A stretch of 30,276 bases of DNA from a virus. Made by a program: the position numbers and the translations under genes. The number at the start of each line of letters is the position of its first letter. Positions within the stretch are counted from its first letter, which is position 1. The notes beneath the pieces are model-generated. The model did not search any database. It had not been told where the DNA came from and worked only from the letters and a program-made list of their open reading frames with translations. This document shows, piece after piece, positions 1 through 30,276 of this stretch. The stretch lies in the IMG/VR virus record IMGVR_UViG_3300017731_000022. One strand, 5' to 3'.

Positions 1-123
1 GTTCCACTTGAATCTGACAATGCAGCTACAGTAGCACTATAATCTAAGATGTAAATATTTTTAATTCCAGCAAAGGCAGTCTTACATCCAACCCCTCTAC
101 CTTTTGTTATTGCACAAGCCATA
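1..123. repeat. Terminal direct duplication, copy 1 (identical to 30154..30276); most likely a circular-assembly overlap
   Basis: Base-by-base reading shows 1..123 (gttccacttg...gcacaagccata) recurs exactly at 30154..30276. It carries the start codon (minus strand, 122..120) and about the first 40 codons of the 179-aa ORF 29736..30275. Confidence 0.95.
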
Positions 124-139
124 GTTATTTTGTTTTAAT

Positions 140-169
140 AAAAAAGGGTAGGCAGTTTTTGCCCACCCT
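140..169 (-). terminator. Rho-independent terminator downstream of the capsid gene
   Basis: The minus-strand RNA reads AGGGUGGGC-AAAAACU-GCCUACCCU followed by UUUUU. This is a 9-bp stem with one G-U pair, located 25 nt after the capsid stop at 194. Confidence 0.8.
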
Positions 170-193
170 CTTTATGTTAGTTAATTTAATTTA

Positions 194-1120
194 TTATGAT
201 AGGTAAACAATATCTGAACCTATTCCAGTTTGAACACCAGCAGTATATCTCATAACAACTCTTACGTTTTGAGAACCGTCAATGTCAGACATATCAATAA
301 CTTTAACTTCGTTTCTATCATTCAATAGACCAGTGCCAAAGAATAAATTAGACTTCTGAGCTAATACAGCTTTGTTATCTCCTAATCCTTGAGCTACAAA
401 AATATTGATACCTTCAAAAGTTAATTGACCTCCGTTATACCAAGTAGTTCCTTTGTTATCAACACCATTAGCACCAATAGTAGCAACAAAACCACCAAGA
501 GTTCTAATGTATGCTCTTGCAATATTATTAGAAACATAAAGAGTTAAATCTTCTTTTCCTAATACAGCGGCGTTAGCAGCATCTACCATAGCTCCTAATT
601 TAGCAATAACGTTAGTAGTTGTAATAGCACCTCCAGCAGCGACGTCTACAACAGTACCGTCAGCAGCTAATAAAGTTGAAAAACCGTCAAAGTTTCCTTC
701 TCCAGCAGCTCCACTCCAAATAGAGTTTTCTGTAGCTTGAGCAACTTCTGCTGCAACTCTTGAAATTACATAATCAGAAAATAATGGAGGTAAACTGTCA
801 AAAGCAGAGAATCCCATCTGAGCAGCTTCCCAATCAGAATGTAATTCTTTTTTACAAATTTGTAAGTTTACTTGTAACTCAGTTGGAGTTAATACTTTCT
901 CAGTCAATGTAAGACCAGAAGTAGTAGCATCGAAATCGCAATCTGCTGAACGAACTAAGTTAGAAAAAGCACCTACTTTCATAGCAGCTTTATACTTGAT
1001 GTTAGGCAAGATTGATATAGCTCCAGCATCTAATGTTGAAGCAGATAATAGGGCAGCACCTAAGTACTTCCCAGCAAATTCTCCAGCATATGAAGAACCA
1101 GTAATTGTTGGATTTGGCAT
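194..1120 (-). CDS. Major capsid protein (HK97-fold type)
   Basis: A 308-aa ORF with an ATG start lies directly downstream of an acidic scaffold-like ORF and is followed by a strong terminator. The sequence looks like an HK97-family capsid protein to me; this is recognition only and is not verified. Confidence 0.65.
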   Translation of the reverse strand: MPNPTITGSSYAGEFAGKYLGAALLSASTLDAGAISILPNIKYKAAMKVGAFSNLVRSADCDFDATTSGLTLTEKVLTPTELQVNLQICKKELHSDWEAAQMGFSAFDSLPPLFSDYVISRVAAEVAQATENSIWSGAAGEGNFDGFSTLLAADGTVVDVAAGGAITTTNVIAKLGAMVDAANAAVLGKEDLTLYVSNNIARAYIRTLGGFVATIGANGVDNKGTTWYNGGQLTFEGINIFVAQGLGDNKAVLAQKSNLFFGTGLLNDRNEVKVIDMSDIDGSQNVRVVMRYTAGVQTGIGSDIVYLS

Positions 1121-1132
1121 TTTATTTAATTT

Positions 1133-1762
1133 TTAGTTGTTAATTATTTTATTCATTACTCTATCAAGTGTACTAGTTTTTCTTTTTGTAGCATACTTGA
1201 AATTATGTTTTACAGTTTTAGCTTCTGGATTTGCTTGAATAGGTTCAGCAGCTGGTTCACTTAGTTCTTGTTTTACTTCTTCTGGTACTTCGCTTAACTC
1301 AACTTTGTCGTGTTTGCATAGTTCCTCAGTCATAAGATTCCCTAACTCATCAGCATTTAGTTCCTCGCTCATTTCTTCCTTAGGCTCTAACATAGCTTTG
1401 ATTTCTTCAATCATCTCTTTAACCTCAGCTAATTCTTCTTTAGTAGCATATCCCATTTCTTCTTTTTCTTCTTCTTCTTTTGCTTCAACCTCTTCTACTT
1501 CTTCTTCTTCTTCTCCAGCTTCTTTGATTTCAGCAATAAGACCTTCTTCTGCTACTATTAGAATACGACCATCTTCCATTTCGTATTCTCCTACTGGTAC
1601 AGCTACTTTTTCGTCTTCTGTTACAATAAAGATTTCTTTACCAGCCTCAAATGATTCTGCTTCTAAAACAGTACCATTTTCTAGTTTCATTTGTTCTAAC
1701 TTAACTTCTTCGGATAAGTTTAGAACTTCTTTGATTTTACTAATCATATCATTCGTGTTCAT
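1133..1762 (-). CDS. Scaffolding protein (highly acidic)
   Basis: The 209-aa ORF is E/K-rich with a run GEEEEEVEEVEAKEEEEKEE. It sits immediately upstream of the capsid gene. Confidence 0.55.
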   Translation of the reverse strand: MNTNDMISKIKEVLNLSEEVKLEQMKLENGTVLEAESFEAGKEIFIVTEDEKVAVPVGEYEMEDGRILIVAEEGLIAEIKEAGEEEEEVEEVEAKEEEEKEEMGYATKEELAEVKEMIEEIKAMLEPKEEMSEELNADELGNLMTEELCKHDKVELSEVPEEVKQELSEPAAEPIQANPEAKTVKHNFKYATKRKTSTLDRVMNKIINN

Positions 1763-1775
1763 ATTAATATATAAG
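1763..1775 (-). promoter_or_regulatory. Start-abutting motif CTTATATATTAAT directly 5' of the scaffold ATG
   Basis: The minus strand reads CTTATATATTAAT-ATG. The same 12-mer, TTATATATTAAT, abuts the terS ATG at 12510..12521. Confidence 0.4.
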
Positions 1776-1802
1776 TGTTAAAAATTAATTTTGCATTTTT
1801 AT

Positions 1803-2270
1803 TTAAGCTTTTTTCTGTATTATAAACCATTCAGTTCCATCACTCCATACCTTAATTCCCTCATAAGATTTATTAATTTCATAATAATTTGTACTGCCAT
1901 CTAAATTTTGACCTGTTGCTGGTTTTAAATAAACCCTTGTATTAGTGCTAAAAGTACTATCGCTAATAAATCTCATTGCTCTATTAGTATTGTTTGCAGA
2001 TGTACAATCTGGTAAAGTCATAGTCATATTACCAGCACCACCAGACCAACTTAGTTTTATTATTTCGGAATTATGAAATGTAGAACTGTCTAAATCTACA
2101 TTATTAGTAGCACTTACTGTAATACTTGTAGGTGCTAAATAGTTTACAATTTCTTTTTGTAAATTAGAGAATAATATTTTTTTTGTTTCTCCACTATCTA
2201 CTACAACAAACTCATCATTATTTGTTAGGTCTGTAATAGCATTTAATTGTGATATTTTTTTATCTGACAT
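1803..2270 (-). CDS. Virion appendage protein sharing an N-terminal module with the 544-aa fibre
   Basis: The 155-aa ORF starts MSDKKISQLNAITDLTNNDEFVVVDSGETKKILFSNL. This parallels MANKKFSQFDLKTNSADVQFVVGYNGTDNVRIAPSNL at the start of ORF 24995..26629. Confidence 0.4.
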   Translation of the reverse strand: MSDKKISQLNAITDLTNNDEFVVVDSGETKKILFSNLQKEIVNYLAPTSITVSATNNVDLDSSTFHNSEIIKLSWSGGAGNMTMTLPDCTSANNTNRAMRFISDSTFSTNTRVYLKPATGQNLDGSTNYYEINKSYEGIKVWSDGTEWFIIQKKA

Positions 2271-2488
2271 TATAAAATTATTTTTCCGTTATTTTCCTGA
2301 AGTAAGTTAAATGTGTTTTCTTGTAATAAATAAAATGATTGCCTTGATATACTACCTATACCTTGTGCATGTAAACTACCATCACAGCACTTTATAGAAT
2401 AAGTATTGTCTTGACATAAACAAGCTCTTCTTCCTCCTTTTGGACTAGTTTTACTTGGTGTTATAAATCTTTTAAATATTTTTCTCAT
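2270..2488 (-). CDS. Small Cys-rich protein with a C-terminal LLQEN repeat
   Basis: The 72-aa ORF overlaps the upstream gene by ATGA and the downstream gene by TAATG. It contains CLCQDNTYSIKCCDG and ends in YLLQENTFNLLQENNGKIIL. Confidence 0.45.
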   Translation of the reverse strand: MRKIFKRFITPSKTSPKGGRRACLCQDNTYSIKCCDGSLHAQGIGSISRQSFYLLQENTFNLLQENNGKIIL

Positions 2489-3531
2489 TTAATTGGTATG
2501 CAATTTGGTACTAATTTACCATTTTTCATTTTCATTCCATATTGTTCGTAACCATCATGACATGGAGCTTTTAAGTCTATTAAATCTAATTCTTTTAATT
2601 TACTTTCAGCCCAACGTTTTCCAGCTTTACCACCCCACAATAAATATGAGATAGTACCACACGCTTTTGTATCTCCTTCATCATAATAAGTTTCAGCTCT
2701 AGATAAATAAGAATACATACGTTTTATTGTTTCAACACTTATAGCTTTACCTTGCGCTAATTGTTGTGCTCTTACTTTACCTACTTGTGTTGCACATTTA
2801 TTATTTACCTTTTCATTTAATTCTAAGCCTCTCTTTGCATTATTTTTAACTCCGCTTGGGTAATCAGTATAACTCTCAAGAATCATCTTCTTACCATCTT
2901 TAACACGTTTATCATTTTTAATAATAGCCTTAACTTGACCTAATAAGTACTCACCTTCATCTTGATCTATTTCCTGTAATATTCTATCACTACTAAAATC
3001 ATTTATAGCTTCTTTTGGTCTTTCCATTTTGTCTGCAAAGTAACCTTCTATAGAAAATCCTTTCACTTTACCTGTCTTAACAAACTCTTCCCAAATCTTG
3101 TCGTTGTTTACTTTTACAGCACCTACCCAAGTACCTAAGGGTAAATCCATGCCATACTTAACTGATTTATCATGTACTTTATCTTCTACTATCCAAGATT
3201 CAACTAGACTCAACCCGTTTAACTCGTATTGATGTTCTAAAGTTGAATTATTTTGTTTACCTTGCATTAAGTACATTTGAGAAGCTTTTAATACAGTATC
3301 TTTTGAAAAGTATATATAGTATTCATCTTCTCCGTTTCGTCTGTATATAGGCTTATTTGGAATAAGTAAAGCACCCATTAAAATACGTTTCTCTTTGTCT
3401 ACCTCTGCAAGTTTAAATTCTTGTGATTTGAGTGCAATAAAATCTTCTTCTATTGCTGGATTTTCTACTACACTTATAGCTTCTATCCCTATCTCTTGTT
3501 CTTCGTCTAAAATAAGTTCTACTATTCTCAT
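2485..3531 (-). CDS. XkdF-like prohead protease domain protein with a C-terminal extension
   Basis: The N-terminal ~170 aa (ISVVENPAIEEDF...LEHQ...ESWIVED...GTWVGAVKV...GFSIEGYF) resembles the PBSX XkdF / S78-like family. The C-terminus has a LWGGKAGKRWAESK module and a Cys-pair tail, CHDGYEQYGMKMKNGKLVPNC. Confidence 0.5.
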   Translation of the reverse strand: MRIVELILDEEQEIGIEAISVVENPAIEEDFIALKSQEFKLAEVDKEKRILMGALLIPNKPIYRRNGEDEYYIYFSKDTVLKASQMYLMQGKQNNSTLEHQYELNGLSLVESWIVEDKVHDKSVKYGMDLPLGTWVGAVKVNNDKIWEEFVKTGKVKGFSIEGYFADKMERPKEAINDFSSDRILQEIDQDEGEYLLGQVKAIIKNDKRVKDGKKMILESYTDYPSGVKNNAKRGLELNEKVNNKCATQVGKVRAQQLAQGKAISVETIKRMYSYLSRAETYYDEGDTKACGTISYLLWGGKAGKRWAESKLKELDLIDLKAPCHDGYEQYGMKMKNGKLVPNCIPIK

Positions 3532-3544
3532 ACTAATATATAAT
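3532..3544 (-). promoter_or_regulatory. Start-abutting motif ATTATATATTAGT directly 5' of the ATG
   Basis: The minus strand reads ATTATATATTAGT-ATG. The 12-mer TTATATATTAGT is identical to the one abutting the ATG at 29609. Confidence 0.4.
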
Positions 3545-3565
3545 AGTTTTTAATTTTTTTTGTTT

Positions 3566-5293
3566 TTATCCTAAAGTTGCACCCTCTACAATATTGTTTT
3601 CTAAGCTCTGTGCAGTTGTTACATCATTAGCAACTACATAAGCTTGTACTGGCTGTTGGGTTTGACCACCTATAGCATCTGCTAATTGACTTGTTTCAGT
3701 AGCACCTACTATGTTAAATGATGGGGGAGATGGTAAGGCTGGAGTAGCTTCTCCACCACCGCCAGTAGATACACCACCAACAGTAGGCTTTGGTACTTTT
3801 GTACTTAATATAGTTTTAACGTTAGATAAACCAGTTGCAATAATAGCTATGGCTTGAGCAATACCAGCAAATCCACCTTTTGCTATCGCTTTATTTGCAC
3901 CTACATAAGTATCTATTGTTGCAGAAGCAACACCTAAGGCTTTACCAGCAGCAGTACCCTCTCCAGCAATACCAGCTAAAGTACCAATAGCACCACCAAC
4001 AGCTTCAGCATTTTCTATCTGTGCATTTTTTGTAGCATCATCAATTTTCTTTTTAGCGTCTGCATTAGCTTTTTTGGTAGCTATATCTTCTGCGTCAAAC
4101 CCATCATTTAATTCTTTTAGTTTAGTTTTATAATCTTCTTCAGCAACTAACAATAAATTGTTTTTTTCTATTTCATCTGTTACCTCTCTATCTATTAGTT
4201 CTTTTTGCTCTAAGTATTGTTGCTTAAGTTCTTCTCTTTGTATATCTCTTTCGCTTTTACCAATTAAAGCAAGTTCGTTTTGTAAATCTTTTTGTTCTCT
4301 TAACAAAGAATTAGCATTTGTTTGTTGTTCACTTCTAAAACCTGTTATTTGAGCCTCTATTGCTGCTTGTTCGTTTAACGCTTCTGAATAGGCTTTTTGT
4401 AACTGTATATTTTCTTTGTTTTTATCAAGTTCGGCTTTTGCAGATGCTACAGCTATTGCAGCATTTTCTTTCATAGCTTTTTCTTGGTCATCTAAAACTT
4501 TAGCTAAATCTTCATTTGCCTTTATTCTTTCTTCAATACTCTTACTTTCATCATCTCTTATTTGTCTAAGTTGTTCTGCTTGTCTATCATATTTTTCAAT
4601 AAGACCTTGATTTTTAACAGCTGCTAACTCTGCTGCGTTTGCAAGCTTTACATTTTCTTTAGCAGATTTTATAGTTTTCTTTGTATAATCTACAACAGCA
4701 TTAGTAGTTTTTTCTATAACTACTTTAGCTTTATCTACTGAGTTATTTACACCAGTTAAAACATCTATACTTTCTTTACCAGCACTTTTCACATCTTCTA
4801 ATGCACCAGCAAAATCCCCACTAAATACTTTTTTAACTGCACTTGCTAAAAAACCAAGCGTATCTAAATAACTTTCAAATCTTTCTTGTATATTTTTCTT
4901 AAAAGCCTCTGCAAAATCTTTAAGTGCTTGTTTAGGGTTTTCAAATATAGCCTTAAAAAAATCTACTACTCCAGATGTGTTGTTTACTATAAAATTTACA
5001 AAGTCATTAAAAGCTATACTTACTGCTTCAAATGCTGTATTAAATAAATCAGCAACCTTTTGGTTTTGCATAAATATATCAGATAGCTTTGCTAAAGCAG
5101 CAATGACTAAACCAATACCAGCAGCTTTCATAGCAGTACCAAGAGTTCTAAAAGCCTTAGTTACCCCACCTACACCTTTAGCACCTTTTTTTGCGCTTTT
5201 GTCAAGTCCTGTAAGTCCATTGTCTAATGAATCTATACTCTTTTGAGCATCTTTGCTATCTACGTCTATTAATATTGTTTTCTCTATCGCCAT
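3566..5293 (-). CDS. Tape-measure-like / internal coiled-coil virion protein
   Basis: In this 575-aa ORF, Gly/Ala-rich hydrophobic segments (LGTAMKAAGIGLVIAALAKL; GGAIGTLAGIAGEGTAAGKALGVASA...GFAGIAQAIAIIATGLS) flank a long K/E/Q/A-rich region that looks like a coiled coil. Confidence 0.5.
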   Translation of the reverse strand: MAIEKTILIDVDSKDAQKSIDSLDNGLTGLDKSAKKGAKGVGGVTKAFRTLGTAMKAAGIGLVIAALAKLSDIFMQNQKVADLFNTAFEAVSIAFNDFVNFIVNNTSGVVDFFKAIFENPKQALKDFAEAFKKNIQERFESYLDTLGFLASAVKKVFSGDFAGALEDVKSAGKESIDVLTGVNNSVDKAKVVIEKTTNAVVDYTKKTIKSAKENVKLANAAELAAVKNQGLIEKYDRQAEQLRQIRDDESKSIEERIKANEDLAKVLDDQEKAMKENAAIAVASAKAELDKNKENIQLQKAYSEALNEQAAIEAQITGFRSEQQTNANSLLREQKDLQNELALIGKSERDIQREELKQQYLEQKELIDREVTDEIEKNNLLLVAEEDYKTKLKELNDGFDAEDIATKKANADAKKKIDDATKNAQIENAEAVGGAIGTLAGIAGEGTAAGKALGVASATIDTYVGANKAIAKGGFAGIAQAIAIIATGLSNVKTILSTKVPKPTVGGVSTGGGGEATPALPSPPSFNIVGATETSQLADAIGGQTQQPVQAYVVANDVTTAQSLENNIVEGATLG

Positions 5294-5424
5294 TGTATTT
5301 CTTGTTTAAGTGCTTTATATCCCTCTCTTATAGTTAAAGGTAGTTTATATTTACCTTGTGCTATACGGATGTTTTCTGTTTCTCCGTTTGCGTATTTTAA
5401 AAGTTCTAATATATTCTTTATCAT
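5284..5424 (-). CDS. Small ORF (46 aa), hypothetical; not in the ORF track
   Basis: Hand translation gives MIKNILELLKYANGETENIRIAQGKYKLPLTIREGYKALKQEIQWR. Its ATG shares one nt with the TAA of the 880-aa gene (TAATG). It fills an otherwise empty 130-nt gap and overlaps the next gene by 10 nt. Confidence 0.45.
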   Translation of the reverse strand: MIKNILELLKYANGETENIRIAQGKYKLPLTIREGYKALKQEIQWR

Positions 5425-8066
5425 TATTCTAATATTATTGTATCACTTTGTTCAGTTATTAGTGTATCTCCGTTTTCTGCAAGAGCAGTAGGTGCTGGTA
5501 AAGTTGTACCATATGCTATTGTATCATTTGAAAAAGAAACAACACCACCTATAGTATATCTTACTCTAATTGCAAACTTATATGTTATCTCGCTTTGTAA
5601 ACCTGTTACTTTTTTAGCTACAGTTGTATTTGGTAAAGTTTGAGAAAATGTATCATCTACATATAAATCATAACCAGTAATATTATTAGCTACAGGATTT
5701 GGTAAAGCAGTCCACCCAATAGTAATAAAGTCTGAGCCTTTAACTGTAACATTAAGACTTGCTAATCTACCTAAACTTGCTGATTGATTATTTTCTATAG
5801 CTGTTATACTTTGCGATAAACTATATAATTCTAAAGAACTTTTATTTGTTAGTAAATTAGTTTTTATTGAGTTTATTCTATAAGGTTTATTACCTATAAT
5901 GAATTTATCATTTAAGTTATAGTTTAAAATAATATGTAATGGTAAGTAAGCATCTAATTTATTTATTCTCGCTTGTGGATGAAACACACTTGCTACATAA
6001 TCTAAATAATATTTCTCTAATAGGTTTGTACCTTTAGGCTCTAAAAAGAACTCATCTTGCTCAAGTCCAAAATTTAAAGATGATGAAGCATCTGCAACAG
6101 CGCCACTAGAAACAAATACTTGACTTGGTCTATTATATGTCGAAACAGTTTCGTCTGTACCACCATCTACATTTTCAAACAAAAATGTTGGAGTTGCAGT
6201 TTGATTAACTATATATAATAATAATGGCTTACCTATTGTTGGGTTAAAATCTTTGTCTAACATAGCACCTTGACAAATAGTTGTTGTATCGCTATCAACT
6301 TCATCAGATAGCTTTTCAAACATCATTTTCTCAAAATCTAATTCTATTTTATAATCTCCACCATCTGCCTCTGGTATTCCATACTCAATTCCACCAAAAT
6401 TATCAGCTTGTAGCTCGTCTGATTTTACAACTAAATAACTTTTTTTACTCTTAAAGTTAAAATCAAAGTTTTTAAATTGTAATACTTTACCTATAGAATT
6501 TTTAGTTGTATCTACATATCTTGTTATATCATAAGAAATTCCCTCAGCGTAAAAGTCATTTAAAGGCAATACTCGTATTTGTGTACCATCTTTATAAGCT
6601 ACAAGATTAAACATCTTAAACAGATTAGTAATAAAATCAAAAGTTTTTATTTTAGGCATTTGCCTATTTATCTCAACATTATTTGCAACTGATAAACTAT
6701 CTAACTCATATGTTCCAGAGCCTACAGTTGGTTTTAATGCTAAAATTTCAAATGAGGAAATATTAAAAGAGTTAGTTGATGTAACCTCTATAAATACATT
6801 AACAACAGAACTATTAGCACCAAAATTATGAAGTATACTATAAGATGTTTGTCCTGTAAGCTCTTCGTTTATAATATTCTGTTCTGGTAAAGTAAAATCT
6901 AATTCTCCTATTGTAATAGAAGAACGATATACCCTTAAATTAAAAGTAGTATCAGCTGATGAAGTTGTAATATTAAAAGTTAAAGATGTACTTATACCAC
7001 CTCCAAAAATAATATTAGGTGCTTCACCAAATAAAGGTCGCATTTCATCTCCACTTATTAAACTTAAATTAGCATCAGTATCATCTGGTAAATGAAAATG
7101 CCCTCTTAACACATTTAATCCTCCTCCCTCTGGTGCATTACTCATAAAGCCTTTTTCCCTGTGCATCCATAGATAAAGATTGTTAAAATCCTCACTATTA
7201 AAAAACTCTCCTGTAAAGTCTATTTCAATGTTAGGTGTATTTCTTATAGCGTCTATTATTTGCCTTACCTTTATAGCTGGTTTTATATCTCTGTAATTTA
7301 TCTTTTGTCCAGCTACTGGAGTTGAAGAAACGTAAGCATTATTATTATATCTCATGTTTTTAGTATGAGTTATTAAAGGAAAACACACATCAGTTGGTGA
7401 ATCTCTAAACATTGGAAATATAGTAGCGTGATTATAAGCGAAATTCAAATTACTTGGGTATGTTAAATCACTTAGCATACTTTCACCAAGTATATCTTTC
7501 AGTTCAATAGTTTCTCCAAAAAATATTAATTTATAAGCGTGAGGTTTATTGTTTTTTAGTGATACACTACTTAATCTTATTTTACCTTTTTTATAATCAC
7601 TTCCGTTTAGTTTTATAAGTGCATCTACTTTATATCTTGCATCAAAGCTATTTAATATATCACTATCCTCATAATGTCTTAATATTTTAGAATTATGCTT
7701 TGAAGCTGGTACGTTAAACTGTTGAGAAAAAGGAGTAAATATTTTTGCTACATCCCTTACGTTTTTTATAGAATCCGTTATGCTTACACTTTCATCCTCA
7801 AATAAATCAAGTCTTTTAAAATCACTTTTAATTAAATATTGTTGTCCTGTTGTAAATATATCAGCAGACAAAGCTAATTGACTATTACTTGTAACTGCTG
7901 TTATTTTTGCAGAAGTTCCATCTGTTTCATTAAAAGCAATATATCCTACCTTAACAGTAGATGTAAAGTTTGCGTTAGCATCAACTAAGTTACTTGCAGA
8001 AGTGCTTGTAGCAACAGCTTGTTGAGTAAAAACTCCATCTCTTATGTATAGTTCTATTATCTGCAT
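5424..8066 (-). CDS. Large tail/baseplate structural protein with a C-terminal FN3-like domain
   Basis: The 880-aa ORF has a C-terminal segment LNVTVKGSDFITIGWTALPNP...ITGYDLYVDD...TYKFAIRVRY that looks like fibronectin type III. It ends with LAENGDTLITEQSDTIILE. Confidence 0.5.
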   Translation of the reverse strand: MQIIELYIRDGVFTQQAVATSTSASNLVDANANFTSTVKVGYIAFNETDGTSAKITAVTSNSQLALSADIFTTGQQYLIKSDFKRLDLFEDESVSITDSIKNVRDVAKIFTPFSQQFNVPASKHNSKILRHYEDSDILNSFDARYKVDALIKLNGSDYKKGKIRLSSVSLKNNKPHAYKLIFFGETIELKDILGESMLSDLTYPSNLNFAYNHATIFPMFRDSPTDVCFPLITHTKNMRYNNNAYVSSTPVAGQKINYRDIKPAIKVRQIIDAIRNTPNIEIDFTGEFFNSEDFNNLYLWMHREKGFMSNAPEGGGLNVLRGHFHLPDDTDANLSLISGDEMRPLFGEAPNIIFGGGISTSLTFNITTSSADTTFNLRVYRSSITIGELDFTLPEQNIINEELTGQTSYSILHNFGANSSVVNVFIEVTSTNSFNISSFEILALKPTVGSGTYELDSLSVANNVEINRQMPKIKTFDFITNLFKMFNLVAYKDGTQIRVLPLNDFYAEGISYDITRYVDTTKNSIGKVLQFKNFDFNFKSKKSYLVVKSDELQADNFGGIEYGIPEADGGDYKIELDFEKMMFEKLSDEVDSDTTTICQGAMLDKDFNPTIGKPLLLYIVNQTATPTFLFENVDGGTDETVSTYNRPSQVFVSSGAVADASSSLNFGLEQDEFFLEPKGTNLLEKYYLDYVASVFHPQARINKLDAYLPLHIILNYNLNDKFIIGNKPYRINSIKTNLLTNKSSLELYSLSQSITAIENNQSASLGRLASLNVTVKGSDFITIGWTALPNPVANNITGYDLYVDDTFSQTLPNTTVAKKVTGLQSEITYKFAIRVRYTIGGVVSFSNDTIAYGTTLPAPTALAENGDTLITEQSDTIILE

Positions 8067-9184
8067 TAGCGTACATTATTTATAGTGTCAAAAGCAAATT
8101 CAACTTCTATTGTATAATTTATTATCTTGTCGTTAAGTTGTGTCTTGTAATTAAAAGAGCTACTTGTTACTTGTATCGGTAAAGTCTTAGAATCTATTTC
8201 TATCCAACAATCCTCACTTAATTGCATTTCTTTAAATACTTCATTATAAGCCTCTGGATAATATCCTGTGTTTAGTGTTAGTTTCTCTTTACCATTCTTT
8301 GTAAGTGTTTTATCTTGATGGTTGCTTATGTTATAAGTAGCACTACTAATTATGTTTCTTTTAAACTTTTCTGTTTTAGTTGTTAAGACTTCATTAGTAC
8401 GTTTAAAAAACCATATATCTTGTAAGCTACCAAACTTATTTATAAATGTTATTTTGTAAGGTGTAAACTTACATTCAGTTTCATTCTTTACAGTTAGCTT
8501 AGTAACACCACTTGTAGTATCTACATATATTGTGTCAAAGTCAAATAAAGTAAACTCATCACTAAAAGCATCTAAACAAGAACTACCCTCAAAAGTACCA
8601 CCATCTTGTATTACTCTATCCTCAAACTCATCAGAGCCATTTATACCATTTGTAACGTACTCTATTTGTGTTGTAGATACTGAATTTGAACTAATAGCTT
8701 TTGTATATACTATATCTCCATTAAGCTCGTATGTTACTTGTGTTGTTGTTGAGGTGTCTACAGCTATTGTAGCTGGTGCATCATCTAACTTAACTATAGT
8801 AGTGTTAGACTGTAATAACCCTTGATTGTTAGTTGGGTTTATACCATCTTCAAAAAAGCCATAACCATAGAATCCTTTTAACTGTGCAAAGCTACTTGTA
8901 GGTTGAATATCATTTTGGTGTGTTTCAGTAGTTCTATAATCTACCCATAATATCTCACTTGCATAATCTCCATCAAATGTATTAGTAAAGTAATCTCTTA
9001 CTAACTCTGCTATTTCAAAAGTACATCTTTCTTCTACTGCAAATGATTGTAGTGTATAAGTAGCTGTTGTTGGTCTGTTAGTTGTTTGTGTTCCTGTATA
9101 TATAAACAACTCTAACTTACAGCTTGTTAAATTAGTTGCAGTTATTGATATGTAAAATGGACTTCTTGCGTTTATCTTGCTCAT
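8066..9184 (-). CDS. Virion structural protein (tail-associated), function unknown
   Basis: The 372-aa ORF is T/S/N-rich and beta-type in composition. It is translationally coupled on both sides, by ATGA upstream and TAATG downstream. Confidence 0.4.
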   Translation of the reverse strand: MSKINARSPFYISITATNLTSCKLELFIYTGTQTTNRPTTATYTLQSFAVEERCTFEIAELVRDYFTNTFDGDYASEILWVDYRTTETHQNDIQPTSSFAQLKGFYGYGFFEDGINPTNNQGLLQSNTTIVKLDDAPATIAVDTSTTTQVTYELNGDIVYTKAISSNSVSTTQIEYVTNGINGSDEFEDRVIQDGGTFEGSSCLDAFSDEFTLFDFDTIYVDTTSGVTKLTVKNETECKFTPYKITFINKFGSLQDIWFFKRTNEVLTTKTEKFKRNIISSATYNISNHQDKTLTKNGKEKLTLNTGYYPEAYNEVFKEMQLSEDCWIEIDSKTLPIQVTSSSFNYKTQLNDKIINYTIEVEFAFDTINNVR

Positions 9185-9687
9185 TTGCTTATGTTTACTT
9201 GTATTTGTTTTTCTATCCCTATTGAGTATGCTTCTACTAATTCATCTGGCAATCTCTTAAATGCAGCAGCAAAAGGCTTTGTAAAAAACATACTTGGTCT
9301 TATTCCTTTCTTATATATTGATTTAGCTATTGCGTAATTCAATCCTTTTCTCTTTTCAAACTTACCACCTTTGCCTCTTGGTGCTATTCCCTTTCTAATA
9401 GTCCATTTATCAAATGCCTTAGCTGGTGGCATCTTGTTTGTGTATTTATATGGTGTGTTATATTTCTTTTCTGTACCACTAACCCCTCTGTCTTGAAACT
9501 TACCATAATCAACCATATCAAAGCCTAGAGATATTGTTGAGCCACTCTGTGATATCTCATACCCTAAACTATTATATAGTTCCTTAGATACATTCTTTTT
9601 GCTTTTAGATAAATTGCTACGTGATTGTTGTATAACATATTTAGCAAACTTATTTAATTCATCTTTTAAATACTTATCTGCTAACAT
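9181..9687 (-). CDS. Neck/head-tail joining protein (HK97 gp10-like, tentative)
   Basis: The 168-aa basic ORF contains DYGKFQDRGVSGT, which is reminiscent of the gp10-family motif. The assignment also rests on its position among structural genes. Confidence 0.35.
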   Translation of the reverse strand: MLADKYLKDELNKFAKYVIQQSRSNLSKSKKNVSKELYNSLGYEISQSGSTISLGFDMVDYGKFQDRGVSGTEKKYNTPYKYTNKMPPAKAFDKWTIRKGIAPRGKGGKFEKRKGLNYAIAKSIYKKGIRPSMFFTKPFAAAFKRLPDELVEAYSIGIEKQIQVNISK

Positions 9688-10151
9688 ATTGTAATATCAT
9701 TATGAATTAAAACATCCATTGTTGCAGCAAAGCCAGCAAGTCTATTATCAAACCTTTCATAAAAAGGTTCTAATGTTGCGTCTCCTTGTAATTGGAATTT
9801 ATCACTATATAATGTACCTCTACGTAATACCATTACTAATTTATTTAATACTGCTAATTGTGTATTAAGTACATCTTGCTCATTATTATTACCTACAAAT
9901 ATATCTGTTGTTTCATTTTTACTTTCATCTACAATATCCATAGCCATAACAGTTATGTTAAATAACAATACTTGTTCTTGTGTAGTAACATTGTTAATTA
10001 TAATATGACATAAAGGAAATATACTTTGCTTAGATAAGTCTATGTCAAATATATCTCCTGTTGTAACTGTATTTACATTAACATCACTTAAGAGTTGTGT
10101 CTTAATCGTTTCTGTTAATTGGTAAAATCCTCTTATCCCTGTTTGGCTCAT
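9681..10151 (-). CDS. Neck/tail-completion type protein, hypothetical
   Basis: The 156-aa ORF has an ATG start and overlaps the next gene by 7 nt. The assignment rests on position only. Confidence 0.3.
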   Translation of the reverse strand: MSQTGIRGFYQLTETIKTQLLSDVNVNTVTTGDIFDIDLSKQSIFPLCHIIINNVTTQEQVLLFNITVMAMDIVDESKNETTDIFVGNNNEQDVLNTQLAVLNKLVMVLRRGTLYSDKFQLQGDATLEPFYERFDNRLAGFAATMDVLIHNDITIC

Positions 10152-10281
10152 TGATTATTGTTTTAATTATAATTGCTAAAAAAACTACTGATATACCTAT
10201 ATGACATTCGCATAGTCCTAATAAGTGTTGTATCATTTAAACTTGTTTTTTATTCTTGCTGATTCTATTTCGTTTTTCTCT

Positions 10282-10294
10282 TTTGTATATTCTA
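10282..10294 (+). promoter_or_regulatory. Plus-strand (inverted-orientation) copy of the TTTGTATATT motif
   Basis: The plus strand reads TTTGTATATTCTA inside the 167-bp non-coding gap 10152..10318. It points antisense into gene 10319..10975. Confidence 0.3.
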
Positions 10295-10318
10295 AATACG
10301 TTAAACATTGATGCACAT

Positions 10319-10975
10319 TTAGTTTAGTGATATTTTCAAATTTTGTAATATCTCCGTTAGCGATTCCATAGAGTGCGTTAAACCATCCCCATTTGGCTGA
10401 GAAAGCAGATGCTGTGCTAAAGCTATCTCGTTCTTCTTGCCCAAAGAGTTCATCATAACTATAGATAAGTCCTTGCCTAAATTGTAAAAAAAAACAATGG
10501 CACCTAAAACTACATCTAATGGAAACTCTTTAGCAATATCACTTGTGTCTGGATTATATTCTTTTATTTTATATCTATTACCTCTTCTATGTTCTATTGG
10601 TCTAAATAATACATTTATTGCTCTATGCAAATTATCATTATCTCCTATGAATGAATCTAAGTCCATATATTCTCCAAATGACATATCATCTAATTCTGGT
10701 ATAAAACCATAATCAATTCCATTATGTGTAAACCTATTTATAAGCTGGTGTTGTGAATCAAACATAGTATTTATTATCTCACAAATTTCTGCTATGTCTG
10801 TAGCTTTCATATTTCTAACTACAATCTCTGGTACATTACAAAATATCTCTACTATCTTTAATTGTATAGACGCATCATTAGTTTCATCTAACTTGCTTTC
10901 TAACTTTGCAAACTCTTGATATTGTGCTAAAGTAACATCATTTAAACTTGTTGGGATTCTTAGATTAACTTTCAT
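10319..10975 (-). CDS. Hypothetical protein downstream of terL
   Basis: The ORF is 218 aa with an ATG start. I do not recognise a family. Confidence 0.5.
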   Translation of the reverse strand: MKVNLRIPTSLNDVTLAQYQEFAKLESKLDETNDASIQLKIVEIFCNVPEIVVRNMKATDIAEICEIINTMFDSQHQLINRFTHNGIDYGFIPELDDMSFGEYMDLDSFIGDNDNLHRAINVLFRPIEHRRGNRYKIKEYNPDTSDIAKEFPLDVVLGAIVFFYNLGKDLSIVMMNSLGKKNEIALAQHLLSQPNGDGLTHSMESLTEILQNLKISLN

Positions 10976-10988
10976 AATTATATATAAA
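10976..10988 (-). promoter_or_regulatory. Start-abutting motif variant TTTATATATAATT directly 5' of the ATG
   Basis: The minus strand reads TTTATATATAATT-ATG, 23 nt after the terL stop. Confidence 0.3.
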
Positions 10989-11011
10989 CATTTTTTAATT
11001 ATTTTTTGAGA

Positions 11012-12178
11012 TTAGTAAACTGCATACCTACCAAAGTTTGGTCTACTCATTATTGAATAAGTTGCGTATCTTACAGCATCTATAATATGGTTGTTTTTAT
11101 CTACTGGCTTATTAGTTAACTTACCTGTTTTATCTTCTAACCATTTATAGTTTCTAAATTCTCTTATAGCATTATCACTACTACTTGTTATATGTATTCT
11201 ATATCTTTTCAATAAGTCAATACCTGCATTTATACTATCTCTACCTTTTAAGCTTGGTTGTATATTATGTCCCATTCTCCTAAGTTCATCTATAAGTCTA
11301 GGTTCTGCTGCATCAAAATATATAGGACTTCTTTTGTTTTCTATTACTTCTCTGAAGTGGTCACTTAAATCTCTAGTTGTCATCATTGTACGATATAAGT
11401 GTTCTTGTATGTATAAGTTATGATCTTTCTTATATACACTAACTAATGTGCTAGGGTCATTTGTATAACCTGCATCAGCTCCATAACTAACTAACTCAGC
11501 ATCTTGTGGTATATGTGGTACCTCAACATAAGTAAATATAGTTGCTTTACTTAAGCCTTTCTCACCTAATCCATATATTTGCCAATATTGTTCGTCTGTT
11601 TCTCTTAGTAATTCTATTTCTTTTATTATAGACTTTTCTAAAAATGGATTATCTAAATATGTTGTCTTATAAAATTCTACATCATCTCTAACTAATACTT
11701 TATCGTAGATCCAATGGTATTCATCTGATGGATTGTAGTCTAATATAATTTTTTCTTGTGTTCTAAATACTAATTGTTGCCAATCTTCAAAGTCTAATTC
11801 GTTAGCTTCATTTATAAATAATATATCTCTTTTACGACCTCTAATTTTTTGTGGTTGATCTACACTTATAAACTCGATGAGGTTGTTATTTAATTTGTAT
11901 TCACTATTAGACTTATTGTGGTGTTCTTCTCTATATAAACCATATTGTCTTAATATAGTTATAAAGTCTCTCATTACTGTAGCTCTAACACTTGGGAATG
12001 TTTTTCTACAGATTGTTATAGTTTTATCTTGTTGCTTTAAACAATATTCAAATATAATAAACAATAGTACATTATATGTTTTACCACTACGTGTACCTCC
12101 TTGTTGTACTACTATTTTTTGTTGACTATTAAGTAGATGTTTATAGACAATATTAGTCTGTATCTTTTGTGTTGTCAA
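11012..12178 (-). CDS. terL: Terminase large subunit (PBSX/XtmB-like)
   Basis: The Walker A motif QQGGTRSGKT lies near the N-terminus, and ILFINEANEL resembles a Walker B/coupling motif. A nuclease-like C-terminal half is present. The only canonical start upstream of Walker A is TTG at 12178..12176, immediately after an in-frame TAA. Confidence 0.8.
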   Translation of the reverse strand: MTTQKIQTNIVYKHLLNSQQKIVVQQGGTRSGKTYNVLLFIIFEYCLKQQDKTITICRKTFPSVRATVMRDFITILRQYGLYREEHHNKSNSEYKLNNNLIEFISVDQPQKIRGRKRDILFINEANELDFEDWQQLVFRTQEKIILDYNPSDEYHWIYDKVLVRDDVEFYKTTYLDNPFLEKSIIKEIELLRETDEQYWQIYGLGEKGLSKATIFTYVEVPHIPQDAELVSYGADAGYTNDPSTLVSVYKKDHNLYIQEHLYRTMMTTRDLSDHFREVIENKRSPIYFDAAEPRLIDELRRMGHNIQPSLKGRDSINAGIDLLKRYRIHITSSSDNAIREFRNYKWLEDKTGKLTNKPVDKNNHIIDAVRYATYSIMSRPNFGRYAVY

Positions 12179-12509
12179 TTATCTCTACTTTGAAGTTGTT
12201 AGGTAATCCGTCTGCGCCTGTTATTTCTTGTCTCTCGATGTAACCACGTGACTTTCCCTTAGTTTTTAAGTAGAATATCATTTCACTTGTCTTGCCTTCT
12301 CTGATGTTCTCAAATAACTTTGATTCAACAAAGTCTAATGCTATATTTTGTACGTCTTTTACTTCTGCAGCAAATTCTTTATCATCTTTTAACCAACCAT
12401 AAAATGTTGTTCTACCTACTCCTACTTTTCTACAAGCTTCTGTTACTACACCTAAGGATTTTTCTAAAGCTGCTATTATAGCTTTTTTATGTTGTTCAGT
12501 TTTGTTCAT
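12153..12509 (-). CDS. terS: Terminase small subunit (HTH)
   Basis: The 118-aa ORF has an N-terminal HTH-like segment, LGVVTEACRKVGVGRTTFYGWLKDD. It lies directly upstream of terL and overlaps it. Confidence 0.65.
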   Translation of the reverse strand: MNKTEQHKKAIIAALEKSLGVVTEACRKVGVGRTTFYGWLKDDKEFAAEVKDVQNIALDFVESKLFENIREGKTSEMIFYLKTKGKSRGYIERQEITGADGLPNNFKVEIIDNTKDTD

Positions 12510-12522
12510 ATTAATATATAAA
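12510..12522 (-). promoter_or_regulatory. Start-abutting motif TTTATATATTAAT directly 5' of the terS ATG
   Basis: The minus strand reads TTTATATATTAAT-ATG in the 28-bp gap before terS. Confidence 0.4.
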
Positions 12523-12537
12523 CATTTATAAATAATT

Positions 12538-13068
12538 TTAACTCAACAATGTGTTTTTTACTTTTCTAATTAGTTTAGCACCTGGAACTTTAGCTATTTC
12601 TTTTTGTTTAATCTTATTAGTTAAAGATTTATCATATACTTTTAGTCTAGTATCTATAAAGTCTCTTATACTATCTCTATCCCAGTTTATTATTGTTTTG
12701 TTTATTTCCGTTATGAGGTCTTTGTATTCTTCTGACTTTTGTTTTTCTAAGTTGTCTTGTATACCTTTTATTATTATACGCTTTTTTTGTGCATTGAATT
12801 TTTTAATAAATAAACTATAGTCATCTATTATTTTATCAAATATCATTTTATCTCTATCTTCTATACAATTTATAGTACTAGCATGATATATCGCTAAGTC
12901 ATGATTTGCATTTAATACTGCTGCTACTTTATCATAAGTATAACCTAATTCGTAACCTATCTTACAAAATACTTTTTTAGCATATACTATTTCACGTTTT
13001 CTACTTTTAGTTGCTATATCAAATTGGTAGTAATTATGTAACTCGTCTTTTAATTGTTCTAATGTCAT
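12538..13068 (-). CDS. DnaA C-terminal (domain IV)-like HTH DNA-binding protein
   Basis: KSRKREIVYAKKVFCKIGYELGYTYDKVAAVLNANHDLAIYHASTI matches the pattern of the DnaA domain IV helix-turn-helix (R..iv.aR....yl...l..s...ig......H..v.ha). Confidence 0.5.
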   Translation of the reverse strand: MTLEQLKDELHNYYQFDIATKSRKREIVYAKKVFCKIGYELGYTYDKVAAVLNANHDLAIYHASTINCIEDRDKMIFDKIIDDYSLFIKKFNAQKKRIIIKGIQDNLEKQKSEEYKDLITEINKTIINWDRDSIRDFIDTRLKVYDKSLTNKIKQKEIAKVPGAKLIRKVKNTLLS

Positions 13069-13208
13069 TATCTTGTTATTTTACTATCTATCTTTTCTAT
13101 TAAATATCTTAATTGGCCTTGTTCCCATGTTCCAAGTTTTACGCCATTAATTGTAAATTTATAAAAATCTTTTCTATCTGTTTCTTTTAATTCAATATTT
13201 ATATACAT
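13068..13208 (-). CDS. Small ORF (46 aa), hypothetical; not in the ORF track
   Basis: Hand translation gives MYINIELKETDRKDFYKFTINGVKLGTWEQGQLRYLIEKIDSKITR. It starts 2 nt after the upstream stop, and its TAA overlaps the next ATG (TAATG). Confidence 0.45.
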   Translation of the reverse strand: MYINIELKETDRKDFYKFTINGVKLGTWEQGQLRYLIEKIDSKITR

Positions 13209-13210
13209 AA

Positions 13211-13459
13211 CTATTTATCTTGTTTTTCTCTACTTTTAATTACTCTGCTTTGTTCTTCTCTTAAATACTTTATTTCATGTTGTAAATAATCTAAAGCTTT
13301 TTCTAAATCTTGTATTTCATTACTTTTTAAATACTCATAGCCTTTTTTACCTGCTCTACAAACATATTTAATTATATTTCCTCTATTAAAGTTTAATCTG
13401 TATGCTTGCACAACATCTATTACTTCTATTCCTTGATCTGTTTTATAATGTAAACTCAT
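13211..13459 (-). CDS. DUF3310-like phage protein
   Basis: NFNRGNIIKYVCRAGKKG...QDLEKALDYLQHEI matches my recollection of the DUF3310 pattern (gN.iKY..R...K...DL.KA..Y). Confidence 0.5.
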   Translation of the reverse strand: MSLHYKTDQGIEVIDVVQAYRLNFNRGNIIKYVCRAGKKGYEYLKSNEIQDLEKALDYLQHEIKYLREEQSRVIKSREKQDK

Positions 13460-14172
13460 ATTTTTGTTCTTAGTTTTAATAAATTATAGCATTCTATGTA
13501 TTTCTGTTTTGCTTTACCTTTGTAATGTTGTATAAATAAATTATATAAATTCTTTACGTAACAAAATTTAGTATCGCATGATTTATAAAGTTTTTTAGCA
13601 TAAGCTTTTCCTTTACCTTTAAAATAGTTAACATTGTCAGCTCCATCACCAATAATCATTTGTTCGTAGAAATTATATAATGCTTGCTGTTCTGTTATAT
13701 CATAAACTTCTCTATGTTTAAAATGATAATTATACATTAAACAAGGAAATTGTTTGTAATCTTTATCAATAGAAACTATCATGACTTTATTTCTACCTAC
13801 TTCTTTAGATATATCATACCAATATTTAGCAACTAAATCGTCTGTTTCAATACCGTAAGCAAATAAACCATTATATTCTTTTCTAACAAACTCATGCATT
13901 TGAGATAATAAAGGTGGTATTTCAGTGTCATTTCTATTAGCTTTATATGTTTTAGTTAGTATCTTTCTAAAGTTTCCTTTAGATCCATTAAAAGTATATA
14001 TCTTTTCTATATCGTATAATTCTTCTAAGTCATTAACTATTTTCATATATTGTTGATCAAACTTAGCTATACTGTCTTCTATGTCTCTATAAAACTTATC
14101 ACTACTGCCTTCACTTTTAGCCCTTAAACAAGAAGCATAAACTAAACTATCTGCATCAATTAATAATATCAT
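13456..14172 (-). CDS. 5'-3' exonuclease / flap endonuclease (T4 RNase H-like)
   Basis: The FEN acidic-cluster motifs appear in order: LLIDADSLVY, YKANRN, GIETDDLVA, IVSIDKDYKQ and IGDGADNV. They parallel T4 RNase H (YKKNRG, EADD, SSDGDF, GDKKDNV). Confidence 0.75.
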   Translation of the reverse strand: MILLIDADSLVYASCLRAKSEGSSDKFYRDIEDSIAKFDQQYMKIVNDLEELYDIEKIYTFNGSKGNFRKILTKTYKANRNDTEIPPLLSQMHEFVRKEYNGLFAYGIETDDLVAKYWYDISKEVGRNKVMIVSIDKDYKQFPCLMYNYHFKHREVYDITEQQALYNFYEQMIIGDGADNVNYFKGKGKAYAKKLYKSCDTKFCYVKNLYNLFIQHYKGKAKQKYIECYNLLKLRTKI

Positions 14173-14909
14173 TATTCTTTTACAAACGTTCCATTTTGCA
14201 TTTTACCTTTACGGTTTTTAATTTCATTATAAGCAGAGTGTATGCATTCTTCTATACTCATAGCATTTAAATGTGCTAAGTTAGTTAATACAACAACCAT
14301 ATCTCCAATAGCATCTTCTATTTCTTTTGTATCTTGTTTTAATATTGCTTGTGCTAATTCACCTGCTTCTTCTATTAATTTAACATATTGTGTTTGCGCA
14401 TTACCTTTATCGTATAATCCTCTATCTTTTGCCCAAGTTCTAATATTATCAAATATTTCTAAATTTATTTTTGGTTTATTAATTACATCCCAAAAGTTTT
14501 TTAATGACTGCACATATATATATCTTTCATTATTATGTGCTGACTTAAAATTATTTCTTAAAATATATTCTTTTACTTCATCATTTAACTCTATATTATA
14601 TTCACTATCTAATTCTATATTAGTTGGCCAAGTATAATTATCAAAGCTTTTATTAAATGTCTTTTTAAATGTAACGGTTGTTTTAGTAATATGTATCATA
14701 AAATTATTAATTGTTTGTTTATACGTTCTTATATCATTTTTGTAGCCCAACTTATTTTGCCATTCAAATTCTAATTTAGAAGCTTCATCAATACATTTTG
14801 TTTTAGCTAATATTTTAAAGTCTGAATAACCTTGTTGGACTACGATTCTTTTTGCAGGATTTACAGTACAACCTACTTTTACACCTTCTATATGGTATAT
14901 GTAATACAT
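14172..14909 (-). CDS. mazG: MazG-type all-alpha NTP pyrophosphohydrolase with an N-terminal GIY-YIG/T5orf172-like segment
   Basis: The C-terminus, QYVKLIEEAGELAQAI...EIEDAIGDMVVVLTNLAHLNAMSIEE...NEIKNRKGKMQNGTFVK, carries the MazG EExxE...D signature. The N-terminus, YYIYHIEGVKVGCTVNPAKR, resembles a GIY-YIG superfamily core. Confidence 0.65.
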   Translation of the reverse strand: MYYIYHIEGVKVGCTVNPAKRIVVQQGYSDFKILAKTKCIDEASKLEFEWQNKLGYKNDIRTYKQTINNFMIHITKTTVTFKKTFNKSFDNYTWPTNIELDSEYNIELNDEVKEYILRNNFKSAHNNERYIYVQSLKNFWDVINKPKINLEIFDNIRTWAKDRGLYDKGNAQTQYVKLIEEAGELAQAILKQDTKEIEDAIGDMVVVLTNLAHLNAMSIEECIHSAYNEIKNRKGKMQNGTFVKE

Positions 14910-15151
14910 TAAATTTTTATGTTAGATCTACCACACAAAGGATATAAGTAAGTGTGGTATTTCATACCTTTAGTAATTTTTTTATTTTTAAATATAATGG
15001 TTTCTTTAGCAATATGTTCTTGTTTGCCACAATAACCAATAACTTCTCTATCTGGTTTTTCTATTTTTATAGATCCATAATATTTGTTACCAACATGATA
15101 ATCTACATGGTAACCTAAATGTTCGTATTTAACTCCGTAATATAAATTCAT
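14909..15151 (-). CDS. Hypothetical protein
   Basis: The 80-aa ORF is preceded by motif copy 15175..15187. Its TAA overlaps the next ATG. Confidence 0.5.
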   Translation of the reverse strand: MNLYYGVKYEHLGYHVDYHVGNKYYGSIKIEKPDREVIGYCGKQEHIAKETIIFKNKKITKGMKYHTYLYPLCGRSNIKI

Positions 15152-15174
15152 TGTATTTGTTTTATTGTTATATA

Positions 15175-15187
15175 GCTAATATACAAA
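15175..15187 (-). promoter_or_regulatory. Promoter-like motif TTTGTATATTAGC
   Basis: The minus strand reads TTTGTATATTAGC-TATATAACAATAAAACAAATACA-ATG within the 59-bp gap. The 13-mer is identical at 18385..18397. Confidence 0.5.
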
Positions 15188-15210
15188 TAACTTGTTAATA
15201 AAAAAAATAT

Positions 15211-15852
15211 TTATATGTTTTTATTGTAGTGACGTTCATATATATGTAAGTTATGAGCATAGTGTGTATAAAAACCTTGCTCACTATTTAAACTATTAGC
15301 AACTAATTCATGTAATTTTAAGAAACAATAAGCATCATTACAAAATCCAAACCATAAATCATTGCTTCTCATTAATACTGTCATGTGTAACTTATCTGAA
15401 TCAGGTGTATAATAAAATTGTATTGATAAAGTACAAGGAGTATCTTTAGAATAACCAGTATGTTCTTTACCATCATATATACTTATTACTGCACGTCTAG
15501 AATACTTATCACGTTTTAATTCTTTTATAGCATATTCCAATTGATTGTTTCTACTCCATTGCCAACCATAGTTTGAATTAACATATCCACGTTCATCCAT
15601 GTGGTTATACCAAATCTTAGCTACTTTAGCTATTTCAGTAGCATCACGGTTTTTAGATAAATACCATTCCCATTCTTTTTCTGCATAGTCTAATTTGAAA
15701 CCACGCTTTGGTGTAGTTACTATTTTTTGATTAGTATCTAATATAGTAAATATTTGATTGTATAAAGCTTTAGTACCATTAGCACTAGGTTGTGAATCTA
15801 ACTTTTTATAGTAATATTCAAAAGCTTCTGTTACGGTTTGAAATTGCCACAT
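15211..15852 (-). CDS. Deoxypyrimidylate hydroxymethylase of the ThyA superfamily; closest in motif pattern to T4 gp42 dCMP hydroxymethylase
   Basis: Four motifs parallel T4 gp42 as I remember it. EKEWEWYLSK matches ELEWYKSK, and VNSNYGWQWS matches INSNYGW.IWS. SRRAVISIY...PCTLSIQF carries a candidate catalytic Cys. MRSNDLWFGFCNDAY matches MRSNDVVFGFRNDYA, and the protein ends with HIYERHY. Confidence 0.75.
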   Translation of the reverse strand: MWQFQTVTEAFEYYYKKLDSQPSANGTKALYNQIFTILDTNQKIVTTPKRGFKLDYAEKEWEWYLSKNRDATEIAKVAKIWYNHMDERGYVNSNYGWQWSRNNQLEYAIKELKRDKYSRRAVISIYDGKEHTGYSKDTPCTLSIQFYYTPDSDKLHMTVLMRSNDLWFGFCNDAYCFLKLHELVANSLNSEQGFYTHYAHNLHIYERHYNKNI

Positions 15853-16001
15853 AATATATCTTTTTTTCTTATTGGATAAATATACTTATTATCTTTAAAT
15901 AAATATATATTTGTATTATCATTTAATTTATCTTTCCTTAAATATCTACCTTTTAATTTTGACCCTGCAAATTTAAAATAATAAAGTTTGTTTTGGTTCA
16001 T
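15831..16001 (-). CDS. Possible small ORF (56 aa) bridging the GT and hydroxymethylase genes
   Basis: Hand translation gives MNQNKLYYFKFAGSKLKGRYLRKDKLNDNTNIYLFKDNKYIYPIRKKDILCGNFKP. It covers the 120-nt gap, but it overlaps the GT end by 29 nt and the next gene by 22 nt. Confidence 0.3.
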   Translation of the reverse strand: MNQNKLYYFKFAGSKLKGRYLRKDKLNDNTNIYLFKDNKYIYPIRKKDILCGNFKP

Positions 16002-17178
16002 ACGCTTGTTTTTTCTTGGAAACTGTTTTAGACTTTTCTATTAAATCTTTAAAAGCTATATTTACATCACAATGTGATTTAGCAACATTATAAGCTAAGT
16101 TCCTTTTTTTATTCCTTAATTGTTTGTTATTTGATAATTCAACTATTTGTTCAACAGTTTCTTGATATTTATCTCTTTCATTATATATAAAACAATCTAA
16201 GTCATAAAAACTATCTCCTTGAATATGATAATTATTTTGTGCCCATTGTTTATCTACAACAACAATCATGCCAATGTTTATCATTTCTAAAGTAGAATAT
16301 TCTATAATATTACTATACTCTTCCTTTTTTAAATTAAAAAAATTAGCACCAAACATATTGTTAGATAATAATTCTAAAGTTGGTATTCTATCATAAGGAC
16401 CATAAACATGTAAATGATCTAAGTCTTGGCTATCTATAATACTTTTACTTCTATATTTTATATTACTATGTTCAGGTGATTTTAAATCCTTAGAGTTAGT
16501 AACAAAGAATTTTGTTTTAGCTCCAATAGATTTTTCTATACCTCTTGCTTCACATATTATTTCATGTTTAGATAATAATGGTTGTAAATGAATCATTCTA
16601 TCAGGCTCTTTAAATGTAGCGAATCTACCTAAATAAGACATTTTTTTTCTTTGTTCTTTTTTAATTAAAAAATCTAACTTACTAAAATCATGACCATTAT
16701 TAAAAAATTTAACAGGTGTATTAATACCAATTTCTTTTATTTTTTTATAAAACACAGTTCCTTTACCAAAAGTAAAAGCACAATCCATTTTTTTAACTGT
16801 TTCCCATAAATTGTAATTCCTATTTAAAGAATGTATTTTATGATCATTTTGAAAAATAATTTTAATAGGTTTATCAACACCAACTACAAGTTCATTAAAA
16901 AACTTTTCTTTATATGAATTAGAATTTGATTTACTTGGTAATGATTGGTAAAAAACAATATCACAATTATTTAATTGTTGCTTTATATTATTTATTTTAT
17001 CGTTTTTAAACTCTATTATTTTAGTTTGTTGAGTATTTTTTCTACCCCATTTTTTATCTAATGTAGCATAAGACTTACAGTTATACCCTTGTGATAATAA
17101 ATAATTTTGAAATTCAGTTGCAAATCTAGTAACACCACAACCTTCAATACCTCGTCCTAATAATATACCTATCTTCAT
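15973..17178 (-). CDS. a-gt: DNA alpha-glucosyltransferase-like GT-B glycosyltransferase (T4 AGT homologue)
   Basis: The 401-aa length compares with about 400 aa for T4 AGT. MKIGILLGRGIEGCGVTRF parallels T4 MRICIFMARGLEGCGVTKF, and NNCDIVFYQSLPSKS parallels NDCDILIINSVPATS. IIFQNDHKIHSLNRNYNLWETVKKMD parallels VVYQHDHSVLSLRRNLGLEETVRRAD, and IEYSTLEMINIGMIVVV parallels LEYTHLELGACGTIPVF. The T4 sequence is from memory. Confidence 0.7.
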   Translation of the reverse strand: MKIGILLGRGIEGCGVTRFATEFQNYLLSQGYNCKSYATLDKKWGRKNTQQTKIIEFKNDKINNIKQQLNNCDIVFYQSLPSKSNSNSYKEKFFNELVVGVDKPIKIIFQNDHKIHSLNRNYNLWETVKKMDCAFTFGKGTVFYKKIKEIGINTPVKFFNNGHDFSKLDFLIKKEQRKKMSYLGRFATFKEPDRMIHLQPLLSKHEIICEARGIEKSIGAKTKFFVTNSKDLKSPEHSNIKYRSKSIIDSQDLDHLHVYGPYDRIPTLELLSNNMFGANFFNLKKEEYSNIIEYSTLEMINIGMIVVVDKQWAQNNYHIQGDSFYDLDCFIYNERDKYQETVEQIVELSNNKQLRNKKRNLAYNVAKSHCDVNIAFKDLIEKSKTVSKKKQAYEPKQTLLF

Positions 17179-17435
17179 TTTTTATTATAATTATTTAATG
17201 CTGCTAAATAAGCAACGGCGTCTAATAAATTGTCTTCTTTGTGATTATAAGATTGTCTAGATAACTTTAAAGCTACAAGACACATATACATATCTTGTGG
17301 TGTAATAGTTTTACCAGTAGCTCCTGATGCTATCATAGCTGCTCTTTCCATTCCTTCTGAAAATGGACCGTACATACGTTCTTTTTCTTGTGAACGTTTA
17401 TTTATAATCTTATTTGCTTCTTCTAATATATTCAT
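17175..17435 (-). CDS. Small helical protein (DUF6378-like, tentative), translationally coupled to the GT gene
   Basis: The 86-aa ORF overlaps the GT start by ATGA. The pattern ERMYGPF...MYMCLVALKLSRQSYNHKEDNLLDAVAYLAAL recalls a phage family often found near nucleotide-metabolism genes. Confidence 0.4.
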   Translation of the reverse strand: MNILEEANKIINKRSQEKERMYGPFSEGMERAAMIASGATGKTITPQDMYMCLVALKLSRQSYNHKEDNLLDAVAYLAALNNYNKK

Positions 17436-17560
17436 TCTTCTTCGTCTGTTTGCTGTTTATCTATAATAATCTTTAATGCTTCTAATTTTATATACATTTG
17501 TGATACTATGTTTTCTAGTCTAAGTATTCTTTGTAGTTGTGTATATTTCTTTTTATTCAT
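17432..17560 (-). CDS. Small ORF (42 aa), hypothetical; not in the ORF track
   Basis: Hand translation gives MNKKKYTQLQRILRLENIVSQMYIKLEALKIIIDKQQTDEEE. It overlaps the next gene by ATGA and fills a 117-nt gap. Confidence 0.4.
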   Translation of the reverse strand: MNKKKYTQLQRILRLENIVSQMYIKLEALKIIIDKQQTDEEE

Positions 17561-17753
17561 AACTTTCTAATATTAAGCATTCAATGTCATGTAATTGTTC
17601 TTCAGAAAGTAAATCATAAATGTCAATACCGTTAACAGTTACACTTTCTATATAAGCACTATGTGGTGAACCTGGATAATCCCATGTTTGTGGTTCTGCT
17701 TCTTCGTAAGAGTATTCAACAAATAAAGCTACATCGCAATAATTAATAATCAT
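17553..17753 (-). CDS. Small acidic hypothetical protein
   Basis: The 66-aa ORF is coupled to the upstream gene by ATGA. Confidence 0.5.
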   Translation of the reverse strand: MIINYCDVALFVEYSYEEAEPQTWDYPGSPHSAYIESVTVNGIDIYDLLSEEQLHDIECLILESYE

Positions 17754-18025
17754 AATTCGTATTGTTTAAGTTTATGTTCTAATTCTTCTAATTGTTCTTG
17801 TAATTTACTTATAATTTCATTCTTTTGAGACCTTATTAAACTTACTTTTTTATTTAATATGTCATTCTCAACTTGTAATCTATTTGTAAATATACCAATC
17901 TCTGTAATACCTTTAACACAATTATTTATGTCTTTGTTATTTGGTTTTTGTTTTTGCCATTCTAATAATTTATCTATTAAAAAGGAATACCAAACTTGGT
18001 AAGATTGTTTTTGTAGTAAATTCAT
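17750..18025 (-). CDS. Hypothetical coiled-coil protein
   Basis: The 91-aa ORF has a heptad-like C-terminal half. It is coupled by ATGA on both sides. Confidence 0.5.
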   Translation of the reverse strand: MNLLQKQSYQVWYSFLIDKLLEWQKQKPNNKDINNCVKGITEIGIFTNRLQVENDILNKKVSLIRSQKNEIISKLQEQLEELEHKLKQYEL

Positions 18026-18210
18026 ACTGAAGTACCTATTAAAAAACCTACTACTGCAATACCTAAAAACATTAATACTAAAATTAATTGCATTATAGTA
18101 TCTCTTTGTCTCATCAATTTACGTTCTTGTTCTTCTAGTTCTTTTTGCGTATAAACTTCTATTCTGTTTTTTCGTGTTTGGATATGTAATCCTGTCTTTG
18201 TCTTTTTCAT
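18022..18210 (-). CDS. Small membrane-anchored protein
   Basis: The 62-aa ORF has a basic N-terminal half and a C-terminal hydrophobic helix, IMQLILVLMFLGIAVVGFLIG. Confidence 0.5.
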   Translation of the reverse strand: MKKTKTGLHIQTRKNRIEVYTQKELEEQERKLMRQRDTIMQLILVLMFLGIAVVGFLIGTSV

Positions 18211-18211
18211 T

Positions 18212-18367
18212 TTATTGTATATTAAATATTACGTCTCTTATGTATTGAGCTCTATTAAGTAATTTAGTTTCTGTTTCTTTTGGTAATGTTCTTACAAGCA
18301 TATTAGCACTTAGAGTTGTTTCTATGTCTCTAAGTTCTTTACGTAAGTCTGTTAGTTGTGTTCTCAT
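18212..18367 (-). CDS. Small ORF (51 aa), hypothetical; not in the ORF track
   Basis: Hand translation gives MRTQLTDLRKELRDIETTLSANMLVRTLPKETETKLLNRAQYIRDVIFNIQ. It begins 17 nt after motif 18385..18397 and ends 1 nt before the next ATG. Confidence 0.5.
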   Translation of the reverse strand: MRTQLTDLRKELRDIETTLSANMLVRTLPKETETKLLNRAQYIRDVIFNIQ

Positions 18368-18384
18368 TGTTATTGTTTTATACT

Positions 18385-18397
18385 GCTAATATACAAA
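18385..18397 (-). promoter_or_regulatory. Promoter-like motif TTTGTATATTAGC
   Basis: The minus strand reads TTTGTATATTAGC-AGTATAAAACAATAACA-ATG. The downstream flank is also similar to the copy at 15175. Confidence 0.5.
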
Positions 18398-18442
18398 ACA
18401 ACTTAACATTATAAACAATTTTTTAACTATTTTAACAAAACT

Positions 18443-18640
18443 TTAACATTTATCATATATCTTATCTATCTCTGCTATCCATTGTATTAAACGTTTTGGA
18501 TTACAAGAACACGGTTCACTATATTTATGTTTATAGTATTTAGCGTGTAAAGTACATAATAACTTATATTGCTCTTGACTAAGCTTATCTTTTACCTCAG
18601 CTTTGAACTTTTTCCAGTTATCTTTATCTATTTGTTCCAT
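18443..18640 (-). CDS. Hypothetical protein
   Basis: The 65-aa ORF has an ATG start and contains PCSCNPKR. Confidence 0.5.
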   Translation of the reverse strand: MEQIDKDNWKKFKAEVKDKLSQEQYKLLCTLHAKYYKHKYSEPCSCNPKRLIQWIAEIDKIYDKC

Positions 18641-18780
18641 AAATCTAAGTCTATATCATTCCACTCTTCACGACGTCTATCACATCCGCAATCTTTATTT
18701 AATAATTTACTAATTTTTTTAACTAACCAATGTATACCTGTATAATAAGTAAAATAGTAAAATAAATCTCCTAATTTCAT
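18628..18780 (-). CDS. Small ORF (50 aa), hypothetical; not in the ORF track
   Basis: Hand translation gives MKLGDLFYYFTYYTGIHWLVKKISKLLNKDCGCDRRREEWNDIDLDLWNK. It overlaps the sigma gene stop by ATGA and fills a 136-nt gap. Confidence 0.4.
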   Translation of the reverse strand: MKLGDLFYYFTYYTGIHWLVKKISKLLNKDCGCDRRREEWNDIDLDLWNK

Positions 18781-19268
18781 AATTGATCTTTTATAAATTT
18801 TTTAGTTGTTCTATAAGTATTATAAAGTGATATATAGCTTATACCAGTTTCTCTACTTAAACTAGCAACGCTTTTTCCACTTGCTATTAATTCAAAAACT
18901 TTTCTATCATACCAATAAAGGTCATTAAGTATTTGATCTACTTTGTTTTTATTTTTAGCGTATTCAACCTCATCTATACCCGGATCATCAATTTGTTTTA
19001 TTTCTTTTATTTGGTCTAAATATATCTTAATTTTTTTAGCTTCTTTTTTATGTATATTTAAATAAATACCTCTTAAAACTTTATAACAATAATAGTGATT
19101 AATATCACCTTTATAAGATATATCTAATCCTTTATGTATGTCTAAGTGTATTTGTATATACATTTCTTGTACAACATCTTCTGCTAAACTAGGATTACAA
19201 CCAAATGACTTTACTATGTTTATCCAATCTTTATGCTTTAAATAAGCTAACTCTACTAAAGATTTCAT
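18777..19268 (-). CDS. Sigma-70 family (ECF-like) RNA polymerase sigma factor
   Basis: AEDVVQEMYIQIH...YYCYKVLRGIYLNIHKKEAK resembles region 2. LYWYDRKVFELIASGKSVASLSRETGISYISLYNTYRTTKKFI resembles the region 4 HTH. Confidence 0.65.
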   Translation of the reverse strand: MKSLVELAYLKHKDWINIVKSFGCNPSLAEDVVQEMYIQIHLDIHKGLDISYKGDINHYYCYKVLRGIYLNIHKKEAKKIKIYLDQIKEIKQIDDPGIDEVEYAKNKNKVDQILNDLYWYDRKVFELIASGKSVASLSRETGISYISLYNTYRTTKKFIKDQL

Positions 19269-19272
19269 TTCA

Positions 19273-20136
19273 TTATGTTAATTTTTTATTTGATATTACA
19301 AAATACTTAAGTGGATCATATATCTCACCAACTACAAATGGTAGACCAAATTCATTAATACTAAAACTAAATGTTTCAAAAGCATAACCTCTTGAATTTT
19401 TACAACTAACAGTTATCCATTCTTTGTTTACTGTATTTGCTTCCAATTGAATTTGTGTCTCTGTTTTTTTCATTAAAAAGCTTCCTAAATGTCCTGTTGG
19501 TTTATCACTACCATAATTGCTATGTATAACAGTTACTATATGGCATTTATATTTAGCACTCCATTCCATTATCTTTTGTACACATAAATTAGATTCTTCT
19601 AAATTATTTACATCAGAAACTAAATCAGCAATACCATCAATAATAATTAATCCATTTTTATCTTTATTTTCTTCTAAACAATATTCTATAAATTGCATAC
19701 GCTGTTTATAATTTATAGTTCTTAAAGCATATGTATGATAACAACCTAAGTCATGCATATTGGCCATATCTTTTACTCTTTTAAATACTCTTTGACTGTG
19801 CCAATGACCTTGCTCTGTATCAAAATGAATTAAACATTTATTATCTCTATGTCCTAACATTTGTCCACCAAAATTATTACCACCACTTAAATAAACTGAA
19901 GCTAATAATGATATAAAAAAAGTCTTTTTAGTTTTTGGCGGTGCTTGTACAAATGAAAAGTTACCGTACGTACCTATTGGAATTGGGAATTTTTTTTCTC
20001 CACTTTTGGTTTGGATAGTAGTTTCACCAAGACTTAATGCTATAGGAGGATATTCCATAAATTCATTAGTGTCAATATAACACTCTTCCTTTATTAATTC
20101 CATTAACATGTTATCTGTGGTTTTTTTTTCTGTCAT
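19273..20136 (-). CDS. RecA-fold P-loop ATPase (DnaB/RepA-like, AAA_25 type); replicative helicase candidate
   Basis: Walker A-like QAPPKTKKT and Walker B-like GLIIIDGIADL are present, followed by HIVTVIHSN. I place the start at ATG 20136, because the track start at 20169 is a TTG that lies inside the promoter-like motif. Confidence 0.55.
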   Translation of the reverse strand: MTEKKTTDNMLMELIKEECYIDTNEFMEYPPIALSLGETTIQTKSGEKKFPIPIGTYGNFSFVQAPPKTKKTFFISLLASVYLSGGNNFGGQMLGHRDNKCLIHFDTEQGHWHSQRVFKRVKDMANMHDLGCYHTYALRTINYKQRMQFIEYCLEENKDKNGLIIIDGIADLVSDVNNLEESNLCVQKIMEWSAKYKCHIVTVIHSNYGSDKPTGHLGSFLMKKTETQIQLEANTVNKEWITVSCKNSRGYAFETFSFSINEFGLPFVVGEIYDPLKYFVISNKKLT

Positions 20137-20157
20137 AATATATTTTGTCTTGTTTTT

Positions 20158-20170
20158 GTTAATATACAAA
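20158..20170 (-). promoter_or_regulatory. Promoter-like motif TTTGTATATTAAC
   Basis: The motif lies 21 nt upstream of ATG 20136. Its T-rich 5' end merges with the U-tract of terminator 20168..20196. Confidence 0.5.
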
Positions 20171-20196
20171 AAAAAAGAGAAGTCATTAACCTCTCT
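20168..20196 (-). terminator. Rho-independent terminator after the SSB gene
   Basis: The minus-strand RNA reads AGAGAGG-UUAAUGA-CUUCUCU followed by U8. This is a 7-bp stem with one G-U pair. Confidence 0.65.
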
Positions 20197-20223
20197 AAAA
20201 AAAATATTTTGTTTTATTTTATT

Positions 20224-20529
20224 TTAAAAAGGTAAATCAGCAGTTTCAGTAGTATTTAATTCTACTGTTTGTTGTTGATTTTCTCTTTCGGCATTTACAA
20301 TACTTCCGTTATTCCAAACGACTTTACCGTTTCCAATGTAGGTTTTTTGTTTTTTAGCTTCTCTTTCTTCCTGTGTTTGACTAACATAGATACTTGTATT
20401 GTTTCCGTATCTTGTTTCGTCATTTACAGACATAGTTAAATTTACATACACGGCTCCATCTTTGCCTGCTATAAATTTTTCTTTAGGTAATTTGTCTACT
20501 CTTATTGAGTAAGTAATTATTGCACTCAT
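20224..20529 (-). CDS. ssb: Single-stranded DNA-binding protein (short OB-type with an acidic tail)
   Basis: The 101-aa ORF ends in TETADLPF, which resembles the SSB protein-interaction tip (D-I/L-P-F). It lies in the replication/recombination block. Confidence 0.55.
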   Translation of the reverse strand: MSAIITYSIRVDKLPKEKFIAGKDGAVYVNLTMSVNDETRYGNNTSIYVSQTQEEREAKKQKTYIGNGKVVWNNGSIVNAERENQQQTVELNTTETADLPF

Positions 20530-20535
20530 ATTTAT

Positions 20536-20919
20536 TTATTTTTTAAATGATTCTGATTCGTCTTCTCCAAATACTCCAAGTTCATAAAAACCTGTAAGCT
20601 TTAAAACAGCTCTACTCATTGAGCGTTTCTCAGCCATTTCAGCAACATACCAACTATTAGTATTTCCGTCTTTGAAACTTGTACCTTTATATGCACTACC
20701 AAAAGTTTCTATACGTTTACCATCTTTTTCTGCATTTGCTTTAAATACTGCGAAATTTGGCTCACATTTAATAACTTCATAGTGTACATTAATTTGTTCC
20801 ATTGCTTGTATTTTATCTATACCTTGCCTTGTAATAATAGTATAATGTTGATGTTTGAAAAAATCTTCTTTTGTTAAATTATATTTCTCATATAATTCTT
20901 TTAATTTGTCTCTATTCAT
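20536..20919 (-). CDS. Hypothetical protein of the recombination module (possible annealing/accessory protein)
   Basis: The 127-aa ORF has a C-terminal segment AEMAEKRSMSRAVLKLTGF that loosely recalls Rad52/Sak-type motifs. The assignment is not secure. Confidence 0.3.
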   Translation of the reverse strand: MNRDKLKELYEKYNLTKEDFFKHQHYTIITRQGIDKIQAMEQINVHYEVIKCEPNFAVFKANAEKDGKRIETFGSAYKGTSFKDGNTNSWYVAEMAEKRSMSRAVLKLTGFYELGVFGEDESESFKK

Positions 20920-21056
20920 TATTGTTTGTTTAAATATTCTACTTCTAAAATTGATTCTAAATATCTTACTCTATTTTCTAATGCTTGTATTCTTGCATTT
21001 AAGAAATCTATTGTTTCGTTTGAGGCTACTCTTTTTACGTCTTCGTAATGTGTCAT
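20919..21056 (-). CDS. Small ORF (45 aa), hypothetical coiled coil; not in the ORF track
   Basis: Hand translation gives MTHYEDVKRVASNETIDFLNARIQALENRVRYLESILEVEYLNKQ. It starts 1 nt after the upstream stop and overlaps the next gene by TAATG. Confidence 0.45.
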   Translation of the reverse strand: MTHYEDVKRVASNETIDFLNARIQALENRVRYLESILEVEYLNKQ

Positions 21057-21057
21057 G

Positions 21058-21273
21058 TTATAAATTTTCAAAATAAATAAAAGGATTCATATTACCAAAT
21101 AAATATCCTAAATTTATTATGCTAGAATACTTTAAATCTCCAACGAAACATTCTTTTTCTAGTGATTCTACTACACAACTAACTAAATCTGGTTGTGATG
21201 TGTTTTTAATTTGAATAAGTTCTTTGTAATGTGGTTTAAGTCTGTCATATAGACTAATCATTTTGTAATTCAT
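21058..21273 (-). CDS. Hypothetical protein
   Basis: The 71-aa ORF is the first gene after motif 21299..21311. Confidence 0.5.
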   Translation of the reverse strand: MNYKMISLYDRLKPHYKELIQIKNTSQPDLVSCVVESLEKECFVGDLKYSSIINLGYLFGNMNPFIYFENL

Positions 21274-21298
21274 ATTTCTAAGTTTTATGTTATTTACT

Positions 21299-21311
21299 AC
21301 AAATATACAAA
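21299..21311 (-). promoter_or_regulatory. Promoter-like motif TTTGTATATTTGT
   Basis: The motif lies 25 nt upstream of ATG 21273 and immediately downstream of terminator 21340..21366. Confidence 0.5.
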
Positions 21312-21339
21312 AAAAAATTATATAAACAGTTTTTTAACT

Positions 21340-21366
21340 AAAAAAAAACCACCCTTTTTAGAGTGG
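21340..21366 (-). terminator. Rho-independent terminator after the NinG gene
   Basis: The minus-strand RNA reads CCACUCU-AAAA-AGGGUGG followed by U9, with one G-U pair in the stem. Confidence 0.7.
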
Positions 21367-21427
21367 CTTAATTTGATTGGTTACAATCTAAACATAAAAC
21401 AAAGACAATTTTGTAATACAAATATAT

Positions 21428-21850
21428 TTATTTATTAAGGTTATCAGTTAATTCTTTATATTTACTTATTAACATTTCTAAATCAATATTATCAAACTTA
21501 ATAACTTGTTTTGATTTTATAAATAATTCTTCCGCTAGTCCTTTATGGTATTTTTCATCTAAATGCTTAGCAAATAAATATTGTTCACCATATCTAAACA
21601 CGTTACAACCTGCACATTGTACTTGGCAATTTAATTCTGTTATTTTATCATTGTCATCTAATGTACCAAATCTAGTAGCATAATTTTTACGACTTTGAAA
21701 ATGCCCGCATTGTAGTTTTTTCCAATGGTCTTTTTTACCACAAGTAAAACATTCAGCTATATCATTTTTTGCATAACGTCTTCTAATGTATATACTAAAA
21801 ACATTATCTAATTTATCTATTAGCTTTTTTCTTTTGGATTTTTTTGCCAC
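21428..21850 (-). CDS. ninG: NinG/Rap-like recombination endonuclease
   Basis: LDNVFSIYIRRRY...CFTCGKK...LQCGHFQSR...RF...N...QCAGCNVFRYGEQ follows the lambda NinG family pattern. The only canonical start is GTG at 21850..21848. Confidence 0.65.
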   Translation of the reverse strand: MAKKSKRKKLIDKLDNVFSIYIRRRYAKNDIAECFTCGKKDHWKKLQCGHFQSRKNYATRFGTLDDNDKITELNCQVQCAGCNVFRYGEQYLFAKHLDEKYHKGLAEELFIKSKQVIKFDNIDLEMLISKYKELTDNLNK

Positions 21851-21856
21851 GCGTGT

Positions 21857-21891
21857 GTATATTATAATATTATATATATATTATTATATAC
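21857..21891. repeat. A/T-only imperfect palindrome in the intergenic gap
   Basis: GTATATTATAATAT...ATATTATTATATAC has 14-bp arms with one mismatch around a 7-bp centre. It is flanked by the palindromic hexamer ACGCGT at 21849..21854. Confidence 0.8.
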
Positions 21892-21904
21892 GTAATATAT
21901 ATAA

Positions 21905-21924
21905 TAATTAAATATAATTAAATA
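21905..21924. repeat. Tandem 10-bp repeat TAATTAAATA x2
   Basis: Bases 21905..21914 equal 21915..21924 exactly. The repeat lies in the same 77-bp intergenic region. Confidence 0.8.
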
Positions 21925-21927
21925 TAT

Positions 21928-22407
21928 TTATTTTTTAAAATTTTTAGTAATTTTCTCAGCACTTCTTGCACCAAAATATCCACCGTAAACTAAAAGTAAT
22001 AACGAAGATAGTAAATCTATCCACTCAGATGATATTCTAAACACTTCTAAGGAACTATCTAGTATTATATATATAAATAATGTAAGAGTTAAAAAAGCTA
22101 AGCTTAAAGGTCTTATATTTTTACTTAACCAACTATCTGAATTCATGTCTGCAACCCAACGTTTTGTTGTTTCTTGCATTTCAATCATATCATACCTTAA
22201 TTCTTCTAACAATAATTGCTTATCTGTTTCTGATAATCCAGTGTCTCCTTCTATTTTAGATGCTAATTCCTTTAATGAATCTATGCCAGTTATATTTCCT
22301 GCAACTGTTAATAGTTCTGGTGCTATTTCTTTACCTTGTTTTACAAGCCATCTTAAAGCGTCACCTACTCTTGTAGTTCCATTTTTCTTTTTATACTTAC
22401 CTGCCAT
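21928..22407 (-). CDS. Lysis-associated membrane protein (holin or spanin-like candidate)
   Basis: The 159-aa ORF has a soluble N-terminal ~95 aa. Two hydrophobic helices follow, IRPLSLAFLTLTLFIYIIL and LLSSLLLLVYGGYFGA. It overlaps the endolysin stop by 11 nt. Confidence 0.5.
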   Translation of the reverse strand: MAGKYKKKNGTTRVGDALRWLVKQGKEIAPELLTVAGNITGIDSLKELASKIEGDTGLSETDKQLLLEELRYDMIEMQETTKRWVADMNSDSWLSKNIRPLSLAFLTLTLFIYIILDSSLEVFRISSEWIDLLSSLLLLVYGGYFGARSAEKITKNFKK

Positions 22408-22771
22408 CCCAACGAGCTTTTACTTTACGAATATCATAATGTACAAAGGTATCATACAATCCAAGTCCACCTTGTAACATATGTCCTAAATCTATTAAGT
22501 CTTCTATTATTTTATATACTTCAGCTGGTTTTAAACTTTGTATAGTTATATCTGCTGCTTTACCTAATAAATGTTGTGATGTTTTTGAGCCACCTACTTT
22601 AGCATTATGGTCTGGACATCTATATCCGCTATTTATTTTTATAGGTCTACCTGTATAAGTTCTTAAAAATTGAAGTTGATTAGCAAGTTTAATAATGTTT
22701 TCATAAACATCAAATGGCATTTCACAACCACCTTTGCATTCAAACTCTTCTATTTTAAAGTTTTTTGTCAT
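22397..22771 (-). CDS. Endolysin, peptidase M15 family (zinc D-Ala-D-Ala carboxypeptidase / L-Ala-D-Glu peptidase type)
   Basis: FKIEEFECKG...INSGYRCPDHNAKVGGSKTSQHLLGKAADI...HYD carries the H..D...H zinc triad pattern. I place the start at ATG 22771 (MTKNF), because the track start at 22816 is a TTG. Confidence 0.8.
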   Translation of the reverse strand: MTKNFKIEEFECKGGCEMPFDVYENIIKLANQLQFLRTYTGRPIKINSGYRCPDHNAKVGGSKTSQHLLGKAADITIQSLKPAEVYKIIEDLIDLGHMLQGGLGLYDTFVHYDIRKVKARWDGR

Positions 22772-22922
22772 TCTTTTTTTTATGTGTATCGTATATCTTT
22801 TGCAATGTATATGCAATAGACACTAAAAGAAGTATAATTTTCAAACTATTCTCAACAGCAGTAAAACTAACACCTAAAGTAACAACGTTTAAACAAGCTA
22901 ATTTTATATCCTCTAAATTCAT
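22755..22922 (-). CDS. Holin candidate (55 aa); not in the ORF track
   Basis: Hand translation gives MNLEDIKLACLNVVTLGVSFTAVENSLKIILLLVSIAYTLQKIYDTHKKKNDKKL. It has two hydrophobic segments and a highly basic C-terminus. It lies immediately upstream of the endolysin, overlaps it by 17 nt, and is coupled by ATGA to the ORF before it. Confidence 0.55.
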   Translation of the reverse strand: MNLEDIKLACLNVVTLGVSFTAVENSLKIILLLVSIAYTLQKIYDTHKKKNDKKL

Positions 22923-23017
22923 ATCATTAAAGCCTTTAAAAAGTTATTCCATTTTGCAATTAACCAAAATTTAAACTGCTCTAACTTGTCTGCTAAGTAC
23001 CTTAGTCCTTTAATCAT
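22919..23017 (-). CDS. Small ORF (32 aa), amphipathic; not in the ORF track
   Basis: Hand translation gives MIKGLRYLADKLEQFKFWLIAKWNNFLKALMI. It starts 4 nt after the upstream stop and overlaps the holin candidate by ATGA. Confidence 0.35.
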   Translation of the reverse strand: MIKGLRYLADKLEQFKFWLIAKWNNFLKALMI

Positions 23018-23021
23018 TTTA

Positions 23022-23327
23022 TTACATTTTATTTGTTTGATAATCCACCCCATAAAAGCTATGTACTCCATTACCATCTGCTACTCCAACTGCATAGGAT
23101 TTCCAACCATAAGGGTGTTCTTCTATTCCTTTCCACATAACATCTATGTGGTATTTTTCACTAAATACATTTGGTTTTATTTCATTACCCTCTGCATCTA
23201 TTTCGCTTTGTTCTAAAACTATATGACCAAGTTTTACTATAGCGTGTGGATGATTTTCTTCTAAAGCATCTATTTTAGTATTTGCTTGTGCCTCATCTAC
23301 AAACTCGTATTTACCTATCTTTATCAT
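23022..23327 (-). CDS. Hypothetical protein
   Basis: The 101-aa ORF overlaps the stop of the 423-aa gene by ATGA. Confidence 0.5.
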   Translation of the reverse strand: MIKIGKYEFVDEAQANTKIDALEENHPHAIVKLGHIVLEQSEIDAEGNEIKPNVFSEKYHIDVMWKGIEEHPYGWKSYAVGVADGNGVHSFYGVDYQTNKM

Positions 23328-24595
23328 AATGTTGTTAGTGTTTCTAATTCGCTATCAGTTAAGTATGTGTCGTAGATTCTGGCATCATATACTTTACCCT
23401 CAAAGTATCTATCTGCACCAGTTTGACTTGCAAAATTAAATCTGTTAAAACCAGTAGGAACAACAACATTTGTAGTGATAGACCTTACTGCACCATTAAT
23501 AAATACCTTAAATTCATTTTCTTTAAATTTTAAAGCTACTTTGTTTCTTTGGTTTATATTAAATTCTGAAGTTATAATTAAATTCAGCTGATTTGAGCCA
23601 TTGTAAACTTTAACTCTTAAACTATTAAGCTCATAAGTAAACGTGATATAATTATTAGTTGTGCCATCACTTAGACTAATAATATTATAATCTAAATAAG
23701 GAGGATTAAAGCTATTTACATCAACAAAAAATGTACCCTCTGTAATATTAAATAAATTAACATCTCCAGCATCAGTACAAACATCTGCGTTTCTTGTTAC
23801 AATTGAATTTGCTGGTGTTTCTATATAGCTTGATAAGGTTTTGCCTTCTTCTACTTGACAACCCCACAAATAAACAAAAGCACTTGTAGAAGTATCTGAA
23901 GCATCTATTTGACCAGTTGTAGCTCTTGGACTAAAATAACTTCCAATAGTAGCAGCAGCATCTGTATTGTAAACAACAGAAAGTCTGTACCAACCATTAC
24001 CATAATTTTCTACTTTAGAACTTGTTATTGTGAAATCTGCACCAGCCACACTTGTTGTTAAAGTTGTATTGCTAAATTGAAAAATAGCATCAGCTCTATT
24101 TGGGTAAGTGCCTTGCATCCTAAAAGCAAAAAAATCGCCCTCGCCCTGTTTGACGAAAACAGAAGTACAAATGTCTAACTGTGCAGATGATGACTTAGAA
24201 GCAGCATCAGAAAGGTAATTGTTTGTACCACTTGTTGAGCCTCTTTTTATTTTATCAGCATTTAATTCTCCAGTAGGAGATATTATTTGATTTGCAGTAA
24301 CAGTTAAGTCTGCTTGTTTAGTCCAAGCTGCATTGTCAAACTGCTCAGAATAAACTTGTCTGTTTGTTCTAAGTGCTTCTAATAGTAAACTCGGACAGTT
24401 GCTATTTAACCAATCAAGTCTTGGTATATCGTTTGTTGAAGCACCTATAGTTTCTATAAGCCCATCTTTATTAACTCTTGTACCAGCACCAACTCTAACA
24501 AAGTCAAAATCTCCTGTACCATCATTTGGCAATACAGAATAAACTTTATCTTCTCTATATCCACTTGGTATAAGTGCTAAAATAGGGTTATTCAT
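23324..24595 (-). CDS. Tail fibre / receptor-binding candidate with a C-terminal concanavalin-A/LamG-like domain
   Basis: The 423-aa ORF has a C-terminal segment typical of LamG/Laminin_G_3 lectin-fold domains: FFVDVNS...ISLSDGTTNNYITF...NKVALKFKENEFKVFINGA...FEGKVYDARIYDTYLTDSELETLT. Confidence 0.5.
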   Translation of the reverse strand: MNNPILALIPSGYREDKVYSVLPNDGTGDFDFVRVGAGTRVNKDGLIETIGASTNDIPRLDWLNSNCPSLLLEALRTNRQVYSEQFDNAAWTKQADLTVTANQIISPTGELNADKIKRGSTSGTNNYLSDAASKSSSAQLDICTSVFVKQGEGDFFAFRMQGTYPNRADAIFQFSNTTLTTSVAGADFTITSSKVENYGNGWYRLSVVYNTDAAATIGSYFSPRATTGQIDASDTSTSAFVYLWGCQVEEGKTLSSYIETPANSIVTRNADVCTDAGDVNLFNITEGTFFVDVNSFNPPYLDYNIISLSDGTTNNYITFTYELNSLRVKVYNGSNQLNLIITSEFNINQRNKVALKFKENEFKVFINGAVRSITTNVVVPTGFNRFNFASQTGADRYFEGKVYDARIYDTYLTDSELETLTTL

Positions 24596-24719
24596 CTTCT
24601 TCTTTTGGTAGCGATTCGTTTAGTATTTTTACAATCTCTTGAGCTTGTGCTAATACTGCGATAGGCAATGTGTTAATAACTTGATTTACTCTTGCAATTT
24701 GTTCTTTAGTAATTTCCAT
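24588..24719 (-). CDS. Small ORF (43 aa), hypothetical; not in the ORF track
   Basis: Hand translation gives MEITKEQIARVNQVINTLPIAVLAQAQEIVKILNESLPKEEDE. It begins 13 nt after motif 24733..24745 and overlaps the next gene by 8 nt. Confidence 0.4.
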   Translation of the reverse strand: MEITKEQIARVNQVINTLPIAVLAQAQEIVKILNESLPKEEDE

Positions 24720-24732
24720 AATTGTTTTTTAT

Positions 24733-24745
24733 GTAAATATACAAA
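24733..24745 (-). promoter_or_regulatory. Promoter-like motif TTTGTATATTTAC
   Basis: The motif immediately follows the stop of ORF 24746..24991 and lies 13 nt upstream of ATG 24719. Confidence 0.45.
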
Positions 24746-24991
24746 TTATTCTGGTAAATCTTCGTACTCGTCTTGGTAATCACTTGCCAAATAAGATTCC
24801 ATTTCAGTAATCTGTTCTGCACTTAACTCATCTTTATAAAAGTCATTTGCTAAAACCCATTTGAAATGGTCTTTAATTGCTTCTACATTTTCATCAGCAC
24901 CTATTTGACTTAATTGGTCTGGTATCTGTGAAGTAATTACCTCTTTGTGGCTTTCCTCTGTATTTTCAGATGTTACTACGTTTTTATACAT
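24746..24991 (-). CDS. Small very acidic protein between the two fibre genes
   Basis: The 81-aa ORF is D/E-rich and ends in ASDYQDEYEDLPE. Confidence 0.5.
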   Translation of the reverse strand: MYKNVVTSENTEESHKEVITSQIPDQLSQIGADENVEAIKDHFKWVLANDFYKDELSAEQITEMESYLASDYQDEYEDLPE

Positions 24992-24994
24992 TAT

Positions 24995-26629
24995 TTATGA
25001 TTTTAATAATTCTACTTCTGCTTTTAATTCTTTAATTGCTTGTACTAATATCGGAACGAGTTTTCCATAACTTAATTCAAGTTTATCTGGGTTACTATCA
25101 TAAACAAGCCTTAAAGTATCATTGTCTAATTCTTGTACTTCTTGTGCTATAAAACCAAAGTCTTTTTTACCTTTATTAGCTGAATAAATTTCCTCGCCGT
25201 CTTTATCTATTTCTGGTCTATTATCCCATACAAATTCTCTTGGTTGTAAAGCATCTATAAAAGCAAGTCCATAACCTAAATCTTTTATTTCTGATTTATC
25301 TCTTTCGTCAGATAATGAAGTTATAGAAGTAACTGCACAACGTAAAGTAGATATACTTGAATTACCTAAAGTTATTTCATTATTTACAGTTGCAGAACTT
25401 GGATATGAGTTAAAACCTATAATAGTATTATTATCTCCTGTAGTTAATGCACCACTATAAGCTGATGCAAATTGACCAATTATTACATTAGTTTCTCCAT
25501 TTGTCAATCCATATCCAGCTTGATGACCTATTAATACATTACCATTTGCATTATTAGCAGAAAATCCAGCTTGAGTTCCAATACAAACATTTGTACTTGA
25601 GTTTGGACTTGTTGTTAATGATTTACCAGATTGAGAGCCAATTAATATATTATCATAAGCAGTTGTTATTGCTAATCCAGCTTCATAACCTAAAGTAACA
25701 TTTCTAAAACCAGTAGTGATTGCAGCACCAGCAGATGCACCCATCATAACATTTTGACCACCAGAAGTAATTGCTAAACCAGCTTCTTTACCAATAGATG
25801 TATTATAAGAACCTGTGCTACTACCAGAAGCACCTTTACCAGCACCTAAACCTAAAAATGTATTTGCAGCACCTGTATTAAATTCTCCAGCTTCATACCC
25901 AATTATAGTTCTATCTGCTGATGTAGTGTTTGAATAACCAGCTTGATAGCCTACATTTGTATTACCTGTTCCAGAAGTTTGAGAGTAACCAGCTTGAGAG
26001 CCTATAGAAACATTACCAGTTGCAGTATTTGCTCTTCCAGCATCAAAACCAATCAAAACAACATTAGCAGCAGTTTGTTGATGCCCAGCTCTATAACCAA
26101 CTGCAACAGAATATATACAACTACTACTAAGAGCCTTACCTAAAGCACTAACACCAACACCAGTATTATATCCACCAGTTATTTGCCCAGAATCATATCC
26201 TACAAAAACATTATATGAAGCCGTATTCCAAAAACCAGAACCATTACCAATATTTGTATTAAAAATTCCAGTTTGGTTTTGACTTCCAGCTTGGTAACCT
26301 AAATTAGTGTTTCCTAAACCAGTTGTAGCTTGTTTTCCAGCATTATTTCCAATACTTGTTGTTTGAGTTGCAGTTGTTAAATCTCTTGAAGCATCAATAC
26401 CTAAAGAAGTATTATTTTGAGGATTACCACTTAAACTACTTGGTACTTCTCCAACATATAAAGAAGCAGTATCAACTAAACAATCTGAAAGACCATTTAA
26501 GCTTGTAGCACCACCACCTAAATTAGAGGGTGCGATTCTTACGTTATCCGTACCATTATAACCAACGACAAATTGAACATCTGCCGAGTTTGTTTTTAAG
26601 TCAAATTGACTAAATTTCTTGTTTGCCAT
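24995..26629 (-). CDS. Tail fibre/spike with a beta-helix repeat shaft and a C-terminal S74 intramolecular-chaperone domain
   Basis: About 20 degenerate 14-15-aa repeats are present (N-[TV]-x-[IVL]-G-x-x-[AS]-G, for example NTNLGYQAGSQNQTG, NVSIGSQAGYSQTSG, NVLIGHQAGYGLTNG). The C-terminal 105 aa begin SDERDKSEIKDLGYGLAFIDALQPREFVW...FGFIAQEVQE...LVPILVQAIKELKAEVE, which is the endosialidase-chaperone pattern. Confidence 0.75.
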   Translation of the reverse strand: MANKKFSQFDLKTNSADVQFVVGYNGTDNVRIAPSNLGGGATSLNGLSDCLVDTASLYVGEVPSSLSGNPQNNTSLGIDASRDLTTATQTTSIGNNAGKQATTGLGNTNLGYQAGSQNQTGIFNTNIGNGSGFWNTASYNVFVGYDSGQITGGYNTGVGVSALGKALSSSCIYSVAVGYRAGHQQTAANVVLIGFDAGRANTATGNVSIGSQAGYSQTSGTGNTNVGYQAGYSNTTSADRTIIGYEAGEFNTGAANTFLGLGAGKGASGSSTGSYNTSIGKEAGLAITSGGQNVMMGASAGAAITTGFRNVTLGYEAGLAITTAYDNILIGSQSGKSLTTSPNSSTNVCIGTQAGFSANNANGNVLIGHQAGYGLTNGETNVIIGQFASAYSGALTTGDNNTIIGFNSYPSSATVNNEITLGNSSISTLRCAVTSITSLSDERDKSEIKDLGYGLAFIDALQPREFVWDNRPEIDKDGEEIYSANKGKKDFGFIAQEVQELDNDTLRLVYDSNPDKLELSYGKLVPILVQAIKELKAEVELLKS

Positions 26630-26639
26630 TTTTTATTTT

Positions 26640-26816
26640 TTATTCTATTATTATATATTCGTTTTGTTCAGTTTGTAAATAATCTCCATTCTCAGCTAAT
26701 ACTTCAAAAGCTGTTGTAGGGTCAATATAATCTCTATATATTAAACCCCAGCCTATATTGTTATCTAAAGCTCCTGAACCCCACCAAGTTGTTTCGTATA
26801 TTTTTCCCCAACTCAT
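26640..26816 (-). CDS. Small ORF (58 aa) carrying the shared C-terminal motif; not in the ORF track
   Basis: Hand translation gives MSWGKIYETTWWGSGALDNNIGWGLIYRDYIDPTTAFEVLAENGDYLQTEQNEYIIIE. It is coupled by ATGA to the preceding small ORF. Its C-terminus nearly matches that of the 880-aa protein. Confidence 0.55.
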   Translation of the reverse strand: MSWGKIYETTWWGSGALDNNIGWGLIYRDYIDPTTAFEVLAENGDYLQTEQNEYIIIE

Positions 26817-26911
26817 TTATTTTCTTTTTTATTGTTTTTGTTTTCTTTTAATGACTCATCTATGTACTTTTTTAACTTAATAAGATTTTTTTCTTTTACT
26901 TTATATCTCAT
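26813..26911 (-). CDS. Small ORF (32 aa), lysine-rich; not in the ORF track
   Basis: Hand translation gives MRYKVKEKNLIKLKKYIDESLKENKNNKKENK. It overlaps its neighbours by ATGA at both ends. Confidence 0.35.
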   Translation of the reverse strand: MRYKVKEKNLIKLKKYIDESLKENKNNKKENK

Positions 26912-27423
26912 AAAACCCATCCTTTAAAAGTTGTATCTGTATCTGGATAAATATCATCATCACTATTTGAATTATATTCTGGGAATAAATTATCATTAAA
27001 GCATAAATAATCTACTAATCTTGTTGAATAATAATTTGCATACTCTCTAGCTTTTCCTACTAAATAATCTACTTCGTTTTTATCTACATTCTGTGCAGTT
27101 TCGCTACTATGCTTGAATACACCACCATTTTTTATCTGATAAGCAGCAAATGGTATATAATTCATCTGGGCAAACCAGATTAACGTTGGTTGAACATAAG
27201 TATTAACTAATGTTAAATAATTTCCAGTTAATCCTGTACCTCCTGATGCACCTGAGGCAATATCTGAACTTATTTTATTATAAAGGTCAGTTCCTAAAAG
27301 ATTTTGTATATCTATTTGTTGTGCAACTTTGATAAACTGAATAAATTTATCCGTATCAACGTTACCGTCAATAATAGAGTTTTTAACTAAATCTGTTCTA
27401 CTTATAAATAATGCTGTTGCCAT
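26908..27423 (-). CDS. Head-tail connector/adaptor-type protein (tentative)
   Basis: The 171-aa ORF starts immediately after the portal stop. The assignment rests on position and helical composition only. Confidence 0.35.
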   Translation of the reverse strand: MATALFISRTDLVKNSIIDGNVDTDKFIQFIKVAQQIDIQNLLGTDLYNKISSDIASGASGGTGLTGNYLTLVNTYVQPTLIWFAQMNYIPFAAYQIKNGGVFKHSSETAQNVDKNEVDYLVGKAREYANYYSTRLVDYLCFNDNLFPEYNSNSDDDIYPDTDTTFKGWVL

Positions 27424-29262
27424 TTAGTTTTTAAATTTCATTTTGTTCCAATACTCTGCTGTATAACCTTTGTACTTCATGTCTTTAGGTGCTACTGGTA
27501 CTTTTTGTGCATTTGCTTCTGGTTTAAAACCTCTTGACCTTGCCTCTGATGTACTTATTGATTCACCTAAACTTTTACTTCCTTCTTTACGTACATAAGT
27601 TTTTCTAAGCCATTTATGACTACATCTCGCTCCGCCTTTATATAACCATATAGAATACGTATCACTTCCACCTTTTCCAAAACCAGCATTAACTACTTTA
27701 TTTTCCATAGCAACTATATCTTCTTTACGATATACCTTTTTAGCATTTACCATTTTAGAGCAAAATTGTCTTGATGTAGCTTTTGTTCTTGCTGGACTAT
27801 ACATGTATCTTACTAAAAACTCATTACCTTCTTCTTTAGTTTGCTTACTTGTACCATCTTGCTCACTTTCTTTATATGGTTTAGCACTGCCTGTACTTAC
27901 AAACTCCCATATTTTAGCTAATGTACTTTTTTCTTTTGGCTTGTTTAAATCAGCAATAACTTCATCTAATCCATCTTCTTCTTCATAATTAACTTCTCTT
28001 TCATCAATTACTTCAAATTCTTTTAACAATTCATCTTCACTTTGACCTAAATCAATTAAAGCATCAGCAATATCACTTCCTAATTCGTCAGGTAAATCCT
28101 CACTTAAACAACACTCTTTACTTAACTTTACTCCAGTTTCTTCTTCTTTTGTTTCTTCGTCCTCTACATTTTTTAAGTCTGTAAACTCTAATGGTTGTAA
28201 GGTCTTAAAGTATAGTTTTAAGGATATATTATTATAAGCCAATATAGAATCAAATGCGTCAATTAAAAGTGTCTGAAAAGGCCTTATAACGGTATTATCC
28301 ATTAATATAGATGCAGTTTTTAATTCATCTGCATTATTACCTAAACCACTATTATCTTTTATACCTAATAGCATAGGACTAACAACTCTGTGTGCTACCA
28401 TTATTTTTTTACCACTTTCATCTGATAAAAATTGATATTGGTTATGTGCATCACTTAATTGTATTGGTTCTATTGTTGCAGCACTTTCAGGGTTATCGTT
28501 AAAAGCAAGAATAAACTTACCAGCATTGCTACTTCCACTAAATTTTTGATATATTCTATTTTCTAACATTTGACGCTCTTCAGCGTTTGGAGTTCCATTG
28601 TTAAAGTTAATTAACATACTTGGTGCAAGACCATTTAGTATATTATTTAAGTGATAGTTACTTATTTCTTCTTCTAATTCTGCATATTGTAATCCACCTT
28701 GATAATCAGGACTTGAGTAGTACTTATATCCTGCTCTATATGGTTTTACATAAACTATTTCAATAGATTCATTAGAATAACCAAAAGCAGGTATACGAGT
28801 GCAATCATTAGCTTTTTTTACTTTACTCCAATTATCTGAATAATAGTAAGCTTCTATTTCTCCTTTTTCATTACACTTTTCAGCTCTTAAATTTTCTACA
28901 GGTATATGTTCTACTCTTGCTATAGTTTTTCTATCTTTTGAATATATAACTTGCATTGAACATTGTCCCATGAGCTTTAAGTCATAACATAACTTACGTA
29001 CACAATCTTTATGAAATAAAGACATCATTTTAGCATATGCCTCTGGTTTTTTATTACTATCTAAAGCATCTAAACCTTTACCATAAATCATTTCACTAAT
29101 ACCATTAATTATAGCATTGTTTGTTGGACTGCCATTATATCGGTCTATTAAGTAAGCAAAATAATTATTGTCTGTACCATAGCTAACCCAGTCTTTATTA
29201 GATTTCTCTACAATTTCTGGACTTGTATATGTACTTAAATTAACTACTCTTAAATCATTCAT
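27424..29262 (-). CDS. Portal protein fused to an acidic linker and a C-terminal Cys/His domain (SPP1 gp7/Mu F-like, tentative)
   Basis: The ORF is 612 aa. The N-terminal ~370 aa look portal-like (WVSYGTDNNYFAYLIDRYNGSPTNNAIINGISEMIYGKG...). An acidic stretch follows (EDEETKEEE...EEEDGLDE). The C-terminal domain is VRYMYSP..TSRQFCSKM...YSIWLYKGGARCSHKW. Confidence 0.6.
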   Translation of the reverse strand: MNDLRVVNLSTYTSPEIVEKSNKDWVSYGTDNNYFAYLIDRYNGSPTNNAIINGISEMIYGKGLDALDSNKKPEAYAKMMSLFHKDCVRKLCYDLKLMGQCSMQVIYSKDRKTIARVEHIPVENLRAEKCNEKGEIEAYYYSDNWSKVKKANDCTRIPAFGYSNESIEIVYVKPYRAGYKYYSSPDYQGGLQYAELEEEISNYHLNNILNGLAPSMLINFNNGTPNAEERQMLENRIYQKFSGSSNAGKFILAFNDNPESAATIEPIQLSDAHNQYQFLSDESGKKIMVAHRVVSPMLLGIKDNSGLGNNADELKTASILMDNTVIRPFQTLLIDAFDSILAYNNISLKLYFKTLQPLEFTDLKNVEDEETKEEETGVKLSKECCLSEDLPDELGSDIADALIDLGQSEDELLKEFEVIDEREVNYEEEDGLDEVIADLNKPKEKSTLAKIWEFVSTGSAKPYKESEQDGTSKQTKEEGNEFLVRYMYSPARTKATSRQFCSKMVNAKKVYRKEDIVAMENKVVNAGFGKGGSDTYSIWLYKGGARCSHKWLRKTYVRKEGSKSLGESISTSEARSRGFKPEANAQKVPVAPKDMKYKGYTAEYWNKMKFKN

Positions 29263-29609
29263 AATATTATGTAATCGTTATCAAAACTATTCTCTGTAGT
29301 ATATTCACCGTCATTTACAGAATAGTAATCATTATTTGTTTGGTTTACAGTTTGATCTGTGCAAAATACTCTATCTTTATATATAACCGCATTACCATTT
29401 TTTATTTGAAGTGTATAAAAATCCCCTTCGGTTAATGTTCCAAATGCAGCAACAAAAGACATATAATTACCATCAGTTGAAGCAGTAGGTGTAATATTTA
29501 CGTTTGTACCTGTGCTTTCACTTGTAAGATTTACAGTAATCGCACCATTAATAAATTGACGAGGTATAACCTTAAAAGTCTTATTACCATTAGTTCCTAT
29601 TAACTTCAT
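29259..29609 (-). CDS. Hypothetical virion protein
   Basis: The 116-aa ORF is beta-rich and overlaps the portal start by ATGA. It ends in TENSFDNDYIIL. Confidence 0.45.
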   Translation of the reverse strand: MKLIGTNGNKTFKVIPRQFINGAITVNLTSESTGTNVNITPTASTDGNYMSFVAAFGTLTEGDFYTLQIKNGNAVIYKDRVFCTDQTVNQTNNDYYSVNDGEYTTENSFDNDYIIL

Positions 29610-29622
29610 ACTAATATATAAA
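29610..29622 (-). promoter_or_regulatory. Start-abutting motif TTTATATATTAGT directly 5' of the ATG
   Basis: The minus strand reads TTTATATATTAGT-ATG, 21 nt downstream of terminator 29644..29671. Confidence 0.4.
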
Positions 29623-29643
29623 CAAAACTAATTTATTTTGTAT

Positions 29644-29671
29644 AAAAAAAGCCCTTCAATAAAGAAAGGCT
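29644..29671 (-). terminator. Rho-independent terminator after the 179-aa gene
   Basis: The minus-strand RNA reads AGCCUUUC-UUUAUU-GAAGGGCU followed by U6-7. This is an 8-bp stem with one G-U pair. Confidence 0.75.
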
Positions 29672-29706
29672 AATTTATTTATGTCGTCAACCAAAACAGA
29701 CACAGG

Positions 29707-29719
29707 ACAAATATATAAA
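29707..29719 (-). promoter_or_regulatory. Motif-family copy TTTATATATTTGT between the 179-aa stop and its terminator
   Basis: The minus strand reads TTTATATATTTGT, 16 nt after the stop at 29736 and 35 nt before terminator stem 29671. Confidence 0.3.
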
Positions 29720-29735
29720 ATATTTTTTAATTATC

Positions 29736-30275
29736 CTAAGCTGGACTAATTGGTGTAGCAGAAGCTACATCTGGTACAGTACAGAAGAACGGAGGAAATA
29801 CCTCAGTTGCTACAGCAGTTAATGTAAACCCTTGTAAATCTCCAGGAGCAGCTCCAGTTACAATTGTACCTCCAGTAATCTCAGCACCATTGTCTTTACC
29901 CATTAATAAGTACTTAGTAACTCCAGCACCATTTGGATATAACTCTATAACGTAATGAGCTCTACCTCTATTAAGAAGTTTTATCTCTTCTTGTGTTGCT
30001 ACGTCTAAAACTTGAAAAGTTACATTTAAAGTACTTTCATAAAAAGTAGTACCATTCTCTCTTGATGAGTTTACTACTGTTTCTAAAGATGATTGCCCAC
30101 CTTTTACTTCAAACTTAAAAAACTCAGCAGAGTTATCAGTTGGCAAGGGTATAGTTCCACTTGAATCTGACAATGCAGCTACAGTAGCACTATAATCTAA
30201 GATGTAAATATTTTTAATTCCAGCAAAGGCAGTCTTACATCCAACCCCTCTACCTTTTGTTATTGCACAAGCCAT
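29736..30275 (-). CDS. Abundant virion protein, tail-tube-like (tentative)
   Basis: The 179-aa ORF is preceded (across the circular junction) by the capsid terminator and followed by its own terminator. The pattern ITKGRGVGCKTAFAGIKNIYILDYS...ENGTTFYES resembles siphovirus tube proteins I have seen; this is not verified. Confidence 0.4.
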   Translation of the reverse strand: MACAITKGRGVGCKTAFAGIKNIYILDYSATVAALSDSSGTIPLPTDNSAEFFKFEVKGGQSSLETVVNSSRENGTTFYESTLNVTFQVLDVATQEEIKLLNRGRAHYVIELYPNGAGVTKYLLMGKDNGAEITGGTIVTGAAPGDLQGFTLTAVATEVFPPFFCTVPDVASATPISPA

Positions 30276-30276
30276 A
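30154..30276. repeat. Terminal direct duplication, copy 2 (identical to 1..123)
   Basis: This is an exact 123-bp match to the left end of the window. Confidence 0.95.

Follow-up and report, generated by a model that had tools for sequence, protein, structure and literature searches.

A predicted T4-like pathway for cytosine hydroxymethylation and glycosylation in the complete 30-kb genome of an uncultured marine phage

The cytosine modification pathway of T4 comprises the dCTPase gp56, the dCMP hydroxymethylase gp42, the dNMP kinase gp1, the polymerase gp43 and both an alpha- and a beta-glucosyltransferase, encoded in a genome of 169 kb. A gene block in the window analysed here, a stretch of 30,276 nt (IMG/VR record IMGVR_UViG_3300017731_000022), raises the question whether a phage with a 30-kb genome can perform a similar chemistry with only three enzymes of its own. 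The original prediction had described a phage of about 30 kb that lacks a polymerase and a dNMP kinase. Bases 1-123 of the window are identical to bases 30154-30276 (direct terminal repeat, unstranded; repeat family D1, 123 nt, 100% identity, spacing 30153), and the window is therefore a complete, terminally redundant or circular genome, whose unit length after discounting the exact repeat is 30,153 bp, a more precise value than the one first given. Terminase, portal, capsid, tail, lysis and replication-accessory genes are all present. On the minus strand, 48 ORFs reach a length of 50 aa or more, and Pfam scans of all of them detected no polymerase, primase or P-loop nucleotide-kinase families. 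Since the genome is complete, the phage can be said to lack both a polymerase and a kinase, in agreement with the original prediction as far as recognizable families are concerned. The phage is uncultured and marine, and its host is probably a marine member of the Bacteroidota, whereas the host of T4 is an enterobacterium.

All six ORFs of the proposed module were found on the minus strand at the positions initially assigned to them, where they form a tightly coupled block extending from 17435 to 14172. The ORFs at 17175-17435 and 15973-17178 overlap by 4 nt, those at 15973-17178 and 15831-16001 by 29 nt, those at 15831-16001 and 15211-15852 by 22 nt, and those at 14909-15151 and 14172-14909 by 1 nt; this bears out the proposed co-directional arrangement with coupled small ORFs, and the genes are translationally coupled. 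A 5'-3' exonuclease or flap endonuclease gene (13456..14172, minus strand; Pfam 5_3_exonuc_N, E 7.6e-10; PHROG exonuclease, E 3e-39), whose product also matches the NCBIfam models of the Pol I N-terminal region and of Xni, is coupled to the block and is a replication accessory outside the modification chemistry. For comparison, a set of 91 related loci and a subset of 40 well-flanked ones were used; because these loci stem from one broad phage lineage, the co-occurrence counts given below are not independent.

The 213-aa protein encoded at 15211..15852 (minus strand) belongs to the ThyA superfamily (Pfam Thymidylat_synt, E 1.1e-25), and we predict that it is, like T4 gp42, a dCMP hydroxymethylase (5hm-dCMP synthase). 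Three positions, Ec 143, 169 and 177, separate the product classes of ThyA homologues (NAR 2026), and the meaning of Asp177 is also addressed in the MetaGPA study (eLife 2021). In the alignment, the motif KDTPC shows Asp in place of Ec L143 together with the catalytic Cys, RSND retains Ec D169, and FCND has Asp in place of Ec N177. T4 gp42 is identical to the 213-aa protein at all three positions, and RB69 gp48 has RSQN. In addition, T4 deoxycytidylate hydroxymethylase (1b49, E 7.4e-17) leads the PDB matches, above every thymidylate synthase, and the NCBIfam thymidylate synthase equivalogs yield 73 bits compared to a cut-off of 327 bits. Two other assignments do not fit, namely an ordinary thymidylate synthase on account of both substitutions (L143 to D, N177 to D) and this low score, and a 5-hydroxy-dCMP synthase of the RB69 type on account of the retained D169. 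The gp42-like motif pattern noted from the sequence alone was thus supported by the three residues and the best structural match, and profile searches placed gp42 ahead of thymidylate synthases, as had been expected.

The neighbouring 401-aa protein (15973..17178, minus strand) is, by sequence and predicted structure, a GT-B fold enzyme of the AGT family, which is described as phage-only, and a homologue of the T4 DNA alpha-glucosyltransferase. It scores 51 bits with Pfam AGT (cut-off 25; E 1.4e-13), is covered over its full length by PHROG 2888 alpha-glucosyltransferase (E 1.2e-66), matches T4 AGT (1xv5) in two stretches (E 1e-23), and in a tblastn search against T4 a-gt shows 24% identity over 94% of the query (E 6e-16). 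There are 29 columns invariant with T4 AGT, including R9, E12, G13, G15, D112, H113, R185, K190, E293 and E298. The top Foldseek match of the AlphaFold model (pLDDT 91.8) is again T4 AGT (TM 0.86, E 9e-28), with the next families at a TM of about 0.6 and E 1e-10. The collinearity with T4 AGT noticed earlier is therefore real, and the profile searches point to the AGT family and not to unrelated GT families. We predict that the enzyme glycosylates 5-hydroxymethylcytosine (5hmC) in DNA after replication. One relative (L020) is 88% identical on either side of this gene and carries, precisely in place of AGT, a homologue of the T4 beta-glucosyltransferase (BGT; phmmer E 7e-10), with the break corresponding to window positions 17174..15863. 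Because the alpha- and the beta-glucosyltransferase of T4 both act on 5hmC-containing DNA, this exchange independently indicates 5hmC as the acceptor. In other relatives the slot is occupied by BGT-like genes, by a cassette with a PLP enzyme, or by a SAM methyltransferase, and we interpret the swappable transferase slot as a sign that modification-dependent defences exert pressure to diversify.

The third enzyme, a 245-aa protein encoded at 14172..14909 (minus strand), contains a MazG domain (Pfam MazG, E 6.7e-08, 33 bits compared to a cut-off of 22) limited to residues about 150-245. A PHROG MazG-like pyrophosphatase family matches as well (E 1.8e-38), and the PDB match 1vmg aligns the metal-binding motifs EEaGEL...EDaiGD, all in keeping with the MazG-type NTP pyrophosphohydrolase proposed before. 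The N-terminal approximately 150 residues show a weak GIY-YIG/T5orf172-like signal (MUG113, E 0.0028, below the cut-off). We predict that the MazG domain acts as a dCTPase and infer its specificity for dCTP. MazG-family enzymes differ widely in specificity, and direct similarity to T4 gp56 was not detected (BLASTP E 0.07). An NTP pyrophosphohydrolase, either MazG or gp56-like, adjoins the ThyA gene in 39 of the 40 well-flanked relatives, and three related loci (L003, L004 and L054) encode a T4 gp56 homologue instead of MazG (E 1e-20 to 1e-23), which supports the proposed dCTPase role.

Three small genes accompany these enzymes. The first gene of the block (17175..17435, minus strand) encodes an 86-aa DUF6378 protein (Pfam DUF6378, E 1.4e-13) with the invariant residues G23, K57, R60 and D72, and is a frequent, not universal, companion of the module (30 of the 40 well-flanked relatives). 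Its model is a small helical bundle (pLDDT 92.4) that found no match at E<1 in the PDB and only other DUF6378 proteins in BFVD; elsewhere, DUF6378 is fused to dUTPase, MazG/PRA-PH, ThyA, HAD, DCD or UDG. The 56-aa orf56 (15831..16001, minus strand), which overlaps both neighbours, has homologues in 31 related loci (25 unique sequences) with the conserved pattern FAG..LND..YPI.K..CGN, and orf80 (14909..15151, minus strand; 80 aa), between the hydroxymethylase and MazG genes, has homologues at an unchanged position in 39 related loci, in which GYCG...YLYPLCGRSN is conserved. Neither of the two matched a Pfam, PHROG or NCBIfam family. Two relatives with 94-99% identity, L009 and L010, cleanly lack orf56 owing to a deletion between window positions 15968 and 15853, and orf56 is thus dispensable.

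We consider it likely that the block encodes a T4-like pathway in which cytosine is replaced before replication and glycosylated thereafter, by three phage enzymes working with host machinery. The MazG domain would cleave dCTP to dCMP and PPi, thereby depleting the canonical nucleotide and feeding the next enzyme. Judging from its diagnostic residues, the ThyA homologue, with Asp at Ec-177, would bind dCMP and transfer the methylene group of CH2-THF to C5, and water, aided by the Asp at Ec-143, would attack the exocyclic methylene to yield 5hm-dCMP. A kinase, which may be a host CMP/dCMP kinase or an uncharacterized phage protein, together with the host NDP kinase would then form the triphosphate, and the host replisome would incorporate 5hm-dCTP, with replication accessories (an AAA_25 ATPase, the flap endonuclease and NinG) as the phage's only contribution. 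Finally, the AGT homologue would attach a hexose to 5hmC in the duplex; alpha-linked glucose, donated by UDP-glucose, is the most likely one. With T4 AGT no more than 24% identical, sugar donor and anomer cannot be read from the sequence, and these, like the degree of cytosine replacement, are points that we infer. The virion DNA would likely be shielded from restriction and CRISPR nucleases.

In T4, the conversion of 5hm-dCMP to 5hm-dCDP needs gp1. Pfam searches of the 48 ORFs revealed no enzyme for this step, and since a ThyA homologue without a phage kinase led to trace incorporation only in an E. coli assay (NAR 2026), replacement could be partial. While the original prediction stated correctly that a canonical dNMP kinase is absent, it overlooked an ORF at 13211..13459 (minus strand) that encodes a stand-alone DUF3310 domain of 82 aa (Pfam DUF3310, E 3.8e-12). 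The T7 nucleotide kinase gp1.7 carries DUF3310 in its C-terminal part (residues 122-184, E 4.5e-23), to which the phage protein is homologous (BLASTP against gp1.7: E 1e-4, 38% identity over 58 aa). In contrast to gp1.7, the phage ORF lacks the N-terminal approximately 120 residues, and the gene occurs in only 11 of the 91 related loci; a kinase role of the lone domain is putative, and we regard it as a candidate for the missing enzyme, albeit a weak one. The missing polymerase is no mechanistic obstacle, because E. coli polymerases incorporate 5hmdC and 5hodC into plasmids once a ThyA homologue is expressed together with a dNMP kinase (NAR 2026).

Several other explanations are conceivable. 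The three genes could be unrelated housekeeping or auxiliary genes of a phage with unmodified DNA, that is, an ordinary thymidylate synthase for dTMP, a MazG for nucleotide-pool sanitizing or modulation of the host stringent response, and a glycosyltransferase for envelope or protein substrates. MazG genes are common in marine phages without known DNA modification, and the JGI label of the ThyA protein is indeed "thymidylate synthase". We give this explanation hardly any credence, as the Asp residues at Ec-177 and Ec-143, the 73 bits against a cut-off of 327 and the PDB ranking with T4 dCMP hydroxymethylase above all thymidylate synthases speak against it, as do the phage-only family of the transferase, whose model resembles T4 AGT far more closely than cellular GT4 enzymes, the BGT homologue at exactly the position of AGT in L020, and the translational coupling of the genes.

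The same enzymology might also have another outcome, with 5hmC being only partial, or with a non-glucose sugar or a different linkage instead of alpha-glucosyl-5hmC at full occupancy. The absence of dNMP kinase families from the 48 ORFs, the trace amounts of modified base formed by ThyA homologues without phage kinase in E. coli (NAR 2026), the mere 24% identity of the transferase to T4 AGT and the chemical diversity of its slot in relatives (BGT-like genes, PLP-enzyme cassette, SAM methyltransferase) would all be consistent with this. However, a dCTP-removing pyrophosphohydrolase in 39 of 40 loci makes best sense if dCTP is actively excluded, T4 AGT has the residues that do not vary across its family, among them the R185/K190 and E293/E298 pairs, in common with the 401-aa protein, and UDP-glucose is a universal bacterial metabolite; we regard such an outcome as unlikely. 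The chemistry of RB69, which was long mistaken for 5hmC chemistry, has to be considered as well. In the arabinosyl-5-hydroxycytosine pathway of RB69 and DLP3, a ThyA homologue with N177D and L143E likewise acts on dCMP prior to replication and is followed by DNA glycosyltransferases, which adjoin its gene (NAR 2026). If the 213-aa protein were such a flavin-dependent 5-hydroxy-dCMP synthase, or instead an XP12-type dCMP methylase, the C5 hydroxyl would carry the sugar directly, or there would be no sugar. Yet the RB69 and DLP3 enzymes, which use flavin and O2 to form 5hodCMP, carry D169N, as does every tested 5hodCMP synthase, whereas the enzyme studied here keeps Asp169 (RSND as in T4, compared to RSQN in RB69 gp48), and an acidic residue at Ec-143, which it has, speaks against methylation as the outcome (NAR 2026). 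Moreover, the partner transferases are homologous to both T4 enzymes acting on 5hmC. We regard either chemistry as highly improbable. The genomes of RB69 and DLP3 also differ in including genes for a dNMP kinase, a polymerase and NDP-sugar synthesis.

The T4-like pathway shares with T4 itself the diagnostic residues of gp42, an AGT-family homologue of the same fold and an all-alpha NTP pyrophosphohydrolase adjoining the hydroxymethylase, and homologues of BGT or gp56 are found in relatives of this phage. In contrast to T4, the phage has no polymerase, clamp, primase or gp1-type kinase of its own, its pyrophosphohydrolase is a MazG-family member and no orthologue of gp56, it encodes one glycosyltransferase instead of two, and all genes are located in a single coupled block with DUF6378, orf56 and orf80. 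A comparison with the genes annotated in a 23-kb region of T4 gave no match for these three.

The original prediction of an unusually minimal pathway was overstated, as contigs with ThyA and glycosyltransferase genes are already documented in metaviromes, and two reports describe similar modules. Experiments showed that the cytosines of metavirome contigs with ThyA-Asp177 are modified, and PRA-PH/MazG-type pyrophosphohydrolases accompany ThyA of this type (MetaGPA, eLife 2021); in a set of approximately 25,000 contigs, for the most part taken from IMG/VR, GT-B genes are frequent beside thymidylate-synthase homologues ([quoted passage not shown], bioRxiv 2023). Those clusters resemble the locus analysed here in that uncultured phages combine ThyA Asp177 with a pyrophosphohydrolase of the PRA-PH/MazG type and with a group transferase that varies; here, however, the transferase is of the AGT family and neither a carbamoyltransferase nor one of the GT-A or GT-B types profiled there, and the genome is complete. 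An allelic swap between alpha- and beta-glycosyltransferases and an association with DUF6378 were not found in the available text of either report. The exchange of AGT for a beta-glucosyltransferase-like gene in an 88% identical relative and the association of the module with DUF6378 are new findings.

In the window, the genes of the predicted modification module are read out on the minus strand in the order DUF6378 (17435-17175), AGT-like gene (17178-15973), orf56 (16001-15831), ThyA-like gene (15852-15211), orf80 (15151-14909) and MazG protein (14909-14172), followed on the same strand by a flap endonuclease (14172-13456) and a DUF3310 ORF (13459-13211) as the seventh and eighth genes. Gene overlaps of 1-29 nt are present at most junctions from DUF6378 through DUF3310, and the ORF coordinates of the original prediction are correct. 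The small ORF orf56 is a real conserved gene with 25 unique variants among the relatives of the window; in two loci that are 94-99% identical to the window (L009 and L010) it is cleanly deleted (window 15853-15968), and only 2 nt separate the AGT stop from the ThyA start.

The ThyA-like protein belongs to the thymidylate synthase superfamily (Pfam PF00303 Thymidylat_synt, E 1.1e-25, 90.7 bits at a cut-off of 24.3). Among solved structures the best match is T4 deoxycytidylate hydroxymethylase (E 7.4e-17), with all thymidylate synthases ranking below, and with the NCBIfam thymidylate-synthase equivalogs it reaches at best 72.8 bits against cut-offs of at least 327 and is thus not recognized as a canonical ThyA. 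In an alignment of E. coli ThyA, T4 gp42, RB69 gp48, the window protein and its relatives (residues numbered as in E. coli ThyA), the catalytic C146 as well as R126, R166, S167 and H207 are invariant and Y209 is nearly so; E58, the arginine pair R126/R127 and R166/S167 are all kept in the window protein, as seen in the stretches 'EKEWEWY', 'SRRAV', 'PCT' and 'MRSND'. Three further positions are diagnostic for the substrate and the product. A change of N177 to Asp is a switch to dCMP as substrate (NAR 2026, PMC13326640; for cytosine also eLife 2021), a change of L143 to Asp or Glu correlates with a hydroxymethyl and not a methyl product (NAR 2026, PMC13326640), and a change of D169 to Asn is the mark of the flavin-dependent 5-hydroxy-dCMP synthases of RB69 and DLP3 (NAR 2026, PMC13326640). 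The window protein has Asp at the positions of both N177 and L143 and keeps D169 (KDTPC around 143/146, RSND at 169 and FCND at 177), and therefore follows T4 gp42 (SDFMC, RSND and FRND) at all three; the corresponding motifs are EYPC, RSQN and QLD in RB69 gp48 and ALAPC, RSCD and PFN in E. coli ThyA. The D169N signature of the RB69 gp48 / DLP3 gp80 type is absent from the window protein in this alignment. The window ThyA homologue is predicted to be a 5hm-dCMP synthase; the diagnostic residues and the best PDB match agree with the T4 gp42 pattern originally proposed for this ORF, and it does not fit an ordinary thymidylate synthase. Experimental support for the significance of Asp177 comes from MetaGPA (eLife 2021), where ThyA-Asp177 is enriched on metavirome contigs with modified cytosine and PRA-PH-type pyrophosphohydrolases co-occur with it.

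The 401-aa product of the AGT-like gene is, judged by its sequence and its predicted structure, a member of the T4 alpha-glucosyltransferase family with a GT-B fold nearest to that of T4 AGT. Pfam, PHROG, phmmer, tblastn and Foldseek all agree on this homology, which had been suspected from several collinear motif blocks: PF11440 matches the N-terminal half (51.1 bits at a cut-off of 25), PHROG 2888 (alpha-glucosyltransferase) spans residues 1-378 (E 1.2e-66), phmmer aligns the protein with T4 AGT (1xv5; E 1e-23) in two stretches that cover both domains, and tblastn to T4 a-gt gives 24% identity over 94% of the query. PF11440 is found in nearly all of 93 database homologues (the exceptions being P0247, P0248, P0251 and P0253), and an alignment including T4 AGT contains 29 invariant columns, among them R9, E12, G13, G15, D41, K42, R46, D112, H113, S117, R120, N121, R185, K190, E215, E293 and E298. 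With an AlphaFold model based on 44 homologues (pLDDT 91.8, pTM 0.89), the top Foldseek matches are nine T4 AGT chains (TM 0.81-0.86, E 1e-25 to 9e-28), and the next families, which are of GT4 type, follow at a TM of at most 0.62 and an E of 1e-10 or weaker. All AGT-homologue records sampled from GenBank (60 of 654) are at least 113 kb in size, and according to a 2026 survey AGT-type glycosyltransferases occur in phage genomes only.

The MazG-type assignment of ORF 14172..14909 was also confirmed, as a MazG domain comprising residues about 150-245 scores above the Pfam threshold (PF03819, 33.1 bits at a cut-off of 22; PHROG E 1.8e-38) and its sequence 'LIEEAGELAQA...EIEDAIGDMVV' aligns with the EExxE...ExxD metal-binding motifs of 1vmg and 2yxh. 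By BLASTP (E 0.07, without a meaningful alignment) the protein is not an orthologue of T4 gp56, whose own Pfam match is to dUTPase_2 and not to MazG; the window protein would be at most a functional analogue of gp56. A dCTPase role of the MazG domain is best supported by three related loci (L003, L004 and L054), in which a clear T4 gp56 homologue (E 1e-20 to 1e-23) takes the pyrophosphohydrolase role in place of MazG. The N-terminal ~150 residues of the window protein yield a sub-threshold MUG113/T5orf172 (GIY-YIG-like) signal alone. This resemblance is weak (Pfam E 0.0028, under the cut-off); the N-terminus itself reads YYIYHIEGVKVGCTVNPAKR... (residues about 1-55, window 14745-14909), and the extension is found in the closest relatives only (9 loci), the MazG proteins elsewhere being stand-alone proteins of about 100 aa. 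The GIY-YIG enzymes include T4 endonuclease II, whose target is cytosine-containing DNA, and a tie between this endonuclease and the N-terminal signal is speculative.

For comparison with related phages, the ORFs of 91 loci with D-type ThyA homologues were searched using the window proteins and T4 references; 40 non-redundant loci have adequate flanks. A MazG or gp56-like pyrophosphohydrolase is located near ThyA in 39 of these 40 loci, and DUF6378 is present in 30. The slot between DUF6378 and ThyA, which in the window is occupied by the AGT-like gene, is variable: 15 loci have an AGT-like gene there, 22 a gene similar to the T4 beta-glucosyltransferase (BGT; phmmer E 1e-8 to 1e-16), 10 a gene for a 344-aa protein, and 12 a conserved cassette of three genes with products of ~300 aa, among which is a PLP-dependent (PALP) enzyme (L055, L065, L067, L068, L072-L075, L079, L085, L091 and L092), and a SAM methyltransferase (L086 and L077) and a 440-aa protein (L035) were also seen. 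This diversity suggests that additional, as yet uncharacterised cytosine adducts exist among the relatives. The 344- and 351-aa slot proteins of L002 and L003 were considered as divergent AGT or BGT enzymes, for which BLASTP, PDB, Pfam and PHROG comparisons gave no support. Most telling is a locus (L020; IMGVR_UViG_3300030101_004241) that shares ~88% nucleotide identity with the window over 20200-17174 and 15863-11003, and the break in the alignment corresponds to the AGT gene, instead of which a BGT-like gene is present. The alpha- and beta-glucosyltransferases of T4 both act on 5hmC-DNA, and the exchange thus provides independent support for 5hmC as the acceptor. Such an exact replacement of an alpha-GT by a beta-GT between 88%-identical genomes represents a natural experiment on escape from anomer-specific defences, of which the Brig1 glycosylase is an example.

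The first 123 bases of the window are repeated exactly at its end (1-123 and 30154-30276), which indicates that it is no fragment: the assembly is complete, either terminally redundant or circular, and its unit measures 30,153 bp. The genome is AT-rich (G+C about 23-36% in 1-kb windows), all of its credible genes lie on the minus strand, and it encodes structural and packaging proteins (small and large terminase, portal, capsid-like, protease-like, tail and tail-fibre proteins) as well as a holin, an endolysin, NinG, an AAA_25 ATPase, a sigma-like protein and the flap endonuclease. Among the 48 ORFs on the minus strand that are 50 aa or longer, all scanned with Pfam, none matches a DNA polymerase, a primase or a P-loop nucleotide kinase, and PHROG scans of the large ORFs likewise revealed no polymerase or P-loop dNMP kinase of the T4 gp1 type; for this complete unit and for recognisable families, the original prediction of a ~30-kb phage without a polymerase or dNMP kinase of its own thus stands. 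An 880-aa ORF was considered as a hidden polymerase and rejected, as it has a weak fn3 match only and no PDB relative and sits among structural genes. The AAA_25 ATPase (298 aa, 19273-20169, minus strand) is the sole P-loop protein of the replication region; its Walker A motif is deviant (APPKTKKT), and it is without a sequence relative in the PDB.

The lack of a polymerase is no real obstacle, since E. coli puts both 5hmdC and 5hodC into plasmids with its own polymerases (NAR 2026, PMC13326640). The kinase step, in contrast, is the real gap. In the assays of the same study (NAR 2026, PMC13326640), only traces of the modified base were formed when a ThyA homologue was expressed in the absence of a phage dNMP kinase. 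The homology of the DUF3310 ORF (82 aa) to T7 gp1.7 is confined to the C-terminal domain of the latter; the full gp1.7 architecture of about 196 aa, consisting of an N-terminal region and DUF3310, was not found, the DUF3310 domain occurring alone, and only 11 of the 91 loci contain this ORF. The DUF6378 protein is 79-97% identical to its best 120 database matches, with G23, K57, R60 and D72 being invariant, and a PDB search with its confident structural model (pLDDT 92.4) retrieved nothing at E<1. The domain is widespread among phages, with 1027 representatives at E<=1e-3; in some representative proteins it is fused to PRA-PH/MazG, dUTPase, ThyA, HAD, DCD or UDG, and in an unrelated phage, Faecalibacterium phage FP01, it adjoins ThyX. 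Its conservation, its fusions and its ThyX neighbour thus tie DUF6378 to deoxynucleotide metabolism and point to a general, uncharacterised role in it. DUF6378 is not a universal part of the module, being truly absent, even by family HMM, from 10 of the 40 well-flanked loci. A motif likeness (K-x-x-R ... D-x-x-[DK]-A-x-x-Y) had suggested a distant relationship of DUF6378 to DUF3310 and T7 gp1.7, which would have made DUF6378 the missing kinase. This was rejected at the sensitivity used: hhalign of DUF6378 and the shallow DUF3310 alignment gave a probability of 0.7%, the DUF6378 HMM matched DUF3310 and gp1.7 with an E of 0.26-0.35 only, the PHROG match lists of the DUF6378 and DUF3310 proteins did not overlap, and gp1.7 was not among the top 50 BFVD fold matches of DUF6378, almost all of which are DUF6378-family proteins.

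Taken together, we consider it probable that the block encodes a T4-like scheme, in which MazG would remove dCTP and supply dCMP, the ThyA homologue would convert dCMP to 5hm-dCMP, a kinase of host or phage origin together with the host NDP kinase would make the triphosphate, the host replisome would take 5hm-dCTP into DNA, and the AGT homologue would finally glycosylate 5hmC within the DNA. The analysis establishes which genes are present, their families and diagnostic residues, the completeness of the genome and its lack of polymerase and kinase families; the substrate of each enzyme, the identity and anomer of the sugar, and how far cytosine is replaced are in each case predictions from sequence. 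The main rival explanation involves the same enzymes and differs in the outcome, namely a partial replacement of cytosine or another sugar or linkage, and appears unlikely to us. A different base chemistry leading to 5hoC or 5mC is contradicted by features tested here and is very improbable, and tested features also contradict a set of unrelated housekeeping genes, which we regard as the least credible explanation.

Beyond the T4-like scheme, a joint reading of the uncharacterised genes and the variable slot is conceivable, although we hold it to be doubtful: one of the uncharacterised block proteins would provide the missing 5hm-dCMP step or couple the module to the host replisome, and the transferase slot would serve as an adduct switch at the population level. 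DUF6378 (86 aa), orf80 or the stand-alone DUF3310 domain may be candidates for such a protein, which could act as a nucleotide kinase of a new, non-P-loop type or could tether a dNTP-synthesis complex, and switching between alpha-glucosyl, beta-glucosyl and other adducts in the slot would aid escape from modification-dependent defences. If true, the minimal set of genes for base replacement by a phage that relies on a host polymerase would thereby be defined.

Among characterised systems, the T4 pathway is the closest, with gp42-type and AGT-type enzymes being common to T4 and the window. In contrast to T4, the window encodes a MazG-family pyrophosphohydrolase instead of gp56 and neither a gp1 kinase nor a polymerase, and its module is organized as a single coupled block that includes extra conserved small genes. 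To our knowledge, glucosyl-5hmC has been studied almost entirely in T-even phages of about 170 kb, which possess their own replisome and nucleotide kinase. The pyrophosphohydrolase, the hydroxymethylase and the glycosyltransferase are apparently the only modification enzymes encoded by the complete 30-kb genome. Hypermodification clusters with ThyA homologues on uncultured phage contigs are a class already known (eLife 2021; bioRxiv 2023), within which the window module is a new, minimal variant; the most useful leads are the alpha/beta glycosyltransferase cassette swap and the DUF6378 partner. If glycosyl-5hmC DNA is really made, near-complete base replacement would require no more than the host kinases and a bacterial Pol III replisome, a small portable cassette would be available for modified-DNA engineering, and phages of this kind may be systematically under-recovered or mis-sequenced in marine viromes.

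Identical proteins were found again on 30-32 kb contigs in data from NCBI, JGI, ENA, Logan and Tara Oceans. Megablast with an 8.2 kb query against 50,697 phage records revealed no cultured relative at the DNA level; the closest TerL proteins are those of Flavobacterium psychrophilum phages (38% identical), and the best ThyA match among cultured phages is 52% identical and encoded by 53-kb Bacteroides fragilis phages. One of these, Bacteroides phage BF503P2 (OP172671.1; L005 among the related loci), carries two ThyA-family genes (34973-35779 and 37853-38533) with a dUTPase gene between them, both of which are annotated as deoxycytidylate 5-hydroxymethyltransferase, and the second copy is divergent ('RSSD...PYD'). 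Some homologues bear the MAG label 'Polaribacter sp.', and D-type ThyA homologues in GTDB genomes are found on MAG contigs only, mostly in Bacteroidota bins. The host is likely a marine member of the Bacteroidota, for which these bins and labels are a hint only. A literature search gave no match for 5hmC in Polaribacter or in marine phages with MazG.

A 16-nt motif, TTTATATATTARTATG, is present on the minus strand at 1760-1775, 3529-3544, 10973-10988, 12507-12522 and 29607-29622 (5 matches at a chance expectation of 1.09; compare the repeat families D3, D7 and D18); each of these copies ends precisely on the start codon (ATG) of a late or structural ORF, the small terminase gene being one of the five. 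As the phage encodes a sigma-like protein (18777-19268), this motif could be a late promoter or a leader element.

Follow-up and report, generated by a model that had tools for sequence, protein, structure and literature searches.

Two kinds of described system bear on promoters in a phage of Bacteroidota: the primary sigma factor of the host, and phage-encoded sigma systems such as SPO1 gp28/gp33-34 and T4 gp55 (TATAAATA). The primary sigma factor of Bacteroidota (sigmaABfr/sigmaA) recognizes promoters of the form -33 TTTG / -7 TAnnTTTG (Bayley 2000; Vingadassalom 2005; Chen 2007; Baez 2019; Guerin 2021; Ryan 2020). In F. johnsoniae, T-12, A-11, T-8, T-7, T-6, and G-5 are nearly invariant and transcription starts 4-5 nt past the box (PMC6847099). 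The box likewise lies at -12 to -5 in F. psychrophilum, where the median 5' UTR is 24 nt (PMC9723704), and the majority of 5' UTRs in B. thetaiotaomicron measure 23 nt (PMC7366714). Among phage sigma factors, gp47 of Salmonella phage 7-11 reads bipartite GTAAtg-N16-aCTA promoters of late genes, and in the phiEco32/7-11 pair the sigma factor with region 4 uses bipartite promoters and the one lacking region 4 uses a single element (PMC8948821).

We analysed a 30,276-nt stretch of viral DNA (the window), in which all genes lie on the minus strand and which represents the genome, or most of it, of an uncultured ~30-kb marine phage. Its host very probably belongs to the Flavobacteriia (Bacteroidota). 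This assignment draws on the best TerL matches, which are Flavobacterium phages, on the only DNA-level match, likewise to Flavobacterium phages, on the rarity of SD-like 4-mers (upstream of 1 of 49 genes), on a phage sigma factor closest to Bacteroidetes ECF subfamilies, and on a window scan for E. coli-type -35/-10 pairs that found no excess (118 versus 119 expected).

An earlier note on this DNA had reported five same-strand copies of the 10-mer TTTGTATATT confined to non-coding gaps. An exact search of both strands found these five on the minus strand (15178-15187, 18388-18397, 20161-20170, 21302-21311, and 24736-24745) and a single further copy on the plus strand (10282-10291). As every gene runs on the minus strand, the five copies lie on the gene strand; their coordinates had been written as if for the plus strand, but the copies are reverse-strand. 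Non-coding DNA makes up 5.3% of the window and holds all five minus-strand copies (binomial p = 4e-7), as had been claimed. Dinucleotide shuffles of the whole window contained a mean of 0.8 copies and at most 3. When intergenic sequence was shuffled alone (n=2000) as a control for AT-richness, the mean was 0.02 and the maximum 2, versus 5 observed.

Strand-specific, restricted to intergenic DNA, and placed at the head of gene blocks, the TTTGTATATT copies almost certainly mark promoters, judging from sequence, and their promoter-like character had been recognized before. We propose that they are probably host-sigmaA-type promoters heading five transcription units. The last six bases of TTTGTATATT together with the next two read TATATTTG, TATATTTA, TATATTAG (twice), and TATATTAA, all in register with TAnnTTTG. 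The match is exact at one site, which we call A4, and 6-7 of 8 at the other four (A1, A2, A3, and A5): G-5 is changed to A at A5, T-6 to A at A1 and A2, and both at A3.

All five sites are on the minus strand. A4 (21299..21330) combines the exact box TATATTTG at 21300-21307 with cTG at 21327-21329, a spacer of 19 nt; the next ATG, at 21273, follows after 25 nt and opens a block of four small genes of unknown function. A3 (20158..20196) comprises an intrinsic terminator at 20176-20196, whose T-run merges into TTTGTATATTAAC, and the box TATATTAA at 20159-20166; a gap of 21 nt separates it from the ATG at 20136, where an operon encoding an AAA_25 ATPase and then the phage sigma factor starts. The earlier statement that two copies immediately follow terminators is correct for A3 and only approximate for A4, whose motif is 34 nt downstream of its terminator (21346-21369). 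At A2 (18385..18418), TTG at 18416-18418 is separated by 22 nt from the box TATATTAG at 18386-18393, which is contained in TTTGTATATTAGC and is followed 17 nt later by the ATG at 18367; this site heads small ORFs, an alpha-glucosyltransferase, and a thymidylate-synthase-like gene. A1 (15175..15187) is also TTTGTATATTAGC, with its box TATATTAG at 15176-15183, and lies 23 nt before the ATG of an 80-aa gene (14909-15151) at the head of a MazG-like, exonuclease, and kinase-like block. A5 (24733..24745, TTTGTATATTTAC; box TATATTTA at 24734-24741) directly follows the stop codon of 24746-24991 and precedes by 13 nt the ATG of a previously unlisted 44-aa ORF (24585-24719), downstream of which are a tail protein, an endolysin, and a holin. 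The reported spacing of 13-25 nt to the next ATG thus holds at every site.

The orthologous positions in 157 related uncultured phage contigs indicate which part of the motif is conserved. What they share is TAnnTTT[G/A], in many cases preceded by TTTG at a distance of 19-21 nt. At A4, exact TAHHTTTG is present in 24/31 unique regions, mostly with this upstream TTTG, and TTTGTATATT is kept in only 7/31. TAnnTTTA (TAHHTTTA) follows the terminator in 39/61 unique regions upstream of the A3 operon, with variable 'nn', and TTTGTATATT is kept in only 5/61. Sites orthologous to A2 have the form TTTG-N19-21-TAnnTTTG (TATATTTG, TACGTTTG, TACATTTG), and at A1 TATATTAGC persists in six close relatives alongside a variable TTTG (TTGG, TTTT). 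The box part is kept even where the downstream protein is only 30-50% identical. The least conserved base is the G of the TTTG prefix, changed in 71% of alignable orthologues; the T's matching T-8 and T-7 are changed in 8-16%. TTTG 19-21 nt upstream accompanies 32% of intergenic boxes versus 1.6% of coding boxes; at spacers of 19, 20, and 21 nt the values are 11%, 6%, and 16% of 250 unique intergenic TAHHTTTG contexts, and at most 1.4% at any of the three in coding contexts (n=559). For TATATTTG boxes, a -33 TTTG is found at 51% of intergenic and 2% of coding ones. These results do not support the earlier view that the motif does not fit the Bacteroidota -7 TAnnTTTG box. Nor is the accompanying comparison with T4 late promoters, as a single element of extended -10 type, supported, given a TG adjacent to the box rather than TGn-spaced, the lability of its G, and a sigma factor that, unlike gp55, has a sigma4-like domain.

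A stand-alone small-RNA unit (21337..21426, minus strand) begins with an exact TATATTTG box at 21419-21426, after which come a U/G-rich single-stranded stretch that is conserved, a hairpin with covariation, and the terminator at 21346-21369. The unit is conserved with compensatory base changes. Since an exact TAnnTTTG box and a terminator delimit it, the box would be a working promoter in these phages, and the predicted small RNA independently indicates that TAnnTTTG boxes are active across this phage family.

In the proposed mechanism, host RNA polymerase carrying its primary sigma factor (sigmaABfr type) would bind the A boxes, TATATT and the next two bases serving as the sigmaA '-7 box' (TAnnTTTG, -12 to -5). 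The preceding TTTG would be merely a T-rich upstream flank whose G at -13 happens to be fixed in this genome. Transcription would start 4-5 nt past the box and give leaders of roughly 9-22 nt, compatible with published Bacteroidota values. The A sites would open five successive units on the single coding strand: small early genes from A4, the ATPase and phage sigma from A3, and nucleotide and DNA-modification genes from A2 and A1, with A5 as an internal promoter ahead of tail and lysis genes. A4 is the only consensus box with a -33-like element at 19-nt spacing; the off-consensus A5, A1, A2, and A3 are presumably weaker. Because A3 drives the sigma operon, the unmodified host enzyme has to read at least that copy or the A4 copy that precedes it. 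The phage ECF-like sigma made from the A3 unit may then redirect RNA polymerase to bipartite promoters of packaging, head, and portal genes.

Several observations sit less easily with host sigmaA. Three of the five boxes have A at the nearly invariant T-6 and two have A at -5. There is a single perfect box, and a TTTG/TTG at the -33 position is missing from A1, A3, and A5. Over the window as a whole, strict TAHHTTTG shows no significant preference for intergenic DNA (3/19, p = 0.08). A5, before tail and lysis genes, is not in an 'early' position. Finally, five identical 10-mers are more uniform than the host consensus requires, with G at -13 in 5/5 copies versus 29% family-wide.

Could the phage sigma read these sites instead? 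The ORF at 18777..19268 (minus strand, 163 aa), second gene of the A3 operon, had been called a sigma factor and is a genuine two-domain ECF-like sigma with sigma2 and sigma4 domains. All top Foldseek PDB hits of its AF2 model are ECF sigmas over the full length, and NCBIfam sigma70-ECF matches it full length at E = 3e-8, as it does 21/21 homologues. The gene is found in every related locus with enough flank; no homologue was detected in GTDB genomes or in 50,697 cultured-phage records. A better candidate than TTTGTATATT for its target, and the more likely one, is a bipartite motif, [C/T]AAAA-N13-GTTTATATATTA[A/G]T (class B), which is far more conserved than TTTGTATATT and occurs at five minus-strand sites in the window, immediately next to the start codons of terminase, portal, and head genes. 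These are B1 (29610..29641, ACAAAATAAATTAGTTTTGTTTATATATTAGT; preceded by a terminator at 29650-29671 and followed by ATG 29609 of a 116-aa gene, then portal), B2 (12510..12541, TTAAAATTATTTATAAATGTTTATATATTAAT; ATG 12509, small and then large terminase), B3 (10976..11009, TCAAAAAATAATTAAAAAATGTTTATATATAATT; ATG 10975, a 218-aa protein, phrog_32199), B4 (3532..3563, ACAAAAAAAATTAAAAACTATTATATATTAGT; ATG 3531, a 348-aa head-protease-like protein), and B5 (1763..1794, GCAAAATTAATTTTTAACACTTATATATTAAT; ATG 1762, a 209-aa protein, then a 308-aa virion structural protein). B3 is conserved in 61/72 unique orthologous regions. The earlier note overlooked this closely related and more abundant motif, TTTATATATTA[AG]T, adjoining the ATG of five other genes.

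A1-A3 (TTTGTATATTA[GA]) are one base from the -10-proximal part of class B (TTTATATATTA[AG]), and so the phage sigma could recognize them. It is therefore conceivable, though we think it unlikely, that TTTGTATATT, or at least A1-A3 (TTTGTATATTA[GA]C), is a phage-specific middle or late element read by this genuine sigma factor. The TATATTA[AG] ending common to A1-A3 and class B has a -33 TTTG partner in only 0-2% of cases family-wide and breaks the host T-6; a single genome carries five exact copies of the 10-mer, one of them ahead of tail and lysis genes, and single-element phage-sigma promoters are known, as in phiEco32, where gp36 reads tAATGTAtA (PMC8948821). However, A1-A3 by inspection lack [CT]AAAA, which is found with 56-59% of intergenic TATATTA[AG] boxes, the G that sets TTTGTATATT apart from class B is its least conserved base, and the orthologues of A2, A3, and A4 are host-type TAnnTTT[G/A] with variable 'nn' and -33 TTTG. 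Moreover, the sigma4-like domain would go with bipartite promoters, by analogy with the phiEco32/7-11 pair. Reading of TTTGTATATT by the phage sigma is disfavoured: one copy drives the sigma operon itself, and the separate bipartite motif, carried by the late structural genes, is the better candidate.

We consider it improbable that TTTGTATATT is not a promoter at all but a binding site for a phage regulator or a 5'-leader RNA signal for translation or stability, with transcription starting further upstream. The roughly constant distance to the ATG would be expected of a leader signal, the similarity of A1 and A2 extends past the motif into their leaders, and the small-RNA seed is complementary to leaders just downstream of A1-A4. 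A5, after a stop codon with no terminator, is probably also transcribed within a longer mRNA. A3 and A4, in contrast, sit just past intrinsic terminators, where a new start is needed. The orthologue pattern (TA, two free bases, TTT, G/A) is the one expected of a sigmaA box rather than of a contiguous protein or RNA site, TTTGTATATT is by inspection neither palindromic nor paired with a half-site, and Bacteroidota translation uses no sequence-specific upstream motif of this kind (PMC6847099). Least probable is that the identity of the copies is historical rather than functional, one cassette having recently spread by intragenomic copying or gene conversion, or that it arose by compositional chance in T/TA-rich spacers, so that the 10-mer would say nothing beyond 'AT-rich intergenic DNA': the 13-mers at A1 (15175-15187) and A2 (18385-18397) are indeed identical with similar flanks, as noted before, which suggests duplication, and the 10-mer dissolves outside the closest relatives, but A3, A4, and A5 have flanks unrelated to those, the count far exceeds the composition-matched expectation, and the box persists at orthologous sites despite divergence of the downstream protein.

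How do the putative host-sigmaA promoters compare with described systems? They resemble Bacteroidota sigmaA promoters in the 8-mer register (TA, two free non-G bases, TTT, G), the T-rich upstream flank, the strand-specific intergenic placement, the short predicted leaders with no SD, the box before an independent sRNA gene, and, for the phage family as a whole, TTTG 19-21 nt upstream. They differ in that only 1/5 window boxes is perfect, three window sites lack a -33 TTG, and the fixed -13 G is outside the described consensus. A sigma70-type extended -10 (TGnTATAAT) likewise has TG just upstream of a TATA-rich hexamer, and three sites here have no -35. However, the TG in the window is directly adjacent (TG-TATATT) with no one-base gap, its G is evolutionarily labile, and neither an E. 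coli-type excess in the window nor enrichment of a TG/TTTG prefix among boxes lacking the -33 element was found. As in phage 7-11, a small phage sigma is encoded in an early or middle operon that the host enzyme would read first, and a distinct motif precedes late structural genes (PMC8948821). Unlike in phage-sigma systems, TTTGTATATT is not the late-gene motif, and the class-B element is the candidate sigma motif; unlike gp55 and gp36, the sigma here has both sigma2 and sigma4, and no homologue of it was detected among cultured phages.

The 10-mer TTTGTATATT, the core of a repeated 13-mer that an earlier note on this DNA had picked out by eye, occurs six times in the window; whole-window dinucleotide shuffles average 0.8 copies and never exceed 3. 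Five of the six copies (sites A1-A5) lie on the minus strand, as does every credible gene, and all five of these gene-strand copies fall in non-coding DNA, which makes up 5.3% of the window (binomial p = 4e-7). Because the intergenic DNA of this phage is very AT-rich, we also shuffled the intergenic sequence by itself; 2000 dinucleotide shuffles yielded a mean of 0.02 and a maximum of 2 copies compared with the five observed, which rules out AT composition as the cause of the enrichment. The claim of five same-strand copies, all intergenic and ahead of an ATG, is therefore real, both against shuffled backgrounds and when intergenic and coding placement are compared. The 13-mers at A1 (15175-15187), A2 (18385-18397), A3 (20158-20170), A4 (21299-21311) and A5 (24733-24745) stand 23, 17, 21, 25 and 13 nt from the ATG, respectively. 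As the note had also observed, A1 and A2 are identical and their leaders are alike. Its statement that two copies immediately follow terminators holds for A3, where the T-run of the intrinsic terminator 20196-20176 continues into the 10-mer, but less well for A4, where the terminator (21369-21346) lies 34 nt upstream of the 10-mer.

The ATG downstream of A5 opens a 44-aa ORF (24585-24719) that is shorter than the default ORF-list length. ORFs of 46 aa (13068-13208) and 32 aa (26813-26911), also on the minus strand, likewise occupy apparent gaps, which look empty of coding sequence when ORFs under 50 aa are left out. All three ORFs overlap the start of the next gene (ATGA/TAATG type), which brings the real non-coding share of the window to <5%. 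The sixth copy of the 10-mer (10282-10291) is on the plus, non-coding strand within a 167-nt gap (10152-10318). It is directed antisense into the gene at 10319-10975, and the bases that follow it, CT, make a poor -7 box. This copy is probably there by chance, and an antisense start is possible.

What kind of signal is the 10-mer? Extended by two bases, its 3' part reads TATATTAG at A1 and A2, TATATTAA at A3, TATATTTG at A4, and TATATTTA at A5. The primary sigma factor of Bacteroidota reads TAnnTTTG at -12 to -5, with T-12, A-11, T-8, T-7, T-6, and G-5 near-invariant; transcription starts 4-5 nt past this box, and a TTTG at -33 is weak or optional (PMC6847099; PMC9723704; PMC7366714). Against TAHHTTTG, the form of the box with no G at the two free positions, A4 matches at 8/8 and is the sole perfect box among the five window copies. 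A5 (G-5 to A) and A1 and A2 (T-6 to A) each match at 7/8, and A3 matches at 6/8. The note had stated that the motif does not fit the Bacteroidota arrangement, which the exact box at A4 and the 6-7/8 matches at the other four sites do not support. In the -33 region, cTG precedes the A4 box at N19 and TTG precedes the A2 box at N22; no TTTG or TTG was found ~19-21 nt upstream of the box at A1, A3, or A5. A 19-bp spacer was reportedly optimal in the ompA-promoter mutagenesis of Chen et al. 2007, and the spacing of cTG at A4 is exactly 19 nt. The leaders predicted for the five sites, ~9-22 nt, are compatible with published distributions, in which the median or mode of the 5' UTR is 23-24 nt (PMC9723704; PMC7366714). 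The membership of A1, A2, A3, and A5 in the sigmaA class is best described as near-consensus rather than proven.

Comparison with relatives indicates which bases are conserved. IMG/VR contains related contigs in the hundreds, and many of them are 29-32 kb long. In 157 of these loci we identified orthologues of the genes that follow A1-A5 and compared the sequences ahead of them. At A4 orthologues, an exact TAHHTTTG (TATATTTG, TAAATTTG, TAACTTTG, TAGCTTTG, and others) is present in 24/31 unique regions, TTTGTTTATA usually contributes a TTTG 19-21 nt ahead of the box and is itself preceded by a terminator; TTTGTATATT itself is kept in 7/31. At A3 orthologues, TAHHTTTA (TACCTTTA, TATCTTTA, TAAATTTA, and others) directly follows a terminator in 39/61 regions. 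The final G of the box is found in none of the A3 orthologues, and TTTGTATATT is kept in 5/61. A2 orthologues have two tandem TTTGTTTATAA repeats, and the second TTTG is followed at N19-21 by TAnnTTTG. Among alignable orthologues, the most variable position of the 10-mer is the G of TTTG, which is changed in 71%, and the T's that match T-8 and T-7 are changed in only 8-16%. A fixed TA, two free bases, and a fixed TTT are the signature of a sigmaA box, and a contiguous 10-13-mer would not show this pattern. The same architecture is visible family-wide: TTTG stands at spacers of 19, 20, and 21 nt in 11%, 6%, and 16% of 250 unique intergenic TAHHTTTG contexts, and at any one of these spacers in <=1.4% of 559 coding contexts. 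Summed over the three spacers, this is 32% of intergenic boxes versus 1.6% of coding boxes.

The TTTGTTTATAA direct repeats, which are 11 bp long, stand upstream of the -7 box in relatives in two and sometimes three copies. They precede orthologues of the gene at 18212-18367 (L031, L063, L062, L041-L047, and others) and also those of the window gene at 21058-21273. With its proximal TTTG 19-21 nt from the box, the repeat provides the -33 element; the extra copy could be either a second promoter or an operator. Tandem TATATTTA boxes are also found in a 77-nt, near-pure-AT gap (21851-21927, minus strand) ahead of the NinG/Rap-like gene, along with palindromic TATATA/ACGT runs (including TTATATATATTACGTATATAATAATATATATATAAT). 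Conceivable roles for this gap are those of a cluster of promoters, an operator, or an origin of replication.

Other promoter types do not account for these sites. E. coli-type -35/-10 promoters are as frequent as expected (118 found versus 119 expected in shuffles). The earlier note had read the motif as an extended -10-type element. In extended -10 promoters, a TG at -15/-14, separated from the hexamer by one base, compensates for a missing -35. Here TG abuts the hexamer, the G is the labile base, and there is no inverse association with a -33 element, so this reading is rejected. Likewise, the idea that the TTTG prefix stands in for an absent -33 as an extended element is rejected, since the prefix is not enriched where the -33 TTTG is missing; the association of the TG/TTTG prefix with the -33 TTTG, if any, is positive. 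The TTTG prefix adjoins only 7% of family boxes, and a G is present at -13 in 29% of boxes versus a background of 14%.

An independent sign that such boxes are active comes from a small-RNA unit of ~70 nt (21337-21426, minus strand) between the NinG-like gene and A4. It begins with an exact TATATTTG box (21419-21426), continues with a conserved single strand, AAUUGUCUUUGUUUU(A/U)UGUUU, which in the window is the U/G-rich AAUUGUCUUUGUUUUAUGUUU, and ends with a hairpin and the terminator 21369-21346. The unit is conserved in relatives. RNAalifold returned only the terminator stem, and the first hairpin was specified by hand; it passed a pair-count test, with compensatory changes at all five pairs. 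Over the whole structure 91% of cells pair; sliding the partners lowers this to 31-56%, and 0/500 shuffles reach the observed values. No Rfam family matches the small RNA or any other part of the window. The sole conserved element upstream of the small RNA is the TAnnTTTG box. Since a gene for an RNA depends on a promoter of its own, this conservation suggests that TAnnTTTG boxes fire in these phages.

A second promoter-to-terminator mini-unit (29643-29715, minus strand) consists of a TATATTTG box, GUGUCUGUUUUGG, and a terminator (29650-29671). It lies immediately upstream of B1, one of the class-B sites described below, and is possibly paralogous to the small RNA. The 10-mer, including its G, is fixed at all five protein-operon promoters and is absent from the two small-RNA-type boxes. 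That the 10-mer is a regulator-binding site or a site acting at the RNA level seems to us quite unlikely, and that its sequence identity reflects non-functional copying very unlikely indeed.

The A3 operon encodes, behind an AAA_25 ATPase, a 163-aa protein (18777-19268) that the earlier note had called a sigma factor. Its Pfam and PHROG matches are weak (Pfam Sigma70_r2, E = 0.028), and sequence-only searches of PDB sequences and Pfam gave no firm identity. In the AF2 model (pLDDT 80.5), a disordered linker (residues 89-103) connects two helical domains. In a Foldseek search of the PDB with this model, the top ~40 matches are all ECF sigma factors aligned over the full length, with probabilities up to 1.00 (SigL, SigH, RpoE, AlgU, SigW, SigK, and sigmaE). 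The NCBIfam model sigma70-ECF (TIGR02937) aligns residues 14-163 to model positions 13-165 of 165 with E = 3e-8; the score of 33.4 bits is under the curated cut-off of 42.9, and the model matches 21/21 homologues. The next NCBIfam matches are the Bacteroidetes subfamilies Sig70_bacteroi1 and GFO_1088/PG0214. Because structure prediction, Foldseek, and NCBIfam agree, we assign the protein as an ECF-like sigma factor with sigma2 and sigma4 domains and without regions 1.1 and 3, bearing out the original annotation.

All related loci with sufficient flanking sequence carry the sigma gene, 5-8.5 kb upstream of TerL, even those in which the terminase has been replaced by a different type. As a consequence, a presence-absence correlation between the sigma factor and the class-B motif described below is impossible. 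In ten loci (L013, L031, L038, L045, L052, L054, L058, L060, L063, and L070), the sigma factor is 66-76% identical to that of the window and the large terminase only 27-33%; here the packaging module has been swapped while the sigma factor and early region were retained.

Which host supplies the RNA polymerase? The window has a G+C content of 29% and genes all in one direction. These encode packaging, structural, and lysis proteins (small and large terminase, portal, head-protease-like, tape-measure-like, and tail-spike proteins, endolysin, and holin), as well as a NinG/Rap-like nuclease, the AAA_25 ATPase, an alpha-glucosyltransferase, thymidylate-synthase-like and MazG-like proteins, and an exonuclease. 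There is no close cultured phage; at the DNA level only a 400-bp stretch matches, to Flavobacterium phages (78%), and TerL is 38% identical to that of F. psychrophilum phages. An SD-like 4-mer precedes only 1/49 genes, and the upstream regions are A-rich, as in Bacteroidota (PMC6847099). From the Flavobacterium-phage matches, the scarcity of SD sequences, the G+C content, and the Bacteroidetes-like sigma factor, which are indirect and agree with one another, we infer that the host is a marine member of the Bacteroidota, probably of the Flavobacteriia. No homologue of the sigma factor was found in cultured phages or in 185,579 GTDB species genomes, and therefore neither a cultured relative nor a host genome or prophage match anchors the host. 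A block of nucleotide- and DNA-modification-like genes (13211-17435, minus strand) includes the alpha-glucosyltransferase (phrog_2888, E = 1e-66), the MazG-like pyrophosphatase, a nucleotide-kinase-like protein, and the thymidylate-synthase-like gene, possibly a pyrimidine hydroxymethylase. This block suggests glucosylated, hypermodified DNA.

A different and much more highly conserved motif, overlooked in the first reading, marks the late genes. This class-B motif, [C/T]AAAA-N13-GTTTATATATTA[A/G]T, occurs at five minus-strand sites, each abutting an ATG: that of a 116-aa gene ahead of portal (B1, 29610-29641), the small terminase (B2, 12510-12541), the gene following the large terminase (B3, 10976-11009), the head-protease-like gene (B4, 3532-3563), and a 209-aa protein ahead of a virion protein (B5, 1763-1794). 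The family consensus is cTAAAAtAAttTAAAAAtGTTTATATATTArTAtG, and no strand-specific word in the family is more strongly over-represented than TTATATATTA (155 on the gene strand versus 13 on the other). Across the 157 related loci, class B and the -33 TTTG architecture exclude one another: a -33 TTTG accompanies 51% of intergenic TATATTTG boxes and the [CT]AAAA element 1%, and for intergenic TATATTA[AG] boxes the figures are 0-2% and 56-59%, respectively. Among 139 unique bipartite matches, 135 have an ORF of >=40 aa within 60 nt downstream. Its ATG lies exactly 2 nt past the motif in 75/139 (54%), a position where GTG and TTG never occur and where the base is A in 126/139, even outside an ATG. 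Some copies are directly downstream of terminators. We read class B as a candidate second promoter class, for late genes, with the conserved A as the likely transcription start. A start at that A would make late mRNAs leaderless or very short-leadered, a type that is rare within Bacteroidota: leaderless mRNAs account for 5.5% in F. psychrophilum (PMC9723704), and 5' UTRs of <10 nt for 3.7% in B. thetaiotaomicron (PMC7366714).

How would these elements work together? The explanation that we favor, and hold to be reasonably probable, is that the five 10-mers contain host-sigmaA promoters and that the sigma factor made from the A3 unit then switches RNA polymerase to class B. Host core enzyme with sigmaA would bind the boxes within the 10-mers and open five units in series along the single coding strand. 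A4 would be the consensus, terminator-insulated promoter, and the off-consensus A1, A2, A3, and A5 would probably be weaker. The phage sigma factor, once produced from the A3 unit, would redirect RNA polymerase to the class-B promoters, of which it would be the natural reader.

The phage sigma factor might instead read some or all of the 10-mer copies, especially A1-A3, which violate the near-invariant T-6 and end in TATATTA[GA], the class-B ending. However, A1-A3 do not have the [CT]AAAA element, their orthologous sites are host-type, the G that distinguishes the 10-mer is labile, and the sigma gene is itself driven by A3, and we consider this alternative improbable.

Building on the host-sigmaA account, we tentatively entertain a broader two-tier programme, whose parts together seem to us possible and less than probable. 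Host-type boxes would drive the early and middle units, including that of the ECF-like sigma factor, which would in turn read the ~33-bp bipartite class-B promoter; the conserved A two bases past the motif would be the transcription start and, in 54% of sites, also the A of the start codon. A1-A3, one base from the class-B core, would be hybrid middle promoters for both holoenzymes, and the U/G-rich seed of the small RNA would pair with the A/C-rich class-A leaders and shut them down. The seed is complementary to the leaders at 15152-15174, 18368-18384, 20137-20157, and 21274-21298 (minus strand), with a 14/15 match at ATAAAACAAAtACAA ahead of the ATG at 15151, and the best four predicted duplexes among 50 start regions are at the genes after A1, A2, A4, and A3. 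The duplex energies are not better than those of shuffled seeds (p = 0.24 for the best and 0.057 for the top five), and composition may explain the ranking. Such a two-tier programme, if true, is so far undescribed for Bacteroidota phages, and a thin search of the literature found no promoter class in these phages that is read by a phage-encoded sigma factor.

The flagged motif itself indicates that an abundant group of uncultured, ~30-kb marine phages uses Bacteroidota-type promoter signals, which allow host assignment to Bacteroidota from sequence only and delimit transcription units. The class-B motif with its ECF-like sigma factor, and the small RNA, are more novel. The larger value lies in a family-universal sigma factor without a cultured-phage homologue, paired with a conserved bipartite motif that ends at late start codons. 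If the link between the two is true, they would provide orthogonal promoter-sigma parts for Bacteroidota genetics.

How do these signals compare with known systems? The T4 late promoter is a single 8-bp TATAAATA at -10, read by gp55, which consists of region 2 only. The likeness to T4 proposed in the earlier note does not hold, because TATAAATA differs from the flagged motif and because, unlike the one-domain gp55, the sigma factor here has a C-terminal sigma4-like helix-turn-helix and aligns with ECF factors over its full length. The flagged motif belongs instead, at the level of the family, to the Bacteroidota -33/-7 class, with one copy in the window meeting every defining base. The pairing that we infer for class B, a region-4-containing sigma factor with a bipartite late-gene motif, has its likeness in phage 7-11. 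In that phage, the host enzyme is the first to transcribe the gene for a phage sigma factor with region 4, and this factor recognizes late promoters of bipartite form (PMC8948821).

Follow-up and report, generated by a model that had tools for sequence, protein, structure and literature searches.

Does a small marine phage encode an enzyme of the type with which T4 glucosylates its DNA, and if so, which base would it decorate and with which sugar? Glucosylated 5-hydroxymethylcytosine (glucosyl-hmC) is a textbook phage DNA hypermodification. To our knowledge, it is documented in cultured phages essentially only in the large T-even-like myoviruses, and the homologue in Bacillus phage G is uncharacterised. 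The stretch of DNA analysed here (hereafter the window) covers 30.3 kb and leaves ~2–4 kb of a ~32–34-kb genome outside it. Its nucleotide similarity to cultured phages is limited to Flavobacterium phages, and its genes resemble those of marine Flavobacteriia phage contigs. The source is probably a small (~32 kb) marine phage infecting Flavobacteria.

The gene that raises the question (15973..17178, minus strand, ATG start) encodes a protein of 401 aa, compared with 400 aa for T4 alpha-glucosyltransferase (AGT). The initial annotation had noted this similarity in length and had pointed to four collinear blocks shared with the T4 enzyme. HMMER aligned all four in just that way to PDB 1xv5 (window AGT given first): GRGIEGCGVTRF with ARGLEGCGVTKF, NNCDIVFYQSLPSKS with NDCDILIINSVPATS, FQNDHKIHSLNRNYNLWETVKKMD with YQHDHSVLSLRRNLGLEETVRRAD, and IEYSTLEMINIGMIVVV with LEYTHLELGACGTIPVF. 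The two proteins are ~24 per cent identical and collinear over their full length, and the direct comparison that had been suggested as a check proved significant (E=1e-23 against 1xv5, single-sequence phmmer search of the PDB). A profile of twenty-seven AGT-family sequences matched T4 AGT with E=5.8e-90 (residues 1–387 against 2–399) and nothing else in the PDB at E<=0.01. Family models gave the same answer, with 51.1 bits for Pfam PF11440 (cut-off 25), a family that we take to be CAZy GT72, and a full-length match to PHROG 2888 (1.2e-66); NCBIfam has a model neither for AGT nor for DUF6378, the family of the protein encoded immediately upstream. The AF2 model of the window AGT (pLDDT 90.5) has the GT-B fold of the T4 structures (PDB 1xv5, 1y6f, 1y8z, 1ya6). 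Its top nine Foldseek matches were all T4 AGT chains (TM 0.82–0.87, E down to 5e-29), the best superposition being that on 1y6f (TM 0.87). The protein is a true member of the T4 AGT family, and with a dN/dS of 0.18–0.22 against close relatives its gene is under purifying selection.

Glycosyltransferases with a GT-B fold also build cell envelopes, and the gene could be read as a moron for such a GT4-like or other non-DNA enzyme, unrelated to DNA modification. GT4-family enzymes are indeed the next-best structural neighbours of the window AGT, and automatic annotation in some sources labels proteins distantly homologous to it 'glycosyltransferase involved in cell wall biosynthesis'. The distance to them is large, however. 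The first Foldseek match after the T4 chains was the GT4 enzyme BshA (TM 0.63, E 1e-10), other GT4 matches were no better than this, and the GT4 Pfam domains (Glycos_transf_1/Glyco_trans_4) were absent from the protein at E<=0.1. A cell-envelope GT4 enzyme as best match, the outcome that the initial annotation had set against its own claim, was thus not what we found. The gene also lies amid nucleotide-metabolism genes, in tight linkage to a homologue of a cytosine-specific hydroxymethylase, and in the literature consulted the AGT family has been reported from phages only (PMC13216743). We therefore consider a role outside DNA modification highly improbable.

That AGT occurs outside the T-even phages, as had been proposed, is confirmed by the Flavobacterium-phage similarity and Flavobacteriia-type gene content of the window and by a genome of ~32 kb, whereas a T-even phage is a myovirus of 170 kb. 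Such an occurrence is not unprecedented. We found relatives of AGT on 521 IMG/VR contigs, and Bacillus phage G encodes two AGT-family proteins annotated as alpha-glucosyltransferases (gp306 and gp313). The closest protein from a cultured phage comes from phage G (29 per cent identity, E 8e-43, full length), and searches with the window AGT and with a 414-aa member of the large-contig clade yielded no closer cultured relative (29–30 per cent identity). Phage G differs from our phage in being a 498-kb jumbo phage with two AGT copies, nearby sugar-nucleotide genes and no DUF6378 neighbour. Much closer are the members of a marine metagenomic clade (IMG/VR, Tara/JGI; e.g. IMGVR_UViG_3300030450_003723, 34.1 kb), whose AGTs are 62–100 per cent identical to that of the window and whose genes follow the order DUF6378 (or another small ORF), AGT, thymidylate synthase (TS)-like gene, MazG; these are unannotated environmental contigs. 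A literature search for either hmC or a glucosyltransferase in phages of Flavobacteria turned up no paper joining these subjects.

We then compared the active site with that of T4 AGT. Five residues of the window protein (G15, R185, K190, E293, and E298) correspond to T4 G15, R204, K209, E306, and E311, and three of these (G15, R185, and E298) are invariant across the twenty-seven homologues and T4. In the T4 enzyme, Gly15 and Arg204 bind the beta-phosphate and Glu311 the ribose, according to a passage of PMC6024577 that cites Lariviere 2005. The UDP-binding residues are thus retained. Glucose itself is contacted in T4 AGT by H114, H116, and H140 (PMC6024577). Here only one of the three histidines is kept, with N111 at the position of H114, H113 at that of H116, and F137 at that of H140. 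Asparagine occupies the first of these positions in 22 of the 27 aligned homologues, and phenylalanine at the third holds in the subclade of the window AGT. These replacements bear on the sugar, not on membership of the AGT family. With two of three glucose contacts replaced, the donor sugar is uncertain and may not be glucose, and the initial annotation was right to be cautious in saying that the donor could not be read from the sequence.

An enzyme of the same class acting on hmC-DNA could therefore take a donor other than UDP-glucose (another hexose, a hexosamine, or a pentose) and produce a glycosyl-hmC that T4 does not make. Besides the altered pocket there is a precedent in RB69 ORF003c, for which loss of these histidines has been taken as an argument for a different sugar. 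Phage G gp306 likewise differs at the same positions, lacking the equivalent of T4 H140, and sits near sugar-nucleotide genes. Set against this, the window AGT keeps the equivalents of T4 H116 and D115, and the window contains no genes for sugar-nucleotide biosynthesis. The enzyme would consequently need a UDP-sugar that is abundant in the host, for which UDP-glucose is the simplest candidate. We regard a non-glucose donor as possible but doubtful.

The acceptor base was also said at first to be unreadable from the sequence. It is more readable than that, since the adjoining TS-like gene (15211..15852, minus strand, 213 aa) carries an aspartate that specifies cytosine. The best PDB match of its product is T4 dCMP hydroxymethylase (gp42; 7.4e-17), and a homologue of this enzyme is thus encoded in both phages. 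The protein keeps Glu60 and the catalytic Cys140 (the position of T4 Cys148), and has Asp173 at the position of T4 Asp179 and ThyA Asn177, where 'FGFCND' aligns with T4 'FGFRND'. Mutagenesis of TS (N177D) and of the T4 hydroxymethylase (D179N) shows that aspartate at this site specifies cytosine. All 24 of 24 related phage TS-like sequences have the aspartate, while E. coli ThyA has asparagine. The C-terminal tail used by TS is missing, with eleven residues after His203 compared with fifty-eight in ThyA. Because of this missing tail, and because the gene is linked to that of a glycosyltransferase, whose acceptor must offer a hydroxyl, we infer that the product would be hydroxymethyl-dCMP rather than methyl-dCMP. 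This predicted dCMP hydroxymethylase, encoded in the same genome as the AGT, is the predicted source of its hmC acceptor.

Hydroxymethylases and dCMP methyltransferases are inseparable by sequence alone, and the hydroxymethylase call leans in part on the presence of the AGT.

We also considered 5-hydroxymethyluracil (hmU) as the acceptor in place of hmC. The titles of PDB 1y8z and 1y6g indicate that an HMU base fits into T4 AGT in the crystal, and some related loci (e.g. L003) have a dCMP deaminase beside the TS-like gene. The window has no deaminase gene, however, and it shares with all its relatives an aspartate, not an asparagine, at the pyrimidine-specificity position. An hmU acceptor is accordingly very unlikely, and hmC remains the predicted base.

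The remaining genes of the module lie on the same strand and are tightly packed, and no terminator-like sites were found in 13000–19500. Sigma-70 promoter-like sites around the locus were fewer than expected from shuffled sequence, and the Bacteroidetes-type motif TTTG..TAnnTTTG gave two matches against three expected. The 3' end of the AGT gene and the 5' end of the TS-like gene are bridged by a small conserved ORF of 56 aa (p56; 15831..16001, minus strand), with homologues in the equivalent position in seven related loci and a 56-aa gene likewise placed in locus L087. Between the TS-like gene and MazG is a conserved ORF of 80 aa (p80; 14909..15151, minus strand), which has homologues in thirteen related loci. 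Neither small ORF matched a Pfam or PHROG family. Next follows a protein in which a T5orf172/MUG113-like N-terminal region is fused to a MazG nucleotide pyrophosphohydrolase (14172..14909, minus strand); Pfam places MazG at residues 176–234 (6.7e-8) and, weakly, MUG113 at 10–55, and PHROG MazG-like families match as well. By analogy, this fusion protein is a candidate dCTPase, a functional counterpart of T4 gp56. The pairing of MazG and TS-like genes is conserved in eighteen loci, and the order AGT, small ORF, TS-like gene, MazG persists across contigs whose AGTs are just 44–83 per cent identical.

Taken with DUF6378, the set of AGT, p56, TS-like gene, p80, and MazG spans ~3.3 kb and has clear parallels in the T4 hmC pathway (gp56, gp42, gp1, gp43, a-gt/b-gt): a pyrophosphatase, a TS-like hydroxymethylase of the Asp179 type, and a GT-B transferase predicted to act after replication. 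It differs from that pathway in its pyrophosphatase, which is the MazG and T5orf172-like fusion and not gp56, and in having DUF6378, p56, and p80 interleaved. Searches with PHROG, Pfam, and NCBIfam found neither a gp1-like dNMP kinase nor a DNA polymerase among window ORFs of at least 70 aa. The window thus does not contain a complete T4-type hmC-dNTP pathway, in which the phage supplies both. In contrast to T4, genes for the gp45 clamp, gp43 polymerase, gp1 kinase, beta-GT, and TAGT partner were not found in the window. One further gene may be relevant here. A DUF3310 protein of 82 aa (13211..13459, minus strand; Pfam 3.8e-12) matches PHROG 'nucleotide kinase' families and is 38 per cent identical over 58 aa to the C-terminal part of T7 gp1.7 (BLASTP, E 1e-4). 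It is a speculative suggestion, drawn from these similarities, that it might fill the missing hm-dCMP kinase step.

Upstream of AGT is an ORF of 86 aa (17175..17435, minus strand) that encodes a predicted four-helix protein of the DUF6378 family (Pfam PF19905, 51 bits). In an ATGA, the stop codon of this ORF and the start codon of AGT overlap, as the initial annotation had reported, and the minus strand reads AAAAAATGAAGATA. From this overlap the ORF had been suggested to be an accessory factor, and one could go further and suppose a dedicated, translationally coupled subunit needed for AGT activity or targeting. A DUF6378 gene does lie upstream of AGT in 16 of 27 AGT clusters (same strand, ~0–1.4 kb), including AGTs only 34 per cent identical, and T4 AGT has a known partner in the gp45 clamp (PMC13216743). 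The wider distribution of the family argues against such a dependence. DUF6378 is absent beside T4 a-gt, beside phage G gp306, and in some close relatives; where the AGT is 81 per cent identical, a different ORF of 92 aa can take its place. In sister phages without AGT, it stands directly upstream of the TS-like gene and MazG or of an unrelated 363-aa protein. The family also occurs in many other AGT-less phages, including those of Mycobacterium, Gordonia, and Escherichia, and elsewhere it is fused to TS-like, dUTPase, MazG/PRA-PH, HAD, and UDG domains. Since it accompanies the hydroxymethylase and MazG genes even where AGT is absent, and is fused to TS, dUTPase, and MazG, DUF6378 appears more likely to be a component of nucleotide-pool metabolism. 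The accessory-factor proposal was not upheld, and we think a dedicated AGT subunit unlikely.

We looked for a more specific assignment for DUF6378. A relationship to T7 gp1.7 and DUF3310, under which it could have supplied the missing kinase, was rejected (hhalign probability below 1 per cent, with shallow and diverse profiles). So was a MazG-like fold, as Foldseek with the AF2 model (pLDDT 80) returned nothing from the PDB below E=1.9; a match to AF_0060 (E 8.6) was not significant. The DUF6378 profile had no matches among PDB sequences, a BFVD search recovered only other DUF6378 proteins, and the literature searched offers just passing mentions in three genome reports.

Together, these results lead us to a pathway that we think likely, in which an AGT-family, retaining GT-B enzyme glycosylates hmC in phage DNA, with the acceptor supplied by the downstream module. 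The MazG-domain pyrophosphatase would convert dCTP to dCMP, and the TS-like enzyme (Cys140, Glu60, Asp173) would convert dCMP to 5-hydroxymethyl-dCMP. Kinases of the host, or else a small protein of the phage, would presumably raise this to the triphosphate. As searches of the window revealed no gene for a phage polymerase, we propose that the host replicase builds hm-dCTP into phage DNA; lacking also a gp1-like kinase there, the route from hm-dCMP to DNA would rest on host enzymes. After replication, AGT would transfer the sugar of a host-supplied UDP-sugar to the hydroxymethyl group of hmC in duplex DNA of the phage itself. Glucose is the default, if uncertain, sugar, and retention of configuration (an alpha linkage) is predicted. 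The purpose, by analogy with T4, would be to shield phage DNA against nucleases of restriction and CRISPR systems; both the T4 hmC pathway and the protection that it gives from restriction and CRISPR have been described (PMC6024577, PMC13216743).

A bolder extension of this pathway, which we put forward tentatively and would not ourselves bet on, treats the ~3.3 kb as a self-contained hmC-glycosylation cassette that does without a phage polymerase or gp1-type kinase. DUF6378 would have a hitherto unrecognised part in remodelling the pyrimidine-dNTP pool, perhaps as the hm-dCMP kinase that is missing here, perhaps as a protein that scaffolds or regulates the hydroxymethylase and the pyrophosphatase. 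The interval between DUF6378 and the hydroxymethylase would be a place where DNA-decorating enzymes are swapped. In sister contigs, the AGT slot holds the 363-aa protein in some cases and nothing in others, and the swap may thus be between an AGT with an altered sugar pocket here and that protein, or neither, in the sisters.

The 363-aa protein was also tried as a divergent AGT or other glycosyltransferase and rejected (hhalign 0.6 per cent; no meaningful Pfam, PHROG, or PDB match).

The locus reveals no new mechanism; it adds a new and compact case to an anti-restriction strategy already known. If the proposed pathway holds, the hmC-glycosylation chemistry of the T-even phages is also used by small (~32 kb) marine phages of Bacteroidota, and a handful of genes leaning on the host replicase is enough for the pathway. 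The transferase would be a swappable cassette beside a conserved core of hydroxymethylase and MazG. Such phages would provide 5hmC-labelling technology with new hmC-glycosyltransferases, which might use another sugar, and their modified DNA would bear on biases in virome sequencing and cloning. It would also bear on how phages escape restriction and CRISPR in marine phage–host systems.

The 401-aa ORF on the minus strand at 15973..17178 (protein beginning MKIGILLGRGIEGCGVTRF) was proposed in the initial annotation to be a homologue of the T4 DNA alpha-glucosyltransferase (AGT), from at least four blocks of matching sequence. All four that it quoted were recovered in a HMMER alignment to T4 AGT (PDB 1xv5; E = 1e-23) that runs over two stretches, residues 1-148 and 261-379. 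The homology was confirmed by Pfam family AGT (PF11440; 51 bits vs a gathering score of 25) and by PHROG 2888 ('alpha-glucosyltransferase'; 1.2e-66), which covers the protein at full length. We gathered ninety-three metagenomic homologues and aligned twenty-seven of them (alignment A1). Searched against the whole PDB, the A1 profile matched T4 AGT only (E = 5.8e-90, residues 1-387 vs 2-399), with no GT4 or other glycosyltransferase at E <= 0.01. An AlphaFold2 model of the window AGT (mean pLDDT 90.5) matched T4 AGT chains with TM 0.82-0.87 (E down to 5e-29) in a structure search, and its best non-AGT match was the GT4 enzyme BshA (TM 0.63, E 1e-10). The similarity to T4 AGT thus proved real and no GT4 enzyme was the best match, the two points on which the initial annotation had staked its reading. 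A dN/dS of 0.18-0.22 against relatives 73-83 per cent identical shows purifying selection on the gene.

Residues R9, E12, G13, G15, K42, D112, S117, R185, K190, G213, E293, and E298 are invariant in all twenty-seven A1 homologues; in the alignment with T4 AGT, the invariant columns include T4 G15, D115, R204, K209, E306, and E311. As summarized in PMC6024577 (citing Lariviere et al. 2005), Gly15 and Arg204 of T4 AGT bind the UDP beta-phosphate, Glu311 binds the ribose, and the glucose is contacted by His114, His116, and His140. The window AGT retains the UDP-binding set when aligned with T4 AGT, and its three glucose positions are N111, H113, and F137. Of the 27 aligned homologues, 22 have Asn at the first of these, and Phe at the third is found in the window's AGT subclade. 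Since the UDP-binding residues are kept and two of the three glucose positions altered, the window protein is a genuine member of the AGT family, but which sugar it prefers is uncertain; judging from these residues, the sugar it uses may differ from that of T4.

Downstream on the same minus strand lie a conserved 56-aa ORF directly after AGT, a thymidylate-synthase-like (TS-like) gene (15211..15852, 213 aa), a conserved 80-aa ORF, a gene (14172..14909) whose 245-aa product carries a MazG domain at its C-terminus, a 5'-3' exonuclease gene, and a gene for an 82-aa DUF3310 protein (13211-13459). The 14172-14909 protein joins its MazG domain (residues ~150-245) to a T5orf172/MUG113-like region at the N-terminus; the MazG of one relative (L001) is a stand-alone protein of 101 aa.

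The top PDB match of the TS-like protein is T4 dCMP hydroxymethylase (7.4e-17), which scores better than any thymidylate synthase. The protein retains Glu60 and the catalytic Cys (C140), and its Asp173, in the motif MRSNDLWFGFCND, aligns exactly with Asp179 of T4 gp42 and Asn177 of ThyA. Mutagenesis (D179N in the T4 hydroxymethylase, N177D in thymidylate synthase) has established that Asp or Asn at this position decides between cytosine and uracil specificity. Asp is present in 24/24 related phage TS-like sequences examined. Eleven residues follow the conserved His, vs fifty-eight in ThyA, where they close the active site for hydride transfer. The initial annotation had held the acceptor base to be unreadable from sequence. 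Because Asp173 and the short C-terminus occur together with a transferase requiring a hydroxyl acceptor, the linked genes point instead to a dCMP hydroxymethylase and to 5-hydroxymethylcytosine (hmC) as the acceptor.

Neither a gp1-like dNMP kinase nor a DNA polymerase was detected among the window ORFs, from which we infer that phosphorylation of hm-dCMP and its incorporation would depend on host enzymes; this is a weak point of the model. The DUF3310 protein aligns with the C-terminal part of T7 gp1.7, a nucleotide kinase (38 per cent identity across 58 aa), and is the sole kinase-like candidate for the phosphorylation step, but only a lead. The cassette may function with neither a polymerase nor a gp1-type kinase from the phage.

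The 86-aa ORF upstream (17175-17435, minus strand) belongs to DUF6378 (Pfam PF19905). Its stop codon overlaps the AGT start in an ATGA, as the initial annotation had noted, and the protein described there as helical is predicted to form four helices. The suggestion that it is an accessory factor of AGT was not supported, and such a role is unlikely. In 16 of 27 AGT clusters (84 related loci, clustered at 90 per cent AGT identity), DUF6378 is found a short way upstream of AGT, but it is absent near T4 a-gt, phage G gp306, and relatives with an 81 per cent identical AGT, and many AGT-less phages contain it. Seventy-five longer representatives include fusions of it to PRA-PH/MazG (4+2), dUTPase (2), TS-like (1), HAD (1), and UDG (1) domains. 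This AGT-independent occurrence and these fusion partners place DUF6378, as a predicted function, with pyrimidine-nucleotide enzymes rather than with AGT, and it may have an overlooked role in deoxynucleotide-pool metabolism or dNTP remodelling. The family is exceptionally well conserved, the best 120 of 2282 metagenomic matches each being at least 79 per cent identical. Attempts at fold assignment for DUF6378 gave none, and no link with T7 gp1.7 or DUF3310 could be established.

Across the 84 related loci, the order AGT, TS-like, MazG is found again in contigs with an AGT 42-83 per cent identical to that of the window. One contig (L019) encodes a TS-like protein 77 per cent identical to the window's but an AGT only 44 per cent identical, which suggests that the transferase is exchanged between lineages or evolves faster than the core. 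Three sister phages (L091-L093) have DUF6378 (4001-4261), an Asp-type TS-like gene (4264-4896), and MazG (4896-5657) with no transferase, implying that these lineages carry hmC without a sugar (or another C5-cytosine product) and that AGT is an optional cassette. In four others (L087-L090), an unrelated 363-aa protein (L087:4277-5368) occupies the AGT slot between DUF6378 and TS-like. It had no Pfam or PDB match and no similarity to AGT by hhalign, and the one PHROG family that it matches (1.1e-08) has no assigned function. The protein is a candidate DNA-modifying enzyme of another kind, and the slot itself may be a site where DNA-decorating enzymes are swapped.

Two distant loci carry further transferases. 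One (L003:1148-6476) encodes AGT, dCMP deaminase, an Asp-type TS-like protein, and a GT2 enzyme (29 bits, above cut-off); in the other (L004:6968-10557, on a 156-kb contig), AGT lies between two Glyco_transf_25 genes. By analogy with TAGT of T2 and T6, to which we liken them, these extra enzymes suggest di- or differently glycosylated DNA.

Every window ORF is on the minus strand, and the gene content includes portal, tail, lysis, and terminase genes plus a small replication and nucleotide module. GC content is 23-35 per cent. The early, nucleotide, and replication region (13000-22000; 23-28 per cent) is clearly below the structural regions (29-36 per cent), and the lowest kilobase (16001-17000, 22.9 per cent) covers the greater part of the AGT gene. 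At 18777-19268, ~1.6 kb upstream of AGT, the same strand encodes a 163-aa protein of the ECF/Bacteroidetes-type sigma-70 family; the T4 late sigma factor gp55 is likewise ~1.8 kb upstream of a-gt, a parallel that is probably coincidence.

The sole nucleotide similarity to cultured phages is a stretch of ~400 nt (10530-10932) that is 77.6 per cent identical to Baltic Flavobacterium phages; it matches forty-six Baltic Sea records (hattifnatt, hemulen, snork, and others), within hypothetical genes. One AGT homologue came from a Polaribacter metagenome-assembled genome and others from Tara and JGI marine samples, and two IMG/VR viral contigs (32.4 and 15.5 kb) encode a 100 per cent identical AGT. 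A marine member of the Flavobacteriia is therefore the probable host, and the genome size comes to about 32-34 kb.

In a tblastn search of 50,697 phage records, the closest cultured-phage match to AGT was phage G gp306 (29 per cent identity, E 8e-43), with Erwinia and T-even-type phages next (24-28 per cent). This distribution agrees with the literature, as far as the account in PMC13216743 goes, which places alpha-glucosyltransferases in T-even-type phages and notes a second copy in Bacillus phage G. AGT relatives are encoded on 521 IMG/VR contigs, whose proteins already had precomputed PF11440 labels. Among the papers covered by our literature search, none combined hmC glucosylation with Flavobacteria phages. 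By its sequence, the window AGT is a real, intact AGT-family DNA glycosyltransferase. The predicted hmC-synthesis module around it is compact and belongs to a small marine phage, whose host is probably a member of the Flavobacteriia. The setting is new, the mechanism would be the one already known from T4, and the sugar may differ.
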